Virus record (IMG/VR): IMGVR_UViG_3300009177_000032
Coordinates: 14,673-78,672 of that record
DNA: 64,000 bases
DNA from: a virus
Reading direction: 5' to 3' (one strand)
In this document: one piece after another, positions 1-64,000 of the stretch
Position numbering within the stretch: position 1 is the first letter of the stretch
How the letters are laid out: each line of letters begins with the position of its first letter
Notes under the pieces: generated by a model
What the model was told of the DNA's origin: nothing
The model's input: the letters and a program-made list of their open reading frames with translations, nothing else
Databases searched by the model: none
Program-made: the position numbers and the translations under genes

Positions 1-484
1 GCTCCCACGCAAACACATCGGTAATTCGCTGACTAAAAAATTCCGGCCTTTTGGTCACAAGCAGGAAGTCCAGATCTTTGCAGTCGTTGACGACCTGTAG
101 CGCGTCGGCAAGCCACTCGATTTTGACCTCTGGATCGAAAATGTCCATCAGGCTACCGAGGAACACGCGCGCGCGGTGAAGGGATCCCATCCTCCTGCAA
201 CCTGGGCACGAAGTTGAATTTTTGGCAGAACTTGGTAGCGCAAACGCTTTACCGCACCCATCGCATATCCATGGCCGCTTGTTCCACTTGTAAGGCGCGT
301 TGCGAGTCGCCTCGCTCGTCCGGTACCGCGGAGCTCCCTTGCCCCAGTGTTCGACCTTGTCCTGCATGTGCCGCTTGTCGCGCTCCGCGGCGTAGCAGTG
401 GGCGCACCCTGGGGAAACTTTGGTACAGCCGATCCATGGATTGTACGTGTAGTCACACCACTGGATAAAAGTTCTTCGGTTCAT
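1..484 (-). CDS. DUF5131 (phage Gp37/Gp68) family protein, truncated at left window edge
   Basis: Not in ORF track. ATG at 484 gives MNRRTFIQWCDYTYNPWIGCTKVSPGCAHCYA...RVFLGSLMDIFD...LLVTKRPE, which are the family's characteristic motifs (CxxxSxGCxxCYA, RVF.gS..D.F, TKRP). Confidence 0.85.
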   Translation of the reverse strand, partial: MNRRTFIQWCDYTYNPWIGCTKVSPGCAHCYAAERDKRHMQDKVEHWGKGAPRYRTSEATRNAPYKWNKRPWICDGCGKAFALPSSAKNSTSCPGCRRMGSLHRARVFLGSLMDIFDPEVKIEWLADALQVVNDCKDLDFLLVTKRPEFFSQRITDVFAWE

Positions 485-487
485 AAC

Positions 488-751
488 TCAGTTGCCGTGC
501 GCAATCTCCCGAGTCTCTTGAAGGTGCAGATTATACCCCGCGTTGAAGCCGGCCATGAACATCGCGTAGCGGAATGGATAATCCGGACAGTTATCAGCGT
601 CCCACCTGTTGAGTGATGCCGCTACAAACCAGCACTTGAGCGCCATCTTTGTCCGCTCAGCCGGCATCGCAAAATCGTCCATGGCCACTTTGATGACGTC
701 CTCAGGCGGATCGGGCACCTGGCTATGATGGATGTTGATGGGGACTCTCAT
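488..751 (-). CDS. hypothetical protein
   Basis: 87-aa ORF, tightly packed co-directional gene. Confidence 0.55.
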   Translation of the reverse strand: MRVPINIHHSQVPDPPEDVIKVAMDDFAMPAERTKMALKCWFVAASLNRWDADNCPDYPFRYAMFMAGFNAGYNLHLQETREIAHGN

Positions 752-927
752 TGTCTTAGCATCTCCGCCCGCCGCTCGCCCATGATCTGGTTTTTGACGT
801 GCTGGTCCGCGAGCTCCCGCGCCGTCTGGTCAAACGCCCTGTAGCTGCTCCGCCAGTTGCGATACTGGTCTGGCGTGTTGTTGAAAAAGGCGTAACGGTC
901 ATTTTTCTTTCGGGTTTTTATTTTCAT
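748..927 (-). CDS. hypothetical protein
   Basis: ATG at 927 (MKIKTRKK...); stop overlaps next start. Confidence 0.45.
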   Translation of the reverse strand: MKIKTRKKNDRYAFFNNTPDQYRNWRSSYRAFDQTARELADQHVKNQIMGERRAEMLRQ

Positions 928-1318
928 TGAGGTTGAGCTCCGCTGCCACTGCCTCAGGGCTCTTTGAGGATTTTTCGGCAAGCATGTTGCCGCACACGTG
1001 CTTCATGTGCTCGGTCGCGTTCCGGTCGTAGCTGACGTTCCCGATAACCAATGGCTGATACTTGCCAGGGCTGTGCTGAGTCGCTATCCCGATCATTACG
1101 ACAAGGTTGGACCCAAACAGAATTTTCACGCGCTCCCAAAAGGTGAATTCTCGGAACCATTCGAAGGCAAACTCCGACCGCCAGACCGTGGGGACCGGTC
1201 GCTCGGTGATCTTCGGCGGAGGCTTGATCTTCCCCTCCTCGAATGCCTTGAGCAGGTCCGGCGGTTGATACCCGCTTTTGTCCTCGGTGTACTTCGCGCC
1301 TGGGGTTCGCTTAAACAC
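899..1318 (-). CDS. hypothetical protein
   Basis: 139-aa ORF, operonic overlap with neighbours. Confidence 0.6.
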   Translation of the reverse strand: MFKRTPGAKYTEDKSGYQPPDLLKAFEEGKIKPPPKITERPVPTVWRSEFAFEWFREFTFWERVKILFGSNLVVMIGIATQHSPGKYQPLVIGNVSYDRNATEHMKHVCGNMLAEKSSKSPEAVAAELNLNENKNPKEK

Positions 1319-1763
1319 TGCCGTCCTCCTCCTGATTGGCCTGGACCTTGTCGGAAATCATCGGCAGGTCGTAGACCCCGACCGGCTCGTTCCTGAAACG
1401 GGATTGCTCGAGCAGCTTCTTGGCTACTACCTCGGTCACGGGCGAAATACAGTAAATCGAGGATGCCCCGTAAAATCGCGTGTATGGCTGCTGGCCGTTC
1501 ACTGCAGGAACGTCAACACGCAGAAACGCCCCGCCGGCTATGGTCTGCTCGGTAATTCGCCCGACGATCTGTTGACGGCCCATGATTTCGACCAGCGCCC
1601 AAAAGTCGAGCGGAGCGGAAGGCTCTGGCGCGCTTCCTTCTGGTACCTGCCAAACCCACATGGTTTTACACTTGGGGCATCCTAAATGCCCTGGCCTCAC
1701 TACCTCTTTTGGCGTCGACTCATCGCCGCACTCCGGGCATCGCTCTTTGACTAAATCACTCAT
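1311..1763 (-). CDS. conserved phage hypothetical protein with N-terminal Zn-ribbon
   Basis: CPEC...CPKC plus the WALVEIMGRQQIVGRITEQTIAGGAFLRVDVP...TRFYGASSIY motif seen in many phage proteins. Confidence 0.7.
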   Translation of the reverse strand: MSDLVKERCPECGDESTPKEVVRPGHLGCPKCKTMWVWQVPEGSAPEPSAPLDFWALVEIMGRQQIVGRITEQTIAGGAFLRVDVPAVNGQQPYTRFYGASSIYCISPVTEVVAKKLLEQSRFRNEPVGVYDLPMISDKVQANQEEDGSV

Positions 1764-2059
1764 AGCACCCCCAAAATGTCATCAACATGGCACAACCTGT
1801 AGTACTCGATCCCTTTGTCCGACAGCCGCTCGAGCGACTCGAAGCCCACGTCCGGCATCAGGATTCTGTCTCCGACGCCTACGGGGATATCCCGCTCGCG
1901 CATTGCCATCGCGGATTTGCCATCGCCGACAAGCACAACCTGGCCGGTCTGGTGTTCATACTGACGCTGGTCGGGTAGCTCGAGCGTCGACTCAATCGGG
2001 TCGAGCTTCACGAGCACCCGCTGCCCGAATAACTTCGTTGGAATTGCCTTTAATCTCAT
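1760..2059 (-). CDS. groES: co-chaperonin GroES/Cpn10-like protein
   Basis: 99 aa; LFGQRVLVK...LP...TGQVVLVGDG...VGVGDRIL...DDILGVL matches the Cpn10 pattern. Confidence 0.8.
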   Translation of the reverse strand: MRLKAIPTKLFGQRVLVKLDPIESTLELPDQRQYEHQTGQVVLVGDGKSAMAMRERDIPVGVGDRILMPDVGFESLERLSDKGIEYYRLCHVDDILGVL

Positions 2060-2501
2060 GGTGTTTATTCAGTTTGGCCCCTTGCAGTTGCTGACGATGC
2101 AGTTCGATATGGCGGGCGCGAGTTACCAACTCGAAATTTGATAAGCTGTCATGCAGAGCGTTACCGTCGGCATGGTGAACAATCCAGCCTTTTGGGATAG
2201 GTCCGTTTGCCTGCTCCCATAGCCAGGTTGCGTATGGCTGCCAGTTGAATTGAGCGACTGGACCGTTGGCAACTTTTATCCATCGCCGAAGTATGCCATT
2301 CTTGTCCCGCCTAAACGTGGTGTCGCCTACGGCTAATGTTCCCTTTCGCCTGTGCCCTCTTTGAAATGAGGTTTTGTTTGCCCTCGACCACCCACGTGTT
2401 CCTTTGTTCCAAGGCTCTTGACCGGGCGCGAATGACGTGCTGTTTGGACCCGCTCCCGCGGCAAATTTGTTTCCCTTGAGGTAGGAGTTATCTCTGTTCA
2501 T
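1992..2501 (-). CDS. HNH endonuclease
   Basis: WEQANGPIPKGWIVHHADGNALHDSLSNFELVTRARH; N-terminal F.PG..PWNKG repeats typical of phage HNH_3 proteins. Confidence 0.85.
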   Translation of the reverse strand: MNRDNSYLKGNKFAAGAGPNSTSFAPGQEPWNKGTRGWSRANKTSFQRGHRRKGTLAVGDTTFRRDKNGILRRWIKVANGPVAQFNWQPYATWLWEQANGPIPKGWIVHHADGNALHDSLSNFELVTRARHIELHRQQLQGAKLNKHHEIKGNSNEVIRAAGAREARPD

Positions 2502-3814
2502 CGAGCCAAAATGGTTAGAGCGCCCTGCGCATCGTTTGCATCCGACGCCTTAATGTAATCTTCGCTGATATCGATGGACGTGCATCCTCGTCCGAGCTCA
2601 ACGCATGCCCTGGCTGTCACCATTGTGCCGCCAAAGGGATCCAGCACCAAGCAAGGCTTTGACTCCCGGTCGCATGTGCATCCAGGGTCCCACCTGAGCG
2701 TTTTTCTCTCGCGCATGCCCGCCAGGATCCGCCGCTTCACGTCGCTCGCGTTCTGGACCTTGTTGCCGTCGTAATCCTTCTTTGCCTGGCCCTCGTAATT
2801 GCCGAGCATGTCGCCGCCGCATTGGCGTTGATGCTCAATGTCGGGCTCTCCCAATTCGACGATCCGCCGGCGAGGAGCTCCGCACTCCATACAGCAACCT
2901 CCCTCGGAGGTGCACGCCTCGATTAGCGGCCGTACTATCGATTTTGGGTAGCTCGCGAAATGGTTGATCGTAGTCCCCTTCGGGTTGACTACCAGGGCCA
3001 GCGGGTCGCCGTCCTCATCGCCGAGGAGCCCCTCCCACGACTGCATGAACAAATCCGTATTACGGAAATTACGGCGCGTGACCAGATAATCGCTTGTTGC
3101 ATCCTGGAAGGAAGGGTTTTGCTTTACCCCGATTTGAGCCAGGGCGGCCTTGGGATTGGTCCGGCGCCTCCGTCGGTTATTGTCGTGAGTCTGTCGAGTC
3201 GGGAAAACTGCCGCGCGTGGGTGAGTGTTGTCTGACGCCCGGACCGTAACCGCGTCCCGGTCGTAGTAGTAGTATCGGCCTTTTGTGAACATGAAAAAGT
3301 ACTCGAGCGCGTTGACGGGTCGGTCCTTAACGCTCTCCGGCATGCAATTTCGTTTGATCCATGGGCACATCGAGCGGAGGATCCACCCGCCTTGCTGCAA
3401 ATCCATGGCAACCCTCTGCGGCAGTAGGAGCATTTCCTTAGGCTTCAGTCCAAGGGGGTCGGCTGGCCGGAACACGCCATTTGACGGGTGATCCTCGTCT
3501 CGGCCAAGGCGGGATCCCTCGGGATCATACATGCGTCTGGTGCCGGCGGTGTACCGGTCGCCCAGGTTGATCCACAAAACGCCATCGTCACGGAGTACCC
3601 GCCACACCTCGGTAAAGACTTCCCGAATGTGGAGAATATAAAGCTCGAGGGTTTTCTCAGTTCCGATTTCCTTGCTCTTGTCGGGGTGCCCCGCCGGCAG
3701 GTATGAGCGCAAACCCCAGTAGGGCGGGCTCGTGACGCAAAGGTGAAAGGACTTTTCGGGGAGCGTCTTTAGGACGGCCCTGGCATCGCCCTGAATTTTT
3801 TGAGGGATGATCAC
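2498..3814 (-). CDS. DNA methyltransferase, N4C/N6A beta class
   Basis: TSPPY catalytic motif at N-terminus, HFASYP, C-terminal VLDPFGGT SAM-binding motif; Cys-rich insertion (CCMEC...CTC). Confidence 0.9.
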   Translation of the reverse strand: MIIPQKIQGDARAVLKTLPEKSFHLCVTSPPYWGLRSYLPAGHPDKSKEIGTEKTLELYILHIREVFTEVWRVLRDDGVLWINLGDRYTAGTRRMYDPEGSRLGRDEDHPSNGVFRPADPLGLKPKEMLLLPQRVAMDLQQGGWILRSMCPWIKRNCMPESVKDRPVNALEYFFMFTKGRYYYYDRDAVTVRASDNTHPRAAVFPTRQTHDNNRRRRRTNPKAALAQIGVKQNPSFQDATSDYLVTRRNFRNTDLFMQSWEGLLGDEDGDPLALVVNPKGTTINHFASYPKSIVRPLIEACTSEGGCCMECGAPRRRIVELGEPDIEHQRQCGGDMLGNYEGQAKKDYDGNKVQNASDVKRRILAGMRERKTLRWDPGCTCDRESKPCLVLDPFGGTMVTARACVELGRGCTSIDISEDYIKASDANDAQGALTILAR

Positions 3815-3820
3815 GATGCT

Positions 3821-4024
3821 TTACGTCAGTAACCTGCTGTAAAACCTGTGGCGCCGATAATCAGTAGCACAGCGGATCGCGCCACGGGCGCATCGTTGGC
3901 CGCAGTCCACACAGATCGGCCTTTTCTTCAGCCTCTGCTTAATCTGGCTGAGGACTTTGAACAGCTTCCAGTTCCTCCGCTTGTGAGCGACGACCATGGC
4001 TTCTTTGACTTGGGCTAGAGTCAT
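3821..4024 (-). CDS. small Cys-containing hypothetical protein
   Basis: 67 aa, CVDC...C...C. Confidence 0.5.
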   Translation of the reverse strand: MTLAQVKEAMVVAHKRRNWKLFKVLSQIKQRLKKRPICVDCGQRCARGAIRCATDYRRHRFYSRLLT

Positions 4025-4402
4025 TTAGTCGTCCGTTCCAGGCAGATGCTTGCGAAAACCCTCAGGCGCAAATGAGGTGCCGATATACCGAAAGAATCGA
4101 GAGCCATATCCTGGCGCCGTGCCCTGCATCTGCATTGGACTGGTACCGAGGTGCACGAAGTTATGCCAGTGGATGAGGTCGTCGCTGTATTGCAAGGTCC
4201 ACACAGCGGGGGTGTTAGTTGGGTAACGCAGCTCTGGCAAGTTTTTGTGCACCGGGCCGTTTGTGATGTTGGCAGCGTTGAGCGGGCTGAACAGGAGTTT
4301 AGGCACCGGCGGAGGTGCGGCTGGACGTGACGCGACTGCTGCTGGCTTTTGTCCAGCACACGCAGACAGCAACAGTAGGAGGATGCAATCAAACTTTCTC
4401 AT
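4025..4402 (-). CDS. putative lipoprotein
   Basis: MRKFDCILLLLLSAC lipobox, Pro-rich linker, C-terminal WTLQYSDDLIHW...SRFFRY motif. Confidence 0.7.
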   Translation of the reverse strand: MRKFDCILLLLLSACAGQKPAAVASRPAAPPPVPKLLFSPLNAANITNGPVHKNLPELRYPTNTPAVWTLQYSDDLIHWHNFVHLGTSPMQMQGTAPGYGSRFFRYIGTSFAPEGFRKHLPGTDD

Positions 4403-4650
4403 TCTCTGGCCCTAGCGCCTGGCAAGGCGGGCGGGGATGACTGCAATCGCCACTGCAACACCCCATTGGTGCCGCTGTCAGAGCGTTTGATCAAGGTCAG
4501 ATTTGTGCACAGCATGACTTCTGCAACGTAGGTGTTGGTTTCGATGACGGCCCGCATGCGAAAGTAATTGCTGCCATTCTCACGCTTGAAGTCTGACGTG
4601 TTAACCCAGTTGGTTACGATCAGGGTGATCAGGAAAAGGTTGGTGTTCAT
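4399..4650 (-). CDS. hypothetical protein with hydrophobic N-terminus
   Basis: ATG 4650 (MNTNLFLITLIVTNW...), Thr/Asn-rich; overlaps both neighbours by ATGA. Confidence 0.55.
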   Translation of the reverse strand: MNTNLFLITLIVTNWVNTSDFKRENGSNYFRMRAVIETNTYVAEVMLCTNLTLIKRSDSGTNGVLQWRLQSSPPALPGARARE

Positions 4651-4844
4651 TGGTAGCCTCCCGCCTCTTGTTCGAGCGTGGCAATCGTTCGCATCAACTC
4701 CATTGTGGTGCATGGATAATTACTGAGCATTTGCGACAACTCGACTCGGTGCGCGTTGGCGATGCGCTCCAGGTTGCATTCCTTGATTGGTCGATGAGCG
4801 CAGCCAGTTGAGGCAGTGAGGAGGAGTATGATTAGTTTGTTCAT
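4647..4844 (-). CDS. small putative lipoprotein
   Basis: MNKLIILLLTASTGC lipobox-like signal. Confidence 0.55.
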   Translation of the reverse strand: MNKLIILLLTASTGCAHRPIKECNLERIANAHRVELSQMLSNYPCTTMELMRTIATLEQEAGGYQ

Positions 4845-4854
4845 CGGTTGACGA

Positions 4855-5094
4855 TCAGTCGGTTGGGTTCACTCCGTAAATTATGGAGGGGTTGAATTTA
4901 CGGGAGCAGCCAAACGGTCTGCCGATCAGGGTTGAAATGGTTTGGCAGGTGCTGCACGGGCGCTCGCTCCATTGGTGAGGGTCGGCCTCTATCAGTTCTA
5001 GCGCGGTTTGGCACATTAAGCGAGCGGCAGCGCGTATTGTAGATTCAAGGACCTTCTCGCTTTCCAGCGACGGGGAGTGATTCTCGTTTGCCAT
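4855..5094 (-). CDS. MANEN cassette 4 protein (CxxC)
   Basis: 79 aa, starts MANENHSP; DPHQWSERPCSTC motif. Confidence 0.75.
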   Translation of the reverse strand: MANENHSPSLESEKVLESTIRAAARLMCQTALELIEADPHQWSERPCSTCQTISTLIGRPFGCSRKFNPSIIYGVNPTD

Positions 5095-5101
5095 AGGTCA
5101 G

Positions 5102-5464
5102 TCAGGTGGCGAGCGCGGTGCAGGCTATCTTTCTAACTTCCGTTAATCTCGCTCGCAAATCAACCAGACCAAACACTCGAAACGCTGCATCGTCGTTTCC
5201 GAGTTGGTCGCATTGCCTCAGAGCCTCAGCGAGTCGCTCACAGAACACACAGGAAAATTGTTCGCAGCCTTGCGCCACATGCTCATTGTCAACTGGTGGT
5301 GCTTTTGTGGGATCATGGCGTCCTGCGATCTTCTGACGTATTTCCTCAATGCCATTCCAGAGGTCTCGCCAGTCCTCAACCGTCCAGTCTTTAGCATCTA
5401 TCGGGATTTTGGATTTCATCTCTTTGATCGTGCAAAATTGGTTGAATTGTTCCGATTCACTCAT
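5102..5464 (-). CDS. MANEN cassette 3 main ORF
   Basis: MSESEQF... starts in ATGA overlap with the stop of mini-ORF MANENQPPLRKNCYS* (5461-5508). Confidence 0.7.
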   Translation of the reverse strand: MSESEQFNQFCTIKEMKSKIPIDAKDWTVEDWRDLWNGIEEIRQKIAGRHDPTKAPPVDNEHVAQGCEQFSCVFCERLAEALRQCDQLGNDDAAFRVFGLVDLRARLTEVRKIACTALAT

Positions 5465-5516
5465 GAGTAGCAATTCTTTCTTAGAGGGGGTTGATTCTCG
5501 TTTGCCATAGGTTTAG

Positions 5517-5771
5517 TCAGTTGATAATAACGTAGGCGTCCAGCCATTCGAGCGGTGGATCGCCTTCAAAATTCACCCGGCCATCTATGGAAAGCGTGGC
5601 AATTTCAGGACACTGAAGGTCCTTGTTATCATCACAGGCGGGGCCGAGTATCGCCTCTCTCGTTGCTTTAGCGCGGTCCGCCAGATTGTCGAACACTCGG
5701 ATGACGGGACTGCCTCCCGCTTCGGCGTGTTCAATTAGGACGTATTTCAGGGGGTGATTCTCGTTTGCCAT
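5517..5771 (-). CDS. MANEN cassette 2 protein
   Basis: 84 aa, starts MANENHP. Confidence 0.75.
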   Translation of the reverse strand: MANENHPLKYVLIEHAEAGGSPVIRVFDNLADRAKATREAILGPACDDNKDLQCPEIATLSIDGRVNFEGDPPLEWLDAYVIIN

Positions 5772-5778
5772 AGGTCAG

Positions 5779-6033
5779 TCAGTCCTTTCCACCAGCCGCA
5801 TGAAACTCGTTCCACCATGTATTCAATCGGCAGCTCAGGTTTCCCACTTCTCCATTGGTGATATCAATACTCTCGCGCAACGGGGCTAGAATTTTTTCCG
5901 CTGATCGCAATTCAACGCGCCATGTCTCTAGGCGTTTTTCAGCGTCTTTTTTTCGGGCAATAAGTTCCTGCAACGTGTCACCGTTACGGCAGGCGAAAGT
6001 GTTTTTATTCGGGGGTTTATTCTCGTTTGCCAT
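5779..6033 (-). CDS. MANEN cassette 1 protein (coiled coil)
   Basis: 84 aa, starts MANENKPP. Confidence 0.75.
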   Translation of the reverse strand: MANENKPPNKNTFACRNGDTLQELIARKKDAEKRLETWRVELRSAEKILAPLRESIDITNGEVGNLSCRLNTWWNEFHAAGGKD

Positions 6034-6035
6034 AA

Positions 6036-6509
6036 TTAAAACGGAGGTGGCCCCGTTACAGTCGCTCTATTGTTATCGTTGCCCCCTCTTGACCGGGAGC
6101 GCACAGCTCGCTTTTTACTACCAGTTCCCGGAAGGAGGTCCAACAATCGTCGCACGGCAGTAACGTAGCAATCCGCGAGCGTGGACAAGCAGCCATCCGG
6201 ATCTCGACGCCGATAGTCTGAAAAACGGAGCGTAATTGTGACTCGATAAGGGATATAGCCTTTTTCATCCACTCCATGTGCTCCGGCAGCGTGATCGGCC
6301 TGGCCATCGCTTTTAGGCCCCGCTTGCGATACCAGATCTCCCCTTTGTAGGCCATCACTGTGGCGCTCTTGCTGTCGATCCACGCAAACGCCCGCTTGCC
6401 CGTCTTGAAGGATGGGATCGGGCCGATGCCCTTTAGCTCGAGGATGATTGGGGGCATAGGGCACTCCGTCGATCCAAACAATTCCGCTTGTGTCTTTGTC
6501 ATAGGGCAT
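6036..6509 (-). CDS. RusA-like protein, frame B (central catalytic segment), overlapping frame A
   Basis: YRVTITLRFSDYRRRDPDGCLSTLADC resembles the RusA V.I.....RrD.DN..K...D.L core. Confidence 0.5.
   Translation of the reverse strand: MPYDKDTSGIVWIDGVPYAPNHPRAKGHRPDPILQDGQAGVCVDRQQERHSDGLQRGDLVSQAGPKSDGQADHAAGAHGVDEKGYIPYRVTITLRFSDYRRRDPDGCLSTLADCYVTAVRRLLDLLPGTGSKKRAVRSRSRGGNDNNRATVTGPPPF
6056..6502 (-). CDS. RusA-like Holliday junction resolvase, frame A (N- and C-terminal parts)
   Basis: ILELKGIGPIPSFK.. N-terminal strand/loop and C-terminal DD.W...ELVVK......EGATITIERL typical of RusA; lacks the central catalytic segment. Confidence 0.6.
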   Translation of the reverse strand: MTKTQAELFGSTECPMPPIILELKGIGPIPSFKTGKRAFAWIDSKSATVMAYKGEIWYRKRGLKAMARPITLPEHMEWMKKAISLIESQLRSVFQTIGVEIRMAACPRSRIATLLPCDDCWTSFRELVVKSELCAPGQEGATITIERL

Positions 6510-6512
6510 GGC

Positions 6513-7106
6513 TTAACCTGCGCCCATGGCCCTCAAGCCGGACTCATAGGCAGTTTTGAGCTTAATGAATTCCTCGTGCGTCCCGCCAGCGTCAGGGTGA
6601 AGCCTTTTCGAGAGCTGCCGGTAAGACTCCTGCAGTGTCGTGATGTTGATCTCGTTTGGGTCCCGAAAGCCGAACACCTTCCACCACTCCCGCACCTCCG
6701 GCGCAGTCGCCCCGGCCGGCAACTGCTTAAACCCGGTGAACATCGCCTTGATCATGTGCTTGGCTCCCCATCGTTCCATCCCGCGCATTGCCTCGACCGT
6801 CAACGCTATTGCCTGGATGTTGTGAGCGATTCTGTTCCAGCGGTCGCAAGGGATGGCCATTTGCGTATTGTCCCACTCGAAGTAGGCGCAAACGCCCGGA
6901 TCTTTCGGGTTGTCCTGGCCGAGCGCGGCATTGCTCGAGAGCACGATGCTTTTCGCGCCCATGCGTGCGAGCTCGCGCTTGAGGTTATTGAGGGCGCCTT
7001 GAGTGTCCGTCTTGAAGCTGCCCGATTCCCTGCGGAACGGGTCAGTCTTTGGCCAGCCCGGAGGCCATGCTAGAGGATAGGCGGTCGGTGTTTGGATCGT
7101 GCTCAT
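6513..7106 (-). CDS. J-domain (DnaJ-like) protein
   Basis: C-terminal YRQLSKRLHPDAGG with HPD motif; N-terminal AYPLAWPPGW and CDRW...N..AI..T..A.R...RWG of the phage J-protein family. Confidence 0.9.
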   Translation of the reverse strand: MSTIQTPTAYPLAWPPGWPKTDPFRRESGSFKTDTQGALNNLKRELARMGAKSIVLSSNAALGQDNPKDPGVCAYFEWDNTQMAIPCDRWNRIAHNIQAIALTVEAMRGMERWGAKHMIKAMFTGFKQLPAGATAPEVREWWKVFGFRDPNEINITTLQESYRQLSKRLHPDAGGTHEEFIKLKTAYESGLRAMGAG

Positions 7107-7632
7107 TGGGATGGTAGTTAGTTATGCGAAAACTGAGTTTCCGCCCGTTCCTGTAACCGTAAGGATAGAAGGCCACACCCAACGCCTTTACCAGCGTCAG
7201 ATCGTTTTGCGGTACGTCGAGGACTACATAGAGGTGATCGCCTTTGTCCTCGTAAACGACCTTGATAAGCCGGTCGTAAATGAGATTCAGGAATTCACGT
7301 ATCATCGTCGTGAGCTCTCCGCCGCCTTCCCATTGCCGGTTTGGCTGAAATGGTTTTCGCTCTGGCTCTGCCTCGCCGCGGAAACTCTCTCGAATCTCGA
7401 CCTTGACCTCGATGCCAATTCGCCGGCCCATGCGCTCGGCTACCTGGCGGATCGCCATGATGGTTTTGCCCTGCTTACCGATCATGATTCTCAGGTCCTG
7501 GGTTTCGGGCTCGACTGTGACCTCGAGGAGGTTCGTCGCGAAACGCTCTTTGAAGTTGATCCTATCGGGAGTCGACGAGTAAGACCGGAACAGGGAGATA
7601 AGAACCTTCGTTATCGGGTGTTTTTCGTGCAT
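7042..7632 (-). CDS. KhpA-like KH-domain RNA-binding protein
   Basis: EVTVEPETQDLRIMIGKQGKTIMAIR..V.VEI is the type II KH GxxG loop as in KhpA; C-terminal half looks like a second degenerate KH. Confidence 0.75.
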   Translation of the reverse strand: MHEKHPITKVLISLFRSYSSTPDRINFKERFATNLLEVTVEPETQDLRIMIGKQGKTIMAIRQVAERMGRRIGIEVKVEIRESFRGEAEPERKPFQPNRQWEGGGELTTMIREFLNLIYDRLIKVVYEDKGDHLYVVLDVPQNDLTLVKALGVAFYPYGYRNGRKLSFRITNYHPNEHDPNTDRLSSSMASGLAKD

Positions 7633-7646
7633 TGCTGGCCGCGGTT

Positions 7647-9089
7647 TTAGTCGTTGTGCCGGCGGTAGTCAAGATGTTCCTGTTCGGGGACGTCCTCATC
7701 GCTGATTTTTGCCGTGGCTTCAAACCGCGTTACCGACTTCCAGAACGTCAGCCCGATTTTCCCCGTCGGTCCGTTCCTCTGCTTGGCCACATCCAGCGCA
7801 ATGGGCACCACATTGCCGTCCACTTGATCCTCGCTCCCCTCTTTGCGCGATAATAGCATTACCGTGTCAGCGTCCTGCTCAAGACTGCCGCTTTCGCGGA
7901 GGTCTGCGAGCTGGGGCATCCCCTTACGGCCATCGATGCCACGCTTGAGTTGCGAAAGCGCGATCACGGGGATGCGCAGCTCCTTACAAAGTGCCTTTAG
8001 ACCGGCGGAGATTTCCGAGACTTCGCGCTCCCGGTTATCAGGTCGCTTCCCGTTGATTGAGGCGCTCAGGAGCTGAATGTAATCCACAACAAGCAGCTTA
8101 ATATCGTGCTGGATGACCATTCTCCGCGCTCGAGCTCGCAACTCCATAATGCTGAGCCCCGAGACGTCGTCTACAAACAGATGAGAAGCTGCGATCTTGC
8201 CGGCAGCTCCGGTGAGCTTGGGAAAATCGTTCTGCGCCATGAAGCCATCGCGGATGTTCCTTAGGCTGACTCGCGCTCGAGAGCAAAGCATCCTCAACAC
8301 CAGCGAATCTACCGTCATTTCGAGCGAAAAGACTCCCACCGGAAGCTGCTGATCGATCGTAACGTGCTCGACAATGTTCATCGCGAGCGAGGTCTTTCCC
8401 ATGCTCGGGCGAGCGGCCAAAATGTAGTACTCCCCTGGCACAAGCCCGCCGGTTAATTTGTCCAAGTCCTGAAAACCGGTCCCCAGTCCGATTAAGGCTC
8501 CGGCGCGCGTCAGAAACTCCTCAATCCTGTCCATTGATTCATGCACAACCTGCCGGATCGGCCTCAGTTGCTGTGCTGCCCCGATCTGGCGGACGTCCAT
8601 GATATCGCGCTCGACCAAATCCAACGCATTGGACGTGTCCGGTTCGTCGTAGAGGCGCGATACCGCCTCGGTACAAGCCACGATCATTTTGCGCCGACGG
8701 TAGTGCTCGAGCATCACATCGAGAAACGTTTCCAATGCGTCCGCAGTTGGCGCCAGATCGGGAAGCTGCCCTATGTAACTCATCCCGCCGACCTGCTCGA
8801 GGAGCTGTTTGTCTTTCAGGTAATTCGCCAGGGTAACCACGTAGAGCTTTACCCCCGCGTTGACGAGTTCCTCCATAGCCATCCAGATCGACCGGTGCCG
8901 CATATCGAAGAAAGCCTCAGTCGCGTTCCTTCCCAATTTCTCGATCACCAGACTCACGCCCTCCGCCGATCTGGTTTCATCAATGAGAATGCAACCGAGG
9001 GCTGATTGCTCAGCCTCAATGCTGTGCGGGGGCAATCGATCGACGGCGGGGGCTTGCCGGCGCTGTCGCCTAAGATCCGGTTCACTCAT
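7647..9089 (-). CDS. dnaB: replicative DNA helicase
   Basis: PPHSIEAEQS, AARPSMGKT, FSLEM, VVDYIQL, LSQL.R, LRESGSLEQDAD, KQRNGPTG. Confidence 0.97.
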   Translation of the reverse strand: MSEPDLRRQRRQAPAVDRLPPHSIEAEQSALGCILIDETRSAEGVSLVIEKLGRNATEAFFDMRHRSIWMAMEELVNAGVKLYVVTLANYLKDKQLLEQVGGMSYIGQLPDLAPTADALETFLDVMLEHYRRRKMIVACTEAVSRLYDEPDTSNALDLVERDIMDVRQIGAAQQLRPIRQVVHESMDRIEEFLTRAGALIGLGTGFQDLDKLTGGLVPGEYYILAARPSMGKTSLAMNIVEHVTIDQQLPVGVFSLEMTVDSLVLRMLCSRARVSLRNIRDGFMAQNDFPKLTGAAGKIAASHLFVDDVSGLSIMELRARARRMVIQHDIKLLVVDYIQLLSASINGKRPDNREREVSEISAGLKALCKELRIPVIALSQLKRGIDGRKGMPQLADLRESGSLEQDADTVMLLSRKEGSEDQVDGNVVPIALDVAKQRNGPTGKIGLTFWKSVTRFEATAKISDEDVPEQEHLDYRRHND

Positions 9090-10173
9090 TCAATGAAATG
9101 CGCCCGGAAAAGAAGCTCAATAAAAGCTGTCGCGCCCTGGACCGCCACAACTGCGTTGCCGGTGCACCTGAGCTGATCGATTCTGCCCTCGTCCAAAACC
9201 ATGGCATGCCCATCAGCCAACACGCGAAAGCCGGGTTTAACCGCGGGCGAGAGCCCTTCGGAGCCTTGGAGGATTTCGGGCCATCGGGGGTCTTTTGGCC
9301 CTGGGGCGAAAATAAGAGAACAGCTTCCGTCAATGGTCGGGAGTTGCCGTAATCTTTTAGCGTCTCGCCGCTCCGGTAATCCCTGCTTTGGCACGTCGGC
9401 CAATTCTCCGTCTCCAGGCTGAGGGTCGTTTTGTTGCGCGCTGCCTTCCTTCCGCGGCCGCCCGCCTGCTCGCCGTCCATCGTGGTGACCGTCGTCCAGT
9501 TGGCTACCTGTGCCGGCAGCGCTGCCCCCGTGTTGCTCCGATCCTCCTTCGCAAAGTCCGGACCGCTCGCCCCGTCCCATCCCTTCGGGGTCGCCCATTG
9601 GCTGGCTTGGTCCTGCAGCGTGACCTGCATTTTGTTCCCCGTTTCGTGTTGAGCTCTCTCGACCGCCTCCTGGCTCCGCGTCCTGCTCCCGCCTGTCGGG
9701 GCATCCGGGGTCGCCCACTTCTCCGCCTGGCCGGTCAAGCTGTCCCGCTCCATTCCCTCTATCCCGTGATCCCGAGTGAATGCGCCCGCCTCGTGCGATC
9801 GAGGGGTTTGCCAATTCGCCGCCTCCTCCTGCAGTTGGCGTCCAGCCTTGCCGCATCCATGCTGATACCTGTTGTTTCCACCAGAGTCCATCCGGGCCGT
9901 TGCGGTAGGCCAACACAAAGACTCTCTCTCGCTCGTGTGACGCTTTAACGTCGTCCGCAAAGATAAAGACAGGCTCGACGATCTCGTAATCCAGTCGCGA
10001 TAGTTCTCCTCCAAAAGCCATGAATGGATAATTGATTTTTCCTGTTCGCTTGTCCCTAAGCCCTCTAACCCAAGCTGGCACGTTTTCGAGGAGCACCAGG
10101 GCGGGGCAACACTCCTCGATGAGTCGAAGGCAATGCCTAGCAGGTCCTTCTCCGTCACCAAATGCTCGAGCAT
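9082..10173 (-). CDS. C5-MTase beta polypeptide in alternative frame (six W-x-T repeats plus motif IX); start uncertain, frame open from 10503
   Basis: WPTATARMD, WQTPRSHE, WATPDA, WATPKGWD, WTTVTTMD, WPTCQSRD repeats and RLNPAFACWLMGMPWFWT. Confidence 0.7.
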   Translation of the reverse strand: MLEHLVTEKDLLGIAFDSSRSVAPPWCSSKTCQLGLEGLGTSEQEKSIIHSWLLEENYRDWITRSSSLSLSLRTTLKRHTSERESLCWPTATARMDSGGNNRYQHGCGKAGRQLQEEAANWQTPRSHEAGAFTRDHGIEGMERDSLTGQAEKWATPDAPTGGSRTRSQEAVERAQHETGNKMQVTLQDQASQWATPKGWDGASGPDFAKEDRSNTGAALPAQVANWTTVTTMDGEQAGGRGRKAARNKTTLSLETENWPTCQSRDYRSGETLKDYGNSRPLTEAVLLFSPQGQKTPDGPKSSKAPKGSRPRLNPAFACWLMGMPWFWTRAESISSGAPATQLWRSRARQLLLSFFSGRISLNE

Positions 10174-10468
10174 CTCGATTTCCCTCTCTGTTTCCGGCGC
10201 AACTGAAGGGGGTACAAGGGAGCGAAGCTGTAAAAATGTGAACCAGCCCGCGAATCTGAAGAAGTGAGAGGCCGGCAATATCGCCGATCCAAATAGGGTG
10301 TTCCTCCACGCTCTGTTCTTCCATCCGCGCCAAGTACACGGCGTTGGCGTAGCTTTCCCATTCCGCGCTACATAAGGTTTGTAATCCGGGAAAAACGAGC
10401 TTAACGGCTTCATCGAGCATCCCGATGCCGCGGCATATCGAGACGCAAGTCGGCGCGGGACTAACCAC
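9086..10468 (-). CDS. DNA cytosine-5 methyltransferase, alpha polypeptide (motifs I-VIII, X)
   Basis: SICRGIG (I), PCTPFS (IV), LENV (VI), HERERVF (VIII), LRCTGNAVV (X); middle is low-complexity G/R/P-rich. Confidence 0.85.
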   Translation of the reverse strand: MVSPAPTCVSICRGIGMLDEAVKLVFPGLQTLCSAEWESYANAVYLARMEEQSVEEHPIWIGDIAGLSLLQIRGLVHIFTASLPCTPFSCAGNREGNRDARAFGDGEGPARHCLRLIEECCPALVLLENVPAWVRGLRDKRTGKINYPFMAFGGELSRLDYEIVEPVFIFADDVKASHERERVFVLAYRNGPDGLWWKQQVSAWMRQGWTPTAGGGGELANPSIARGGRIHSGSRDRGNGAGQLDRPGGEVGDPGCPDRREQDAEPGGGRESSTRNGEQNAGHAAGPSQPMGDPEGMGRGERSGLCEGGSEQHGGSAAGTGSQLDDGHHDGRRAGGRPRKEGSAQQNDPQPGDGELADVPKQGLPERRDAKRLRQLPTIDGSCSLIFAPGPKDPRWPEILQGSEGLSPAVKPGFRVLADGHAMVLDEGRIDQLRCTGNAVVAVQGATAFIELLFRAHFIE

Positions 10469-11048
10469 ATTGACCCCCCTCGCGGAAACTTTTCCAGTCG
10501 CAAACCACCAGCATGCCGCTCTCGTTCATGCGCGAAACATTGGCCGGCCCGAGCATCGTCTCGAGCGACTCCTGATTACTGTTGCTGATAAGGATCGTTT
10601 CCTTCATCAGCCCATAGCGCTTGTTAATTAAATGGTCGAGCAGCCGGTCCTCCCACTGCGTCTCGGCGCGCTTCTCATACTCATCGATGATGAGCAGTAT
10701 CGGCTTGGCGAAATTCGACAACACCATTTCCTCCGTGTCGGGGCTGTCCCTGTGGTAGCTCGCCTTGATCAGGAGAAAGAAGTCCATCGCTGTAACGTAT
10801 CGGCACGGCCAACGGTGATTTTTGATAACGCTGTAAATCAGGTTTGCCCCGATCTGAGTTTTACCCACCCCGCTCTTTCCGATCAGCGCAATCAGGCTCC
10901 CGCGCCCGAGCCGGTCGTAGATATCCTGCCCTGCCTGCAGCCAGGGTCCGTCACCCTGGGCCGTCTTGAACCGCTCGCGGTACCTGAGCGGCAGTCTCGA
11001 TTCTATTAATAGTTCCGTTTGTTTGGTGTCCATTGTCGCTTGCTCCAT
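10461..11048 (-). CDS. DnaC/IstB-like AAA+ helicase loader
   Basis: GKSGVGKT, LLIIDE, LINKRY, ILISN, SRM. Confidence 0.9.
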   Translation of the reverse strand: MEQATMDTKQTELLIESRLPLRYRERFKTAQGDGPWLQAGQDIYDRLGRGSLIALIGKSGVGKTQIGANLIYSVIKNHRWPCRYVTAMDFFLLIKASYHRDSPDTEEMVLSNFAKPILLIIDEYEKRAETQWEDRLLDHLINKRYGLMKETILISNSNQESLETMLGPANVSRMNESGMLVVCDWKSFREGGQCG

Positions 11049-11727
11049 AGGTTGCTACTGCTCTGACTGTCAACGGCGATTGTGTGCTGCGGGTAAGCGC
11101 CTCCTGGCGCCTTGACTCCGCTGCGCCATTCCCGGCGCCGTTTTGTCTCTGACTCGGGAAAAATTTACCCCTCTCCCACGCCCTCACTGTCGCCCGCCAA
11201 TCGAGTATCGGTTGCCCTCCATTTTTCCAGCCGTTCCCCTCGCACTTCCAATAAAACCAATCCGCGTCGGACTGCGGCAGCTTCAGACTTATACACAGAT
11301 CCCTTATTTGTGTGAGGTCCCCGCGGTCTTTGCGCGGCTTTGGTGGAGGCTCGGGCTTGGGAGGGTCAGGTATAAGCGTCCCTTGGGTTTCCCCCTTACC
11401 CCCTTCCTTTTCAGTCTTAACTACAGGATCAGGTACTTCCTCACCCGTTTCCGGTGGAGGGGGGTCTGTGATTGGGAGCTGCCACACCCTGCATCCTCCG
11501 CCCACGGTCCCAACCTGCTTTATGAACTTCGAAGCCTCGAGCCGGCGCAACCCGATCCCCACCGTTTTTACATCTAGCTCAGCCGCTACTGCGATCGTGG
11601 TTTGAGACGGCCAGGCTTGGTGTTTAGCGTCCGTGTAGCTGGCCAGTATCGCCAGAATCAGCTTGTCGCTGCCTCTCCCAACTCTCTGGCTCAGCGCCCA
11701 AAGAGTCGCATCCGCCCGGTCGCTCAT
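10951..11727 (-). CDS. phage replication initiator (N-terminal wHTH, C-terminal GW...I.DW.A..R.W domain)
   Basis: KLILAILASY....AWPSQTTIA..AEL..KTV...LRRL; GNGWKNGGQPILDWRATVRAWE; located upstream of loader and helicase. Confidence 0.8.
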   Translation of the reverse strand: MSDRADATLWALSQRVGRGSDKLILAILASYTDAKHQAWPSQTTIAVAAELDVKTVGIGLRRLEASKFIKQVGTVGGGCRVWQLPITDPPPPETGEEVPDPVVKTEKEGGKGETQGTLIPDPPKPEPPPKPRKDRGDLTQIRDLCISLKLPQSDADWFYWKCEGNGWKNGGQPILDWRATVRAWERGKFFPSQRQNGAGNGAAESRRQEALTRSTQSPLTVRAVATYGASDNGHQTNGTINRIETAAQVPRAVQDGPG

Positions 11728-11930
11728 CGTTCAAAATCGGCTCGAGTGACCCGAAGGGAGAAAAAGGAAGGCGGGAGCCAACCAAACAACGGATCACCGA
11801 GCCTAAAATTCAAAGGTTCTTTTTACGGGCGCTCTCTCCAACGCCTGAAGTCCCGTAGACTGCTCTCTGGTTTGTATCCGCCGCACGGCCAAAGTGGAAG
11901 GAAAAGTTACCAAGAAAAAAATCGGGGTTA

Positions 11931-11966
11931 TTGACAGGTTATTAACAAAGCAGTAGAAGCCCACCC
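11931..11966 (+). promoter_or_regulatory. sigma70-type promoter, probably leaderless
   Basis: TTGACA(11931)-17 nt-TAGAAG, then 7 nt to ATG 11967. Confidence 0.6.
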
Positions 11967-12206
11967 ATGTCATCAGCACATCCAGGGTTCAAATCGGTCC
12001 AGGCGGGTATCGCCAGGAGACAAGGCATCTCTCAAGCACGCGCTGGCGCAATACTGGCCTCGGCCACTCGTCGAGCCGGAGCTGCTGCGAGAAAAAGAAA
12101 CCCCCGCCTGAACAGAGTCCGCGGGGGCAAACGTATGAGCGTCGGCGGGCTGGTTAGATACACGCCTCGCTCACTGCGCTACGCAAAGAGACGAGAGGTC
12201 ACCTAA
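11967..12206 (+). CDS. small basic phage protein (HPGFK family)
   Basis: HPGFKSVQAGIARRQG...AGAILAS.TR.A..AARK.NPRL.RV; isolated plus-strand gene with its own promoter. Confidence 0.75.
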   Translation: MSSAHPGFKSVQAGIARRQGISQARAGAILASATRRAGAAARKRNPRLNRVRGGKRMSVGGLVRYTPRSLRYAKRREVT

Positions 12207-12544
12207 GCCTTATCATCTTCACTCTCGGCGGTCGCCGGTTCCTGCTCATTCTTCTTTTCCTCCTTGTGGACGCGGCAGCGGGCGCGCTCCACGGTCGCTT
12301 TCTCAACAAAGCAATCAAGCTGGATCTCTTTGCCGGTATCATCGTCGATCGTCTCGAAAATGTATTTTTTGCGGCCGTACCCGTTGCCTTTGAGCACGGC
12401 ATTGAGCTTCTCGATCGCTTTTTCTTCCGCCTCGCGGAGCTGCTTTATCTGCTTCTGGATGCGACGGAGCGACAGCCCCGCATTTTCGATCTCGGGGTTT
12501 TCTTCGCCGGTGATTTCGCCGCCTAATTTTCGCTGCTGAGCCAT
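12203..12544 (-). CDS. hypothetical protein
   Basis: 113 aa, last gene of recombination operon. Confidence 0.65.
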   Translation of the reverse strand: MAQQRKLGGEITGEENPEIENAGLSLRRIQKQIKQLREAEEKAIEKLNAVLKGNGYGRKKYIFETIDDDTGKEIQLDCFVEKATVERARCRVHKEEKKNEQEPATAESEDDKA

Positions 12545-12559
12545 TTGGATCCTTTCAGG

Positions 12560-13555
12560 TTATCGGATGAGCCCGTATTTGGTTAGTGTCCACTCCGTAG
12601 GAGAGGTTGTGCCAAAGCCGTTGACGACCCCCGGGCCGGCATCGTCCCAACTTGGCCAAGCGTTTTCCTTTAGGCATTGGCAATAGCGCTTGAGCGCCAT
12701 CACATACTTGATCCGACCGATCGCGACGAAGTTATCGCCTACGGTCCGGCGGGCCTGCTGGAAAGGAAACTCATTTTCCTGAATGACGTGATGAAAAACC
12801 CATCTCTCTTGCGGCCGGGATGCGGTGTAGATATCAATGCTCATTGCCGCCTGGGCGTCGTAGTTCTGCCGGTCGATCACCTTCTGCCACTCATCCGGGC
12901 TCGCGTTGCGGGCCGTCTTGAAGTCGGCCAGGCTGTTTGAAAACTGGCCTTTTATCGACGGGACAATGTCGATCAGGCACTTGAGCGGGACCGCTATCTT
13001 TGTCTCGCGGTCGACGTAGGTCGCAATGCACATGACCTGATATTGCGCATCGGCTGTGAGCGCGCCGATCCAGGCGTCCTCCTTGAGGATTTTAAGGGCC
13101 TGGCGCGCGTCCTCGTAATCCGCCCGCCTGACAATCTGTTTGCCGGCTTTCCTGGCCTCCTTCGTCCACTCCTTCGCCTCTTTGCACAGCGGTTGCCAGG
13201 GGACTAAGTCGCCGTCTCGGGCCTCGCCCTCTTTCACGATCGACATTGTCTTTGTCGCCGTGACCGTCTCAGGCTGAACCGCAAAGTTTCCGTCAAACCG
13301 GCCCGAGGGGCACGTAAAGAGAGCGTCCATCAGCGTGCCCCATTCGGTCGCGTCGGTATCTTTGAACACGTAGCCGCGGTACCACCGTTGCGGATTTGAG
13401 TCGAACAGCATGAGCTCGCTCCGGCTCATCACAAAGTTTGGGTCGCCCCGCTTTATGGCGGGGTCCTGGCGGAGGTAAATCTCGGTCGGGACGTCGGTCC
13501 CAATGATTTTACCGTCCTCGAGTTTTACCGGATCAAAAAAGTCTGAGGCATTCAT
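12560..13555 (-). CDS. PD-(D/E)XK exonuclease, RecE/ExoVIII-like
   Basis: SRSEL, GTLMDAL, KCLIDI, LADFKT, YDAQAA. Confidence 0.8.
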   Translation of the reverse strand: MNASDFFDPVKLEDGKIIGTDVPTEIYLRQDPAIKRGDPNFVMSRSELMLFDSNPQRWYRGYVFKDTDATEWGTLMDALFTCPSGRFDGNFAVQPETVTATKTMSIVKEGEARDGDLVPWQPLCKEAKEWTKEARKAGKQIVRRADYEDARQALKILKEDAWIGALTADAQYQVMCIATYVDRETKIAVPLKCLIDIVPSIKGQFSNSLADFKTARNASPDEWQKVIDRQNYDAQAAMSIDIYTASRPQERWVFHHVIQENEFPFQQARRTVGDNFVAIGRIKYVMALKRYCQCLKENAWPSWDDAGPGVVNGFGTTSPTEWTLTKYGLIR

Positions 13556-13851
13556 GGGATTTGTTTGAGTGCTTTGTATGCTCTGAGTGTTCCGGCGCAG
13601 AAACCAACAGCAAAGGCCGCTCTATGCGTGTCTTGGATCTCATCCCTTAAAGCAGCCACAATCTCAGGGCTGTCCCCAGGATGCGTTGTGAATTCTACCC
13701 ATGCCGCCTCGATTTCCGCCGCGAGCTCCGGCGGGACCTTTTGGGGGCGGGCATTGGCCGAGAGGCTGCGAAAGTATGACTCCATCATGAGGCTCCTTGC
13801 AGGTCGGCAATCCCAATGGTTTTTGCGGTTTCGAAAGTTCCACCATCGCAA
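13552..13851 (-). CDS. hypothetical protein (true start may be internal)
   Basis: 99-aa ORF whose stop overlaps exonuclease start. Confidence 0.5.
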   Translation of the reverse strand: MRWWNFRNRKNHWDCRPARSLMMESYFRSLSANARPQKVPPELAAEIEAAWVEFTTHPGDSPEIVAALRDEIQDTHRAAFAVGFCAGTLRAYKALKQIP

Positions 13852-14000
13852 AAGTGAGTCGTAAATAGCGAGTCATCAGCCCTCGGTGAGTTTTCGAATA
13901 CCGTGAGCTTTATCAGCGCTTTTACCATTGCACCCCGATCAATGTCCTCGCCCTCGTAAAAGATCTTCTCACACCGCCGGCACTTGTATCGCAGTCTCAT
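13785..14000 (-). CDS. small CxxC hypothetical protein
   Basis: YKCRRC...HFC....GIADLQG. Confidence 0.6.
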   Translation of the reverse strand: MRLRYKCRRCEKIFYEGEDIDRGAMVKALIKLTVFENSPRADDSLFTTHFCDGGTFETAKTIGIADLQGAS

Positions 14001-15394
14001 ATCAGCTCGGTTTGTTTGGCGCTCACCTTCCCTTGCTCCACGACAAACACCCCGACCTCAGCCGGCGCTTTTGCCGGCGCCTCCCCTACAATGGTCGCCA
14101 GGATCGTCTTGTGCTCCTCCTTGGCCCGATCGACAAACTCGAAAATCGATTTACCCATACTCTCCGCCCGGTCGATCAGTGATATCCCGAAGCCCTCGGG
14201 ATACATCGCGCTCAGCCGCTCGCTCAACCGCATGATCTGGCTCGTGCTCAGCATGCCGGCGCTCGTCCCTTCAAAGGTGAATTCTCCCTCCTCGTTGAAC
14301 GAGAGCCCGTCGATCGTGCTCGCGCACTTTGCCAGTCTGGTAACCCGCTCCTTTTTGATATCGCGCTGGCGGGCCTCGAGCATCCGGACTTTCATGTCCT
14401 TCTTCTCTTTGTCCGCGGCCTTGACCTTATTCTCCTCGTAACGCTGCCGGCGCACCTCGTTCCCTGACGCCTCCATGAGCTGTTTTTCCAAAGCCTGGAT
14501 CTCCGGAGTCGTACCGACCCACGACATAACAGCCTCGCGCGTCTTTACCAAACCCTCGGGTATCGGGGGCTTGGGTTTGAATGTGATCATCGGGTTTGCG
14601 CGCAGGACCCCCTCCTCCTCATCCAGCTTGCGCGAGAGCTCCGCTATCTGCGCCTTTATCCGCGCAACCTCAGCCTTTGCCGAGTTGTGACGGGTGTTCT
14701 GCTCACGCGACTGCTCATTTACCAGATCCACCTCTTTGCATTCGTCGTTGTAGATCGACTCATACTCTTTGAGTGACGCCTGCAGCTTGCGCAGCCCGTC
14801 GGCATGCGCTTCCTGAGCCTCGGTCAACTTCGCCCGGAGCTCGAGCGCGTTGCTCTCAGGGACAGGTGTCAAATCAATCACCCCATACGCTTTAACCTCC
14901 GCCCGGAGCTGCTCGGCTTCGCGCTGCGCATTGAATGCCTCAGTGTCGAGGTCCTTGGTGTCCACGGGGAACGTGTCCACAAAATACTGTTTGCGCTGAG
15001 CCTCCGTCATCTTTTTCAGATACTCGTGGTCCACCACAAACGGATTAACCAGGCGCGCGAGCTCCGATGCCGGCCGATCTACCGGCCTGCCGTCCCGGAT
15101 AAACGTCGTTTCCCGGGCCTGAGTCTTGCCCTTGTTTTTGCCGGACGTGCTCCGGTACCACGAGCGCGACACCACGCCCGTATCGAATTCAAAGTCTATC
15201 GACGCCTCATCCGCCCCGTGCCGGATAATGTCCTCGGGCCAGGAGCTCGCCCCCAGGACCCAACGCACACAGTTGAGGATCGTCGTTTTACCCTGCCGGA
15301 TATCCCCGAAGAACAGGAGCAGCGACTTGTTGATCTCGATCTCCGTATCTTCGATCAGGCCGATGTTTTTAATTTTGAGTCGGATTGGTTTCAT
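13997..15394 (-). CDS. SMC/Rad50-like ABC ATPase with coiled coil
   Basis: IKNIG, GDIRQGKTT, long coiled coil, LSTSQ signature, LIDRAE Walker B. Confidence 0.8.
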   Translation of the reverse strand: MKPIRLKIKNIGLIEDTEIEINKSLLLFFGDIRQGKTTILNCVRWVLGASSWPEDIIRHGADEASIDFEFDTGVVSRSWYRSTSGKNKGKTQARETTFIRDGRPVDRPASELARLVNPFVVDHEYLKKMTEAQRKQYFVDTFPVDTKDLDTEAFNAQREAEQLRAEVKAYGVIDLTPVPESNALELRAKLTEAQEAHADGLRKLQASLKEYESIYNDECKEVDLVNEQSREQNTRHNSAKAEVARIKAQIAELSRKLDEEEGVLRANPMITFKPKPPIPEGLVKTREAVMSWVGTTPEIQALEKQLMEASGNEVRRQRYEENKVKAADKEKKDMKVRMLEARQRDIKKERVTRLAKCASTIDGLSFNEEGEFTFEGTSAGMLSTSQIMRLSERLSAMYPEGFGISLIDRAESMGKSIFEFVDRAKEEHKTILATIVGEAPAKAPAEVGVFVVEQGKVSAKQTELI

Positions 15395-16470
15395 GGATTG
15401 GTTTGTTGTCTGGCTTTGATTTTGTTGACGACCGCCTCGAGCTCACCGTCGGTCAAAGTGTCGATCGCCTGCGTGTCTGAAATTATCGCCTCATCGATTA
15501 ACCACTGTTGAAGCCTCTGCTTTGCCAGCGCCCAGGTGCCCGCCTTCCCGTCCCAACCGCTTTGCGTCCGCGTCGAATTCCGCAGCACAAGCAACAGGTT
15601 CCCCCTCACGTCCCCCGCCGATTGCGTCACCGGTCCGCTTGCCGGCACTAAAGCGGCCGGGGTTTTCCTGCTCGCCCGCCGGCACCACGCCGCTAATGCC
15701 TCACCGTGTTTGATCCCGATCTGCTCCTCCGGCCGGGGCAACAACCCCCGCACGTCTGGATGCGTCCACTTCCTGGCAATGCTAAATCCCCCCTCGTTCC
15801 GCCCGTCTACTTCCCGTTGCACCATTTCATACGTCACCAAACACTCCCAAACAAAATTCTTGGCCCCTATCGGCGTAGTAAACTGATCGGTTATAACACT
15901 CGCCTTCTTCCTCTGCTGCCCCTGCTGCTGCTCCTCCTCAGTCGCGAAATGCGTTTTCTTTTCCGCCCGGAAACACAGAATCACCGGTTTGGTGGACCGC
16001 AGCATCCACTGCAAAAGCGCCTTGTGCGCCCGCTTCGGTTTTTGCCACGAAAGCAGCTTCATCTTTTCTGCCTTCGCGTAATCACCCCCGCTCAGCTTGT
16101 GCAGCTCCTCCTCCTGCCACTCGAGTATCCCCCCGGGCCCTTCCCACTCGTGCGACATTGAATCTACCACGATGATATCCACCACCTCCTCGAGCTGACC
16201 GATCGCCGCCTGATAACGCATCGGGCTGAACGGCTCAGGCAAATCGATCACCACAAAACCGCCAGGCACCCGATCTGCAAAGATCGACATGCGCTTGTTC
16301 TCGGTGTCTACCCCCCCGATCTTACCCTTTGGCCCGACTATCCCCCGCGCGTACAACAGCGCGCTTAACGTCTTTCCGGTCGCGCTTTCCCCGAAGAAGC
16401 TGACTAGCGGCACCAGGTCCGTTGCGGTCGCTTCCCTGATCTCGAATTTTGGTTCCTCGTTTGTGCTCAT
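15391..16470 (-). CDS. AAA_24/Sak4-like ssDNA-annealing ATPase
   Basis: GESATGKTLSAL, VDTE, PFSP..Y, IVVDSMSHEWEG.GG, R.EKK. Confidence 0.85.
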   Translation of the reverse strand: MSTNEEPKFEIREATATDLVPLVSFFGESATGKTLSALLYARGIVGPKGKIGGVDTENKRMSIFADRVPGGFVVIDLPEPFSPMRYQAAIGQLEEVVDIIVVDSMSHEWEGPGGILEWQEEELHKLSGGDYAKAEKMKLLSWQKPKRAHKALLQWMLRSTKPVILCFRAEKKTHFATEEEQQQGQQRKKASVITDQFTTPIGAKNFVWECLVTYEMVQREVDGRNEGGFSIARKWTHPDVRGLLPRPEEQIGIKHGEALAAWCRRASRKTPAALVPASGPVTQSAGDVRGNLLLVLRNSTRTQSGWDGKAGTWALAKQRLQQWLIDEAIISDTQAIDTLTDGELEAVVNKIKARQQTNP

Positions 16471-16699
16471 TGAATGGTTGGTTGATTTTTAACTCGAAGA
16501 AATCGATAAGCTCCCTCGTCCACCGCCTGCGCCCAAGCTCAAGGTCGCTCACATACGACACCGACAGATTCATCCTCCTGGCCATCTCCCTCACTGAAAT
16601 GCCCGCAAGCAACCTCCGTTTCCTCAGGGATTCCCCCATCGCCACCGGATCCATCACCTGGCCCGTCCCGCCGCAGCGGGGGCATTTCATCGTCGTCAT
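16322..16699 (-). CDS. XRE-family HTH regulator with N-terminal CxxCxGxG
   Basis: ATG 16699; LRKRRLLAGISVREMARRMNLSVSYVSDLELGRR. Confidence 0.85.
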   Translation of the reverse strand: MTTMKCPRCGGTGQVMDPVAMGESLRKRRLLAGISVREMARRMNLSVSYVSDLELGRRRWTRELIDFFELKINQPFNEHKRGTKIRDQGSDRNGPGAASQLLRGKRDRKDVKRAVVRAGDSRAKG

Positions 16700-16737
16700 G
16701 CTCTCCGACTGTAGGCAAATCTTGTGGACACAGTCAA
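16700..16737 (-). promoter_or_regulatory. sigma70-type promoter for XRE/recombination operon
   Basis: minus strand TTGACT-18 nt-TACAGT-8 nt-ATG. Confidence 0.55.
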
Positions 16738-16765
16738 AAAGAAAAGTTACAGAACTATCCGTAGT

Positions 16766-17884
16766 ATGTCCGAGCTCTGGAAATTGAAAGGTCGACACCC
16801 CGTCCTGTGGACGATCCCAATCTTCGTCGATTGGATCGAAGCCCACCCCATCCGGGGCCGCTTCTTTCACGCTGTCCCTCTCTCCTCCTTCCAGGAACGC
16901 GCCTATCGCGATACCTGCCGGCAGTTCGCCGATCTCCTCCCTGACCTCCAATGGTCCGTCAAATTAATCGACCTCGAGCGCTACGCCGAAAAATGCGATC
17001 CTCAGGACCCCGCCATCCTCTTTTCCTGGGAACGCCCCCAGCTCGCTCAACAACCGCAATATGCCGACCCCGCCAGGGAGGACCGCGACGAGTTCATCGA
17101 TGCCCTTTGGCAAACCCCGGGCCACGGCTGTGTTTCACGCTTCGAGCTCGAGCGCACCTGGCGCCTGTTCTGCGAGCACATGGCCAACTGGCTCATCAAC
17201 CAAGAGAAGCCCGTCGATTGCTACTTCTTCAAGCTGCACCTCTCCCCTTACCGCGCCGGCTGGCAAGACCTCCTCCATCACAAGTTTCCGCATCTCGCCG
17301 TCAAACTACGCGAGGCTGATTACACCGAGTTCCGCCGCATCCTCCTGTCTGGCGCCTGGGAAGATCTCGCCTCCCTGGACCTCATCGCCCTGGCCGATGG
17401 CACCCTTGTCCGCCGCGTCGAGGTCGAGCTCAAGGATTCTTGGTACAAACAAGTCAAAAAAGTAGAATACCGCCGCCGCATGATCGACGGCGCCCCCAAA
17501 TATGCGCAATCCGTCGTGGGCTCAATTCAACGCTTCATCCTCACTGCCGGCCGTCTCTTGGTTCAATGGTACAAGGACTCTCATCGCCCATCTGGCGCCG
17601 ATGTTTCGGGCGGGCTACATGGCACTTACCGGATGTTGGGCAACCTACCGCGCTATCAACTGCGCCCTAAGCGACGGCTTAAAACCCCTGCTGAAATTGA
17701 TATCCCTGCCGATATCGCGCCTCCCGCGCCGGATTTTCTTGGAACGGATGAGCCATTGCCGCCGTTGCCCCTTCTTCAATCCCCACCTCAAGACCTGCGG
17801 GACACCGGGCCAACTCCTCCCGACAACCACACACCGGGCGGGTTGCTGGTGTTATCTCCCCCTCAAGAACAGAATCCCCTGTAA
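16766..17884 (+). CDS. hypothetical protein, divergent from XRE gene
   Basis: long ORF (frame open from 16724), Pro-rich C-terminus overlapping next gene. Confidence 0.7.
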   Translation: MSELWKLKGRHPVLWTIPIFVDWIEAHPIRGRFFHAVPLSSFQERAYRDTCRQFADLLPDLQWSVKLIDLERYAEKCDPQDPAILFSWERPQLAQQPQYADPAREDRDEFIDALWQTPGHGCVSRFELERTWRLFCEHMANWLINQEKPVDCYFFKLHLSPYRAGWQDLLHHKFPHLAVKLREADYTEFRRILLSGAWEDLASLDLIALADGTLVRRVEVELKDSWYKQVKKVEYRRRMIDGAPKYAQSVVGSIQRFILTAGRLLVQWYKDSHRPSGADVSGGLHGTYRMLGNLPRYQLRPKRRLKTPAEIDIPADIAPPAPDFLGTDEPLPPLPLLQSPPQDLRDTGPTPPDNHTPGGLLVLSPPQEQNPL

Positions 17885-17981
17885 CTGCTGGCTCTACAAT
17901 TTCACCGATGGAGCCCAAGGCTGGCCCGATCATCTCAACTCGACTCCCGTAATCCTCCGCCCTATCAGTATTCTTTTATGA
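17502..17981 (+). CDS. Cys-rich protein (R...CxxCP...C...GCxC...K...C), overlapping upstream gene
   Basis: ERMSHCRRCPFF...TCG...GCWCYLPLK...CNCW; stop overlaps next ATG. Confidence 0.6.
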   Translation: MRNPSWAQFNASSSLPAVSWFNGTRTLIAHLAPMFRAGYMALTGCWATYRAINCALSDGLKPLLKLISLPISRLPRRIFLERMSHCRRCPFFNPHLKTCGTPGQLLPTTTHRAGCWCYLPLKNRIPCNCWLYNFTDGAQGWPDHLNSTPVILRPISILL

Positions 17982-18490
17982 GTGAAATGCCCGTTATCGC
18001 CAAACCGCCCACGGTCCCCGTAGCGATCGAGGAGCCCACTATCACCGATGACGAAGCCTTGGCCGCGATGAAACGCCAGGGATTCGTCGAAATCTCCAAT
18101 ACCGCCCTCCGTGACCTGGCAAACCTCGGCGCCCACATGCATCAGCTCGGCACTATCCGCATCCAACGCGGTCGCGCGTTAGTCGCCCAAAAGCGGGTCG
18201 AGGATGGCATGCGCATTCTCCACGAGGAACTCGAGGCCATCTCCAAAGAGGACCGCAAAACCCGGTCCCGCCTGAAAAACATGCTCGCCGTCTCCGAAAA
18301 ACTCGGCTTTCTTGCCGGCAAACTCACCGCCGCTCAGGAGCTCATGGTCGTCATGGAGGGAGGCGCCCAACAAATCACAGCCGACGGCATCGCCGATAAC
18401 GTCGTCCAATCCTTTCGCCCTGGCCAACAAGTCAAACCCGCAAACCAGATCGTCGCTCAGGAAGTCCATATCCACCCTAACCCCCGATGA
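17978..18490 (+). CDS. helical hypothetical protein (terminase small subunit is possible but unproven)
   Basis: 170 aa helical body with a terminal beta-like QIVAQEVHIH tail; close to the non-coding region. Confidence 0.6.
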   Translation: MSEMPVIAKPPTVPVAIEEPTITDDEALAAMKRQGFVEISNTALRDLANLGAHMHQLGTIRIQRGRALVAQKRVEDGMRILHEELEAISKEDRKTRSRLKNMLAVSEKLGFLAGKLTAAQELMVVMEGGAQQITADGIADNVVQSFRPGQQVKPANQIVAQEVHIHPNPR

Positions 18491-18753
18491 CGACCTGCGA
18501 ACATCCCGACTTCTCCGTCGAGGCCCGCGTTGCACGCATCGTCGAAACCGAGGACGGCCCCGTCATTGCCTTCCGCCTCGAGCTCTCCGTCCGCTGCCTC
18601 CATTGCCAACAACTCTTTGCCTTCCCTGGTCTGCCTGGCGGACTCACCCCCGATTGCCCTACCGTCTCCGCCGATTGCTGCGAGCTCCGCGCCCCACTCG
18701 TCCCCTTCACACCCTTCCTCGAATTCCCACGCCCTGCCACAACCCCCCACTAA
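18487..18753 (+). CDS. hypothetical protein (CxH...CxxC)
   Basis: 88 aa, ATGA overlap with upstream gene. Confidence 0.65.
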   Translation: MTTCEHPDFSVEARVARIVETEDGPVIAFRLELSVRCLHCQQLFAFPGLPGGLTPDCPTVSADCCELRAPLVPFTPFLEFPRPATTPH

Positions 18754-18756
18754 CCC

Positions 18757-19008
18757 ATGCCCATCACCAAATCCCAATCTCTCCGCGCCCTCAACGAAGT
18801 CGTCGCCGAATGCAGAGCCCGCGACGTCAAAGAAAGCATGGTCCTTAACCGCGGCTGGTTCAGTTTCCTCGACAACAACCCCCATCTCCTCCGCCAGCCC
18901 AAACACCGCCACTCCTGCCTCACCGCCTTCGTCCAAGGCTGGATCAACGGCTCCCTCTCAACACTCATCGACCAAGAACTCACCCGCCAGGAAACCGCCC
19001 GCAACTAA
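18757..19008 (+). CDS. hypothetical protein
   Basis: 83 aa, last gene before non-coding region. Confidence 0.6.
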   Translation: MPITKSQSLRALNEVVAECRARDVKESMVLNRGWFSFLDNNPHLLRQPKHRHSCLTAFVQGWINGSLSTLIDQELTRQETARN

Positions 19009-19219
19009 AACTTCTCCCCTCCCCCACCTTTCTTCGCCTCCTTCAGCGCCACGCCCACCACCACAAAACAAATCCCAACTATCGCTATCGCAAGTGTCAT
19101 CATAATCCCCGACCCTAGCCATTCCCTCCCCACCCCCAAATAAGGGATTCACCCCATCAACTTGCGAAATTTCGCATTTTCGAAATCACCCCCTTCAGAC
19201 TCCAATCAGATTCCAATCA

Positions 19220-19235
19220 GATTCCACGTGGAACA
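19220..19235. promoter_or_regulatory. parS-like site
   Basis: GATTCCACGTGGAACA, 14/16 match to TGTTCCACGTGGAACA. Confidence 0.5.
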
Positions 19236-20225
19236 TCCCCGCTCCCTTCCTGACCCCTCAGGAAACCAACCCAGGAAACCAACACCCCACAACCCCCCCC
19301 CGAAAACGGGTTACCCCAAAAACGGGGGAGGTCACCCTCACCTCACCCAAAAACGGGGGAGGTCTATTTCACCCCCAAAATCACCCCCAAAAATGCTTGC
19401 TCCAACTCCCCCAAAAATCATCCATTTTCCCCAGTAAATCGCGGCTCCCAACACCAGCCCGGCTCCTGCAGATCCCGCCCCAAATTTCACCCCCAAAAAT
19501 GCTCCCACCTCACCCGTTTTGGGGTGAGGTCAAAACCCACTTTTTACCCCTTCCCCCCGTACCCCCCTAACCCCCGATACCGTTATTTTGAGTCCCTTCG
19601 CACCAAATTTGGGTCCTCCAACCTCCCAAAAAAACCCTCCAAAAAATACTCAGAGTCCTGCAGAAGGGTATCCCCGGTTTTGGGTCGCGACGGGGGGCCG
19701 CCCCGCTCTCCACCCGAGGGGGCTTCGCCGGCTGGCCAGGTTTCGGCCGGCAAAGTCGCCAGGTTTCGGTCCAGGCTCAACCTCTGGTTGCGACTCAGAT
19801 CCGGTTTCAGGGTCGAAAATCGATCCGAGGACAATCGGACGAAGTATCAAACTTGAGCAAATGTGTCCCGTTTCAGGACGGAAACACCCAAAATGCGCGA
19901 TCTTGCCTCAGCGCGCGAACCGCATTGACGGCTCTTGCGTGAAAGTTTGTTTGGTCGGGACGTGGAGAGATTTGGGCGAACGAGCAAGGGAAGTGGACAG
20001 GGAAATACCACCAATAATTTGGGCATCGGGCGCGCTTTTCGCCTTGGTGGGCGTTGCCAATCGGTCAGCGGTTTGGACTGGCGCGCCTGACGGGCTGTGC
20101 TTGCGCTGGTGGCAAAGCGGAGTGCCCTGACAGGTCAAGGCCGGTGAGCCTTGTAATCGAGCGGTTCAATATTTAACGACCCGTTGCAGCCCGTGTGAGA
20201 ATCTCCGACACGCTGTCAACCCATG

Positions 20226-20417
20226 GTCGCGGCTTGTGCCTCGGGAACACGAGCCGGTTTATGTAATCCGAGAGCCAAGCAGTTTCCAGGCTGTTGGCCT
20301 ATGGGACGGACGGGAAAGGAAATGCCCCTGGTGTTGCTGCACGAGGGGCGGTGATGAATTGGATGGAACCAACTTCCGGCTTTACGCCAGATTCTGAAGC
20401 TCAGTTCCACCCGCGAC
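20226..20417 (+). ncRNA. candidate structured RNA (three hairpins)
   Basis: stems 20230-20256, 20274-20298, 20324-20349; G-U pairs favour plus strand. Confidence 0.3.
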
Positions 20418-20482
20418 AGCAATCGCATATATGAGAAAGGCATTACCGCATAACTACGGAGAGGTCAAGCGCCACATTTCTA

Positions 20483-20511
20483 TTGCCCTTATCCGGGTAA
20501 GGGTGTAAGGT
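20483..20511 (+). promoter_or_regulatory. early promoter with overlapping inverted-repeat operator
   Basis: TTGCCC-17-TAAGGT; near-palindrome CCCTTATCCGGGTAAGGG at 20486-20503. Confidence 0.55.
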
Positions 20512-20520
20512 CGGCACAGC

Positions 20521-20637
20521 ATGAGTTACGAGCGCATTCGAGAGATGGAAGAAAACCCCCGTATTTTCTGGAGTATTCTCGCTTTTGACGTGGTCGTTTT
20601 CGTGCTGCTGGCGAGCCGATTGGGCACGCTGGTTTAA
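20521..20637 (+). CDS. 38-aa single-TM peptide
   Basis: MSYERIREMEENPRIFWSILAFDVVVFVLLASRLGTLV*, directly after the promoter; below ORF-track cutoff. Confidence 0.5.
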   Translation: MSYERIREMEENPRIFWSILAFDVVVFVLLASRLGTLV

Positions 20638-20659
20638 CCCTGTAAAAAAAGTGAGAAAA

Positions 20660-20917
20660 ATGAGCACACCGACAAGAGCAGAGGCGAGAGACGCGGCATT
20701 CAAGGCCGACATGAGGAAAGGGATTGCGGAGACGATCCTGAAGTTGAAACGCGGCGGGACGGTGGCAATGGGGGCGGATAACCTGTTTGCGGTGTCTGTG
20801 GGCAAATGGTCGAGGAGTCAGCATGCACCGAGTGGCGTGAACTGCGGATGGGTGGCAAGGCAGGTGTTCAACGAGGTCATTCGCGAACCGGGTTTCATGC
20901 GGTTCATCATCCAGTAA
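20660..20917 (+). CDS. hypothetical early protein
   Basis: ATG after A-rich leader. Confidence 0.6.
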   Translation: MSTPTRAEARDAAFKADMRKGIAETILKLKRGGTVAMGADNLFAVSVGKWSRSQHAPSGVNCGWVARQVFNEVIREPGFMRFIIQ

Positions 20918-21077
20918 AAGGGGGCGATTATGGGAGTCAAGAGGGTTAGCAAATACTGCAAAACGCTTCGGTCTGCGGTTGCTTATCGGAGCATCATCTA
21001 CCGGGTTTATCATTCAGTGAAGCTGGTCAGTTTCCCGAGGTTTAGCGAGGCGGGGACCTACGTTTGGGAGGTAAGCA

Positions 21078-21398
21078 ATGACAACAAGTAAGGTGAAGCG
21101 GGTGACGGCTGGCGCGCTCGATGGGTCTTTCGGTCCGGATTCAGATAGGCGGATAGTGCTCACATTCATTCCAGGGGATGGGAAGCCGAACGGGATTAAG
21201 GATGTGTTGCAGTTGCGTCCATTGCGGACACGGAGGGCGGAGACGATAGCGGTGATAGACGTGTATCGGTTCGCTCTGCGGAGTCGGGTTAATCAGGAGG
21301 TTTTAGCCAAGGCGAGGGAGAAGAAAGAGCGTAAGCAGATTCGGCTTGCACGGGCGAGACAAGAGCGGGCGGAGAAACGGCTGTTTAGTAACAAGTGA
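21078..21398 (+). CDS. basic hypothetical early protein
   Basis: 106 aa, GGAGG SD upstream. Confidence 0.7.
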   Translation: MTTSKVKRVTAGALDGSFGPDSDRRIVLTFIPGDGKPNGIKDVLQLRPLRTRRAETIAVIDVYRFALRSRVNQEVLAKAREKKERKQIRLARARQERAEKRLFSNK

Positions 21399-22405
21399 AA
21401 GGACTAATGAAAATGAGCAAAATCAAGAAGTTAGATATCGAGTACGCAGACGGGGTGAGGCAAGTGGCGCATGTGTCACCGGGAGTAATCCATTGTGAGA
21501 TGTTCCGCAGTGGGGCGGTGATAAATGCGGGTGAGATGAGCCCGGAAGATTTCCGGGGGGAGTTGGGGATGGACCTGATCGCGAGTTGCCAGAAGCCGAC
21601 GCGGGACGAGGTTTTAGCGGCATTCGGTGAGGCGTTAGAGATGGCCAAGGCTGAGCCCACCGAAGAAACCGATGAGATGATTGACGCGGAAAACCGGGCG
21701 ATGCGGTTAGCTGAGGCGTTTGGCTGGAACTACGCGGCCGACGAAAAGCTGGCGGAGTATTGCCTCAAAGCTACCAACACCGAGCGGTTAGAGGCTGACA
21801 GGGATGCGTTCAAAAAATGGTCTGAGCCAAAGCCGGACCTGAGCGTTGTGTCAGGGTCGGGGATTATGATGATGAGTCCCGAGAACACGATGATCAAGGT
21901 TGTGGCGGGGTTGAACCGGCGCGGGGTGATGGCGTTTTACGAGTACCCGGGTTATGTGGACGTGCCATTGGACAAGCAAGGGGTTGACGATAGTCGCTGG
22001 TCATTGGCGTTTGGTGATGGGGGGGCAACATGGGGCGGGAGCATTGTGGAGAGCGAGACGGGCGTGCAAGAGGCGGACGAGTATTGCCTGGAGACGGGTC
22101 TGAGCGTTGTGGAGGTCAAAGACGAGCCTCAGATTGTGGAGGCGATCATGGCGTGGCTGACGAAGATTGAAGGGATGGGAGTTTACACGCGGCGTGCGTG
22201 CCAATGGTTTGTTATCAGCCCGGATAACCTGCCATTCAATCAGGAGGGATTTAAGAGCGAGGAGGAAGCGGGGGGAGCGCTCTTTGAGTTCTGCGAGCGC
22301 TACCGACAGCAAGGCTATTACAAGACGGATGCGGGCGAGCGGATCCCGTTCATGTTGATTGCATCGCGTTGTGCTATTCGGACTGGCGTGGAGGGCGTTA
22401 TATGA
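21395..22405 (+). CDS. acidic multi-module hypothetical protein
   Basis: 336-aa ORF, operonic. Confidence 0.7.
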   Translation: MKGLMKMSKIKKLDIEYADGVRQVAHVSPGVIHCEMFRSGAVINAGEMSPEDFRGELGMDLIASCQKPTRDEVLAAFGEALEMAKAEPTEETDEMIDAENRAMRLAEAFGWNYAADEKLAEYCLKATNTERLEADRDAFKKWSEPKPDLSVVSGSGIMMMSPENTMIKVVAGLNRRGVMAFYEYPGYVDVPLDKQGVDDSRWSLAFGDGGATWGGSIVESETGVQEADEYCLETGLSVVEVKDEPQIVEAIMAWLTKIEGMGVYTRRACQWFVISPDNLPFNQEGFKSEEEAGGALFEFCERYRQQGYYKTDAGERIPFMLIASRCAIRTGVEGVI

Positions 22406-22638
22406 GCCGGTTTGAGGTCAAAGTGAAGTTCGACACGGTTTGCGAAGCGGCTGCTTTCGTGAAGCTGGTCGAGAATGCGAGGGTGTTGCACGACGTGTTG
22501 TCCCGCGGGATAACGATAATTGAGCATGCCGATGGGGAGGTCCTCGACGCGAGTGAGCATAAGGAATGGATTGGTGAAGCAAAGGAATTCACCGAGGGAA
22601 CCGCTTGGATGTTTGAAATTTGGAGGGACAAGCGATGA
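22402..22638 (+). CDS. hypothetical protein
   Basis: ATGA-coupled. Confidence 0.6.
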   Translation: MSRFEVKVKFDTVCEAAAFVKLVENARVLHDVLSRGITIIEHADGEVLDASEHKEWIGEAKEFTEGTAWMFEIWRDKR

Positions 22639-22844
22639 GCCGGATTGATCGGATTGCCAGGAACATTAGCAAGCTAAACCTCAGGGTGAAGCCAGCCAAG
22701 ACTTACAAGCCTAACCCGCATTTACCCGAGACGTGGGAGGAAGCGAGCGATGGGCAACTGAGGGATATCGCTGAGCATGGCAGCTATATGCAACGGCGGA
22801 TTGCTGAGGACACGTTAGCCAAGCGGGCAAAACTCCGGAAGTGA
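22635..22844 (+). CDS. hypothetical protein
   Basis: ATGA-coupled. Confidence 0.6.
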   Translation: MSRIDRIARNISKLNLRVKPAKTYKPNPHLPETWEEASDGQLRDIAEHGSYMQRRIAEDTLAKRAKLRK

Positions 22845-22909
22845 ATTGCGTTCGCCCCTGGTCCGGAAAAGGGAAAGGGGCAACCGCAGTTCAACCAAAA
22901 ACAAATCAA

Positions 22910-23680
22910 ATGAGCACTATCAAAACGGAGCATCCCGAGTACGGGACGCATTATTGGAGTTACAATCCCGACGACCAGAAGGGCATGGAAGGGGAGTTTA
23001 TCAAGGTATTCCCGATCAGTGGCGGGTTTGCCAAGCGCATCCCCAAAGCGCATGTGAAGGAGTGGGACACGCAGATCCCGAGGGTGTATGAGCGGAGGTT
23101 TGTGGGGTTTGCAGATTGGCCGGAGTATCGGGCGATTGCGTGTTACGTGAACCCGTTCGACAACTGGAACGGATGGGCCAAGCCTCTGGTTGATGAGAAG
23201 GGGAGGAATTTTTTCCTCGCGGAGCAACGGCGGCTTTCGGCTGACAATGAGTCGGTTGCCACGGGGAAGGTGTTCAATGACGCGATTATCTGGCACGACC
23301 CGAATTGCAGTGATGAGCCGGACTTAACGATTATACCGGAGTGGATCACCGTGGACGGCATAGACGTCAAGGTGTGGGATATCAGTCTTGGCTTTTGTTG
23401 GGACGTGCAATCGCCGCGGCGTTTCATCTTCCTCTTACCGTGCAACCGTGAGCAGATCCCGGATTTGCCGGAGCCGAGTGGAGGTCAGCTTGTGCTGTGG
23501 GACCGCCAGGAGAAGCGGGAGGTTTTTGTGCTGTTCGAAAACTACGCGAATGCGATTTGTCTCGAACAAGGGAAGGATAGCCCTTTCACGCAACTAGAGA
23601 CTTGGTTCAACAATTTGAGCAATGAGGCGCTAGTGTCCGAGGGGATGACAGCCACAAAGGAGGAGTTTCACCATGCCTAA
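22910..23680 (+). CDS. hypothetical early protein
   Basis: ATG after leader motif; WNGWAKP...W.I..G.CW motif. Confidence 0.7.
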   Translation: MSTIKTEHPEYGTHYWSYNPDDQKGMEGEFIKVFPISGGFAKRIPKAHVKEWDTQIPRVYERRFVGFADWPEYRAIACYVNPFDNWNGWAKPLVDEKGRNFFLAEQRRLSADNESVATGKVFNDAIIWHDPNCSDEPDLTIIPEWITVDGIDVKVWDISLGFCWDVQSPRRFIFLLPCNREQIPDLPEPSGGQLVLWDRQEKREVFVLFENYANAICLEQGKDSPFTQLETWFNNLSNEALVSEGMTATKEEFHHA

Positions 23681-24059
23681 GAAATTCAGAGATATGCCCG
23701 ATTGGGCTAAAAATCGTAAGGCGAGAGAGAACGTGTACCGGGATGAACGGGGCGAGGAGTGGGACAGGATAGAGTCTAATGCCCGTTCTGAGGTTACCAG
23801 CGTACCTCCCGAGGAGGAGTTTAGGGACCCGAACACTCCAACCAATGAGCAGCGGAGCGGATGGGCGAATGAAGCGTTGCGCGCCTTCGGTCAGGCTGTG
23901 GGCGTGGACACTTGCGAGACGAATGTGAATGACCTGATTAACGATCTGGCCCATTGGTGCGATCGGCACGGGGTTGATCTGTGGGAGTGTTGGCAGGGTG
24001 CAGCCGCGAGCTACCACGAGGAGACGAACGGGAAGGGGGTGCAGTTCCATGCAAAGTAG
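23673..24059 (+). CDS. hypothetical protein
   Basis: 128 aa; N..R...A..AL..F...DL..DL.HWCD motif. Confidence 0.7.
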   Translation: MPKKFRDMPDWAKNRKARENVYRDERGEEWDRIESNARSEVTSVPPEEEFRDPNTPTNEQRSGWANEALRAFGQAVGVDTCETNVNDLINDLAHWCDRHGVDLWECWQGAAASYHEETNGKGVQFHAK

Positions 24060-24486
24060 AGATTTGCGGACGTGTGAGGCATGCGGGCTAGACGTAGGTC
24101 CGCAGCATTTCAAGGCTTACGCGCTCAACGTGGCCGATCCAGCCGTGCAGCCGGAGCACATGGGCGAGGCTAGTCCGGACGTGTGGGTTTGTGACGATTG
24201 CATGGAGGAGTTCGAGCAAGAGCATAATCAGATCGTGTGCGACGTGTTGAGCCTGGAGGAATACCAGCAGCTTCGAGAGTGGGTAAAGGATCAGGCGCAA
24301 CAGCCTAATACGAGCCTGGACTTGTCCACGCAGATTGAGTTGCTGCGCGAACAGCTCGGCGGGTTGCTAGAGCAGCTCGAAGGGATACATGACAAGACCA
24401 GCTCCGCTGAGGGCTATTGGGTTGCTGGCAACGTGAACCTTGAGGGGGCACGTACGGCCATGAACCGGACGGGGGGTGCGCTATGA
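24049..24486 (+). CDS. hypothetical protein (CxxC...CxxC)
   Basis: ATG 24049. Confidence 0.6.
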   Translation: MQSRDLRTCEACGLDVGPQHFKAYALNVADPAVQPEHMGEASPDVWVCDDCMEEFEQEHNQIVCDVLSLEEYQQLREWVKDQAQQPNTSLDLSTQIELLREQLGGLLEQLEGIHDKTSSAEGYWVAGNVNLEGARTAMNRTGGAL

Positions 24487-24758
24487 GCACACTAATCGAG
24501 AAGCTACACGCACAGCAGGAAGCCGACGAGCAGGCGTCAATCCGCAACGAGGCAGTCTACGGGGATCTGATTAGCGGGCTGGCTGAGGCGGAGCGCAAAG
24601 CCTGGGACGCACTCGCGCGCTACAAGTTCCAAATGTTCGGCTATTGGGCTGCGATATGGGTGCACCTTAACCGGATAGGAGGATTCAAGCGGCCAAACCC
24701 GTTCAAGCCGGTCGTGATGCAAGCGAGGATCTGCAACGTGCCAAACGAAAAGTCTTAG
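24483..24758 (+). CDS. conserved phage hypothetical protein
   Basis: AERKAWDALARYKFQMFGYWAAIWVHLN....PNPF. Confidence 0.7.
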   Translation: MSTLIEKLHAQQEADEQASIRNEAVYGDLISGLAEAERKAWDALARYKFQMFGYWAAIWVHLNRIGGFKRPNPFKPVVMQARICNVPNEKS

Positions 24759-24853
24759 TACCGTTGCGGCCCTCCTGGCGATGGGTTTGCTCATTTCCGC
24801 CCGGAGCTGGGGGAGCCGCACCGGCACAAAGCCGAAGTTCAACCAAAACCATT

Positions 24854-25576
24854 ATGAAACAAACGACAGAGAGACACAGTGAGCTCAAGGAGTGGCAAGC
24901 GGCCATCCCGCAGATCCCCTGGTATTACAACCCGTCGAAAGCGACGATTTGCAGCAAGGATGAGGGGACAACAATCGCCAGCGTAGGCGGGGATCTAAAG
25001 CTGCAAGAGATAACCGCGGCCGGGGAATATCTGGCGCATTGCGCAAACACATTGCCCGTTCTCATCGAGGCTGCGGACCGCCTGGTCAAGGAAATCGAGG
25101 TAATGCCGTCCTGGCAAAGGGATGAGGTCAGCTTCAACTCGTGGAATGATTTGCATGACGCGATTAAGGAGGCAAGGGCGGAACACCTTGCCGGCCGTTT
25201 TCCCGAGCACGTTGTAGAGCAAATGGAGCAGGAGCTCACCCGCTTGCGGGAGGAAAATAAGAAGCTGACAGCCATGGCCACAAACCAGATTGAGGACAAC
25301 GAGAAGATCAAGGCTGCGCTTGCTAAAGAAACGGGCATCGCTGACACCCTGGCAAGCGCGAATGCGCAGCTTACCGGGCAGCTTGAGCAGCTCAAAAAGC
25401 AGTTGGCCGCTGAGGCGGGGCTCCCAACGATGATCACCGACCCACGGGGCTCAGAATACGGTGAGATGTCCGTGAAACGCGAGGGGAAGCGGATCCATGT
25501 AGAGCACACCAGGGAGGGGTACACCCTGCATTTCGATGATGAAATCTCATTTACCCGGTGGGCGCGCAGCTTGTGA
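24854..25576 (+). CDS. hypothetical protein with coiled coil
   Basis: ATG after leader motif. Confidence 0.7.
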   Translation: MKQTTERHSELKEWQAAIPQIPWYYNPSKATICSKDEGTTIASVGGDLKLQEITAAGEYLAHCANTLPVLIEAADRLVKEIEVMPSWQRDEVSFNSWNDLHDAIKEARAEHLAGRFPEHVVEQMEQELTRLREENKKLTAMATNQIEDNEKIKAALAKETGIADTLASANAQLTGQLEQLKKQLAAEAGLPTMITDPRGSEYGEMSVKREGKRIHVEHTREGYTLHFDDEISFTRWARSL

Positions 25577-25661
25577 TTCCGGTTAGCCCTTTACGCGGAG
25601 GGCTAAGCGGACGGCTGAAGCCGATCCAAAGTCAGTTCAACCAAAACAAAAGAAACAAAAT

Positions 25662-27026
25662 ATGGAAGTTACACACATGGGGATTACCGGGGACCGACCC
25701 GACAAGTTAAACGCTGAGCTCCCCAAAGAGAAATGGTCAAGCGAAGCCGGTCCGCGCCAGACAAAGGACGTAAACGAAGCATTCCGGGCTATTATAGCCG
25801 AGGGCCGCACCTACACCGAGAAAACCGGTGTGCGCAATGCCGACGGCTCCGGCGGGGATAGCTTCACCTTTACCCAACTCATGGGGCCGATCCGCCAGGA
25901 AGCTGCGGACCTGCTCGCCAAACTGGGGCGGGACTTCGGCTGGAAAGTCACGCGGGAGAATTACCGCAAGATCATCGAAGCGGCCGGCAATGGGATTGCA
26001 GAGCTGAAGCTCTCCCGCCCGGTCCACGACAAGCGCCAGACCGCGGAGGAGGACGCAGCCGAGCAGGTTGAAATCAATGAACAGCGCGCGGCCTACGAGA
26101 AGGCGGCCGAGGACCGAAAAGCGCTGATTGAATCGCATTATCAGGAGCACCTGCACGACTTCGACGCTTTCCTCCAAAAGCAACGACCTGGCGAAAGCAC
26201 CCACGCTTGGACGGGCCGGACGATCCGGGCTGAGCTCGCCCTGGCTTTCCCTGGCGTTACGTTTCGGGTCAAGACGGATTACAACTCAGTTGACGTCTAT
26301 TGGTCCCTGGGCCCAACCGAACACCGGATAAGGGAGTTGTTGCAGAAGTATGAGCGATGGGAGCACGAGGGGACCGACAGCGAAGAATTGCGAAAGAAGC
26401 GCGCCGAGCACGAGGCAATCCTCCGAATCGTGGGCGGTTACCGCTTTTGCTTTCCGCACCGGGAGATCCCCTACGAGGTTACTGAGGAGGTTGCAAAACT
26501 CATGTGCGCGATGAAAGGCATCGAGTACACGGGCATAAGGCAACCCGGATTTGTCGATGGGGACCATGCGGACCTTGGGGATCATGTTCACCGGCTGACC
26601 TACAACACCGATTGGCCGGAGGGTGGCAAGCCTATCAAGGTCGAGTTTAACCCCGACTATCAGGGCGGGCCACGCTCGACGGAGTGGCGGATTGTCTTTG
26701 AGCAAGTGGCGCCAACTGCAACTCCGTGCCCCAGCTCGACAGCCGGCGGTATTACGATACGCCGCAACCCGGAACACGACGGGGTTGAGATCTCATTCCC
26801 GAGCAAACCGGCACCGGATGTATTGGCTAGGGTGAAAGGGGCGGGCTTTCGCTGGTCTATGCGTGGCAAGGTTTGGTACAAAAAATATACCCCTGAGGCG
26901 TGGAGGTCAGCCCATGCCTTGGTGGGCATACCCGAAGCGGGTCCCGTACCGGAGACGTCCCCGTCCCCGGATCGGTTCGACATGCGAGTCGAGGATAACA
27001 TGGCGCGTGCCTGCGGCCTGATCTGA
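25662..27026 (+). CDS. LPD29-domain (large polyvalent protein-associated) protein
   Basis: IRAELALAFPGVTFRVKTDYNSVDVYWSLGPT; C-terminal NPEHDGVEISFPSKP......KGAGFRWS....WY domain. Confidence 0.7.
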   Translation: MEVTHMGITGDRPDKLNAELPKEKWSSEAGPRQTKDVNEAFRAIIAEGRTYTEKTGVRNADGSGGDSFTFTQLMGPIRQEAADLLAKLGRDFGWKVTRENYRKIIEAAGNGIAELKLSRPVHDKRQTAEEDAAEQVEINEQRAAYEKAAEDRKALIESHYQEHLHDFDAFLQKQRPGESTHAWTGRTIRAELALAFPGVTFRVKTDYNSVDVYWSLGPTEHRIRELLQKYERWEHEGTDSEELRKKRAEHEAILRIVGGYRFCFPHREIPYEVTEEVAKLMCAMKGIEYTGIRQPGFVDGDHADLGDHVHRLTYNTDWPEGGKPIKVEFNPDYQGGPRSTEWRIVFEQVAPTATPCPSSTAGGITIRRNPEHDGVEISFPSKPAPDVLARVKGAGFRWSMRGKVWYKKYTPEAWRSAHALVGIPEAGPVPETSPSPDRFDMRVEDNMARACGLI

Positions 27027-27083
27027 GCCCTTCGGGTCCGCCCCTGGCGTCGGCTTGACTGTGCGCGTCGGGGGCGGAGCTGT

Positions 27084-27284
27084 ATGGCTAGACCAGTAAG
27101 TAAAAACAACCGGGTCAGAATCGAATTCACCACAACGCAGCAACTGGCGGGTCAGCTCGATGCGCTTGTCACTGCCGGCCTTTTTGGGAATTCGCGCGCC
27201 GAGGTTGCTGAGCGATTGATGAGCGAGCGGATCCGGCTGCTCATTAAGGAGGGTTTTGTGGACAAGGACCCAGTGAAGATATGA
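27084..27284 (+). CDS. ribbon-helix-helix regulator
   Basis: VRIEFT...QLDALV..GLFGNSRAEVAERL. Confidence 0.7.
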   Translation: MARPVSKNNRVRIEFTTTQQLAGQLDALVTAGLFGNSRAEVAERLMSERIRLLIKEGFVDKDPVKI

Positions 27285-27622
27285 GGCGGGGCCATTACAA
27301 ACACCCGCCGGTCCCTGAGCTCATCCAGTCACGGAACAGCATCGAGGAGCTCCTCCGCAAGCCGGACCCGAACTTCAGTTATAACGAGCATCCGAGGCGG
27401 ATGAATCACAAGGAGCGAAGGGCGAAGGACGAGTATAAGCTCCGCAACTGGTTGGACACGGACCGAAGGAGCCAGGAGCAACGGGAGCAGGACATTTTTG
27501 GCGAGTGGTATCCGTTCGTTGTGGCGATGAAAGCCGAGGAACGGAACGCCCGCCGGGTAGCAAAAGCACAAGCAGCACTCAAATATGAAAAGAAAAAAGA
27601 AGAAAAAGCAGGCAGTCGCTAA
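27281..27622 (+). CDS. basic hypothetical protein
   Basis: 113 aa, ATGA-coupled. Confidence 0.55.
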   Translation: MRRGHYKHPPVPELIQSRNSIEELLRKPDPNFSYNEHPRRMNHKERRAKDEYKLRNWLDTDRRSQEQREQDIFGEWYPFVVAMKAEERNARRVAKAQAALKYEKKKEEKAGSR

Positions 27623-27833
27623 ACCGCTGTTGGAATACAAACCGCCCTTGGTGGCGCTGTTCCAGCCCGCAGAGGTTAGCGGTATCGGTCGGGTCCCGTT
27701 TCGCGTCGGTGTCTTGGTGAAGGCAACACGCCGTGCGTATGGCCGCGAGGAGTTTCTGGTAGGCCCCCAGGTAGGCAACGGGAGCGCGTGGGTCCGCGGG
27801 ACGTCCCTGCTATTCATCGACCGCTCGCCATGA
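27585..27833 (+). CDS. hypothetical protein
   Basis: 82 aa; V.....AYGR..FLV.P..G.G.AWV. Confidence 0.55.
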   Translation: MKRKKKKKQAVAKPLLEYKPPLVALFQPAEVSGIGRVPFRVGVLVKATRRAYGREEFLVGPQVGNGSAWVRGTSLLFIDRSP

Positions 27834-28045
27834 ACGCCAAACTTAACCAGATTGAGGACCAGATCCGCCGGCCAATGGAGGAATTTCCACTACGCCAGCG
27901 GGTCAACTCTGATCGGTTCGAAATGCTTTCGCACTTGCTGGCGGTTGTTATGGCGCTAAAAGAAATCGATGCACGGCTCGAAAAAGTGGAAAAGCGCTTG
28001 CCAGGAGAAACTCCGGCGGGTAAAAACCACGGCAGCAACCTATGA
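27830..28045 (+). CDS. hypothetical protein
   Basis: ATGA-coupled. Confidence 0.55.
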   Translation: MNAKLNQIEDQIRRPMEEFPLRQRVNSDRFEMLSHLLAVVMALKEIDARLEKVEKRLPGETPAGKNHGSNL

Positions 28046-28269
28046 GCGCGCTAAGTAAACGATCAGTCGGAGATACCCCTGCCTTTCCAATTCCCGAAGC
28101 CCAATGCCCAGGCATGACATACCGCCAGTGGTTGATAGGACAGATTGCGAACGGTGCAGCCTCTCAAACCCTCCGCACGGGAGACAAGGCGGCTTTCACT
28201 GCCCTTGTAATCGGCCAGGCTGACGAGATCATCATGCGCCTGAACCGGGAGGGACACTTTCCCCAATGA
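28042..28269 (+). CDS. conserved small phage protein (PAFP...GMT.R family)
   Basis: PAFPIP....GMTYRQWLIGQ...AD.I. Confidence 0.7.
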   Translation: MSALSKRSVGDTPAFPIPEAQCPGMTYRQWLIGQIANGAASQTLRTGDKAAFTALVIGQADEIIMRLNREGHFPQ

Positions 28270-29060
28270 GACTCTGTTGCTGCGGTTACGTAGCTCCCCC
28301 AAAGGTTGGCCATCCGGAGGTATTCCTCCGCAACATCGCCAAGTTCAAGCCAAAGACCGATCTGATCCTTTACTCTGAGCATCCCTGGCCCGACACGTTC
28401 CGGTTGAAGGCGAGCCCGGAGGTGTTCCGGCCCATGACGTTCCCCGACGGGAAGCCTAACAAGTTCTGCATGCAAAACGGCGCCTTCTTTACCGGTGCCA
28501 AGATTGCACGCGATCGAGGTTACACCCACATGATTACCCTCGAGGATGACGTCCGTGTAGGGCGGCCGGACTGGGATCAATATATTTGGAACGAGTATTT
28601 TTCGCATGGCAAACCCCTGCTTGCGGCCGGGACACTGGCAACCTACAACCCCTGCAACTGGAGCCCGGAGGCGAGCAAGTTGTGGGCGGAGCTCCTGCGC
28701 GTGAACACCCGGAAGAATTTCCCGATTGCTACCTACGGTTGGCTCGGCGCGGGGATAAAGGGCAAGACCGCGGTGTTCCCTAATGGAGCCCTGGCTATCT
28801 ACGATCTAAACTGGTTGGGCAAATTCTTCGACCTGACCAACACCCAAGCGACGGCCACGTCTCACGACGCATGGGACTTTGCGATCGGATTCAAGATTTG
28901 GGACACGTTCGAGGAAATGTCCTATGACCTTGTGGCCAACCTGCACACAGTCGGCTCATGGTATCGGGACCTGGTGACCGATGAGGAGGAGCGCAAGCGG
29001 ATGCTGGTAGACGGGGAGGTTTGCGCCGTGCATCACATAAAGACAGATTGGGAGCCATGA
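28266..29060 (+). CDS. glycosyltransferase-like protein (GT-A-like)
   Basis: hydrophobic strand plus LEDD, NGALAIY, AWD, C-terminal VHHIK. Confidence 0.5.
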   Translation: MRLCCCGYVAPPKVGHPEVFLRNIAKFKPKTDLILYSEHPWPDTFRLKASPEVFRPMTFPDGKPNKFCMQNGAFFTGAKIARDRGYTHMITLEDDVRVGRPDWDQYIWNEYFSHGKPLLAAGTLATYNPCNWSPEASKLWAELLRVNTRKNFPIATYGWLGAGIKGKTAVFPNGALAIYDLNWLGKFFDLTNTQATATSHDAWDFAIGFKIWDTFEEMSYDLVANLHTVGSWYRDLVTDEEERKRMLVDGEVCAVHHIKTDWEP

Positions 29061-30043
29061 ACTATTTCGAGCAATACAACCCTGGCGAGTGCAAGGGAAT
29101 AACGCCGGATATCCGGCTCAAGGAAGCGGTGGAGCTCGCGCTCGAATTTTTTGAACAGAAGCCGCTAGGCCAGCCCTACAAAGAGGGCCAGAGACGGATC
29201 ATTGGCGAGCTTGTGAAAGTTTACGGCCCCAGGAAGCTGGTCAAAGAGATTGACCGCGAAGCGCTGGTCAAGCTGGTGAGGGTGTATCAGGCGCGCAACG
29301 TCGAGGTGTATAATCAGCTCATTCACATTAAGCGCTTTTTCGAACTCATGCGCCAGGAGGGCGTCATCAACATTAACCCGGTGCAATACCGGCGCCTCCC
29401 CTTCACGATCCGGCCCTACGCGGTGAAACCGATAATCAGCGAGGAGCAGTACCGCCGATTGTTGAGCGCCAGTATGTCGCCGGATTTTACCGAGGGTTGG
29501 CCGATTGTGATTATGGGGGCGTGGGAAACCGGGCTCCGCGGCTGCGACATAGCTACGCTCCAATGGGACGCATGCGAGGACGGCAGCTACGTGGACTTCG
29601 TCAATGAGATGATTGTGACTCGCCCTTCCAAAATGCGGAGGAGGAAACAGCGATTGGAAATACCGATCGCTGGCGAGTACCTCGAGGCGTTGTGCGAGCT
29701 GCAGCAATCGAGGGGAGACAGCAAGTTTGTGACACCCTGGCTTGCCCATAAGTTTAATTTCGGGACCCGTCCCTCGCATTTTTGGGATGAGTTCAAAAAG
29801 ATTGCCGTCCGGTGCGGCATGGACGCCTACACGTTCCACTGTTTCCGGCATAGCTTTGTGACACGGTGCCTCCGAGCTGGGGTAAGCCCGGTAGTGATTG
29901 GGAGCCTGACGGGCCAGAGCCTGAAGATGATCCAGCACTATAGCCGAGTCGATAACAGCGATAAGATTAGCGCGCTGGATGCCATTCGAAAGGCAACCCA
30001 CGCCGAGCAGGTTAAACGCCTCGGGTATCAGCCCCCCGTCTAA
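29057..30043 (+). CDS. tyrosine recombinase/integrase
   Basis: TGLRGCDI, K, FHCFRHSF, LTGQS, HY catalytic set (second His replaced by Q). Confidence 0.9.
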   Translation: MNYFEQYNPGECKGITPDIRLKEAVELALEFFEQKPLGQPYKEGQRRIIGELVKVYGPRKLVKEIDREALVKLVRVYQARNVEVYNQLIHIKRFFELMRQEGVININPVQYRRLPFTIRPYAVKPIISEEQYRRLLSASMSPDFTEGWPIVIMGAWETGLRGCDIATLQWDACEDGSYVDFVNEMIVTRPSKMRRRKQRLEIPIAGEYLEALCELQQSRGDSKFVTPWLAHKFNFGTRPSHFWDEFKKIAVRCGMDAYTFHCFRHSFVTRCLRAGVSPVVIGSLTGQSLKMIQHYSRVDNSDKISALDAIRKATHAEQVKRLGYQPPV

Positions 30044-30715
30044 ATGCGACTCTATACCTTTTACGATCACGTTCCGGCCCACGACAACGTCAGCGAGCTG
30101 CGCATGCTCCAGCTTTGGCGCCGGCACCATACCGCGTTTGGCTTTGAGCCGTTCGTACTTCAGGAATGGCACGCACAACTCCACGAGCGCTACGGCCAAT
30201 TCCTTGCAGCCGTCGAGAAACTGCCGAGCATCAACCCGAAGATGTACGACCGGGCGTGCTACCTCCGCTGGCTGGCGATGGCTTCGACAGGTGAGCCGTG
30301 GGGGATCATGATGGACTACGACACGCTCTTAACCCCGACGCAGTTGAAGGACCTCGACCCGTTGCTCGAGGTCGAGCAGAAGGACCTTTTGCACGTGTAC
30401 CAGAATACGACTCCCTGCATCGTGACTGGCAATCCGAAAGCGTTTGAGCGGGCCTGTATTTGGTTTGCTTCGTTCGCGCACTCCGGGGAGAAGCACCTTT
30501 CCGACATGATCGTCTTGGAAAAAGTCGCTCAGGCTGAGCCCGACGCCTATGTCCGGTCGGATTTTGCGAAGTGTTACGGGGAGGATGGCTGGAAAACCGC
30601 GCCTGCTATCCACTTCTCGAACGCTTGCATGACGCCGGCAGGGAAAACCCCGCGGTTTGCCTGGATGCCAAAGCTGTTGGAAGAACGCGGTTACACTCCG
30701 CCCCCTCCGTTTTGA
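30044..30715 (+). CDS. nucleotide-diphospho-sugar transferase-like protein
   Basis: W...G..P, ACYLRWLAM, MMDYD (DxD), SDM, IHFS. Confidence 0.55.
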   Translation: MRLYTFYDHVPAHDNVSELRMLQLWRRHHTAFGFEPFVLQEWHAQLHERYGQFLAAVEKLPSINPKMYDRACYLRWLAMASTGEPWGIMMDYDTLLTPTQLKDLDPLLEVEQKDLLHVYQNTTPCIVTGNPKAFERACIWFASFAHSGEKHLSDMIVLEKVAQAEPDAYVRSDFAKCYGEDGWKTAPAIHFSNACMTPAGKTPRFAWMPKLLEERGYTPPPPF

Positions 30716-31389
30716 TGAAAACACTCGTAGCGATACTCGGACACCAGGGCGCTAACGCGACGATTTTGCGGCATTGGCCTTTCTACGAGAGGTCGGGCCG
30801 TGACCTGGCGGGAGTAGGGCGTGTCGATAAGCCGGTCAGTTGGCCGCAGACAAGCAGCTTTATCGGGTCGTTCAACATTGGCCAGGACGGCGGAGCGGGC
30901 GGACCCAATCACCTCGAGCGCCTGTTAAACCTCTACAAGCTGTTCCTGACGGACCTGAGCGGACTCGGCTACACAGATATTTGCGTGATCGAATATGACG
31001 GGATTTTTCTTCGACCGTTACCCGATCACCCTGGCGGACTGGCCACGACTGTGGGCGGGTACGGTGATGGGGTGGGCTTTGCGCCGTGCCCATACTTTCA
31101 TACTCCGTGGTGGGTGGACGTCGAGACGGCCGGGGCGATTGTTGAGTATGGGGAACGGATGCTCGGGATGAAAATTTACGAGGGGGGATTTGTTGATCGC
31201 TGGCTTGGGCTCATGGTCGAGCTCTACAAATTGCCGTGGAACTCGTTCCCTTCGTTTTCGGTCAACAGCCTGGATCACCCGGTTTACATGAAGGCCGCCC
31301 GCGATGCTATCGCACGTGGGGCAGCTTACGTGCACGGAGTAAAGACCGAGCAGCAACTCCGCGAGCTGATTTCGCCGTTTCGAGCGTGA
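30715..31389 (+). CDS. glycosyltransferase-like protein
   Basis: ICVIEYDG, DRW, C-terminal VHGVKT; same architecture as 28266-29060. Confidence 0.5.
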   Translation: MKTLVAILGHQGANATILRHWPFYERSGRDLAGVGRVDKPVSWPQTSSFIGSFNIGQDGGAGGPNHLERLLNLYKLFLTDLSGLGYTDICVIEYDGIFLRPLPDHPGGLATTVGGYGDGVGFAPCPYFHTPWWVDVETAGAIVEYGERMLGMKIYEGGFVDRWLGLMVELYKLPWNSFPSFSVNSLDHPVYMKAARDAIARGAAYVHGVKTEQQLRELISPFRA

Positions 31390-31492
31390 TTTTGGGGCGG
31401 GGGTGATGGCACCTGTGTTGTTCTTGGTTGAACTAAAAGCCGTCGCCTCCGCTCCGTCAGTTAAAAAGCAACCTAATGAGCACACACAAATT

Positions 31493-32008
31493 ATGGATCC
31501 AATCGAAATTGAGCTTGATAGCCGCATCTCAGCCGCGCGCCGGAGACTGGAAAAACTCAGGGAACTGGCTCAGCTCGAGAGAGCGATCGAAAGCCTGAGT
31601 ATGGAGCGAATCATCCGCAAGTCGGAGTTAAACACCCTCATCAATGACCTTTGCTTTCTGATCGGTAGAAGGATGGGCGTTGACCCGATGTGCATACGGT
31701 CGCCGTTCCGCGGGGAGGAGTCGGTAGCTAATGCGCGCCAGCTCGTCATGTTCTTTTGCCGGGTCAAACGGTTGGGCGGTGTCGTCGATATCGCCCGAGA
31801 ATTCAAACGGGATCATGGGACCGTAAGCCACGCTGTTAAAAAGGTGAAATGGCGCCTGAACTGCGATCCCAAGGTAAGGCAGCTCGTAGACAGTCTCAGC
31901 AACGAAGTAGACCTATTAATCGATGAAAACAATAATCGCTTACACAAGAGTGGTGAAAACGGCCAGGGAGCAGGGGGCGCCAGCGTCGAGCTACGACGAG
32001 AGGACTGA
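31493..32008 (+). CDS. DnaA C-terminal (domain IV) HTH protein
   Basis: ANARQLVMFF.R......DIAREFKRDHGTVSHAVKKV. Confidence 0.85.
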   Translation: MDPIEIELDSRISAARRRLEKLRELAQLERAIESLSMERIIRKSELNTLINDLCFLIGRRMGVDPMCIRSPFRGEESVANARQLVMFFCRVKRLGGVVDIAREFKRDHGTVSHAVKKVKWRLNCDPKVRQLVDSLSNEVDLLIDENNNRLHKSGENGQGAGGASVELRRED

Positions 32009-32633
32009 GCGCTTTCTCAGTACCTACGAGAAGTTCAAGCCGACTCAGGAGCATGAGCTGGTCATATTAAACTGCGGGGGTAGACCGATTGCCCAATCCG
32101 TGCTGCCACGACAGATCGAGTATTACGGCCACGGATGGGACAACGGCGCCTATCAGTTTGCGGCAAACGCGCTCGACTGCGATTTGCTGGTGTGCTGCAA
32201 CGCCGGCGCCTACTTCCATCGTGAGGGCTGGCTTTATCCGCTGGTGAGCGCGCGGAGGGAATACGGACCAGGGCTCTACGGTGTGTCCGCGTCATACGAG
32301 CGCGGGCCTCACCTCCGGACCCCGTTCATTGCTTTCTCGCCCGAGCTCCTGCGCGATTACCCGATCGCTGTCAAAGACCGGGAGGCATGCAACCAGTTTG
32401 AAGCCGGCCCCAATAGCTTCACCTCCTATGCGCTTAGCAAAAACGTCCCGACGTTCTTGATGACGTGGGACGCGGCCTATGAGCTCAAAGACTGGAGACG
32501 TCCAGACCTCCAAAACATTTTCCGGAGAGGGGACCAGAGCAACGTAATGGTGTGGGACCGGCACACCGAAATTTATAACGACTCGACCTCGACTGAGCGC
32601 GCCAGGCTTGAGCGCTACGCTGACACCCGATGA
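31923..32633 (+). CDS. glycosyltransferase-like protein
   Basis: HELVIL, GWDNGAY, LVCCN, WL, PHLRT..., FEAG..S; resembles polysaccharide-synthesis GT-like proteins. Confidence 0.45.
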   Translation: MKTIIAYTRVVKTAREQGAPASSYDERTERFLSTYEKFKPTQEHELVILNCGGRPIAQSVLPRQIEYYGHGWDNGAYQFAANALDCDLLVCCNAGAYFHREGWLYPLVSARREYGPGLYGVSASYERGPHLRTPFIAFSPELLRDYPIAVKDREACNQFEAGPNSFTSYALSKNVPTFLMTWDAAYELKDWRRPDLQNIFRRGDQSNVMVWDRHTEIYNDSTSTERARLERYADTR

Positions 32634-32766
32634 ATCACCACATTTACATAACAAGGGTTGGAGTCGATAAATTCTATTGCGGGTCCTCGTGCTGGCTCGG
32701 CTCTTGGGAGCTAAAACTGGAGTTTTGGGAGCTGTTCAACAACTCGGTTTGCTTCGGCTTGAACTA

Positions 32767-33411
32767 ATGAGCTCGCTCAAAGAGCAGATACTTGCAGCCG
32801 CTCGGGCTGAGTCAATACCGAGTGGTGAAAGCGGGCTTTGGGTTATCAAAAAGGAGACGGTCCCGGAGCCGCTTCCACACTTTCACCCTCGACTGAAGAA
32901 ACGCCTTGTGCTGCCGGCAGGAACCTATACGAGGCTGCTTCGCTCTACAGAGTCCACGATGCACATAGGCGGAGAGGTTGTGATGGAGGACACGATTTTC
33001 GAGCTGCAAACTCATCTTAGGTTCATGCTCCGGGCCCGGGGAAGGGTCCTGATAACTGGCCTTGGGTTGGGCTGCGTTGTCCGTGGGTGCCTAGCAAACC
33101 CTGCGGTTAAGCACGTTGTCTGCGTCGAGAAGGACATGCACGTCTTGCGGCTGGTTGCGCAGCACATGCCGAAAGATCGCCGGCTGACAATCGTAGTCGC
33201 CGATGCGCTCAAGTGGTGCAAGCATCCGGAGCTCAAATTCGATTGCGCATGGCACGATCTTTGGACTGATAGCGACAACGGGGAGGAACACCTGCAAGTT
33301 GTGCACGCGCACCTGCTCTTGGCAATGAGCCGAAAGGTTGACTTTCAAGGAGCTTGGGACTTCCCTAGGGACCAAAAGCGCCTATGGGGCAAACTTATTG
33401 AAATCGTATGA
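32767..33411 (+). CDS. class I SAM-dependent methyltransferase (spermidine-synthase-like fold)
   Basis: GRVLITGLGLG, VVCVEKD, ADA, FDCAWHDLW. Confidence 0.8.
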   Translation: MSSLKEQILAAARAESIPSGESGLWVIKKETVPEPLPHFHPRLKKRLVLPAGTYTRLLRSTESTMHIGGEVVMEDTIFELQTHLRFMLRARGRVLITGLGLGCVVRGCLANPAVKHVVCVEKDMHVLRLVAQHMPKDRRLTIVVADALKWCKHPELKFDCAWHDLWTDSDNGEEHLQVVHAHLLLAMSRKVDFQGAWDFPRDQKRLWGKLIEIV

Positions 33412-33812
33412 TCGGGAAGCGCCCAAGCAAAAAGACTGTTGAGGCTGTCAAGCTGGCGGTCAAAGTCGCACAGAGCAAAACGACTGACGCCGAGGTCGCG
33501 CTCCAGTTGTGGCGGGACCTGCGCTGGAAAATGCAAACGACAGTCGGGAGCTACATGGAGATCGACAAGCTGATATCCGAGGCGGAGATCAACGCGCGCA
33601 CAAACATCGTCTCGAGCGCAGTAAGGGATCCCGTGCTAAAGCGCCTGGCGGAGATGCGTGCCAGGGTGAGCGAGTTCACAGTCGAACCGGATCCGCAGCT
33701 CCTTTTCTGCTCGAGTTGCGGGCGGGAGATTGCGCCAGACGAATACCGGAAAGAGCTCATCGGGAGCATTGCGGACCAATTCGTCTGCGCTATTTGCGCT
33801 GCTTTGCAATGA
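33408..33812 (+). CDS. hypothetical protein, C-terminal CxxC...CxxC
   Basis: 134 aa, coupled. Confidence 0.55.
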   Translation: MIGKRPSKKTVEAVKLAVKVAQSKTTDAEVALQLWRDLRWKMQTTVGSYMEIDKLISEAEINARTNIVSSAVRDPVLKRLAEMRARVSEFTVEPDPQLLFCSSCGREIAPDEYRKELIGSIADQFVCAICAALQ

Positions 33813-34135
33813 GCGCCTGCGGAACACCTTACCGAGAGGGGAAATTCCCAGGACACTGGCGCGATGAAAAAAGCGACTTGCCGGCCTGCGTCGAGGCTTA
33901 CTTCCATCACATTGTTGATAAGGGACCGGCGCCGACCCCCCAACAGCTCCAGCGCGTTATCTGGTATATCAAATGGTGGATCGATGCTCCGTGCTGGAAC
34001 TACAACTTGAACGTGGATTGCCAGCTCGCAGACCAGTTTAAGAAGCTGCGCGAGGAAGCGCACAAGCTCACCGACGTCAGAAGTATTCGGGCCTGGACAC
34101 ATCACGCGATGGAGATAGCACTCGACCCATGGTGA
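33809..34135 (+). CDS. hypothetical protein
   Basis: ATG 33809; PGHWRDEKS.L...V.AY...WIDAPCW...DPW. Confidence 0.6.
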   Translation: MSACGTPYREGKFPGHWRDEKSDLPACVEAYFHHIVDKGPAPTPQQLQRVIWYIKWWIDAPCWNYNLNVDCQLADQFKKLREEAHKLTDVRSIRAWTHHAMEIALDPW

Positions 34136-34172
34136 AATTTATTGAGGCATTCTGCTTCCTGGCGCTAGTGCT

Positions 34173-34475
34173 GTGGATTGTCTACTTGTTATTGATGACC
34201 CTCTTTGCTCCTCGGAAATGAATCTCTATCTCCCGAAGCGCTCGAGGCCGTTCCGTTGGAAGAAACCTTACAAGGACCCGTTCCCAGTCGTCCGTCTCCA
34301 ATCATACCAAAGCACCACGCTCGGGATCTTCAAGCTCATTAATTCGATGCTGGCTCCGATGCCTGAGCCTACCCCGAAGGAGCGAACCCTTTTGGATGAG
34401 ATCTACCGTATCGCAAGACAACCGCAACGCCGCTCAATCAACCTCCCCCTCGGGGCAACCATAAAGGAAGGATGA
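34173..34475 (+). CDS. hypothetical protein (start uncertain)
   Basis: stop overlaps FkbM start. Confidence 0.4.
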   Translation: MDCLLVIDDPLCSSEMNLYLPKRSRPFRWKKPYKDPFPVVRLQSYQSTTLGIFKLINSMLAPMPEPTPKERTLLDEIYRIARQPQRRSINLPLGATIKEG

Positions 34476-35086
34476 ACAAAACCGCTGAATTCGTGAACAT
34501 CGCCCGCAAGCTGGATATCGACCCGCTAGTGATTTATGACCTCGGGTCATTCGATGCCGCTCAGGCGGTGGAGCTCGCCATTGCTTTCCCCAAAGCTCGA
34601 GTCGTTGCGCTCGAGGCCGACCCCTACAACATCCCGAAGTGCCTGGTCAATGCGAAGGGCCATCGAAATATCACTATCGTCAATGGTGCCCTGGCTCCGC
34701 TCGGCACTCGTCCGCTCATCCACTTCAACCGCTCAGTCGGCACAAACGACCAATGCGGGAGCCTCTTGGTGCCGACGGACCTCAAGGATATGCCGGTCGA
34801 GTGTATTGTGGTGCCGGCCGTGACAGCCGCGGACCTCGACAGCTTCTTCGGCTTGCCAACTTTGCTCTGGATGGACGTCCAAGGATCCGAATGGAACTAT
34901 TTCCTGGGTTTTCCCTTCCGTCCGCGGCTTGTGTGGTTAGAGGTCGCCTATGACCCCTACTACCACGACCAGCCGCATAAGGATGAGCTCGTCCGCAAGA
35001 TGGCCGATATTGGTTACAAGCCAATCTTTGAGGAGGTCGGGGTCCCCGGTAGATGGGGAGACGTCTGTTTTTGGCTTGGGTACTAA
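34472..35086 (+). CDS. FkbM-family methyltransferase
   Basis: IYDLGS, VALEADP, GSLL, LWMDVQGSE, WLEV. Confidence 0.85.
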   Translation: MNKTAEFVNIARKLDIDPLVIYDLGSFDAAQAVELAIAFPKARVVALEADPYNIPKCLVNAKGHRNITIVNGALAPLGTRPLIHFNRSVGTNDQCGSLLVPTDLKDMPVECIVVPAVTAADLDSFFGLPTLLWMDVQGSEWNYFLGFPFRPRLVWLEVAYDPYYHDQPHKDELVRKMADIGYKPIFEEVGVPGRWGDVCFWLGY

Positions 35087-38000
35087 TGCGCTCGCGGCCT
35101 GAGTGACCTAATCCCGCCTGCACCAGTCCTCCGGAGAGCTCCGGCCCTTCCACCTGGGCGCCGAATTGACGGACCTCGTGGACCGCGGAGGCTCCTCGCC
35201 GGCAATCGCACCCCGCGCCTGAGATTGGGAAGCCGAGCAGCTCCACGTAACGGAGCTCCCCCGCCTGCAGCTATGCTCGGCACCTGCGCATTTTGCGGGG
35301 TGACATACCTGCTCGCGCTCCCGGTCGGCACCTGGCCATTTCCCGGCGCCGTTTTGGATAGCGCTTCCATTGCCGAGGTGTCGACCCCGACGCTCTGCAA
35401 AGCCGTCTGGTTCGCCTGATTGAAGGCTGTGCGGATATCGCTGAGGGTTGCGTCCGGTCCGAGGGCCTCGAGCGACTGCTTGAAATTCTGGCCTCGAGCG
35501 ACTGAGTAGTCAGCAAGCTCCGTCTTGTTCATCGGGCGGTACTCGCCATCGATTGGATAGCCTTTGGCTGAATCAACCGCGGGCGGCCGATATCCTGAAT
35601 TGAGCAGCGCCGCATAAGGTGCGAGCGCCTTAGCTTGTTCGGTGTCCACTATGCCAGGGTAGATCCCCATCACCCCGCCGCCGGCTGTCAGCGTTTGGAT
35701 CCAGCGCTGGACCGCGTCCGGTGTCCCGACAGGGTCGCCGAGGATGTTGACGGCCCGCGCCTGGCTCGTCGGCAGCGGGACGAGGAAGTCCCAAAAGCCC
35801 GAGAGCTTGGAGTCCATATTCACACCAGCTCCGCGCGCAAACTCTTGGTAAGCTGGCAACCCGAGGATGTTGGGCGAGACGTAGGCCGCAGCCATCTTCG
35901 AGACGTTGGGGACCCCATATTCAGTCCCGCTCTGCACCACGCCAGAGAATGCTTTGCCGGAGATAAGCGTCCCCCAAAGGCTTTGAGCTGCGATCGAGGC
36001 AATGTCGAGCGCGCCGATGGGCGGGATTTTACCGGGAGCAATCCCCTTCTTTTCGGCTTCAGCATTCAGCTTCTCTTGCGCCTTCTCGCGCGCCATGACC
36101 GCCTCGAGAATTGCCCCAGCTGTCGCCGCATACGGCGCAAAGGCCGAGGCGAGCCCGACCGTCAAAGACATTGGGATGAACTCGTGATCGTTGAGGACGA
36201 GCTCAATCGTCCCCGATCGGTGACCTTGCGCCTCCCAAAGTTCACGCTCTGCTTTGTTCTTCGGCCCCCTCAGGAATACCCGGATGAGGCCCGCGAACAC
36301 CATGCCCATGATGAGCGCGCCGAGGATGCTGCCCACAATGGCCTGCACCCGTCTTTGATACCGGTCCTCCTCACTCCAGAACCATGGGGACTCCTCGTCT
36401 CCGCCCATGCCAGGAACCTTGATTGCTCCCTGGGCGTAGAGCGGCGTGAAAAAGAGCGAGTAATTGATGCCGGTGCCGACTGCGTTGGCAAAGCGTGCGA
36501 AGCTGAAAGGCAAGCCGATGTTCGCCGCAAACCCTGACGCCATCTTGCCGGCGCCAGCGACAAGCCCGCCAAGCCCGTGGGTCACGCGCTCTTGCCAGGC
36601 GATCGTACGACGCAGCTTCTCGTTTTTCGCACGGAAGTCATCCGCCGGAAGCCCAAGCGCCCGGATATCCTCGTAGATATTTGAGCGGACCAAGTTCCAA
36701 GCAGCCTCGTTGACCTCGTTGGGGCCGGCATTCTCGCCCAACACCTGGCGGGCCAGCGCCATGGCCGCATCCCGCTTCTCTTTGAGGTTGCCAAGTATCC
36801 GGTCTTTGTTGGCCGCAATCTCGGCTTTGTCCATGCCGCGCTCCCGCAACTCGCCTTCAATCTGATTGGCGAGCTCCTGAAACTCCGCCGGAACACCCTG
36901 GAAATTATCGACGGCTTGAACGAACCGGAGGCTAAACCGGGCGAGCCCCAGGAGGCGCAACACCGCGGCTTTGCCGTGCTGACCCTTTTCCGAAGCTGCC
37001 TTTGCCTCGGCTTCCATTCGTTCGAACATCAACACGCCCGTAACCAAACGGTCCACATTTCGACTCTGGCCACGACCAGCCAAGGCCGAGCGGGCGGACG
37101 CTATAGCCGGCCTAAGTGCTTTGAGCGCTCGTCCGTACCCGTCGGCCAAAGCAACATTGAGGTCGCGCCACGCCGACTCTCTGCTCCCCTCGGCTTGCCG
37201 CATCCAGGCAACACCGGCCGCCCTGGTAGGGATGTGCCAAAAGAGTTGGCTGATGATGTGTGTCGGGAGGCGGAGGGCAAACCCGACCTTGAGCAGCATA
37301 TTGGCTACCTCAAACTCGTTGATGGCGTCGGCAATGTTCCGCCGGCTGTTCCACGCATTGCGCCAGGATTGCACGCTGAATCCGGGGAACACGATCGGGC
37401 GAGTCATCTTCGCCCAAAGCGCGCTTATATCCTTCGAGAGAGTGCCACGTCTCTCCTCGGTGAGAGCGTCTCGAGCAGCCTGGGCCCGCCGAAGCGCTTC
37501 CGCGTCGTTTCCGGCCTGAGCCCGTTCCTCGGGGGTGAGTTCCTGCAGCTTCTGGATCTGAGCCGCCAAGTCCTTGAACCGCTTAACCTGAGCCTCCGTG
37601 GGAGGTGTCCATCCTTTTGCGGCCGCAATTTGGCGCAAGACGTCGGTCGAGTCGAAAATGCCGGCATTAGCAGCCGCCACAATCTTATGCCAGAGCGGTT
37701 TCCCCGGGCGCGCAAACTTTCTTTCCTTGGGTGTAAGCCCGTCTGTCGCACGCTTAATTGCCTGGACCCGTGCCTTTTCGAACAGGTTTTGATAGGCCGC
37801 TTCGAACAAGGCCGCAGCCCGGTCAGCCACTTCGGCGGGCACCCCATACCGGTTGATGAGGATTTGGCTGAAGTTTTGGGCAATCTGAGCCTGCCGATAG
37901 AAGGGGGTGTCTAGAGCCTGGCGGACCAGATCCGAGGCTTTCGGCATCACCCTTTGGATAATGCTCTTGTTCGCCACGGTCTGGACGTACTCGACAAGGT

Positions 38001-41000
38001 CAAGCCGCGGGTCGCGAAAGAGGCCAGCATTGATTTTAGCGCCTAGCCTCGCTTCAGGCGTAAGCGTAGCGCCACGTTCTTGAGGCGGTTGGAACAAAGG
38101 GGCGCGAACTCGCTCCCGAGCTCTCTCAAGCTGTCCTGCTAATTGTGTCTCGATAATGGACAGGACCCTAGCCCTTGTGCCTTCGTCGGCTCTGGACAGG
38201 TCCATGTTGGCCTCGAGGTTGGCCCAATAGGCGTCCAAGACCCTGGTAACCTCGGCCTCCGGCTCTTGCGCGAGCTTCTCGAGGTCGATACGGGTATCCG
38301 CAGGGCGCTGCACCGGTGCCTTGAACCGGGTTTTGCTGAAATCCTCGCGGATGAGGTCCTGAGCCGTCTTGAGCGTAACCGGGTCATATCCGACGAGGTT
38401 GTCTCGGATATCCTTCCAATGCCGATACTCCGGCTGGTCGAGCCCGCGCTCGATTTGGTCCCTGGTTGGCTCCTCTCCGGCCTGGAAATTGGCGAGCAGC
38501 TCCTGCCGTTCTTCGTCGCTTTGCGCATCCAACAGCGCTTGCTTACGGCCGGCATTGAATTCCGCAGCCTCGACCGCAGCCCGCATGATCCCGTTTATCT
38601 TGGCCGAGGTCGCGGGCGTCATGAGGTGGATCAGCCGGTCGACCGCCGTCAGCTTCGTAGGCTTTGGCGTCGGTTTCGGTTCAATCCCCTGCCTTGCAGC
38701 CTGCTCGAGGAAGCTATTTACCGCCTCCTCGGTCCTGGCATCGCTCTGCAGCTTGGCCAGCGTTTTCTTGAACTTCGGCTTGAGCAACCGCTGCACCCAT
38801 CGATAAGCCGCGTTGCCCTCATCGTGGATCCGCAAGGCAATCGTTTTGTCGACCAGGTCTTTGAGCGCGGGCTTTTCCTCGAGCGCCTTCGAGATCTCCT
38901 CGTCGGTGAAATAATCCCGCATGTGATCGGTGATGCGCGCCAGGATCTTGCGGATAAAGTCCCCGCCGAAAGCGTCCGAATAGGTCCGCGCCAGGATCGT
39001 ATTGACGTTGCGCGCCACGTATTGGGCCGTTTTCCTGAGCCCCGCCAGCACTCCGAGCATTAAACCACGGTGGGATGCCTCCCCCTGAGTGACCGCGTAG
39101 AGCTCGGCCTTGAGTGCCGGACTAAACGCCGTGACGTCATCCCCGACCATGTTGTTGCGGATTGAGTTGATGAGGAAACCCAATGCCCCTTTTGCCATGG
39201 TTTGCCCTGGCTGCTGTTGGGTCGATATATCGTCCTGCACCAGCTTGAGCAGCCGGCGCCCCTCAATCTCAGATTCGAAGTCGGGGTCCACCAGCTCGTA
39301 ATACCCGTTGTCCTCGGAGGGGATGACCTGCAGTCCGGCCCTCGTAAAGGTCTGCTCTGCGTGCCTCTTACCGGCCTCGAGCATTTCCGGGCTCATCTGC
39401 TCGCGCCCAAGGATCGTGTCGATTACCCCCATGCGCTGTGTGGTGACCTTCTCGTTGTCGAGCTCGAGGTCGGCCATGTTGAGCCCCTCATCCTCGGGTA
39501 GCTCGGTTTTCTCCGGTCCAGGCTCGGCTTGCCAGCGCTCGAGCTCGGCTCCGGCCTCCGGAGTGTTCCGGTAACGCCCGTTCAAAAGGTCGCTGATAAC
39601 CCGTTTGATACCCGGTTTGTACCCGATAACCCGCCGGAGCGCTTCGAGCAGCCCATTGAGCCATTCCCGGATCCTGGCAAGCAGCCGCTGAAAGAGGGAC
39701 TCCTCCTTGTGGTAGAACGGATTTGACCGCGCGTACTCGTTCCCTGCCACGCCGGCAAGGTACTCCTGCGGACTGGACAGATAATACCAGCGATCGAGGA
39801 ATGCCTTAAGCTCGGGGTGCGCGCCGACGATATCGGCCATCGCCCGGAGGAAATCCTCGGAGTGAATGCCATCACGCGCCATCATCCTGCCGAGCAATTC
39901 TTGCACCTCCGGCGGAAGCGCCGTTGCGTCTTTCACCGTGCCTAGCGCCTGCTGAATCTCCTCCTGGCGATATTGCTCGACCTCGGCCCTAACCTCAGGA
40001 GGCAGTAGCTCCCAAAGGAAGTGGAATATTTCATGTGGAAATGTCCCCGGCCGCGCGCCCTTCGAGAGTTCGATGAGCTGGTTTGCGATGTTTGCCCGCC
40101 CTGAAACGTCCCCAGGCAGACGGTCCCGCACAGAAACCATGAGCTTGGACCAATCCAAATTGCGCATCACCGGCTCGGAAAGGAGTGCCAGGGCAACCCG
40201 TCGGGCCTCATCCGATATCTTAAGCTCCGGATCTTCGAACATCCGCCGGATGCCTTCGATGCCGACGCCACTTGCCGCCTCTCCCGTCGCCGTTTCCCCT
40301 GGGGCCTCGATGCTCGAGCGGCTGCGCCCGGAGCTCCCCCGCGTGTTGGAGTCTGCCACTAACGGGATCAGTGGCGTAGCTTCGCCGATGGCCTTGAAAT
40401 TCTGGCCGGTGATCTTAACGATGCGATCGATCGCCGCCGGCATATCCTCCTCGGACACATTGGCAACCATGCGATTGCCGCGCTTGTCAAAGTCCCCGGT
40501 GATATCGCGGAGCGGCCCGTCGAGGTAAATCGTCCCTCCCGTCGACTTTGCCGCTGGTGTCGAGATCTGGAACGTCCGATCGCCCCAGCTCGGTCTTACA
40601 ATCCGCACAACCTGGCCGCTCTCAATCGGTATCCTGTCCGCCCCCGCCTTAGCGTGAGTGACAAGGAAGTGAGTTGCCGCAGTCCCGTTGACGAGCTCGA
40701 GCCTCGGATCGCTCACCAGTTGAGCCGGTCCCCAGTTACGGGGCATCTGCAGCCCGGTGACAACCTGTCCCTCCGAGGACTTGAACCGGACCATTTTGCC
40801 ACGGCCGCCCGTAGACACATATCCCTGGATCGGATTGCCCACGACAAAGAACCGCTCATACCGCGCATTCTTGTCCCCGGGCCCGAGGTCCGATGGCACG
40901 GAGTTCGACGGCCCAAGCTCCCATCCCTCTTGCCCGCGGAACTGAGCGCCGTTGATATAGGCAACCCCGCCCGGAGCGTGGAGCAGGAATTTGAACCGGA

Positions 41001-44000
41001 AAGCGCCAGGACTAAAGCGATTGGTCGGAAATCGAACCTCGGTGAGCATGCCCTGGAATTCATCCCCGGTCGCGTTGTTTTGCAGCTTCACGACTCTGCC
41101 GGCATCCTCCATTACCAAGTCGGCCATCGCCTTTGCCGCGCTCCACCGCCGGCGCGCAGCCTCTACCTGACCGGCCCTAACATTGATGCTGATCCCTTCG
41201 GATTCGTGCGCGGTGACCTCCTTCTCGCTCAACTCAGCCTTTCGGTCCTCGTCGGCTTGCCACGCAGCGCGCTCTTGATTGATGCGCGCCTCCATTTCGT
41301 CGAGCTTTGCATCCCCGTTAGCTTTGACTTCGTCCCAGTCTTGCAGAAGTTTCTCGCGCCCGCCCGTCTTGCGCTGGAATTCATTGACCATTTCGTCGCC
41401 CGTGGGGACGTGCCTCAGGTCCCGGATGTTCCAGATCTGCAAGCGAGTGCTCGCCGTGAATATGTTGCTCTCGTCGGTGCCGGCCTTGAGCTGCTGATCG
41501 TCTTGGAGCCGACCGTCCCAGTCGTCATGCACCACAATCTCGAGGTCATACTCACCAGTGGCTTTGAGCTGCTCAATACGCTGCCGGTAAGCAGGGAGGA
41601 TGTAGTCGTAAGCCTGCTTCTGGCTCGAGTCCGGCAAAAGCGCCATGCGGCCAGTGAACCGGCGCGCCAGGTCCCGATCGTAATCGAGCGTCCCGTCGTC
41701 CTTCTGACTCACGAACAGCCCAAGCATGCTCTGGATCTCCGGGGTCTGGTCGAGGTACTCCGCCACGATGGCATCCCCGTATTTGTTGAAAATATCCTCA
41801 GCATCGATCTTGATCGCGCTGTCGCTGTCCGCCGTGGTGTTGGCATTCAGTGACTTCATTTTGCGCGCCGTCATCGCCGCGGGCCTCAACTCGGCTTGGA
41901 TTGGCAGGACCAAATGAGTGTAGCGCGCGCCGTAGGGGACCTCGCCTTGTGGCGTTTTGTAACGTCCGAGCAGCACCATGCCCGTGCGACGGATTCGGCC
42001 AAGGGTCTGCATGAACACATTGATATCAAGCGCAGGCTGAGCAATGACCATGTGCCGCGGGCGTTTATCCGTGACTTCCTTTTTCTCGGAAGCGTGCGCG
42101 CTTAAGCCCGTGCTGCCGCTCGCGTTGAGGAGCATCCCATCATAGGTCCCGTTGTTGAACCCGTTGACGACCGTGTTTTTGTTCGCCTTCTTGAAATGTT
42201 TGTAGGTCGCCTCGCCCGTTTCGAAATTCGTGTATTCGAGCCCGCTCTCCCGCCCGGTCAACTCCGCTATCTTCACCCCCTCGGCCTTTAGCCGCTGGAT
42301 GATGTAATCGATCGGGCTGATTGGGAACTTGCTCTCAATCGCGTCTGCAGCGCGCTGGATTGACCGGTAGAGATCCCCGAGCCCGTATTCGTCGGGGTTG
42401 ATAATGATGATGTTGGTTTGGCCCCCAGGCAGCTTTTCCTTTGCCCGAAGCGTCCGGCTGAGCGCGTGCCTGGTCAGCTCGTTCCAGCGGAGCGTAATGC
42501 TTTGCACTGGCTGGATATTGTGATCGGTAACGAACTGGTCGAGGAAACTCTCCATCGTGTTCATCAAGGCGATCACCGGCTTTTCGCCGGCCTTGATGGC
42601 TGCAACACACTCGGCAACTACCTCCTCCGCCTTGGCCGCGAGCAGGAGCTGACTAACCTGATTGTGGACGATCGCGGCAAAGTCCGTCATGTCGGTCGCG
42701 TTTTGCGACATTGCCGTCGACTCGTTCCCCTCGCCCTCTGCAAGAACCGCGTCCCGTATGCGCTCGCTGAAATCGACGATCTGCGAGAGAACGTCCGTAA
42801 CTGCGTCGACTTCCTCGGTGAGCTTGGCCAGGTCCTTGACCTCGACCATTTTCATATCGTAGCGCACACCGGTAAAGTCCCGCTCCCGCCTGACATACTG
42901 TCCCGCCTTGGCCAGCGCTTCCGATACCGCCTGCTGCAGCGCAACCCCGCCCTTCTTCATGGCTTCGACGATCTGCCCAAAGTTTTGCGCGGCCTTGCTC
43001 AGCCCGGTCCGGAAGTACACCGGCATGTTTTCGGGACGTTTCGCGTACGTTGCGCTCAGGTAGGCCACGCCTCCCATGCCAGCCTTTGCCCCGTTGGCAT
43101 TGAGTATGCCCGGAACGTGGATCGTCATGGTCAGCCCCGTAACAGGGTTCTTGCGTTTGACGCCTGGACCGCCGCTAAAGAAAGCGGCCTGCATCGATGA
43201 CTCGGCATCGCCCGCGGCCTCGTGCGCCTCGTCCATCACGATCACGACCGGGTTTTGCCGCGAGAGCTGCTCGAGGAATTCCTGGCGCGCATTGCGCACA
43301 TTGACTTGCGAGTAGGTCGAGAAAATGGCGTTGAACTTATCGGGGTCCCATCCGTTTTGGAGAATATCGTTGATGATGCGCCGTTGGATCTCCGAGGAAG
43401 GAGCCGACACAAGCCGATTGCCGGCAGCGTCCACGATCGAGGCTTTCGCCGGGTCCCCGAAGATGAGCGGCTTAACGATGGTATGGATATCCTTCAGGTC
43501 CCCCCACATATCGGAAAACAGCTTCGGGTCTTTGGTGAAGAACACCGGGATCATTCCATTGAGCAAAGCGTAACGGATAAAGGCCGCAGCCTGGCGCCCT
43601 TTGCCTATGCCAGTCTCGTCGCCGATCACCAATGCCCCGCCGGTTTCGAACTGGTAAATACCAAGGGCAACACCGTCGATTTGGTCCGCCGCGAGGATCG
43701 TCCGTATCTCCATGACGTCCATGTGTAGCCGGTCCGCTACATATTCATCGATCGACCCGTGAGCCTTTTTGATGGCATCGAGCGCGTCGAAAACACCTTG
43801 CGCGATGTTCTTCGGGATGAGCGTGCCGAACGGGGAGCCATCTGAGCGAGGCTCGTAAGGGACCTGATACTCGGTCGCGTTTACCTTCGGGGGTTGCTTC
43901 GGACTGGTCGTCTCTTTCGGCGGGAGCTTTTCTTCAGCCTGCTCCTGCTGGACGTCCTGCATGAACCGCTTGAGGTACGGCTTGATGACGTCGCCGACCT

Positions 44001-47000
44001 TCTGGATCCAATACTTCGCAAAATCGAGTAGCGACTTGCCCGCTTTTTTGAACTGCTCCCACGCCTCTTGAAAATGTTTCTTCGCCTCCGCGTAGGTCTT
44101 TTCGTTGAAGGGCGGGACACCGAAAACACCGCCGAGGTTGCTGCCGCCGAACAGATCGGTAAGTCCCTGGACCGCCTTATCGATACCAGTGATCCCCTGT
44201 TTGGCGAGGTCACTGATTATGTCCGCTGCCGCTTTGGTCGTCGCGCCCGGAGCTCCACCGGCCGGGGGCGGGGTGCCTTCGAGCGTTTCACTAACTGGCG
44301 CTTTCGTTGCACCCTTGGTGGATTTCGTTCCACTTTTGCCCTGTTTCTTTCCAGCCGGCCGGGGCTGCTTAGGCTTCGTGGGCTTCTTGACCTGTTCGCT
44401 GGCCGTGTCGAGAAGATTGTCGAGATCCGCGTCGGTGAGATCGGTAATGTCCGAGCCGGCAGGACGGTCTAAAGCACCCTTGCCAGAAAGCTCTCCAGAC
44501 TTTCCTCCGCCAGGAGCTGCGCCGCCTCCGGTTGGGGCATTAGCTGGCGCGCCTTTACCGCCTCCTTTAGCCCCGCCTTCCACTGGTGGAGCGGTCCCCC
44601 CTCCGCCGCCGGGTTGTTTAGCAGGTAAGCCGGCGCCTTTGGATCCTCCAGTAGTTTCCCCGGAAGGAAGTTGAGCGCCTCCTGCGGGAGGTCGTTGTCC
44701 AGTTGGCGATTGGCCTGCTCCAGCTCCTTCTCCGACGCCTCCCTCCTCAGTCGTTGTAACATCCCCACTTGGAGCGCCAGGAGCTCCTCCGCCGACCGCG
44801 GGGGGCCTTGAGCCAGGAGGTAATAGGTTAGGTACTCCGGCTGTTCCGCCGGTGCCCAAGCTATCTCTGTAGGCTGTAACTGCATCTCTGGTTTTCTGCG
44901 CTTCGTCCCAAAGCTGCTCCCACGTGTCGTAACGCGCAACACTTTTTGGGCCCAGGTCGCCGGACTGTCCGATCGGGATGGGCGTTGTTTTGCGCCCCGC
45001 AATCACGATGATCTGAACCGGCCACTTGGCTCCCTGACGTGCGTAGAGGTCGCCGCTAAGCTCGAAATTGGCAACGACATTATAATGCGCGTAGAGCCAA
45101 TTCTCGAAAACCCAAAGCGCTCCCCTGTTCTCTCGCCCCGCGTTGGGCTCCATGCCGGCACCGAGGATAATACCCGCCGTCCCTGTATCCTCCATCGAGG
45201 TAAGCCCGCGAGCAGCGATGATGTGCTCAATCTTCTTGAGCCCGTAGCCGTCGACCGCCGTCGGTTGCTTGATCGTACCAAAGGGCGGGTTGAGGTGCAC
45301 GATCTCGAACTTTCGCGGAGAGCTGTAGTTGAGCGCGTTCTCTCCCGTTACCGTGCCAATGCCGAGCTTCCTCAGGTTCTCACGCCGCTCCGCGTTGAGC
45401 TCGTTGCCCTCACTGCGCGCAAAGTTTCCGCCGATAAAGAGCATGCCGTTGCCGGCCGTATCGTCGAACAGCGCCGTTTGCGGAGTGACGCCAGTCATGT
45501 GCCCCAGGGCAAACGCCATCGGGGCAGGAGTCGAGTAAGCCTGATTTTCGATGCTCGTGCTCGTCCTGGCCGACAAGTTTGGCTGCTCGTTGTAAGCCTC
45601 AACGAGCTGATGGAACTTAAACAATGCCCCACGGTCTGGCCGGATTGCCAGAGCCTGAGAGGATCGAACGATCTGCAGCTCGACCTGTTCCTGCATCTGC
45701 TTCACCGATATCCCGCGCTGAGCTGCGAGCTTCTTCAAATTGACGGCCATTTGCTGCGAGCTCACGTTCGAGTTGAGGATCCCAAGGATCTCATGATCGT
45801 CGGTCTGCGGAGCGGTTTCCTCGCCGGCGATTTTGAAATCAGGTGCCCCGCCCTGCAGATCCTTCAATCGGGCGTAGATCGTAATCCCGCGGCCCTTGAT
45901 ATACGCATCCCCCGGAGCCGGATAATTGACCCCTCCTTCAAACCACGTACCGGTAACGTGCGCGCCGACGTGCGGACTAAAATTGGCAGCCATTTCGCGC
46001 AACCGGTCTTGTAGCAGACTGATCACCTTTTCCCGCGGGGCGTCCGCTGGCGGGCCCAGGAGTCGCTCGCGCATCTCGTCGGACATTGGCGCGCCAGGAG
46101 GCGGGACAGCTCCGGGCTTCTGTTTCTTCTTCGCGTCGGCAATAAGCGTGTTGAGCGTTTTCAGCGTCTCCCGGATGGGAGGCCATTCCGCCATTTCCGA
46201 CCGCGTGACCCCTGGCTTTTGGTAGGTCTGATAAGCCTGCTTCACTCCGGCCACGTTGAGCTTGAGCTCGTCCGCTTGGCGCAAGAGACTGCTAATGACC
46301 GAGAGGTCCATCCGCTCATCGCTACTGAGCTTGACTGGCTGTTTAGGGTGCCACTCGCTGTAGGGCGGGACCTCGCCGTCAATGATCGTGTCCCCTTCGT
46401 GCAATGTACCGTGACTCCATTTTCCGCTAGGAGTGAGATAAGCGACGACCGGTTTATTACCTGGCAGTGGCTGGCCTGGGGACTGCTCCCAATACCCTCC
46501 GAAAAGGCCAGGAACGATCTGCCCGTCTGCGGTCTGGATCGCAATCGGTGTGTTGTTGGCCGGGATTGCCGGCAGCTTCTCCCAGTCGATGGACTTTAGC
46601 GGAGTGATCGGGGCTTGTGGCGGAGGTACGGGAGGAGCCCCCGATGGTAACTGAGGATTGACCGCGGGCGGGACGCCTGGCGCACCAGTCCCCCCCGTCG
46701 GAGTGACCGCACCTGTTTCGATTTGTGGCGCTTGGAGGAGACGCGCTCCGGCAGGTCCTTGAACTCCACCGGGGCCTCCTTCTGGAACCGGCGGAACACC
46801 TTCGGTTTGTTGAGCCGGAGTTTCACCCATTGGGCCTTGCTGACGATTGGCATAGTTATCTCCTTGTGTTAGCAAAGCCTTTGGCTGCTCCGATCCGTAA
46901 AACGCAACCAGCGTTTCCGGGGATAAGCCAAGGTAGCTCTGCCAGAATTTGCTATCTATTGTCGGTCTGAGAGTCGTGATCCGTGTCGTCGGGTTGCGCG

Positions 47001-48054
47001 CCACACCGAATGCCTCTTTGGCCGGAACCAGCGCATTTGACACGAACCTGAAAACATCCTGCTCGTGCTGGTTGGCCGTTCCCTCCTGCACCTTCTGGAA
47101 AATCTCGCGCATCTCCCGCGGGCTGTACTCCGTTGTGATGTGCTCGGTAAGCGCATCTTTCAACCCAGGGATATCATGAGCCAGCCCTGGCTTGCCGGCG
47201 TGCGCCCCGCTCAACGCCGAAAACCCTGTCTCAGTGAGAATGTCGGTGATGTTCTCACCGATCTTTTCGTAGTCCCGGTCGTCAGGGTTTTTGCCGAGCT
47301 CCGTCCCGAGCTCCGCGGCCTTATCCTTCACGTTCTTCCCAAGCGTGTAGGCAAAGCCCGCGGCCACTAGCCTTTGCATCCATGCCGGCAAAGCTGGTAT
47401 CGCTGCCGTCAGCACACCCTTTGCGCTCGTGAAAAAGTTGAGCGTGTTCCCGATCGAGTCGATGCCGCCGCCGATGAGCTGCTCCCCTTTGGTAGCCGGG
47501 ACCTGTGCTGTCGAAATCTGCGGCCCTGCAACCTGCTCGACCGGTAACCCTGGAATGCTCGAGCCGACAAACTGCCGAGCCGCCTCGCGCTTGGCCTCCT
47601 CGCTCAGCTTCGGGAATACCTTAAACTCCGGTCTGTTCCAGAACGTGTCCCCGAGGATCTGCCCCATCGTTTCCGGGTTCTCGTATTGGTCAGCTCGAGG
47701 CTCAGCCCCCGCCTGCTTGTTTGCCTGATCTATCTCTTGCGGCATGACCGACCTGGAAGGAGCAGGAGCGGGAAACGACTGCGGCCTCATCGACCTTACC
47801 GGCGGAGGATTTGTGCCGGTCGTGCTCTGGACACTCGTGTCGACTTTGGCGAATGGAACCGGCGGGAGAGCGGACCGGTCTACTTGGTCCATGAAGTCCG
47901 GAGCCGGCCCTACATTTCCGGGAGTCGTCCTGTCCACCTGTTCTGCGAACGAGTCGGGGCTGAACTTTCCGGCCATGCTGCGATCAGGTGTGGCCGGCGG
48001 GGTTTGCTTTGGAAACTCTATTGCGTCGATCTGGTCCTCAAACGAAAGCGCCAT
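35083..48054 (-). CDS. 4323-aa DarB-like polyvalent (probably ejected virion) protein: N6-MTase + Strawberry-notch-type SF2 helicase + zincin-like peptidase
   Basis: YSTP, DDTAGNG, NPPF (MTase); GDETGIGKGRQ, DEAH, YLSAT, ELTGR, STGLSAHA, QTLGRIRRTG (helicase); PHEIFH (HExxH); last gene of virion operon. Confidence 0.9.
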   Translation of the reverse strand: MALSFEDQIDAIEFPKQTPPATPDRSMAGKFSPDSFAEQVDRTTPGNVGPAPDFMDQVDRSALPPVPFAKVDTSVQSTTGTNPPPVRSMRPQSFPAPAPSRSVMPQEIDQANKQAGAEPRADQYENPETMGQILGDTFWNRPEFKVFPKLSEEAKREAARQFVGSSIPGLPVEQVAGPQISTAQVPATKGEQLIGGGIDSIGNTLNFFTSAKGVLTAAIPALPAWMQRLVAAGFAYTLGKNVKDKAAELGTELGKNPDDRDYEKIGENITDILTETGFSALSGAHAGKPGLAHDIPGLKDALTEHITTEYSPREMREIFQKVQEGTANQHEQDVFRFVSNALVPAKEAFGVARNPTTRITTLRPTIDSKFWQSYLGLSPETLVAFYGSEQPKALLTQGDNYANRQQGPMGETPAQQTEGVPPVPEGGPGGVQGPAGARLLQAPQIETGAVTPTGGTGAPGVPPAVNPQLPSGAPPVPPPQAPITPLKSIDWEKLPAIPANNTPIAIQTADGQIVPGLFGGYWEQSPGQPLPGNKPVVAYLTPSGKWSHGTLHEGDTIIDGEVPPYSEWHPKQPVKLSSDERMDLSVISSLLRQADELKLNVAGVKQAYQTYQKPGVTRSEMAEWPPIRETLKTLNTLIADAKKKQKPGAVPPPGAPMSDEMRERLLGPPADAPREKVISLLQDRLREMAANFSPHVGAHVTGTWFEGGVNYPAPGDAYIKGRGITIYARLKDLQGGAPDFKIAGEETAPQTDDHEILGILNSNVSSQQMAVNLKKLAAQRGISVKQMQEQVELQIVRSSQALAIRPDRGALFKFHQLVEAYNEQPNLSARTSTSIENQAYSTPAPMAFALGHMTGVTPQTALFDDTAGNGMLFIGGNFARSEGNELNAERRENLRKLGIGTVTGENALNYSSPRKFEIVHLNPPFGTIKQPTAVDGYGLKKIEHIIAARGLTSMEDTGTAGIILGAGMEPNAGRENRGALWVFENWLYAHYNVVANFELSGDLYARQGAKWPVQIIVIAGRKTTPIPIGQSGDLGPKSVARYDTWEQLWDEAQKTRDAVTAYRDSLGTGGTAGVPNLLPPGSRPPAVGGGAPGAPSGDVTTTEEGGVGEGAGAGQSPTGQRPPAGGAQLPSGETTGGSKGAGLPAKQPGGGGGTAPPVEGGAKGGGKGAPANAPTGGGAAPGGGKSGELSGKGALDRPAGSDITDLTDADLDNLLDTASEQVKKPTKPKQPRPAGKKQGKSGTKSTKGATKAPVSETLEGTPPPAGGAPGATTKAAADIISDLAKQGITGIDKAVQGLTDLFGGSNLGGVFGVPPFNEKTYAEAKKHFQEAWEQFKKAGKSLLDFAKYWIQKVGDVIKPYLKRFMQDVQQEQAEEKLPPKETTSPKQPPKVNATEYQVPYEPRSDGSPFGTLIPKNIAQGVFDALDAIKKAHGSIDEYVADRLHMDVMEIRTILAADQIDGVALGIYQFETGGALVIGDETGIGKGRQAAAFIRYALLNGMIPVFFTKDPKLFSDMWGDLKDIHTIVKPLIFGDPAKASIVDAAGNRLVSAPSSEIQRRIINDILQNGWDPDKFNAIFSTYSQVNVRNARQEFLEQLSRQNPVVIVMDEAHEAAGDAESSMQAAFFSGGPGVKRKNPVTGLTMTIHVPGILNANGAKAGMGGVAYLSATYAKRPENMPVYFRTGLSKAAQNFGQIVEAMKKGGVALQQAVSEALAKAGQYVRRERDFTGVRYDMKMVEVKDLAKLTEEVDAVTDVLSQIVDFSERIRDAVLAEGEGNESTAMSQNATDMTDFAAIVHNQVSQLLLAAKAEEVVAECVAAIKAGEKPVIALMNTMESFLDQFVTDHNIQPVQSITLRWNELTRHALSRTLRAKEKLPGGQTNIIIINPDEYGLGDLYRSIQRAADAIESKFPISPIDYIIQRLKAEGVKIAELTGRESGLEYTNFETGEATYKHFKKANKNTVVNGFNNGTYDGMLLNASGSTGLSAHASEKKEVTDKRPRHMVIAQPALDINVFMQTLGRIRRTGMVLLGRYKTPQGEVPYGARYTHLVLPIQAELRPAAMTARKMKSLNANTTADSDSAIKIDAEDIFNKYGDAIVAEYLDQTPEIQSMLGLFVSQKDDGTLDYDRDLARRFTGRMALLPDSSQKQAYDYILPAYRQRIEQLKATGEYDLEIVVHDDWDGRLQDDQQLKAGTDESNIFTASTRLQIWNIRDLRHVPTGDEMVNEFQRKTGGREKLLQDWDEVKANGDAKLDEMEARINQERAAWQADEDRKAELSEKEVTAHESEGISINVRAGQVEAARRRWSAAKAMADLVMEDAGRVVKLQNNATGDEFQGMLTEVRFPTNRFSPGAFRFKFLLHAPGGVAYINGAQFRGQEGWELGPSNSVPSDLGPGDKNARYERFFVVGNPIQGYVSTGGRGKMVRFKSSEGQVVTGLQMPRNWGPAQLVSDPRLELVNGTAATHFLVTHAKAGADRIPIESGQVVRIVRPSWGDRTFQISTPAAKSTGGTIYLDGPLRDITGDFDKRGNRMVANVSEEDMPAAIDRIVKITGQNFKAIGEATPLIPLVADSNTRGSSGRSRSSIEAPGETATGEAASGVGIEGIRRMFEDPELKISDEARRVALALLSEPVMRNLDWSKLMVSVRDRLPGDVSGRANIANQLIELSKGARPGTFPHEIFHFLWELLPPEVRAEVEQYRQEEIQQALGTVKDATALPPEVQELLGRMMARDGIHSEDFLRAMADIVGAHPELKAFLDRWYYLSSPQEYLAGVAGNEYARSNPFYHKEESLFQRLLARIREWLNGLLEALRRVIGYKPGIKRVISDLLNGRYRNTPEAGAELERWQAEPGPEKTELPEDEGLNMADLELDNEKVTTQRMGVIDTILGREQMSPEMLEAGKRHAEQTFTRAGLQVIPSEDNGYYELVDPDFESEIEGRRLLKLVQDDISTQQQPGQTMAKGALGFLINSIRNNMVGDDVTAFSPALKAELYAVTQGEASHRGLMLGVLAGLRKTAQYVARNVNTILARTYSDAFGGDFIRKILARITDHMRDYFTDEEISKALEEKPALKDLVDKTIALRIHDEGNAAYRWVQRLLKPKFKKTLAKLQSDARTEEAVNSFLEQAARQGIEPKPTPKPTKLTAVDRLIHLMTPATSAKINGIMRAAVEAAEFNAGRKQALLDAQSDEERQELLANFQAGEEPTRDQIERGLDQPEYRHWKDIRDNLVGYDPVTLKTAQDLIREDFSKTRFKAPVQRPADTRIDLEKLAQEPEAEVTRVLDAYWANLEANMDLSRADEGTRARVLSIIETQLAGQLERARERVRAPLFQPPQERGATLTPEARLGAKINAGLFRDPRLDLVEYVQTVANKSIIQRVMPKASDLVRQALDTPFYRQAQIAQNFSQILINRYGVPAEVADRAAALFEAAYQNLFEKARVQAIKRATDGLTPKERKFARPGKPLWHKIVAAANAGIFDSTDVLRQIAAAKGWTPPTEAQVKRFKDLAAQIQKLQELTPEERAQAGNDAEALRRAQAARDALTEERRGTLSKDISALWAKMTRPIVFPGFSVQSWRNAWNSRRNIADAINEFEVANMLLKVGFALRLPTHIISQLFWHIPTRAAGVAWMRQAEGSRESAWRDLNVALADGYGRALKALRPAIASARSALAGRGQSRNVDRLVTGVLMFERMEAEAKAASEKGQHGKAAVLRLLGLARFSLRFVQAVDNFQGVPAEFQELANQIEGELRERGMDKAEIAANKDRILGNLKEKRDAAMALARQVLGENAGPNEVNEAAWNLVRSNIYEDIRALGLPADDFRAKNEKLRRTIAWQERVTHGLGGLVAGAGKMASGFAANIGLPFSFARFANAVGTGINYSLFFTPLYAQGAIKVPGMGGDEESPWFWSEEDRYQRRVQAIVGSILGALIMGMVFAGLIRVFLRGPKNKAERELWEAQGHRSGTIELVLNDHEFIPMSLTVGLASAFAPYAATAGAILEAVMAREKAQEKLNAEAEKKGIAPGKIPPIGALDIASIAAQSLWGTLISGKAFSGVVQSGTEYGVPNVSKMAAAYVSPNILGLPAYQEFARGAGVNMDSKLSGFWDFLVPLPTSQARAVNILGDPVGTPDAVQRWIQTLTAGGGVMGIYPGIVDTEQAKALAPYAALLNSGYRPPAVDSAKGYPIDGEYRPMNKTELADYSVARGQNFKQSLEALGPDATLSDIRTAFNQANQTALQSVGVDTSAMEALSKTAPGNGQVPTGSASRYVTPQNAQVPSIAAGGGAPLRGAARLPNLRRGVRLPARSLRGPRGPSIRRPGGRAGALRRTGAGGIRSLRPRAH
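44469..44885 (-). CDS. nested gene in +1 frame of giant protein (138 aa, Leu/Glu/Gln-rich helical)
   Basis: MQLQPTEIAW...QLLAEESLESFLARVL; host frame here is a G/P/A low-complexity linker. Confidence 0.6.
   Translation of the reverse strand: MQLQPTEIAWAPAEQPEYLTYYLLAQGPPRSAEELLALQVGMLQRLRREASEKELEQANRQLDNDLPQEALNFLPGKLLEDPKAPAYLLNNPAAEGGPLHQWKAGLKEAVKARQLMPQPEAAQLLAEESLESFLARVL
46596..46853 (-). CDS. nested gene in +1 frame of giant protein (85 aa, MP..SKAQ small basic phage protein)
   Basis: AAGGAG SD (46860-46865) 6 nt before ATG; MPIVSKAQ...P...RR...E....DLPERV pattern. Confidence 0.7.
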   Translation of the reverse strand: MPIVSKAQWVKLRLNKPKVFRRFQKEAPVEFKDLPERVSSKRHKSKQVRSLRRGGLVRQASRPRSILSYHRGLLPYLRHKPRSLR

Positions 48055-48089
48055 GCGCGCTTTTTACCATGGGAACTCCTTCAATCAAA

Positions 48090-48506
48090 CTAATTCACCG
48101 TCGACCGGTCCTCTTTGAAGGCTTTCCAACCTCCAAGATTGACCCCCTGATAGATCTCTGTGCGCGTCTTTAGCGGGACGCCCAGGGCAATCATGCAATC
48201 GAGAAAAAGCATGTCGCACTCCGATTTTGTGAGGCCGGCAGGAATGAAATCAGCGCCTGACTTCTTAAGCAGCGTGTTCCGGTAGGCCGCATCGTGGACG
48301 ACCGCCCCGAGCCAATAGTCTCCGAAAGGGGATAACCCGGTCGACCAAAGCGCCTCGGGGATGCTGCACCCGTCGCTTTCGGCCCCAGCTGGAACACGGT
48401 AAAAATCGCCGTTATCAGAGATGAGGTCGATCGGCTCCTCGATAACCATGTTTCGACCGTCGCGAGTCCGAAGCAAAACGTCGTTTCGGCTCTTAAAGAC
48501 GATCAA
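48090..48506 (-). CDS. DUF1353 family protein
   Basis: VPAG..SDGCSIP..LW...P...W.GAVVHDAAY...CD..F...M..LGV. Confidence 0.85.
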   Translation of the reverse strand: MIVFKSRNDVLLRTRDGRNMVIEEPIDLISDNGDFYRVPAGAESDGCSIPEALWSTGLSPFGDYWLGAVVHDAAYRNTLLKKSGADFIPAGLTKSECDMLFLDCMIALGVPLKTRTEIYQGVNLGGWKAFKEDRSTVN

Positions 48507-49588
48507 GGAAGGTCCTCCGGATTGGCAGTCGGCGCTCCCTGAACTGATTCGCTTTCCTGCAGCGCACGCGCGAGAGCGTTAGCCATCGGTAATCCCTGCT
48601 GAGTCCAGTATTGCGCCCGGTCGTAAACCATTGGGGCATACTTCCGTTTGGGAGCGGCCGTACTGGTAACCCCGCCGCCGGCCTGATCCTCGGGAGTTAC
48701 CGCCGCAGACGGTGTGCCGGTGTTGGCTCCTGGGGTCGCCCATGACGCTTGTCCGGCCCCTCCGGCTTGGTCCTCGGGTGTCACACCCGCCGGTTGAGCG
48801 CCTCCCCTGGCGGATCCACCCCACTGCGGAGGCGGGACCGCTGGCACATACTTGCCGCTATCCGGATCGAAAGTTACCAACCCCGCGAGCCGCTTATCCG
48901 TTTGGATGCGATTGACGCGCCTGTCGATCTCACCCTTCTGCAACAGCAAAGGTCCAAGGGCCGAAGTTCTCGCTTTCTCCACTCCGCGGCCCGCGATGTT
49001 GCTATACCACGGGATCTCCGGGTGCGGATTCTTCTTCTCCTCGGCAATCGCTTTCTCGAGCTCGGCCTGACGGTTGAGCGTGCTGGCTGCATCGTGAGCC
49101 GTCTGGAAATCGAAGGTCATCGCCTGGCGCGCCCGGTTGGACGCATCGGCCAATAGACCGGCCTGAGCCTCGCTCATCTTCGGGTAAACCGCCCGCACGT
49201 GGTTGGCATCCTCGAAATAACCAGCATTGGCTTGCCGCTCGGCCAAAGCGTTTTGATAGTCCTGCTCCTTGAGGGCCGCTGCATTCGGCTGGCCCATCTG
49301 CCAATCCATGAATTTCCCGTACTGCTCGGTCCCCTTCTGCAAAATCGCGTTGTGCTCGTGCCCGAGCTGGTTTCGCCAATTCGCTTCGTCCCGTTGGAGC
49401 TGCAAAGCCTTGTTCCGGTGTTCCTCCTCGAGCGCTAAGGCGCGGTTTCGGTAGTTCATCTCGTTCCGCTCCCTGAGAGAGCCGAGGAGATTGGACATTG
49501 AGGAAGCAAACGCGAGCCTGCGTTGCTGGTCCTCAGAAGTCTGAGCCGCCTGTACCCCGCCGAAAGAGTCTCCTACCAGGTAAGGCAT
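48503..49588 (-). CDS. probable internal virion (ejection) protein
   Basis: A/Q-rich helical, located upstream of giant protein; VTPEDQAGG duplicated. Confidence 0.6.
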   Translation of the reverse strand: MPYLVGDSFGGVQAAQTSEDQQRRLAFASSMSNLLGSLRERNEMNYRNRALALEEEHRNKALQLQRDEANWRNQLGHEHNAILQKGTEQYGKFMDWQMGQPNAAALKEQDYQNALAERQANAGYFEDANHVRAVYPKMSEAQAGLLADASNRARQAMTFDFQTAHDAASTLNRQAELEKAIAEEKKNPHPEIPWYSNIAGRGVEKARTSALGPLLLQKGEIDRRVNRIQTDKRLAGLVTFDPDSGKYVPAVPPPQWGGSARGGAQPAGVTPEDQAGGAGQASWATPGANTGTPSAAVTPEDQAGGGVTSTAAPKRKYAPMVYDRAQYWTQQGLPMANALARALQESESVQGAPTANPEDLP

Positions 49589-50925
49589 TATTCGTACGTC
49601 CCCTCTGGAATATAGTGAGGGCTGTTAGGGTTGCTGTAACGGTCGGCCATCTGGTTAGCGTAGTCCTGCCAATGCTGCGGGATTGCTCCCCAGTTGCTCA
49701 TATTCAGGAATGGCGATTGAACAGCGTTACCACCGACGCCTTGAGCTCCGCCGAACCGGCTCGGAGGCTGAGCTGGAGACATTCCTCCGCCCATGCTGGC
49801 ACCGGCATACTCCTGAGCCCCGCCGGTCGGGATGAACGATGCACCGCTCCAGTCCGTGCTCAGGTCTTTATCAACACGCTCGCCGAGCTGCTGCGCCGAG
49901 CCGGCAAGACCTCCGCCGGCATAGCCACGGATAAGACCTCCGCCGGCTTTGCCTTTGGCGCGCTGTTTCATGTGATCCATATGGATCTTGAGCGCTTCCT
50001 GATGCTTGCCAACGTGGTGCATGTTGTGCAAGTGGCGCAGCTTCTCGAGCAGGGGCAACACGCCAGGGATATGCACAACGTCCGCCGGTACGACAAATTC
50101 ACCTTTGGAAAGACGGGCCGGTATCGAGTCGGAGGTCCCCGTCCCTGGACCGCGGATGAGCCCGCCCTCTTTGTGACCCTGACCGCCAAGACCTGGTGTC
50201 CCCATGCTGCTGTAGATCGATGCCGCGTTGAGGATGCCCTGGTCCAGTGAGTCGGCAATGTCCGCCCACTCATTGGGAGACTTCTGCAGCCCGTAAAACG
50301 TGTTCGCCTGGTCGAGGTTCGTGAGCCCGCTCATCACCTGATTCTCCTGGCCGAGCAACTGGCCCTGAGTCTGAGCGGGGACAAGCGCTCTTTGCGCCTG
50401 AGCGTTCTCGAGCGCCTGCTGCTGGCCGGCTAATGCAAGCTGGTTTCCGGTAACGTAGCCGAGGTCATTCCGCGCCTGCTGCGCATTAGCGAGAGCCGCC
50501 TGAGCCCGGATCGGCGCTACGGCCGCCATGGACTGGCGCTGATTGTAGCTGCTCAAACCTCCGGAGCCGGTGAGCCTCGATTGATTCGAAGCCCGCAAAG
50601 CCTGTTGGACCCCAATGTCCGCAGCCGAATTAACCGCTTGCTGCTGCTGCTGCCGGAGCTGCGCGAGCTGATTGGACATTGCCCCGTTGTAGAACTGCTG
50701 CATGGCGCCGACCTGCTGGTTGGTCTGCGTCTGCGTGATCGGGGTGTTCGCGTTCCAATTCGAAGTAAAGGTCCCGAGGGCGTTGTTGACGTTCGACTGA
50801 TAGCCCGGAAGCTGTCCAATCGACCGGTTTATCGACGAGGCAAGGGCAGGGTTTTTAACACTCGAGACTGTCGAGTATTTCCCGGGACCGCCTGTCGCCC
50901 GTAAGATTCCGCCAATGGCACCCAA
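49588..50925 (-). CDS. probable internal virion/DNA-transfer protein
   Basis: Q/A/N-rich; GGLIRGPGTGTSDSIPARLSKGEFVVPADVV motif. Confidence 0.7.
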   Translation of the reverse strand: MGAIGGILRATGGPGKYSTVSSVKNPALASSINRSIGQLPGYQSNVNNALGTFTSNWNANTPITQTQTNQQVGAMQQFYNGAMSNQLAQLRQQQQQAVNSAADIGVQQALRASNQSRLTGSGGLSSYNQRQSMAAVAPIRAQAALANAQQARNDLGYVTGNQLALAGQQQALENAQAQRALVPAQTQGQLLGQENQVMSGLTNLDQANTFYGLQKSPNEWADIADSLDQGILNAASIYSSMGTPGLGGQGHKEGGLIRGPGTGTSDSIPARLSKGEFVVPADVVHIPGVLPLLEKLRHLHNMHHVGKHQEALKIHMDHMKQRAKGKAGGGLIRGYAGGGLAGSAQQLGERVDKDLSTDWSGASFIPTGGAQEYAGASMGGGMSPAQPPSRFGGAQGVGGNAVQSPFLNMSNWGAIPQHWQDYANQMADRYSNPNSPHYIPEGTYE

Positions 50926-50927
50926 AA

Positions 50928-51008
50928 CTAACGGCCCTTTCTTTTGACGGCCTTGCGCTTAACCGGTTTCCGACTCGTGGCTTTCTTCTGCGGTCTGCGT
51001 TTGCTCAT
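50928..51008 (-). CDS. 26-aa highly basic peptide
   Basis: MSKRRPQKKATSRKPVKRKAVKRKGR*, preceded by TTGCAC-16-TAAAAG. Confidence 0.4.
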   Translation of the reverse strand: MSKRRPQKKATSRKPVKRKAVKRKGR

Positions 51009-51049
51009 GCGGGCTCTTTTAATCCTTTCCATCCCTAGTGCAAGCCAAA

Positions 51050-51463
51050 TCACACGGGGCCCAGGTATTGCGCTTCAGCAAGTTTCAGCCCGCGGACCGC
51101 ATAGAAACGCTTTCCCACATGCTTGGGCGCGACGGTTGCTACGTTCACGTGGGTAGCGCCTTCCCGCCGGCAGTTGGCCATTAGCACATCAAAAATTGCG
51201 ATCTCCCTTCCTCTCTCGACGTACCAGAAAAGCACCTGAGCGACGAGTGCCTCGCGGTTGTAGGGGAATGGCAGGATGAGCGCCCCGGCGCAGCTTTTCG
51301 GACCTATCAGGCAGATTCCGCGCATAATCGTCTCGAGCACGGACGAAAGGCAGGAGGCGTGATCGTACTTGATGCTGTAGACCTCGCCGTGTTGGGTATA
51401 AAACCTGCGCAGCATCTGACCGATCTGGATGACGTCCTCCGGAACCGCGCGCCGGATATTCAT
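51050..51463 (-). CDS. GNAT-fold acetyltransferase-like protein
   Basis: IRRA..ED, FWYV, CRREGA, RFY..RG; typical position before podophage internal proteins. Confidence 0.7.
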   Translation of the reverse strand: MNIRRAVPEDVIQIGQMLRRFYTQHGEVYSIKYDHASCLSSVLETIMRGICLIGPKSCAGALILPFPYNREALVAQVLFWYVERGREIAIFDVLMANCRREGATHVNVATVAPKHVGKRFYAVRGLKLAEAQYLGPV

Positions 51464-51466
51464 GGC

Positions 51467-54400
51467 TCAGTTTTGGCCAATCACCCGCCAGTTAGCATTG
51501 TCGCTAACGACCCACGTGAACTTGTTGATTGCGGTGTTGGTCCATTTCGCCGCACCGTCAATCGTCTGAGAGGAAGTCGTCAGAATTGCGTTCGTGCCCG
51601 CGCTGCTGCACTTGACGATGTAGGATTTGCCACCTATCCCGACCGCAGTCGGCAGGGTCGCCGTGTGCGCTCCGGTGAGCAGCACCAGCCAATCAGTCGA
51701 GAGCAGGACGTAGTTTGCCGACTGCGAGTTGACGTTGTTCGTGAAGCCGCTGGAGTTGATCGTAACGAGTGCAGAGATCTGCGCTGCCGTAGTCGCCGTT
51801 CCATCCGCATCAATCGGGACTGCGCCTGAAGCTGTTGCGTCCGAGACTCCTCTCGCACCGTTTCCAACCTGAACCCGACCGCTGGTTAACGTCGCATTGT
51901 TGGTCGTGAAACTAAGGGGCGAGGCAATGAATTTTCCGTTGGCATCGGTAGAACCAACAGCCGCAGATAGGGTGTCTTTGTTCGTAAAGCTACCGTTCAA
52001 GGTCAGTCCACCGTTCAAGGTCAGTCCACCTTGATAGAGATTTCCAAAAAAGGTTTCATTCCGAAAAGCTCTAATCGAGTACCTAGTGGCTTGCGTGGAT
52101 TCGACAATAAACATGTGATTTCCGTAGGCGAGTCCCGTTCCAGACGTCGATCTGGCTGTCCACGTTATTCCGTCTGGAGATGACATGGCCGTTGTCCCAC
52201 CGCTGCCCGCAACGGCTGCAAACATTCCATCCCCGTAGGCGACTGCGACAGATGCGACACCGACGCCGGTCCTAGCAGTCCAGTTTGTGCCGTCCGGACT
52301 GGTCATCACCTGCTGCGCCGCCGACCCGTTATTGGCGACAGCAACCCAAAGCCCATTTCCGTAGGTCAGGGAAGTCCATTGGACCGAGTTGGCTGCGCTC
52401 TGAGAGGCCCAGTTAGTGCCGTTTGCGGAGGTCATAACCCGGCTGGTTCCGTCGAGCGATACCGCCACGAAAAGGTTGTTGGCAAAAGCTACTTTCTGCC
52501 ATTGGTTGCTCGCCGCCGCCGTCTGGAAATTCCATGTCGCGCCATCGTTTGAGGTGAATACCTCATTGGTGCCCTGTGAGCCGACCGCCACGTAAATGCC
52601 GTTCCCGTAGGTCACGGAAGTCAATTTGTTGCCGTAAGGGATTGTTGAAACAGTCCAGTTTGCCCCGTCAACAGTCCTAGCAATGTTCGTAGTGCTGGCC
52701 GTCGATGAAGCGACGGCGACAAATTGCCCTGCCCCGAAAGTAATGTCATTCCACGCCTGGCTGCTGCCTGTTGTGTTCGCGATCCAGACGTTTCCGTCTT
52801 GGGAGTAAGCCGTGTTAGTGCTCTGAGCTACGGCAATGAATCGCCCGTTACCATAAGCCAGAGCGTTCCATGTGTCAGTGAAGGGAAGGAAACCACCAGT
52901 AGTCCAGTCGACTCCGATCCCGGGCACTTGAGCTGCCGTTGTAGCGGTGCCGTCTGCGTTGATTGGAACCGCTCCGCTGGCCGAGACATTGGTAACTTGG
53001 TTCGCCGCGCTGAACATCGCCACCCTGGATGCGGTCGCGTTGCTAAGAGAGAGGGCATGGGCAGCGTCGACGCGAAAAGCATTACTCACAGTGATCGCCT
53101 GACTTTCCCCGTTGGTCACGATGAACCCTGGTTGGGCGATATGGCCCATCGAGATCGCTGTGGCTGCAATGAATTTTCCGTTGGAGTCGGACGCTACTGC
53201 ATCTGCGCTCAGGAGGTCCTTGTTGGTCATCCCTCCGTAGAAAATCTGGCCCCCTTCGTAAGTGTTTCCATTGACAGCAACGAACTGCTCGACGTGCCCC
53301 GAAGTGATGGCGTTCGAACTACCGATAACAACAAACTGCCCATTACCATAAGTCGCATACGGGATCCCGGTCCCGGTCGTTGGAGTCGTCACCTGCACCC
53401 AGTTGGTCCCGTCCACCGAAGTCATGGTCTGGCTATTGTTGGCTGCAACGAAAACCCCCTTGCCAAAGGCCAGCGTGTTAGCTTGGGCAAAAGGCGTGGT
53501 CTGATAGACCCAATTAGTGCCGTTGACTGACGTCGCCGCAGTCGTGCTCACAGAGCCAGAGGCGCTCACTGCCACGAAGATCCCGTTTCCGAAGGCGAGC
53601 TTGCTGATCGGATTGGCTATCGACGCCGAGGCCCACGTCGCTCCGTCGGGCGAGGTCCACACTACCGAGTCACCCGCAATCACAAAGAGCTGATTTGCGA
53701 AAATTACGTCCTGTCCGATACCTCCGGAAAGGCTCGCCCCGGCGGACCAAGTGATTCCATCGCGTGATGTAGCTGTGATCGAACTCTTGCCTGACGTTCC
53801 CACACTCACATAAAGACCATTCCCAAAAGTCACCCCCTGCCAGGACGCAGTTTGAGGAGTGCGGGCAGTCCAGTTGATGCCGTCGGGGGAAGTCATGCAG
53901 TCGCCCGCGTTCTGACCAAGATAAACAAATTGACCGTTCGCGTAGAGAGCGGCCTTGCGCCAGATTCCACTTACCGAAATGGAGCCTGATTTCCAGTGAA
54001 GCCCGTCGTGAGAATAGAAATTTGTCGCCGCGCAGAGGTAAACGTAGAGCCCGCCGCCGTATGTGACTTGCGATGACGGGGTGCCCGCCGTAAGCAAAAG
54101 GTTGGAACTCCACGTATAACCGGGCCATTGAAGTTGATACAATCCGTTGGTCGCATTGAGAGCCGCGTTGATTGCGTCAAAGGTGCCCGCCAGTTGAATG
54201 GCAAGCCTCGCGGTATTAGTGGCGTTTTGCGCCGAGCCAAGCGGATCCCACAAATTGGTATTGGCTATCGCCAGTTGGTTTGTCGCCGTCTGTGCGGCCC
54301 CCAATGCGTCCCATCGATTGCTGTTAGCAATGGCCAGTCCGTTTGTCGCAGCTTGAGCGGACCCTAACGGATCCCAGAGATTCGTGTTAGCTATTGCGAG

Positions 54401-55096
54401 CTGATTCGTCGCAGTTTGCGCGGCCCCCAGGGCGTCGAAAGTCCCCGCCAGATTTATCGCTAGGCGTGCCGTGTTAGTGGCGCTCTGTGCAGCTCCGAGC
54501 TGGTCCCAAAGATTCGTATTTGCAATCGCCAACTGATTAGTAGCCGCCTGAGCAGCTCCAAGCGCGTCAAAATAGCCGGCGAGGTTAATTGCCAGACGGG
54601 CCGTGTTGGTAGCATCACGCGCCGAATTCAAAGGATCCCAAAGGTTCGTGTTCGCTATGGCGAGTTGGTTGGTTGCAGTCTGAGCTGCACCCAGGGGATC
54701 GAACGTGCCGGCAAGATTTATGGCCAAACTTGCGGTATTGGTCGCCGCCTGAGCTGCCCCGAATGGATCGAAGGTCGCGGCAAGATTAATCGCTAGGTTG
54801 GCAGTATTCGTAGCGCTCTGAGCCGTCCCCAGTGGATCCCAAAGATTGGCCAATACCAGACCGTTGGTCGCGGCCTGCGCCGTGCCAAGCGGGTCAAACG
54901 ATCCGCCAATCGGCATCCCCGTCGTTGAGTCGATAAAATTCTTGGCTGAAACCGTGTTCAGATTGAGCGCGCTGTAGTTGTTCCCGTCGAGGTTGCTCTC
55001 GAGGTAAGGTCGCAAAAGGCCCATCCGGACCGACGCCGCTCCAAGAAGCAATAAGGTGAAAAGTCCGATAAGGACCCCTGCCGTAAGTTTTTTCAT
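51467..55096 (-). CDS. tail fibre / receptor-binding protein with D.LG.AQ.ATN repeats and two Asp-box propeller blocks
   Basis: over a dozen (W/F)DPLGAAQ.ATN repeats; many YGNG.FVAV...TS.DG..W repeats; C-terminal TLPTAVG...TIDG domain; start 55096 preferred. Confidence 0.8.
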   Translation of the reverse strand: MKKLTAGVLIGLFTLLLLGAASVRMGLLRPYLESNLDGNNYSALNLNTVSAKNFIDSTTGMPIGGSFDPLGTAQAATNGLVLANLWDPLGTAQSATNTANLAINLAATFDPFGAAQAATNTASLAINLAGTFDPLGAAQTATNQLAIANTNLWDPLNSARDATNTARLAINLAGYFDALGAAQAATNQLAIANTNLWDQLGAAQSATNTARLAINLAGTFDALGAAQTATNQLAIANTNLWDPLGSAQAATNGLAIANSNRWDALGAAQTATNQLAIANTNLWDPLGSAQNATNTARLAIQLAGTFDAINAALNATNGLYQLQWPGYTWSSNLLLTAGTPSSQVTYGGGLYVYLCAATNFYSHDGLHWKSGSISVSGIWRKAALYANGQFVYLGQNAGDCMTSPDGINWTARTPQTASWQGVTFGNGLYVSVGTSGKSSITATSRDGITWSAGASLSGGIGQDVIFANQLFVIAGDSVVWTSPDGATWASASIANPISKLAFGNGIFVAVSASGSVSTTAATSVNGTNWVYQTTPFAQANTLAFGKGVFVAANNSQTMTSVDGTNWVQVTTPTTGTGIPYATYGNGQFVVIGSSNAITSGHVEQFVAVNGNTYEGGQIFYGGMTNKDLLSADAVASDSNGKFIAATAISMGHIAQPGFIVTNGESQAITVSNAFRVDAAHALSLSNATASRVAMFSAANQVTNVSASGAVPINADGTATTAAQVPGIGVDWTTGGFLPFTDTWNALAYGNGRFIAVAQSTNTAYSQDGNVWIANTTGSSQAWNDITFGAGQFVAVASSTASTTNIARTVDGANWTVSTIPYGNKLTSVTYGNGIYVAVGSQGTNEVFTSNDGATWNFQTAAASNQWQKVAFANNLFVAVSLDGTSRVMTSANGTNWASQSAANSVQWTSLTYGNGLWVAVANNGSAAQQVMTSPDGTNWTARTGVGVASVAVAYGDGMFAAVAGSGGTTAMSSPDGITWTARSTSGTGLAYGNHMFIVESTQATRYSIRAFRNETFFGNLYQGGLTLNGGLTLNGSFTNKDTLSAAVGSTDANGKFIASPLSFTTNNATLTSGRVQVGNGARGVSDATASGAVPIDADGTATTAAQISALVTINSSGFTNNVNSQSANYVLLSTDWLVLLTGAHTATLPTAVGIGGKSYIVKCSSAGTNAILTTSSQTIDGAAKWTNTAINKFTWVVSDNANWRVIGQN

Positions 55097-55100
55097 GGTA

Positions 55101-55460
55101 TTAAACCTCCGAAACAATCAGCCACTGCGCTCCATCCGAAACTACCGTTACTGCGTTCCATTGAGCCGCAAGCGGGTAAGTCGCAGCTCCGTCTATCGTC
55201 TCGATCCCATCCGCCGCAACTGTGCCAGTACCTGCAACCGTCAGCTTGATCGTAAACCGTTTTCCATCATTCCCAACTGCCGTGGGAAGCGTGACAGTCT
55301 TGCCCGTGACCGAAAGCGTTATTACCTCGTCTGTCTGAGGGTCGGCTGTGGTATCGATGCCTGAGTCTCTAATCGGTAACAGCAACTGGTCTACGTCGAG
55401 CGCCCCGATCGAGGCTGTCCCAGGTACCGTTATGTTGTCGCCGTTTATGACTGTGCTCAT
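55101..55460 (-). CDS. small tail-fibre-associated protein
   Basis: TLPTAVG..GK....K...TIDGAA...VVSDG..W domain, paralogous to fibre C-terminus. Confidence 0.7.
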   Translation of the reverse strand: MSTVINGDNITVPGTASIGALDVDQLLLPIRDSGIDTTADPQTDEVITLSVTGKTVTLPTAVGNDGKRFTIKLTVAGTGTVAADGIETIDGAATYPLAAQWNAVTVVSDGAQWLIVSEV

Positions 55461-56005
55461 GGGACAGGGAGGAAAACCGCTATTCCGTCAACCGTCAATG
55501 TTCCAATGGCCGTGAAGGGGCCGACGAAAACCGCGGACTTGCCGCTCGGGATCATCACCAGGTCCCCAAGTGGGACCGAATTACGCATGAAACCGTTGTG
55601 GTTAAACTCGTCCAGAAACGATCCGTCATTGAGGTAGCGATTGGTAACCGTGTCCGGTATGGCATCCGTGTCCAACTCGACTACGCCAGTCTCGCCGTTC
55701 ACCGACGTAACGCCCGTTACGGTCGGCGCAACTGGAGTTACGGGAGTTGTCGGAACGGCCGGGGCCGCAGCGGCTGCTTTTCCAAGCGGCTTATTGGCTG
55801 TCTGAGTGATCCGCTCGTTGATTGAGCGCTCCGCATCCTGAGCCCATTGCTGCATCGCCATGTCGTGCGCGCTGGCTATCGCGTGCAGGTTCCCGCCAGA
55901 TTTAACAGCCTCCGAGAGCTTGGGCATTGGCCGGAGCCTGAAGTCCGCCGCAAAGCTGGCCGGAAGCGCTGCAACCAGCTTTTCGAAATCGGGGTTGGTT
56001 GCCAT
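55457..56005 (-). CDS. virion protein
   Basis: VTSVNGETGVVEL tail-fibre-type motif. Confidence 0.6.
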   Translation of the reverse strand: MATNPDFEKLVAALPASFAADFRLRPMPKLSEAVKSGGNLHAIASAHDMAMQQWAQDAERSINERITQTANKPLGKAAAAAPAVPTTPVTPVAPTVTGVTSVNGETGVVELDTDAIPDTVTNRYLNDGSFLDEFNHNGFMRNSVPLGDLVMIPSGKSAVFVGPFTAIGTLTVDGIAVFLPVP

Positions 56006-56006
56006 C

Positions 56007-58016
56007 TCAGAAATTCTTTGTCCTGGCCGTCTGCTTCAAAACAGCCTCGAGCGCTGAGAAAAGCGCATCCCCTCCCACGCCGGCAATCGTAATCTCGATA
56101 TAGAGAAAGCGCCCCTCACGGAACACATTCCAAAGCGCGCGCCCGGTTGGCTGCGTATTGGCGGAACGGTGTTGAGCTGGAGTCGACGCCGTCTCGTAGG
56201 CGATATCCTTCCCCGAATGAACGTACCACACGATGTTATCATCAAAATTCGGGTCCGCGGGCTGACCGGATATCCCGATGCGGAGCACCGCCTGCAGAGG
56301 GCTGTCTTGCGGCTGCGGGACGAATTTGAGCTCGAGCTTTGAGAGCTGGTTCATCGCGTCCTCAGCAAATGCCGGCGCAAACCGCAAAATCGATGTAATC
56401 GGGTCGAGCAGGTATGTCCCAATGGCGGCCGTATACCCGTTTGAGTCGGTTGTCCCTACTGCCGTCGGGTTCTGACACTGCTCCCGGTAGAACACCCCGC
56501 CGAGCTCCTTAATACACCAATCAATCGAGGAAGCCGCTATCAGCAAAGGCGCCGGCTTGCATTGCTTGCAAATCTCGTCAATGCGCTCCCCGCCCAGGAG
56601 CGAGCAAAGGCTGTGGACAGACGGATTCGACTGCGTGTAGTCCTCGACGTCTTTGCCGGCACCGGTTACCGCAAGCGGGACAGTCGTATAAATGCTGTCG
56701 GGCGTGAATGGTGCCGTGCTGTCAGGAAGAACGCGGGGGAGCTGCTGGTTGCCGTAGGGGTAACCTTGAGCCGCAAGCCCCGCAATCGTGCAAATCCCGT
56801 TTTCGACAATGAAATCGCGGATTGTCGGTGTGTCCTGGGGCGAGAACTGGCCAATGATCGTGAACCCGTGATCGACAATGTCGGCTACCTCATATTTGCG
56901 GTTGATCCGGAGGGTGTAATCCGGGCGGTGTTCGTCCGCGTCCGTTGTAGCGATAGAGTAGAGGACCTCGTCAGCGTAGTTGCCGGAGACGTGCGCGTCA
57001 CAGGCATTGACGTCGATCTTGGAAAACAAATCAGCGCTCGCGCGATGCAACCATTCAGGTCGATCTGGTGCAGTGAAATACTGACCAAAGAAGTAAATGC
57101 CCTCTCGTCCGACGTAGCTATGGAGATCATGGATGTTGGTCAGTGTGTTGGGATAAGCCAGGCACCCCTTGAGCTCATCATCCTCACCGTTGTAGACCCG
57201 TCGGAAATCGAAGGACTGGTCGCCACCCACGGCAATCATTTCCCAAATCCCGTGAGTCGTGTAGATAAAGAACGAATTCCCAACCGGTTTGCCAGCCAGG
57301 ATCTCCTCGTAGGTAAAGAGGTCCTGAAAGCCGGTTATGCTCTGGAGATTGGCCGGGTCGAACTGCGTCGGGTTGTTGTAGTCAGACCAGACAACACGGT
57401 TTGGCACCCGCTCTTGCCCCATGGTCACGTTGGCGAAGAAAAGGACGTTTTTCCAAGACCAGCACACTTTAGCCTTCGAGAGCTCGATCGTGTCGAGGTC
57501 GTCGAACGTGGAAAGGTAGAGCCCTGAGATCGGGTCCGGCCCCTGGTCGAGCCGGAGATACATGGGTTTATCGAAATCATTGGTGAACCCGATAAAATCC
57601 CCGACCTGCGCACACTTGAACCGAGGCGCCAGGGCGTCCGTTGAGAACGTCCCGCCGAGGTTCTTCCCGAGAATCTTGTAGCCTCCTGAGTGAGTGTCGA
57701 GCTGAGCAACCGTTTGCTGTGTCGCGATGATCAGCGATCGCACCTGGGTTGTGGTGATCGCGTTGAAAAGCATCGTTACCGGCTGGCGCCCGCCTGCCGT
57801 AGAGAGCGCAATGAGCTGGTCGTGAAAGTCGGCATTGTTGTAATTCGCCGTCGATAGCAGCTTTTGCCAGCCGCTCCCGCGCCGGACGGCCCCAGCTCCA
57901 ACGGTCTGAAGGTTTTGGCGCATCCGGACCCCGTTAGATGCCAGGAGATCCGGTATCGACCGGAGATCAAGGGTCCCAGTGAGCGGACTAATTGGCCTGA
58001 CTGGCGGAAGTGGCAT
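56007..58016 (-). CDS. probable tail nozzle/stabilisation protein (P22 gp10/T7 gp12-like position)
   Basis: 669 aa beta-rich; N...G.V.R.G N-terminus, VVWSD, GRF....I C-terminus; follows adaptor. Confidence 0.6.
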   Translation of the reverse strand: MPLPPVRPISPLTGTLDLRSIPDLLASNGVRMRQNLQTVGAGAVRRGSGWQKLLSTANYNNADFHDQLIALSTAGGRQPVTMLFNAITTTQVRSLIIATQQTVAQLDTHSGGYKILGKNLGGTFSTDALAPRFKCAQVGDFIGFTNDFDKPMYLRLDQGPDPISGLYLSTFDDLDTIELSKAKVCWSWKNVLFFANVTMGQERVPNRVVWSDYNNPTQFDPANLQSITGFQDLFTYEEILAGKPVGNSFFIYTTHGIWEMIAVGGDQSFDFRRVYNGEDDELKGCLAYPNTLTNIHDLHSYVGREGIYFFGQYFTAPDRPEWLHRASADLFSKIDVNACDAHVSGNYADEVLYSIATTDADEHRPDYTLRINRKYEVADIVDHGFTIIGQFSPQDTPTIRDFIVENGICTIAGLAAQGYPYGNQQLPRVLPDSTAPFTPDSIYTTVPLAVTGAGKDVEDYTQSNPSVHSLCSLLGGERIDEICKQCKPAPLLIAASSIDWCIKELGGVFYREQCQNPTAVGTTDSNGYTAAIGTYLLDPITSILRFAPAFAEDAMNQLSKLELKFVPQPQDSPLQAVLRIGISGQPADPNFDDNIVWYVHSGKDIAYETASTPAQHRSANTQPTGRALWNVFREGRFLYIEITIAGVGGDALFSALEAVLKQTARTKNF

Positions 58017-58657
58017 TAGGTCGCGATGTAAATGTAACAGGGCAGGTACGGCGGGAGATTGTTGTGCGCGTTATCCAGCCCGGTTGAGGCCGTAGTCGGT
58101 AGCGTGTAGGTCCCGTCCCCGTGGTTGCTTGTGGCCACGACCTCAGTATCAGCCGCTCCACGCTGGACACTCGTCTTGAAAGGAGCTCCGCCACCGTGCG
58201 TATGCGCGGAAAGCTCAGCATTCGTCAACTGGTGTTTGTCCTCGCCTCCGGCCACACCAAGAGCGGCCGCCCCGGAAGCTGCAAATGTGCCGATGCCAAC
58301 CGGAAAGCGCGCGCGGAAGTCAGGTAGAAGGAAGTTGCCGGCGCCCGTTACCCCATATGTCGCGCCGATAGCGGTGTAGAGATCTGGATACGTCGCTTGG
58401 GCAACGGACCGGCCATCGCAAAGAAGCCGTGAGCCGTCCTCGGTCTGAAGGCATGCCGACATTACAAGCGAGCCAGGCGGAAGGCCCTGGTTTACGAAAG
58501 CCTTTGTCGGGTTGCCGCTCGAGTCGAACAGGTAATTGACCAGCTTCCAAATCAACACCGGCAGCTTGAGCAGAGTATTGGTGAAGTTCGCGCACAGCCC
58601 TGAGCTGGGGTCGCTGATACAGTCCTTGAAATCATCTGGTGTTACTGGTGCACCCAT
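58016..58657 (-). CDS. tail collar domain protein
   Basis: LLCDGRSV....YPDLYTAIG.TYG....F.LPDFR.RFPVG...GGE..H.LT..EL..H.H...HNNLPPY. Confidence 0.9.
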   Translation of the reverse strand: MGAPVTPDDFKDCISDPSSGLCANFTNTLLKLPVLIWKLVNYLFDSSGNPTKAFVNQGLPPGSLVMSACLQTEDGSRLLCDGRSVAQATYPDLYTAIGATYGVTGAGNFLLPDFRARFPVGIGTFAASGAAALGVAGGEDKHQLTNAELSAHTHGGGAPFKTSVQRGAADTEVVATSNHGDGTYTLPTTASTGLDNAHNNLPPYLPCYIYIAT

Positions 58658-58661
58658 AGTT

Positions 58662-59513
58662 TTAGAATGTTGAGAGAGGTTTCGGTGTTCCGCCGTTGTT
58701 TAGGAGCGTCACCTCTCCGGTTGTTAGCAGGCGTTTCCACAAGCCCATTTCGTCGATCCAGAAGTAGCCCCCAAAGCCGAGGTCTGAGAACTGGAAAATA
58801 GTGAGCAGCTTCGAGGCGTCCCGGTGGACACCGACGCATGCCGAGGTGTAGCGGTGCCCGTCGTCAATCTGGATCCAAAGCTCCTGCGCATCGTCATCGT
58901 AGCCGCAACAAACGTGGTGCCAGTTTCCATCCCCTCCCGTCATCGCATCCCAAAACGGATCCGCAGCCGGAGGAGTGCTCGACGGGCCGGCATTTACCAA
59001 TGCGTTGGAGCTGTTATCGCCCTGGCGCGCCTGAAATGTCAGCCCATCGAGGCCGTTATCGTGGCTTAGGCCGTACTCGCCCAAGCCGCCGACACCGGTA
59101 GTTATCTTGGAGAAGATTGGACGCCCGCCGCTGAGGTTATCCTGACTCCCGCCTCCCGCCGGCAGGACCTTGACCCAAAGTGAGTAACTGAATGAAACGC
59201 CTGGACCGGCCCCAAGGATCGCGCTGTCCGCGGCCTGCAAATAACCGGCCCCAAACTGGCCATCGGAGTGAGCTGCCCCGTTTAGGGCTCCGGTTTCTTG
59301 TTGGATTGTACCGGTTGCTGCGAAGTCGTTGGAGCCGACGCTGTCGACCCAGGCGCTCGGGCCGTCGTCAAACTTCCAGTAGGCTGCAACGTCAATGAGG
59401 GATGTATGGGTGGGGGCAGGTGATGGCGTACCGCCGTCGATCTGCCGTTCTTCCCGCACGTTGGGCAGGTTAATGGGCTCTGGCTTTTCATCGATTATGG
59501 GGAGGTTGATCAC
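58662..59513 (-). CDS. LamG/concanavalin-like virion protein
   Basis: AYWKFD, FS.SLWV, WHHV, IDEMGLWKR.LT..EV..L.N.G. Confidence 0.8.
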   Translation of the reverse strand: MINLPIIDEKPEPINLPNVREERQIDGGTPSPAPTHTSLIDVAAYWKFDDGPSAWVDSVGSNDFAATGTIQQETGALNGAAHSDGQFGAGYLQAADSAILGAGPGVSFSYSLWVKVLPAGGGSQDNLSGGRPIFSKITTGVGGLGEYGLSHDNGLDGLTFQARQGDNSSNALVNAGPSSTPPAADPFWDAMTGGDGNWHHVCCGYDDDAQELWIQIDDGHRYTSACVGVHRDASKLLTIFQFSDLGFGGYFWIDEMGLWKRLLTTGEVTLLNNGGTPKPLSTF

Positions 59514-61093
59514 GATTTGGTTAGCTCGAGAGAATCAATCAATTCGCCGTCTTTGGTCCAGAACTCGGCAACGAGGTCAGTATCCTTAATCGCGAGCCGC
59601 AGCCCGCCGGCTTTCGCCGCATACGTGCTAACGGTGTCCGCACTCGCGTAGATCCCGACCGGCTGGAACGGCCCGAGGCCCCCGAGCCCGTCGTTGATGA
59701 CCGGTAGCCCGGAAATGTCGAGCCGCTCGTAGTTGAGTGCCTGGCTGCAAATCACCAAGTCTGCGCCCCACGATTGGAACGGCCATTGGAGGTTAGAGTC
59801 ATTGTAGAGGGAGCCGTACGGGCAGCGCTCCATAATGACAATCTTCCAAATCGCGGTCGACGCCGCGAGAGCTCCCTGCAGCCAAAGCCCTTGAGTGCTG
59901 CCGGCGGTGATGCCGTCCGGGTCGCTCGCGCTCGTGTCGAGAATGAAAAGCTGAGTATCACCGATCGTGACCGTGTAATACCGCTTGTTTCCGCCGAGGG
60001 GAAAGAAGCCCTGAAAGGTCGTCAGTGAATCGAGGTCCCAATCGAATTGACTCGGGCATGACCAAAGCGCGTTGCCGTCGTCCGACCCATCACCCTGGCT
60101 CCCCGAGTAGGGGTCAAGGTAATCGTGGAACTGGTCGCCGGCAGTGGCGTCATAATCGGTCTGCACATGGTTGATCCAGCCGGTACCAAAGACGGCCATC
60201 GGTCCCCAGTTGCGGACCAGCTTCCCGACGTCGTCCAAATCCTCCCCAAGCGTCGATGGGTTGCCGACGTGCGCCAGGACAAGATCGGTAACGCCAGGGA
60301 TGAAAGCGTCATCCGAGAGCTCAGCGCAAAGCCGGTTGCGCTCGTTGGTCTGCGGGTATTCGTCCCTGGTCCGGATTCGCTCCCGGCATTCGTGGATCAG
60401 GGTCGCCAAAGCCTCGTCAAAAAGTCCCTGGTGCGAGGCATTATGAAACGCCATCGCGTCTTGCATGTTCCCGTAGTCGCGCTCGTGGGCATACTGCATG
60501 AACAGCTTGACCGCGTTCCGGTACATGATCTCCGGGCTGATAAGGTCGTTGTCCGCCCAAACGGTTTTGATGCCCTTCCACTCAATCACAACCAGCTCGT
60601 TACTCTGGATCCAGGGGGCGATATAGATGTTGTTCTGGTAAACCGCCCAAATCGCCGTTCGCGCGCGCCCGTAAAGGCTGTCATTGTTCGCGTCCGCCAC
60701 ACCAAAACCAACCGGAAGTCGGCTGGCCTTGGTAAAATCCGGCGCCGGGGAAAGATAAAGATTGCGGGCCCACGACTCCGGCTCGGGCCATTGCCGTTGA
60801 CGGACAAAAACGGGGTCCGTGAAATTCTCGTTGGCTATGGTGAAAACCCGATTGACGATGCCCCGAGGCGCGGGGAGGACCGTCATGCCGTTCTTGTAGA
60901 AGGTCTTTTCGAAACGGATGACGTTGACGTTGTCGTCCCGCTCGCACGTCACCCACTTGGAGATCTCTGCAAAAGCCTCTTGGAAGTGATTGTCGTGAGC
61001 GGAAATGAGGTTTTCAGGCTCACCACTTGCCCAAATCTGATTGCGGATATCAGTTTTAAGCTGCGCTACGGTTTTTGTTCGTTCTCGGGACAT
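59510..61093 (-). CDS. head-tail adaptor-like protein fused to degenerate calcineurin-like phosphoesterase domain
   Basis: N-terminus T..QLK..IR helical adaptor pattern; C-terminus RYY....GD..LFILD, Q..WL...LAAS.A.WKIV, WPF..WGADLV, YERL. Confidence 0.6.
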   Translation of the reverse strand: MSRERTKTVAQLKTDIRNQIWASGEPENLISAHDNHFQEAFAEISKWVTCERDDNVNVIRFEKTFYKNGMTVLPAPRGIVNRVFTIANENFTDPVFVRQRQWPEPESWARNLYLSPAPDFTKASRLPVGFGVADANNDSLYGRARTAIWAVYQNNIYIAPWIQSNELVVIEWKGIKTVWADNDLISPEIMYRNAVKLFMQYAHERDYGNMQDAMAFHNASHQGLFDEALATLIHECRERIRTRDEYPQTNERNRLCAELSDDAFIPGVTDLVLAHVGNPSTLGEDLDDVGKLVRNWGPMAVFGTGWINHVQTDYDATAGDQFHDYLDPYSGSQGDGSDDGNALWSCPSQFDWDLDSLTTFQGFFPLGGNKRYYTVTIGDTQLFILDTSASDPDGITAGSTQGLWLQGALAASTAIWKIVIMERCPYGSLYNDSNLQWPFQSWGADLVICSQALNYERLDISGLPVINDGLGGLGPFQPVGIYASADTVSTYAAKAGGLRLAIKDTDLVAEFWTKDGELIDSLELTKS

Positions 61094-61583
61094 TGGCGGT
61101 GTTTCGTTTGCCTAACGTCGGTTTGAACTCCTGAAGCTCGGGAGCCTTGGCCGGGTTAGCAGGTTTTGGAGCCTCAGGCGGGCTATCGGCCACGGTCATG
61201 GCACTCCTCCGGATATCGCTCTTGCCGTTAACAGCTAGGGCATCCAGTGTTTCGGAACCAGCCCGCGCGACGACCTCGCGGTTTACTAAGCCGAGCCCCG
61301 CCGATCTTGATAGTTCCTCCCTCCATGGAGTCAGCGGAGACTGTTCCCCCGTCATTTTTTTTTGAGCGTAATGCTCGTGATACTCCTCGGCGCTTATCTC
61401 TGAAACTCCGCCGCGCTGCTCTCGAATGAGCCGTGCGAGCTCGTTCTGGACTGCCTCGTTTTCCGTCCCATACCAACCAAGGACGTGATCAAGAGTGTCG
61501 AACGTGAGGGGAGTCGGGATCCCCGAAAGCGTGATGATTGCCGGTGTGCCTGGACTATATTTTTTGAAGTAGCGAGTAGCCAT
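61056..61583 (-). CDS. hypothetical virion-module protein
   Basis: ATG 61583 (MATRYFKK). Confidence 0.65.
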   Translation of the reverse strand: MATRYFKKYSPGTPAIITLSGIPTPLTFDTLDHVLGWYGTENEAVQNELARLIREQRGGVSEISAEEYHEHYAQKKMTGEQSPLTPWREELSRSAGLGLVNREVVARAGSETLDALAVNGKSDIRRSAMTVADSPPEAPKPANPAKAPELQEFKPTLGKRNTANVPRTNKNRSAA

Positions 61584-61623
61584 GCCGCGAACTCTTACAA
61601 CCGACCGGGATGAATGGGAAGAT

Positions 61624-61664
61624 AAAAACACGGGCCGGCCAACCCGGTTGGAGCTGACCGGCCC
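61624..61664 (-). terminator. Rho-independent terminator (second)
   Basis: minus strand GGGCCGGTCAGC...GTTGGCCGGCCC followed by gtgTTTTT. Confidence 0.55.
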
Positions 61665-61731
61665 TTCGCGTACTGGTTCTAAAAACCAGCGCCAGCGGAA
61701 CTCCGCCGGCAGATCCTGAAACGCCGGAGGC

Positions 61732-61774
61732 AAAAATAATGCGGGGCCGGCCCTATGGCAAGAACCAGCCCCGC
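61732..61774 (-). terminator. Rho-independent terminator after capsid gene
   Basis: minus strand GCGGGGCTGG...CCGGCCCCGC followed by ATTATTTTT. Confidence 0.7.
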
Positions 61775-61796
61775 GGATCCAGCAAACTAACCCCGC

Positions 61797-63644
61797 TCAG
61801 TAGAGGTTAGTGTACGTCGGGTTCGCTACCATCCCGACAGTCGTCGGAGGACCTGACGCAACGCCCATAATCCAAACAGAGTTTGCAGGGCATTCCACGA
61901 TAGCCGTACAGGTTTCAGAGATCAGGGTGATCTCCTCCGTGATGTTTTCCATCGTACAAGCAAACGTCGGGTCAATTCGAGCCAACTGCTCGATCTCACC
62001 CAAGGTGCGGACCTTGCGGTTAGTGGCGATCATACCAGGGTAGATCGTCCCGCCTTTCGGTCCAGGCTTGCCGATATCGAGGATCAGCATCATGCGCCCC
62101 GCGGAGTCGATATTCTCAGTCGCGAAGGCGTTGAGGATATCGTCAAAGAACTCGTGAGTCACAATGGCGATCGTCAAGCCGGCAGGGTATTTCACCTTGT
62201 ACTTGCGCCAGTAGAACCCGAGCTCGTTGGTCCCTTCCTCGATGTTGATACGGACAATGTCCCCATACTCCCGACGGTAGTAGGAGATAACAGCGGTTTC
62301 GAAGTCCGCCGCGGTCTGGTTGTCCGTGAAAATGTCGATCGTGTCGACAGGTTTGCCCTGAGATTTGCGAGCACGCATAATCCGGTAAATTTCGGAGAGG
62401 AGCTCGTAGAAATTCAGGTTCTGGTTCTGCAAGTCGCGGACGCGGTCGCAAGCCAGGAGCTGCTCAAACACGCCGACCATGTTTGCGCGATAGGCGATGA
62501 TTTTGCCGCCGGTGCCGGGGTCAACCGACCCGCCGCTTACCGTGAGGATCTGTTCGAGGTTCTGCCAGTTGGCGAGGCTCTGATTGGCGCTGATCTTCTT
62601 ACCGTAGAAGAACGAGTTAAGCCAATCGCGTTGGAAGTTTTCCTCGTCCTGGCGGTTACGCTCGGCCAGGTCCAGATCGCCGAATTGGCGGAAGTACTCG
62701 TTTGACTCCATCAGGCGCTCGAAAACCTTCTTGTATTCCGAGTCTACCCGACGGCCTCGGCGCATCGTCTGATACCAGTAAGGGACGCGCTTCCTGGGGT
62801 CCAGCGTAGGCCGGTTATGGCACCAGCTTTCAAAGTCGTTGACGTTGTTACCGCCCTTGAGCACAACGCCCGCGGTGGGAGCAGTGTCGTAAGGGGTAGC
62901 AGAGCCAGCATTTTCCGACGTGATCAGGACGTCGACGTAGCTGAAATCCGCAGCAACTTCGGACGCAAGCACGCGCCATTGACCGATCAGGGTCTGGCCT
63001 CCGCTCCGACCGAAAATGTGCAACCGGTCTTTGTCGACGAACCATTTCGGGTCCAGATCGATGCCGTAGCGGCTTACCACACGGATAACACGGTCTGAGG
63101 CTGCGCCAAGGGCCAAGTCTCCTGCAGTGAGCGGTCCGGTAACCAGCGCGGTATAGGCGCTCTGCGCCTGGCCCTGGCTGATCGCCCAAAACTCCTTATT
63201 GATGACGGAGTCTTGCCGGCCAAGAACGAAGGGCTTGAGCAGGGACGGACCTTTGTCGACTTTCTCGTAAGAGAGAAGCGAGCCGATATTCCGTTGGGAG
63301 CTCATTACCCAGTCATACATGCCGTTGACCTTGATCCCGCATGCCTTCATCTCGAAGGCCGTCCGAAACCACGAGTCCATATCCGCAAACAGCCCGTTTG
63401 GGCGGAACAGGTTCTCAAGGTCGGTGGGAGTTAGGTGTGCCACACTCGCCCGCGTAATCGTACCGTGCGTATCGAAGTTATTCGATACAACGACCGTACA
63501 GGGAGTGTCCTGAAAACGCCGCGAAGTGCTCGTCACCGCCAGAAACGGGAGAGCAGCAAGGGCGCTGAGAGCCCACATGGGGGCCAGTAGGAAAGCCGCA
63601 CACCAGAGGAGTGCGGTCAAGCCGAACAGTTTCTTAGGACTCAT
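61797..63644 (-). CDS. probable major capsid protein with hydrophobic N-terminal leader
   Basis: 615 aa; lies between scaffold-like gene and strong terminator/adaptor; Q..R, FFYG, C-terminal E....VECP pattern compatible with HK97 fold; mainly positional. Confidence 0.6.
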   Translation of the reverse strand: MSPKKLFGLTALLWCAAFLLAPMWALSALAALPFLAVTSTSRRFQDTPCTVVVSNNFDTHGTITRASVAHLTPTDLENLFRPNGLFADMDSWFRTAFEMKACGIKVNGMYDWVMSSQRNIGSLLSYEKVDKGPSLLKPFVLGRQDSVINKEFWAISQGQAQSAYTALVTGPLTAGDLALGAASDRVIRVVSRYGIDLDPKWFVDKDRLHIFGRSGGQTLIGQWRVLASEVAADFSYVDVLITSENAGSATPYDTAPTAGVVLKGGNNVNDFESWCHNRPTLDPRKRVPYWYQTMRRGRRVDSEYKKVFERLMESNEYFRQFGDLDLAERNRQDEENFQRDWLNSFFYGKKISANQSLANWQNLEQILTVSGGSVDPGTGGKIIAYRANMVGVFEQLLACDRVRDLQNQNLNFYELLSEIYRIMRARKSQGKPVDTIDIFTDNQTAADFETAVISYYRREYGDIVRINIEEGTNELGFYWRKYKVKYPAGLTIAIVTHEFFDDILNAFATENIDSAGRMMLILDIGKPGPKGGTIYPGMIATNRKVRTLGEIEQLARIDPTFACTMENITEEITLISETCTAIVECPANSVWIMGVASGPPTTVGMVANPTYTNLY

Positions 63645-63694
63645 GCTTTTCCGGCTCGGGGCGGTCTAGCTACACGCCCGTTGCGCGGAAAGCA

Positions 63695-64000
63695 TTATGA
63701 GCCAAACATCGTGTCTGTGGCCTGCTTAGCGAAGGTTTTCGCCCTGTCGGATGGCACTCCCGTACTGGTTCTAACATCAGCCTGACCTCCGAGGGCCGGA
63801 GATCTCGGTTTTCCAGCGGCTGGCGCGGGCGATGGCGCGGGTCGAGGCGCAGCCGGAGCTCCCGGCTTGGGTGCAGCGGGACCAGCCACTCCGAAGCGCC
63901 GACGGGCTACAGCCTCCCGTCTTTCGACTTCGGCCTTAGCTTTCTTACCGTAGAAATCAACCATGAGGTCCTCGAGCATATCTGCCGTGATTACCCAAAC
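63695..64000 (-). CDS. C-terminal part of a probable scaffolding protein (truncated at right edge)
   Basis: frame open to window end; helical then Pro/Ala-rich tail directly upstream of capsid gene. Confidence 0.45.
   Translation of the reverse strand, partial: VWVITADMLEDLMVDFYGKKAKAEVERREAVARRRFGVAGPAAPKPGAPAAPRPAPSPAPAAGKPRSPALGGQADVRTSTGVPSDRAKTFAKQATDTMFGS

What the first reader, a model, noticed from the sequence alone, without database searches (positions are those of the whole stretch)
4855..6034. Repeat-delimited array of interchangeable 'MANEN' gene cassettes
Seen: four consecutive, otherwise unrelated units (about 240-415 nt) all begin ATGGCAAACGAGAAT-mAm-CCCC (MANEN..P) and all end in ..CTGA. 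Internal junctions therefore read CTGACTGACCT-ATGGCAAACGAGAATCA (29 nt identical at 5077-5105 and 5754-5782; variant at 5492-5520). The first unit has only the start half of the repeat and the last ends with only the stop half (GACTGA, 4855-4860). This is the pattern expected if each unit entered as a circle by crossover within the repeat. The repeat itself supplies stop codon, spacer, start codon and first five codons, so any captured ORF is expressed. Inference: an integron-like but attC-free gene capture/shuffling platform, driven by the phage Sak4/RecE-like system (12.5-16.5 kb) or the tyrosine recombinase (29 kb).
Basis: partly seen in the sequence, partly recalled or inferred. Interest (0 to 1): 0.85.

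Follow-up and report, generated by a model that had tools for sequence, protein, structure and literature searches.

The report
Shared start-joint shuffles phage mini-genes
Four unrelated small genes in this phage are joined by the same ~30-base stop/start joint, and related phages carry different genes behind that joint, so it marks where accessory genes are swapped, much as already described for T4-type phages.

Summary
ATGGCAAACGAGAAT occurs exactly four times in the 78.7-kb phage genome, all on the minus strand at 5094, 5508, 5771 and 6033. Each copy starts a small ORF and follows a CTGA(CTGA)CCT stop motif.

The same joint occurs in three other uncultured phage lineages with otherwise unrelated backbones. 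It always sits upstream of one conserved 83-aa "MNTNLF" anchor gene. It fronts eight different, mutually unrelated ORF bodies, in arrays of 4, 2, 2 and 1. Two contigs 94-98% identical differ by exactly one cassette, and the breakpoint lies inside 22 identical bases of the joint. One array ends in a decayed joint.

Cassettes B and D are ORFans. Cassette C's body belongs to a wider phage protein family that never carries the leader. In C the leader is out of frame, as a 15-codon uORF ending in an ATGA overlap.

The joint has no hairpin, promoter or Shine-Dalgarno sequence, and the lineages share no recombinase. So this is not integron-like site-specific capture. It is homology-driven cassette shuffling at a portable stop/restart joint, a translation-start variant of PeSL or boundary-sequence shuffling.

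This scan has already noted similar stop/start-joint arrays in other phage DNA.

The parts
6012..6044 (-). Joint J1, the array's 5' boundary. It has only the start half of the repeat (ATG + MANEN codons + AAACCCCC). The upstream part is backbone sequence with a weak hairpin at 6040-6057.
5779..6033 (-). Cassette A, 84 aa, MANENKPP..., probably helical or coiled-coil, GC 0.49. No Pfam or PHROG family.
5750..5783 (-). Joint J2: stop of A (TGA) + CTGACCT + ATG + MANEN codons + CACCCCC. It is the best match to the junction profile.
5517..5771 (-). Cassette B, 84 aa, MANENHP.... ORFan: only itself among 5.8 billion proteins.
5487..5522 (-). Joint J3, variant stop half CTGACTAAACCT.
5461..5508 (-). 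MANEN leader of unit C, read as a 15-codon uORF (MANENQPPLRKNCYS). Its TGA overlaps the ATG of ORF C (ATGA). One more C in the C5 run would fuse leader and body.
5102..5464 (-). Cassette C body, 120 aa from MSESEQ. It belongs to a family of small phage proteins with the motif DWTVEDWRDLWNGI...RH, none of which starts with MANEN.
5073..5105 (-). Joint J4: stop of C + CTGACCT + ATG + MANEN codons + CACTCCCC.
4855..5094 (-). Cassette D, 79 aa, MANENHSP.... ORFan. Its 3' end lies in a stable hairpin.
4823..4865 (-). Array 3' boundary: stop half GACTGA followed by a possible decayed joint that now forms the start of the 65-aa lipoprotein gene. The resemblance to the joint consensus is weak (22 of 2000 shuffles score as well). 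It shares GACTGATCGnCAA with the clear relic in L022.
4647..4844 (-). 65-aa putative lipoprotein gene between the array and the anchor. It is absent from the relatives.
4399..4650 (-). Anchor gene, 83 aa, MNTNLFLITLIVTNW..., with a hydrophobic N-terminus. It is the one fixed neighbour of every MANEN array (80-88% nt identity between lineages).

Best explanation
This is a hyperplastic accessory-gene array in the early (replication/recombination) region of a temperate, uncultured phage. Unrelated small ORFs are strung together by a conserved joint of about 27-34 nt: (A)CTGA(CTGA)CCT, then ATG GCA AAC GAG AAT, then usually (C/A)A-CCCC.

The joint does two things. (1) Inferred: it is a portable translation stop/restart site. 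The preceding ORF ends at a TGA 3-8 nt before the ATG. The region is unstructured and A-rich and has no Shine-Dalgarno sequence or promoter, so whatever lies behind it is probably translated by termination-reinitiation. (2) Shown by comparison: it is the stretch of identity at which cassettes are deleted, inserted and exchanged, within one genome and between co-infecting phages with unrelated backbones. The likely route is general or short-homology recombination (phage RecE-like exonuclease with an annealing partner, host RecA, or replication slippage), not a dedicated site-specific recombinase. Repeated exchange also keeps the copies identical.

New bodies are probably first joined behind a leader by illegitimate events. 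Cassette C looks like such a capture: it has its own ATG, belongs to its own family, and its leader is left as an out-of-frame uORF. The cassettes themselves are most likely dispensable host-takeover or anti-defence mini-proteins; this is an inference only.
For: There are four exact copies and none elsewhere in the genome.

The same joint occurs in G001 (IMG/VR 3300010401_000040, a complete genome with direct terminal repeats), L020, and L017/L021/L022. It is always 5' of small ORFs and upstream of the anchor gene. It fronts eight distinct bodies with no overlap between lineages.

The backbones are unrelated. G000 and G001 share only the anchor, a tail-fibre piece and one other protein. The L022 type has a DnaB only about 50% identical, in opposite orientation to the cassettes.

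L020 is 94-98% identical to G001 and collinear with it, but lacks cassette G. Its single joint combines the left flank of G001's first joint with the right flank of G001's second joint, so the crossover lies within 22 shared bases. Protein G is recorded on 5 contigs, against 10 each for H and the anchor.

In L022 a decayed joint with the ATG destroyed directly follows the last cassette; 0 of 2000 shuffles align as well.

All 15 leader bases, including 4 synonymous sites, are identical in all 8 independent joints. The CCT before the ATG is kept in 7 of the 8 and the fuller CTGACCT in 5 of the 8. In contrast, 22-31% of same-residue codons differ between lineages in the adjacent anchor gene.

The joints fold less stably than shuffled controls in two of four cases (z +1.2 and +1.5). 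No promoter-like site was found.

C's body has about 50 relatives, including five on other viral contigs. All have their own starts and none has the leader.

A RecE-like exonuclease is present in the phage.
Against: No direct evidence of ongoing recombination was obtained.

Only four array variants were recovered, and only one clean indel. Whether that indel was an insertion or a deletion is unknown.

Misassembly across a repeat cannot be formally excluded. It is unlikely for a 22-nt repeat, and the contig counts agree with a real polymorphism.

Translation by reinitiation is inferred from anatomy only. Shine-Dalgarno use is low across the whole phage (21 of 88 crude gene starts against 14% at random positions), so its absence at the joint is not distinctive.

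The conserved MANEN peptide could have a function of its own.

The functions of the cassettes are unknown.
Confidence: 0.68

Rival explanations
1. N-terminal tag. MANEN(x)P is a targeting, processing or stability signal shared by diverse effector proteins, like the capsid-targeting sequence of T4 internal proteins. Recombination at its coding sequence is a by-product.
For: Seven of eight bodies are in frame with the leader, and six of these continue as [K/H/Q]-[P/S]-x after MANEN. [quoted passage not shown]
Against: In cassette C the leader is out of frame with the body. The 120-aa product is recorded on 7 contigs, so this state is reproducible. Conservation extends into non-coding bases upstream of the ATG (CCT in 7 of 8 joints, CTGACCT in 5 of 8), and all synonymous sites are invariant. 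Cassette E shares only five residues. The array sits among replication genes, not head genes.
Confidence: 0.12
2. Translational operator. The joint is the binding site of a repressor protein or small RNA that co-regulates all the cassettes, as T4 RegA acts on the start regions of early mRNAs (from my own knowledge, not checked here). Identity is kept by that constraint.
For: Conservation at nucleotide level is centred on the start codon, and the RNA is unstructured and accessible. A KH-domain RNA-binding protein is encoded 1 kb upstream at 7042-7632.
Against: G001 carries the same joint but not the KH protein or any other shared candidate regulator. A host factor would therefore be needed. Regulation alone does not explain how unrelated ORFs acquired the same joint or why indels break inside it.
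Confidence: 0.1
3. Integron-like site-specific capture. A dedicated recombinase (the phage tyrosine integrase or a host enzyme) recognises the repeat and inserts or excises circular cassettes.
For: The cassettes are promoterless, same-strand and repeat-delimited. A tyrosine integrase is present at 29021-30043.
Against: The integrase is 23 kb away. The carriers of the same joint share no recombinase. The joint has no inverted repeats or hairpin and no attI- or attC-like asymmetry. The homology boundaries are ragged on both sides, which is typical of homologous rather than site-specific exchange.
Confidence: 0.06
4. Diverged tandem paralogues that kept only their N-termini.
For: The units have similar sizes (71-98 aa for seven of eight) and a shared start.
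Against: There is no similarity beyond residues 1-8 in any of the pairs. C belongs to a separate family with its own start. Nucleotide identity of the leader together with upstream non-coding bases is the opposite of what old duplicates would show.
Confidence: 0.02

Closest known systems
PeSLs (promoter-early stem-loops) of T4-type phages (Arbiol et al. 2010, PMC2839356; Comeau et al. 2014, PMC4122927)
   Same: Short repeated motifs lie between small ORFan genes in hyperplastic regions. They span the upstream stop to the downstream start. Indels and replacements between related phages break at the motifs, and homologous recombination between nearby copies is the proposed mechanism (shown there to give mini-circles).
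   Different: PeSLs are intergenic promoter plus stem-loop terminator plus Shine-Dalgarno modules, present in about 50 copies per genome. The joint here has no promoter, hairpin or Shine-Dalgarno sequence. It is mostly coding (start plus 5-7 codons). It has only 1-4 copies, in one array tied to one anchor gene, and it is shared by phages with unrelated backbones.
Conserved boundary ('linker') sequences in lambdoid phage mosaicism (Susskind & Botstein 1978; Clark et al. 2001; as discussed in PMC3029335)
   Same: A short conserved sequence at module junctions allows homologous recombination between otherwise unrelated genomes. The ~50-bp repeat deletion in Cluster I mycobacteriophages is the same kind of event.
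   Different: Those are single junctions between functional modules. They are not a tandem array of mini-gene cassettes with a shared start codon and N-terminus.
T-even internal-protein locus with its capsid-targeting sequence (Repoila et al. 1994, as cited in PMC3012670)
   Same: Diverse, unrelated small proteins share only a short conserved N-terminal sequence, in a polymorphic locus.
   Different: The capsid-targeting sequence is a functional peptide cleaved in the prohead. Here a peptide role is untested, one cassette is out of frame, and conservation extends upstream of the ATG.
Start-associated sequences (SAS) of Cluster K mycobacteriophages (Pope et al. 2011, PMC3203893)
   Same: An asymmetric repeat sits at translation starts of non-structural genes of different families, sometimes containing the upstream stop codon. 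It is specific to phages.
   Different: SAS is 13 bp, lies upstream of the ATG, contains a Shine-Dalgarno core and is scattered over half the genome. No role in shuffling has been shown for it.
Integron cassette arrays
   Same: Promoterless, same-orientation, repeat-delimited cassettes of unrelated genes whose content varies between relatives.
   Different: No IntI, attI or attC hairpins, and no Pc promoter identified. The repeat is part of the coding sequence.

Membership tests
Integron | Adjacent IntI-type tyrosine recombinase with an attI site | tested here: not met
   The only integrase (PF00589) is at 29021-30043, 23 kb away on the other strand. G001 carries the same joints but shares no recombinase with this phage.
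Integron | attC sites: imperfect inverted repeats that fold as hairpins at each cassette end | tested here: not met
   The joints have no inverted repeats. As RNA they fold no better than shuffled controls (z from -0.7 to +1.5). DNA folding was not run separately.
PeSL regulatory cassettes | Sigma-70-type early promoter inside the motif | tested here: not met
   No promoter-like site at any joint. One site was found in 3800-9200, elsewhere, against 2.4 expected. This is a consensus scan only and the host's promoter type is unknown.
PeSL regulatory cassettes | Stem-loop terminator or attenuator inside the motif | tested here: not met
   Only the backbone side of J1 has a weak hairpin, at 6040-6057.
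PeSL regulatory cassettes | Indels or replacements between related phages that break at the motif | tested here: met
   G001 and L020 differ by one cassette, with the crossover inside 22 shared bases. The arrays differ completely between lineages.
PeSL regulatory cassettes | Mini-circles formed by recombination between neighbouring motifs | not testable with these tools
Boundary-sequence (linker) recombination | A short sequence conserved at junctions between otherwise non-homologous segments in different phages | tested here: met
   The joints are 97-100% identical between G000 and G001, while the only other DNA matches between the two genomes are the anchor gene and two segments of the tail-fibre gene.
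T4-type capsid-targeting sequence proteins | Conserved N-terminal peptide on all members, removed by the prohead protease, with the proteins packaged in the virion | tested here: inconclusive
   The MANEN peptide is present in 7 of 8 bodies and out of frame in C. Processing and packaging cannot be tested here.
Start-associated sequences (Cluster K) | 13-bp motif with a Shine-Dalgarno core 3-7 bp upstream of many gene starts across the non-structural half of the genome | tested here: not met
   The joint has no Shine-Dalgarno core, and there are only four copies, all in one array.

The most novel reading that the evidence does not exclude
The joint is a self-sufficient 'expression adaptor' that works as a recombinase-free analogue of an integron. 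Cassettes loop out as circles by recombination between two joints, travel between co-infecting unrelated phages, and re-enter at any joint next to the anchor gene. Once in place they are translated at once by stop-restart coupling. This would give soil phages a shared, exchangeable pool of mini-genes, possibly anti-defence genes.
Probability: 0.2. Interest if true: 0.7.

Novelty: new variant of a known kind. Interest (0 to 1): 0.45.

Why it matters
Most mosaic boundaries in phage genomes show no trace of how they arose. Here the recombination substrate is visible. The same ~30 bases are kept letter for letter in phages with unrelated backbones, exactly where small accessory genes are gained and lost. 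That supports the old 'linker' model of modular phage evolution in a new form, with a translation stop/start joint instead of a promoter-terminator cassette. It also offers a simple handle for finding fast-evolving accessory genes, which are candidates for host takeover or anti-defence, in metagenomic phages. It is not a new class of genetic element. PeSLs and boundary sequences are precedents, and this scan has already met comparable joints in other phages.

Tried and rejected
1. Chance matches to the 18-19-mer were discarded after reading their context: L005, L007, L019, L023-L025, L027, L028, L030, L031, and L026/L029 (a Pyrinomonadaceae MAG, where the match lies in a stretch unrelated to the array).
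2. A scan for synonymous variants of the leader (degenerate pattern) in IMG/VR found only G001.
3. GenBank phages gave no match to 3800-6600 in distant mode.
4. Relatives found through the phrog_9210 protein (L008-L010) lack the array and the joint.
5. Scans for cassette E and for C alone found nothing in IMG/VR.
6. Pfam and PHROGs gave nothing for A-D, the anchor or the lipoproteins.
7. The AlphaFold model of B had no alignment behind it and was poor (pLDDT 55), so no fold search was made. The ESM Atlas search for C gave no usable hit.
So no further array variants could be fetched from the contigs known to hold the anchor gene and cassette proteins, and no read-level test for circles or deletions was possible.
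9. A profile search for extra degenerate joints found only the L022 relic, at a non-significant E-value. A gapped alignment that included the stop half made it significant.
10. Repoila et al. 1994 is not held in the library, so it is cited only through PMC3012670.

Full report
**1. The observation**

All genes here are on the minus strand. The 15-mer ATGGCAAACGAGAAT occurs exactly four times in the window, starting at 6033, 5771, 5508 and 5094. No shuffle of the window reached the observed count of six matches even with three mismatches allowed. It occurs nowhere else in the whole 78,672-bp virus record that holds the window, which CheckV rates 100% complete. The repeat finder extends the copies to a 33-nt family spaced 414, 263 and 262 nt apart.

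Aligned on the coding strand, the joint reads (A)CTGA(CTGA)CCT, then ATG GCA AAC GAG AAT, then usually CA/AA-N-CCCC.
- The ORF in front ends at a TGA inside the left half, 3-8 nt before the ATG.
- The first copy has only the right half.
- After the last ORF only GACTGA remains.

The ORFs are A (5779-6033, 84 aa), B (5517-5771, 84 aa) and D (4855-5094, 79 aa).

Its MANEN leader runs for only 15 codons (5461-5508). Its TGA overlaps the ATG of a 120-aa ORF (5102-5464) in another frame, as an ATGA overlap. The body's frame is open back through the leader, and one extra C in the C5 run would fuse the two. The exact 120-aa product is recorded on 7 contigs, so the out-of-frame state is probably real and not a sequencing slip.

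**2. Relatives**

The joint was searched as DNA in IMG/VR, JGI metagenomes and GTDB genomes. Apart from chance hits in AT-rich or unrelated DNA, it appears in three other lineages:
- G001, IMG/VR 3300010401_000040, 56.5 kb with 123-bp terminal repeats.
- L020, a contig 94-98% identical to G001.
- The L017/L021/L022 type.

The array always lies directly upstream of one conserved 83-aa gene, MNTNLFLITLIVTNW..., here at 4399-4650. I call this the anchor. The arrays are:

| Lineage | Order |
|---|---|
| Window (G000) | A-B-C-D-lipoprotein-anchor |
| L022 type | E-F-relic-75-aa gene-anchor |
| G001 | G-H-anchor |
| L020 | H-anchor |

The eight bodies share nothing beyond residues 1-8.

The backbones are unrelated:
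- G000 and G001 share only the anchor, a tail-fibre piece and one other protein.
- The L022 type has a DnaB only about 50% identical, in opposite orientation to the cassettes.
- The upstream flank differs in each lineage: a 148/157-aa double ORF here, a 164-aa gene in L022, and a 106-aa gene in G001.

**3. Evidence that the joint is where exchange happens**

(a) G001 and L020 are collinear, but L020 lacks cassette G. The two blast segments overlap by 31 nt in L020. L020's single joint has the left flank of G001's first joint and the right flank of G001's second joint. The crossover therefore lies within the 22 bases the two joints share. Protein G is seen on 5 contigs, against 10 each for H and the anchor. 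That fits a real presence/absence polymorphism.

(b) In L022 the last cassette is followed at once by a decayed joint: the stop half is intact, three bases including part of the ATG are lost, and there are four substitutions. None of 2000 shuffles aligns as well. The end of the window's own array has a weaker resemblance (22 of 2000 shuffles). It shares GACTGATCGnCAA with the L022 relic.

(c) All 15 leader bases are identical in all 8 independent joints. The CCT before the ATG is kept in 7 of the 8 and the fuller CTGACCT in 5 of the 8. In the adjacent anchor gene, 22-31% of codons for the same residue differ between lineages. The identity is therefore maintained at the nucleotide level, by selection or by repeated exchange.

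(d) Homology ends raggedly on both sides. This is expected of homologous recombination and not of site-specific recombination.

**4. What the joint is not**

- It has no inverted repeat.
- As RNA it folds no better than shuffled controls, with z from -0.7 to +1.5.
- It has no promoter-like site.
- It has no Shine-Dalgarno core. Shine-Dalgarno use is low throughout this phage, so that absence is not distinctive.
- No recombinase is shared by the carriers. The window's integrase is at 29021-30043. The proteins shared with G001 are not recombinases. G001 has at most a sub-threshold AAA_24 (Sak4-family) protein nearby.
- The window does encode a RecE-like exonuclease (12560-13555; phrog_412, DUF3799) next to an AAA_23 ATPase.

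**5. The cargo**

B and D are ORFans among 5.8 billion proteins.

C's body belongs to a family of about 50 representative small proteins with the motif DWTVEDWRDLWNGI..I+.KIAARH. The family has no Pfam model. It is found on at least five other viral contigs, each with its own start and none with the leader. C is therefore not a paralogue of its neighbours. It looks like a gene taken from the wider phage pool and set behind a leader, expressed through the ATGA overlap.

A and C have lower GC (0.49-0.50) than the window as a whole (0.58).

The single-sequence model of B was too poor to use.

**6. Mechanism**

Shown: points 1-5 above.

Inferred:
- The joint is a portable stop/restart translation site.
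- Its copies are the substrate for homologous or short-homology recombination that deletes, inserts and swaps cassettes within a genome and between co-infecting phages. This also homogenises the copies.
- New bodies first get behind a leader by illegitimate joining.
- Circles are a natural by-product of recombination between direct repeats, as shown for PeSLs (PMC2839356). They were not tested here.

Rivals, none fully excluded:
- A functional MANEN peptide tag, like the T4 capsid-targeting sequence (PMC3012670). It is weakened by C, by the upstream non-coding conservation and by the invariant synonymous sites.
- A translational operator. It needs a host factor, since no phage factor is shared.
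- Site-specific capture. It lacks both enzyme and site structure.

**7. Comparison with known systems**

- It works like PeSL-mediated modular shuffling in T4-type phages (PMC2839356, PMC4122927).
- It also works like the conserved boundary sequences proposed for lambdoid mosaicism (PMC3029335).
- It differs in being a mostly coding stop/start joint without promoter, stem-loop or Shine-Dalgarno sequence. It is confined to one array tied to one anchor gene, and it is shared across unrelated backbones.
- It resembles the Cluster K start-associated sequences only in sitting at gene starts (PMC3203893).
- It fails the defining tests for an integron.

Earlier notes of this scan describe comparable stop/start-joint arrays in other phages. 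These notes are unchecked AI leads. I reached the PeSL and capsid-targeting comparison before reading them.

**8. Verdict**

The feature is real. It is a new variant of a known kind.

Noticed in passing
window 5102-5464 (-); proteins P0007-P0057; loci L032-L036: Cassette C defines an undescribed family of small phage proteins with an invariant core, P..DW..DW..L...R/H (consensus DWTVEDWRDLxxGIxxIKxKIAARH). The search found 51 representatives at E<=1e-3, including one 1429-aa protein that matches in 15 stretches. There is no Pfam model. C's C-terminal half (residues 76-120) matches a different set of longer coiled-coil proteins (P0018, P0051).
   Followed up: partly
window 5485-5492 (-), the C5 run after the leader of unit C: Leader and body of C are one base out of register at a run of five C. 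The body's frame is open back through the leader, so a -1 slip or a C6 variant would give a 135-aa MANEN fusion. This could be a recent indel, or low-level frameshifting could occur. Neither was tested.
   Followed up: no
window 4845-4930 (-): A stable hairpin covers the last ~25 codons and the stop of cassette D (-21.6 kcal/mol, z -2.6, 3 of 200 shuffles fold as well). No U-tract follows it. It may be an mRNA 3' stabiliser or an attenuator at the end of the array.
   Followed up: partly
Neither has a RusA hit, or any other significant hit, in Pfam or PHROGs.
   Followed up: partly
window 51467-51834 (-) and G001 34573-34941: The end of the 1216-aa putative tail-fibre protein is 86% identical in DNA (81% in protein) to part of an 854-aa protein of the otherwise unrelated phage G001. 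The two phages therefore probably share a host, which would allow co-infection and exchange of the MANEN module.
   Followed up: no
L022 8628-8648: A decayed MANEN joint (ATG lost) lies directly after the last cassette. It is followed by about 70 nt of non-coding, C/A-rich sequence and then a 75-aa gene without the leader.
   Followed up: yes
G001 versus L020: Besides the cassette indel, the two near-identical phages differ by two gene-sized replacements. One is inside the 277/280-aa gene downstream of the anchor. The other replaces the gene upstream of the 72-aa MTLNEY gene. No MANEN joint lies at either, so other mosaic mechanisms act in the same region.
   Followed up: no
window 35083-48054 (-): A single ORF of 4323 aa, very large for a 79-kb phage. 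It was not examined.
   Followed up: no

Follow-up and report, generated by a model that had tools for sequence, protein, structure and literature searches.

How can a small nuclease be encoded when its conserved motifs are divided between two reading frames that run over the same nucleotides? The locus analysed here, in a 64,000-nucleotide stretch of viral DNA (the whole of which is called the window), raises this question, since a first-pass annotation of the sequence had described it as a RusA-like resolvase split between two same-strand ORFs that start 7 nt apart and both stay open. The coordinates and translations were as described: the ATGs of the two ORFs lie 7 nt apart within ATGCCCTATG, ORF A is wholly inside the span of ORF B on the same strand, a complete overlap, and 9 stops interrupt the +1 frame of this span, whereas A and B are open. 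The features of the locus are as follows.

6036..6509, minus strand: ORF B, 157 aa and a stop codon, read in frame -1 relative to A; it consists, in order, of an N-terminal peptide, a long filler, the β2-α2 catalytic core of RusA, a tail and the tip PPF at the C-terminus
6056..6502, minus strand: ORF A, 148 aa plus stop; a RusA-like N-terminal module and C-terminal strands, with an unconstrained linker between them
6500..6515, minus strand: twin-start region, reading TAA (stop of the upstream gene, in frame B), GCC, ATG (start of B), CCCT, ATG (start of A)
6230..6448, minus strand: A residues 19-91; strand β1, PSFKTGK loop, variable insert and helix α1 (WM..A...I.SQL), under frame-A selection
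6260..6268, minus strand: ATG AAA AAG, the -1 slip site suggested in the first-pass annotation; unsupported
6153..6257, minus strand: B residues 85-119; RusA β2-α2 core with D103, D105 and D113, its 5' end being the doubly constrained zone
6233..6250, minus strand: doubly constrained zone, A codons 85-90 (LIESQL) over YRVTI of B
6164..6229, minus strand: A residues 92-113; linker that is kept open, unconstrained in sequence, overlapping the B core
6059..6163, minus strand: A residues 114-148; LLPCDDCW...EGATITIERL with D118/D119 and strands β3-β4
6036..6047, minus strand: C-terminal tip PPF of B plus TAA, 3' of the stop of A

ORF A carries the strand, the PSFKTGK loop and the helix at its N-terminus and DDCW...EGATITIERL at its C-terminus, and over its unconserved middle B reads YRVTITLRFSDYRRRDPDGCLSTLADC. 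K33 and K36 of the loop are invariant, as is D119, and D118 is nearly so, among the A homologues. Neither ORF A nor ORF B alone matched Pfam RusA (PF05866, cut-off 22.8 bits), and a six-frame search of the whole phage record with the same family gave no match. Against PHROG 34 (RusA-like), B of the window reached only E = 0.035, and 12 of 19 B ORFs match, with the best at 1.7e-5. The AlphaFold model of A alone (pLDDT 72, weakest over the linker, 61-68 at residues 92-113) had no match in a Foldseek search of the PDB (best E 0.54).

The connection with RusA came from contiguous relatives. In three of these (L027-L029), the N-terminal motifs of A, the middle motifs of B and the C-terminal motifs of A are all in one frame, and the -1 frame contains 5-7 stops. 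Single contiguous relatives gave only E = 0.04 to PHROG 34 in searches of Pfam and PHROGs, and a profile of five of them gave only spurious radial-spoke-protein hits among PDB sequences, so that a broader, 48-sequence profile was needed to reach RusA. This profile aligns to E. coli RusA (1Q8R) with E 3e-9, and 34 of the 48 contiguous relatives match Pfam RusA (best E 8.9e-13). In addition, the model of a contiguous sister protein (pLDDT 92.6) had E. coli RusA as all of its top 7 PDB hits (E 3e-6 to 3e-4, TM 0.72-0.78 on the target). The link that these profiles suggest between the split genes and Pfam RusA is thus transitive, by way of the contiguous relatives.

The profile of the contiguous relatives matches A (3-55), then B (~80-112) and then A again (116-143) in 19 loci, and had no match to frame C in the window or in the 18 further distinct loci. 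These results agree with the motif split that was claimed at first sight, the N-terminal loop and the DD end being in A and the core over the middle of A being in B. With the RusA-like profile, the window scored 25.4 bits for A only, 25.3 bits for B only and 46.3 bits for the A-B-A read, the last as one full-length match. The profile positions matched were 3-52 and 97-126 for A and 56-92 for B, and the scores of A and B were roughly additive in 19/19 split loci. Of the profile searches proposed earlier as a check, those of the single ORFs with Pfam were negative, and those of each frame and of the A-B-A chimera with the RusA-like profile were positive.

Catalysis by RusA needs three Asp residues, D70, D72 and D91. 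When the split genes are mapped on 1Q8R, D103/D105 of B correspond to D70/D72, D113 of B to D80, and D118/D119 of A to D90/D91. The equivalents of D70, D72 and D91 are thus D103 of B (invariant), D105 of B (mostly conserved) and D119 of A (invariant), located on two ORFs, in agreement with the earlier suggestion that the acidic residues are drawn from both frames. Some split genes lack the D72 equivalent (DPTG, DLSG and DNPG variants occur), and the residue aligned with K76 of RusA is Ser in the window. D70N is named in the titles of PDB entries for RusA.

The split set consists of 19 distinct divergent loci, the window and 18 relatives from independent metagenomes. In a tree of MAFFT-aligned sequences (FastTree), the split genes form one clade (support 0.994), which is sister to the contiguous group, and A identity within this clade falls to about 25-35%. 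Full-length homologues of ORF A number 38 (40-88% identity), and 38 B-type ORFs have already been called as proteins in other metagenomes.

Across the 19 loci, position 3 of the A codons is the most variable in A residues 16-91 and 114-148, and in A residues 92-113 the variation is highest at position 2, which is position 3 of B. The codon phase of the variation therefore switches from A to B and back to A along the gene. When synonymous codons were resampled in the 19 loci, 32.8 B-frame stops were expected 5' of the core and none was observed, and 27.6 A-frame stops were expected across the B core and none was observed, whereas 3' of the core the B-frame stops were close to expectation (23 observed, 24.9 expected). 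The frame C controls were at or above expectation (74 observed against 71.3 expected, and 29 against 16.8). Because the 19 loci are related, products of the per-sequence probabilities (about 1e-16) make the significance look too high, even though synonymous sites are close to saturation. Judged from these alignments, the A-B-A pattern of the frames is far beyond chance, and the test of homologues proposed at the outset came out positive in the 19 loci: both frames are kept open, with selection switching frame.

In the doubly constrained zone, the Tyr/Phe codon of B is always T[AT]T, the Ile/Val codon of B is always [AG]TT and Leu90 of A is never CTN, while residue 87 of A varies among E, A, V and G because the B Arg codon is unconstrained at its third position. 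At the DD motif, the codon of D118 is GAC in 19/19 loci, whereas that of D119 is GAC in 12 and GAT in 7. At D118, GAT would make TGA in B. B-frame stops are thus avoided across the DD codons, just 3' of the sole interval that would permit a +1 shift.

The termini of B are also under selection. The N-terminal peptide of B is under purifying selection, as shown by the comparison of L011 and L020, in which 13 of 16 residues are identical, 9 of these by different codons, with nucleotide differences at B positions 1/2/3 of 3/2/10. Between L009 and L025, a serine in B, 5' of the ATG of A, is switched from AGT to TCC. At the other end, B closes with GTN CCN TTY plus a stop in 8 related loci, in which only the third positions of B and the stop codon used vary. 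The subclade of the window has a conserved C-terminal VPF (PPF in the window itself), and long B-type proteins from many other metagenomes end in [VLP]PF. In L013, a B-frame stop lies between the core and the VPF tip, and in some subclades B stops shortly after the core, at no fixed position. The PF tip of B resembles the last residues of the SSB tail, which is a lead only; no Pfam SSB gene was found in the phage.

The start of B is 5' of that of A in every split locus, at a distance of 4-34 nt in the relatives. In the form ATGA or TAATG, it shares nucleotides with the stop codon of the preceding gene in 8 loci. The second chain is encoded in the other frame within the gene of the first, B covering all of A, and its start appears from the nucleotide context to be independent. 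The only purine-rich stretch that the window offers, AGG, is ~7 nt 5' of the B ATG and ~14 nt from the A ATG, so that initiation of A would have to rely on reinitiation or on a weak signal. The locus adjoins a DnaB-like helicase gene, in the replication-recombination module.

These features suggest, with a rough probability of 0.68, that the products of A and B are translated separately and come together as one RusA-like resolvase, to whose active site both contribute. Ribosomes would start at either of the two adjacent start codons, both probably supplied by ribosomes that reinitiate after terminating on the upstream gene. The start of A would yield a 148-aa chain with β1, the PSFKxxK loop, α1, a linker of free sequence, the DD motif and β3-β4, and the start of B a 157-aa chain with a short N-terminal peptide that is conserved, a filler that is free in sequence, β2-α2 with RRDxD...D and a tail to VPF/PPF, each chain using the functional segment of the other as its own spacer. 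The B strand would then insert between the C-terminal strands of A and the B helix would pack on α1 of A, rebuilding the RusA fold, with D103/D105 of B and D118/D119 of A together as its acidic active site. Separate translation, assembly and nuclease activity of A and B are what we infer from the sequences and the structure models.

The first-pass annotation had left the choice between two polypeptides, as in M.EcoHK31I, and a double frameshift. The first is favored, because both frames are open well beyond what two slips would need, because the start of B is its own and is often coupled to the upstream stop, because the N-terminal peptide of B is selected and its C-terminal tip conserved, and because codons 85-90 are constrained in both frames; the second is not.

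Co-folding of the two chains, also suggested at the outset, was run with A and residues 76-130 of B. The ipSAE was 0.63, and the best of 3 controls gave 0.00; the ipSAE mark applied is reached by 58/80 solved complexes and by 2/110 mismatched pairs. The runs share at least 82% of contacts, and the pLDDT of the partner is at least 67. In the predicted complex, B 90-94 pairs with A 141-145 and 127-130, which puts the B strand between the C-terminal strands of A, and B 114-118 packs on A 82-83. Because the fold that is divided here is a known one, some of this success may come from resemblance to RusA structures already solved: it could stem from the memory that the model has of the RusA monomer, and a pass is equally expected of a prediction for a single A-B-A chain.

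An unlikely alternative is that B starts independently and that some shifting also takes place, so that fusions of the N-terminal part of A with B, or of B with the end of A (B-B-A), coexist with A and B, one product being active or regulatory. The open frames and the twin starts would permit several products, A-rich runs at the first junction in several loci make low-level slippage to an A-B fusion possible, and, where B ends randomly after the core, a shift from B to A would add β3-β4 to the core. A conserved shift signal is absent, however; B in the subclade of the window reaches its own conserved VPF end, the constraint on the D118 codon holds B open past the sole place for a +1 shift, and no observation requires a fusion.

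Recoding into a single chain is improbable. According to this explanation, translation of A would slip by -1 into B before the YRV strand and by +1 back before DD, giving a single A-B-A RusA of ~147 aa. The 46.3-bit, full-length RusA-like match of the A-B-A read, which mirrors the contiguous relatives, is what such a product would give; moreover, ATG AAA AAG stands at the first junction in the window, and A-runs in some relatives, and the second junction is NGA CGA in frame B, most often two Arg codons in a row. Conversely, neither a slippery heptamer nor any other shared motif is conserved at either junction in the 19 loci. The slip site originally put forward, G ATG AAA AAG (6268-6260), is not conserved in the 18 relatives, and the 80 nt 3' of AAA AAG (6259-6180) fold no better than shuffled sequence (-13.3 kcal/mol, z = +0.96; 169/200 shuffles fold at least as well), so that the window's site has no stable RNA structure 3' of it. 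A canonical -1 frameshift at AAA AAG was rejected on these two grounds. Recoding also leaves unexplained the stop-free N region of B (0 against 32.8), the stop-free reading of A across the core (0 against 27.6), the coupled start that B has of its own, the selected termini of B and the doubly constrained codons 85-90. In addition, B avoids TGA over the DD codons, although a +1 shift would tolerate a stop there or even profit from it. The double frameshift offered as the second possibility is thus disfavored, by the lack of a conserved slip motif and of structure and by the avoidance of B stops at DD.

It is very improbable that the locus is a broken or decaying RusA with two compensating indels, or an assembly error, with B as a fossil of the old frame. 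The distant homologues, including the sister group, are indeed contiguous and single-frame, which the first-pass annotation had regarded as the sign of such an origin, and neither ORF alone reaches the Pfam RusA threshold. The split layout is nevertheless itself conserved and under selection, and is therefore neither decay nor a compensating indel pair in one genome: 19 distinct loci from independent metagenomes have this layout, and 38 called proteins of A type and 38 of B type add to them, the split genes group as a single clade in which A identity drops to about 25-35%, purifying selection follows A-B-A, and both frames are stop-free. Pseudogene and assembly error were rejected on these conservation and selection data.

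Equally hard to credit is the proposal that frame A alone is the gene, encoding a new non-RusA protein, with the RusA-like motif of ORF B as a by-product: A has many full-length homologues and its own moderately confident fold (pLDDT 72), but its model has no PDB match, variation in A 92-113 is highest at the second codon position, which is incompatible with selection on A there and fits B, the B core matches RusA profiles, and the B termini are selected. A chance ORF was rejected, with 0 B-frame stops against 32.8 expected and the profile order A-B-A in 19 loci.

If two chains do form one enzyme, a wider interpretation, somewhat better than even when all of its parts are taken together, would be that a RusA-fold domain (~120 residues) became an obligate two-chain enzyme in fully overlapping frames, with selection alternating by segment and twin starts fixing co-expression. 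As parts of the same joint reading, the layout would have arisen once and been kept across the whole of a large clade of phage relatives, and the termini of B (the PF tip) would be a partner-recruiting or regulatory handle that is absent from ordinary RusA. Genes of these phages may, moreover, have evolved by frame-splitting repeatedly, because the same phage seemingly has a C5 methyltransferase that is built likewise. The locus is likely the junction-resolving enzyme of the replication-recombination module of the phage.

Such an arrangement would be a natural single domain split by overprinting, with a catalytic center common to the products of two frames. Gene finders call only one of the two ORFs, without a function, so that resolvases may have been missed in hundreds of uncultivated phage genomes. 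The locus would also serve as a compact model for the evolution of overlapping genes, the partition of alternating selection and the setting of subunit stoichiometry by twin starts. A search of the literature on RusA with overlapping frames or frameshifts found no description of such a resolvase layout.

Compared with E. coli RusA (PF05866; 1Q8R, 2H8C, 2H8E), the locus has the same order of elements, namely a strand, a PS..N/K loop, a helix, the RRDxD strand, the D helix, DD and two strands. Whereas E. coli RusA is one polypeptide of 120 aa that forms a homodimer, the central strand-helix unit here is read in frame -1 relative to the ORF with the remaining elements, and the elements are divided over two frames in 19/19 split genes. 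RusA cleaves Holliday junctions in a Mg-dependent manner; for the A/B locus, such an activity is putative. The N-terminal peptide of B and its C-terminal PF tip have no counterpart in RusA. The closest single-frame homologues are the contiguous RusA-like relatives of the sister clade (L027-L029; P0039-P0048), which share GLGPVPSFKNGK, ADPDG..T.MD.L, DDS and EGA.I.I with the split genes and differ from them in having a single frame, ordinary stops in the -1 frame (5-7) and no B-type termini.

Genes with programmed frameshifts resemble the locus in that two overlapping frames feed the protein output of one locus. In dnaX, IS3 transposases and the phage tail chaperones G/GT, however, the slippery heptamer is conserved and the overlap is short, whereas here no slip motif is conserved, both frames are open gene-wide and each has its own start.

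To our knowledge, such an overprinted split has so far been documented experimentally only for M.EcoHK31I, in which the overlap is partial. The β chain of this enzyme is encoded wholly in the other frame inside the α gene, and the enzyme needs both chains (PMC2836561). M.EcoHK31I is a C5 DNA methyltransferase, and thus belongs to a different enzyme family with a different fold, yet its genetic logic is the same as that proposed here. Its β chain supplies a peripheral motif (IX), whereas the piece that would be supplied in trans here is the central strand and catalytic helix of a small domain. Unlike in M.EcoHK31I, the overlap here is complete and reciprocal, each ORF being filler where the other is functional.

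Two fully overlapping reading frames, ORF A and ORF B, were observed on the minus strand.

6502-6056, minus strand: ORF A, 148 aa
6509-6036, minus strand: ORF B, 157 aa, in the -1 frame of A

The two ATGs, both within ATGCCCTATG, are separated by 7 nt, and the +1 frame contains 9 stops across their span in the window. Frame A carries IILELKGIGPIPSFKTGK, a helix with WM, and the C-terminal DDCW...EGATITIERL, and frame B reads YRVTITLRFSDYRRRDPDGCLSTLADC over the middle of A; the first-pass annotation had described the twin ORFs, the start spacing, the terminal motifs of A, and the middle motif of B accurately. Pfam gave no RusA match for ORF A or ORF B, each searched alone, or in a six-frame search of the entire 78.7-kb viral record, and PHROG 34 (RusA-like) matched window B residues 87-114 at E = 0.035 only. 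Each ORF is unrecognisable as RusA when taken singly. Frame A, with 38 full-length homologues at 40-88% identity, is a conserved gene, though not along its entire length. The AlphaFold model of A alone (pLDDT 72, dropping to 61-68 at residues 91-130) had no match in the PDB.

Scans of viral and metagenome contigs yielded 29 loci. Three of these, L027-L029, are 23-25% identical to A and carry the A N-terminal, B, and A C-terminal motifs in that order in a single frame, as GLGPVPSFKNGK, VRVALYISSLGTADPDGALATIMDVL, and ADDS...GQEGAQISITL, with 5-7 stops in their -1 frame; the split layout is retained in every other locus. A profile built from the contiguous family matched frame A at positions 3-55 (E between 1e-6 and 1e-13 in most loci), frame B at ~80-112 (mostly 1e-4 to 1e-9), and frame A again, weakly, at 116-143. 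This order was observed in the window and 18 further distinct loci, in which frame C, the third same-strand frame, had zero matches. The same profile retrieved 383 proteins from 1.84 billion representatives, and Pfam RusA was detected in 34 of 48 sampled contiguous proteins (best E 8.9e-13). The predicted model of a contiguous relative (pLDDT 92.6, pTM 0.85) matched E. coli RusA as its top seven PDB entries (E 3e-6 to 3e-4, TM 0.72-0.78 on target). A 48-sequence profile aligned with 1Q8R at E 3e-9, placing RusA D70/D72 at B D103/D105, D80 at B D113, and D90/D91 at A D118/D119.

With this profile, the window scored 25.4 bits in three fragments for the A-only read, 25.3 bits for the B-only read, on the part complementary to A, and 46.3 bits in one full-length match for the A-B-A read, in which the A N-terminal part, the B middle, and the A C-terminal part are joined. 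The A-only and B-only scores were approximately additive in all 19 loci. The mapping onto contiguous relatives, the links to RusA, and the additive scores show that the locus holds a RusA-like domain divided A-B-A over two frames. The earlier claim that RusA parts are spread over both frames is thus supported by the profile order in 19 loci and by the aspartate equivalents on both ORFs; the comparison of each frame and the chimera with RusA, proposed with it, was negative in Pfam for A and B singly and positive with the 48-sequence profile.

The codon alignment of the 19 distinct split genes, expressed as mean pairwise nucleotide difference per codon position, exhibited a corresponding phase. 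A position 3 was the most variable at A residues ~16-91 (~0.7 vs ~0.3 for position 2), A position 2, which is B position 3, at residues 92-113 (0.63-0.67 vs 0.23-0.4 and 0.4-0.5), and A position 3 again at residues 114-148 (~0.65-0.7). This selection matches the A-B-A homology pattern. A residue 87, for instance, varies E/A/V/G, precisely the residues that silent changes in the CGN codon of an invariant B Arg would yield. A codons 85-90, over B YRVTI, form a short zone constrained in both frames: the B Tyr/Phe codon takes the form T[AT]T throughout, B Ile/Val is invariably [AG]TT, and A Leu90 never uses CTN.

Both frames were also open where their own sequence is unselected. Compared with synonymous-codon resampling, frame B had 0 stops upstream of its own core (32.8 expected) and 23 downstream (24.9 expected), and frame A had 0 across the B core (27.6 expected), whereas the frame C controls had 74 in the N region (71.3 expected) and 29 in the middle (16.8 expected). 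Because the loci are related, multiplying the per-sequence probabilities, to ~1e-16, gives no more than an upper bound on significance; the asymmetry inside one frame and the contrast with the controls are clear despite this kinship. The frame-switching selection and paired openness that the first-pass annotation had proposed to look for were thus both observed.

Frame B, in addition, appears from its sequence to behave like a gene in its own right. Its start codon lies 4-34 nt upstream of the A start in every locus (TAA GCC ATG(B) CCCT ATG(A) in the window) and overlaps the upstream-gene stop, as ATGA or TAATG, in eight loci; in three loci the coupled start is that of A instead. The B N-terminal peptide falls into the motif classes PNASESFKRRNPHL, MPxWTSEEY, and DEL..M...G[YF]V, and of the four classes compared, three showed protein-level purifying selection, the DEL..GYV class being uninformative, with hardly any synonymous differences. 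L011 and L020 share 13 of 16 residues, 9 of these via different codons, with 3, 2, and 10 differences at B positions 1, 2, and 3. L009 and L025 differ by 6 synonymous codons, including Ser AGT-TCC, in a stretch mostly upstream of the A ATG. In the window's subclade, B extends 17-29 nt beyond the A stop, and the last three codons before its own stop are GTN CCN TTY; this tip varies solely at third positions and in the choice of stop codon. A B-ORF profile matched 38 proteins called by gene finders in other metagenomes, nearly all the long ones (142-213 aa) ending [VLP]PF, and PHROG 34 was matched by 12 of the 19 B ORFs.

The N-terminal classes, FPNASESFKRRNPHL, MPxWTSEEYxxY, and DEL..M...G[YF]V, occur among L004, L008, L009, L011, L012, L016, L017, L020, L024, and L025. 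Six B ORFs weakly match PHROG 1532 (function unknown). The [VLP]PF tip lies downstream of the A stop at window 6036-6047 and in L001, L002, L004, L006, L007, L012, and L013; L013 still has VPF and a stop in frame B, yet a B-frame stop precedes the tip. The tip is similar to the end of the bacterial SSB tail (DDDIPF; PMC5872125), and by this analogy could serve as a partner-binding tip; no Pfam SSB gene was found in this phage.

For the co-folding check proposed earlier, A (148 aa) was given a 38-row alignment and B residues 76-130 a 19-row one; the pair reached an ipSAE of 0.63 (runs 0.67, 0.62, and 0.63), against 0.00 for the best of three controls. Among solved complexes 58 of 80 attain the mark applied, and among mismatched pairs 2 of 110. 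At least 82% of contacts recurred between runs, with partner pLDDT at least 67. The predicted contacts, B 90-94 paired with A 141-145 and 127-130 and B 114-118 packed on A 82-83, correspond to the RusA topology. Because this is the split of a known fold, the pass may come partly from likeness to solved RusA; the prediction suggests that the pieces fit and says nothing on whether the chains are separate.

Among the alternatives, mixed products and a single chain made by a double frameshift are about equally unlikely. The second junction is a clean switch between A codons 113 and 115-116, its indels are all multiples of three, and the DD codons lie directly past the sole interval allowing a +1 shift. 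At the first junction, neither X XXY YYZ nor any other common motif occurs among the loci. The candidate slip site proposed earlier, ATG AAA AAG, is unconserved in relatives, and the following 80 nt in the window are no more stably folded than shuffled sequences (z = +0.96). Furthermore, D118 is GAC in 19 of 19 loci, where GAT would make TGA in frame B, and T is never the third base of the preceding codon (D119: 12 GAC, 7 GAT), suggesting that B is read through the DD codons. The hallmarks expected of a frameshift are missing, and a model with two fixed slips needs openness of neither kind. Decay or a chance ORF is very improbable: contiguous homologues, which the first-pass annotation would have taken as a sign of it, were found as L027-L029, whereas the split loci keep their layout.

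A putative two-polypeptide RusA-like nuclease, at a probability of about 0.68, is the most economical account of all the facts. Of the two readings offered at first, this one gains from both open frames, B's own start, and the selected B termini, and the frameshift loses for want of a slip motif. The two polypeptides would start at adjacent codons, probably via reinitiation after the upstream gene. The A chain would give beta1, the loop, alpha1, and then beta3-beta4, with a free linker between, and the B chain beta2-alpha2 between free filler, plus its own terminal peptides, so that A and B would jointly restore a RusA-like nuclease whose acidic site is composite. A FastTree phylogeny of A-B-A reads and contiguous relatives places all 19 split genes in a single clade (support 0.994), with the contiguous L028/P0043-P0048 group as its sister (0.812), indicating that the split layout arose once and was kept while A diverged to ~25-35% identity.

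The genes upstream are as follows.

6513-7106, minus strand: gene upstream of ORF B, 197 aa, PHROG 9210, E 9e-48
7042-7632, minus strand: KH-domain protein (KhpA/B-type), E 1.2e-8
7647-9089, minus strand: candidate DnaB-type replicative helicase, 480 aa, judged by eye

The KH-domain protein and the DnaB-type-looking ORF just upstream suggest that the putative resolvase sits in a replication-recombination module. The gene at 6513-7106 has a weak DnaJ-like C-terminal stretch, under the Pfam cut-off, and its TAA stop lies in frame B, 3 nt ahead of the B ATG. On the other side, the minus-strand stretch 4855-6033 holds three small genes in a row (5779-6033, 5517-5771, and 4855-5094), which all start MANEN and are otherwise unrelated. 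At 9082-10503, also minus, two ORFs of 473 and 460 aa overlap fully. One frame (9086-10468) matches the C5 DNA methylase PF00145 at profile positions 3-164 of 324 only (E 1.3e-16); the other contains repeated W.TP units and RLNPAFACWLMGMP, with no Pfam match. A second enzyme of the phage thus appears to be two-frame encoded.

No description of a resolvase encoded in such overlapping frames was found in the literature. The A/B locus is predicted to work like RusA and to descend from RusA-family genes; it differs from the family as defined in having no Pfam match and in apparently not being a single polypeptide. The same genetic logic as proposed for A and B has a characterised precedent in the two-chain C5 methyltransferase M.EcoHK31I, whose beta chain is encoded wholly in another frame within the alpha gene (PMC2836561).
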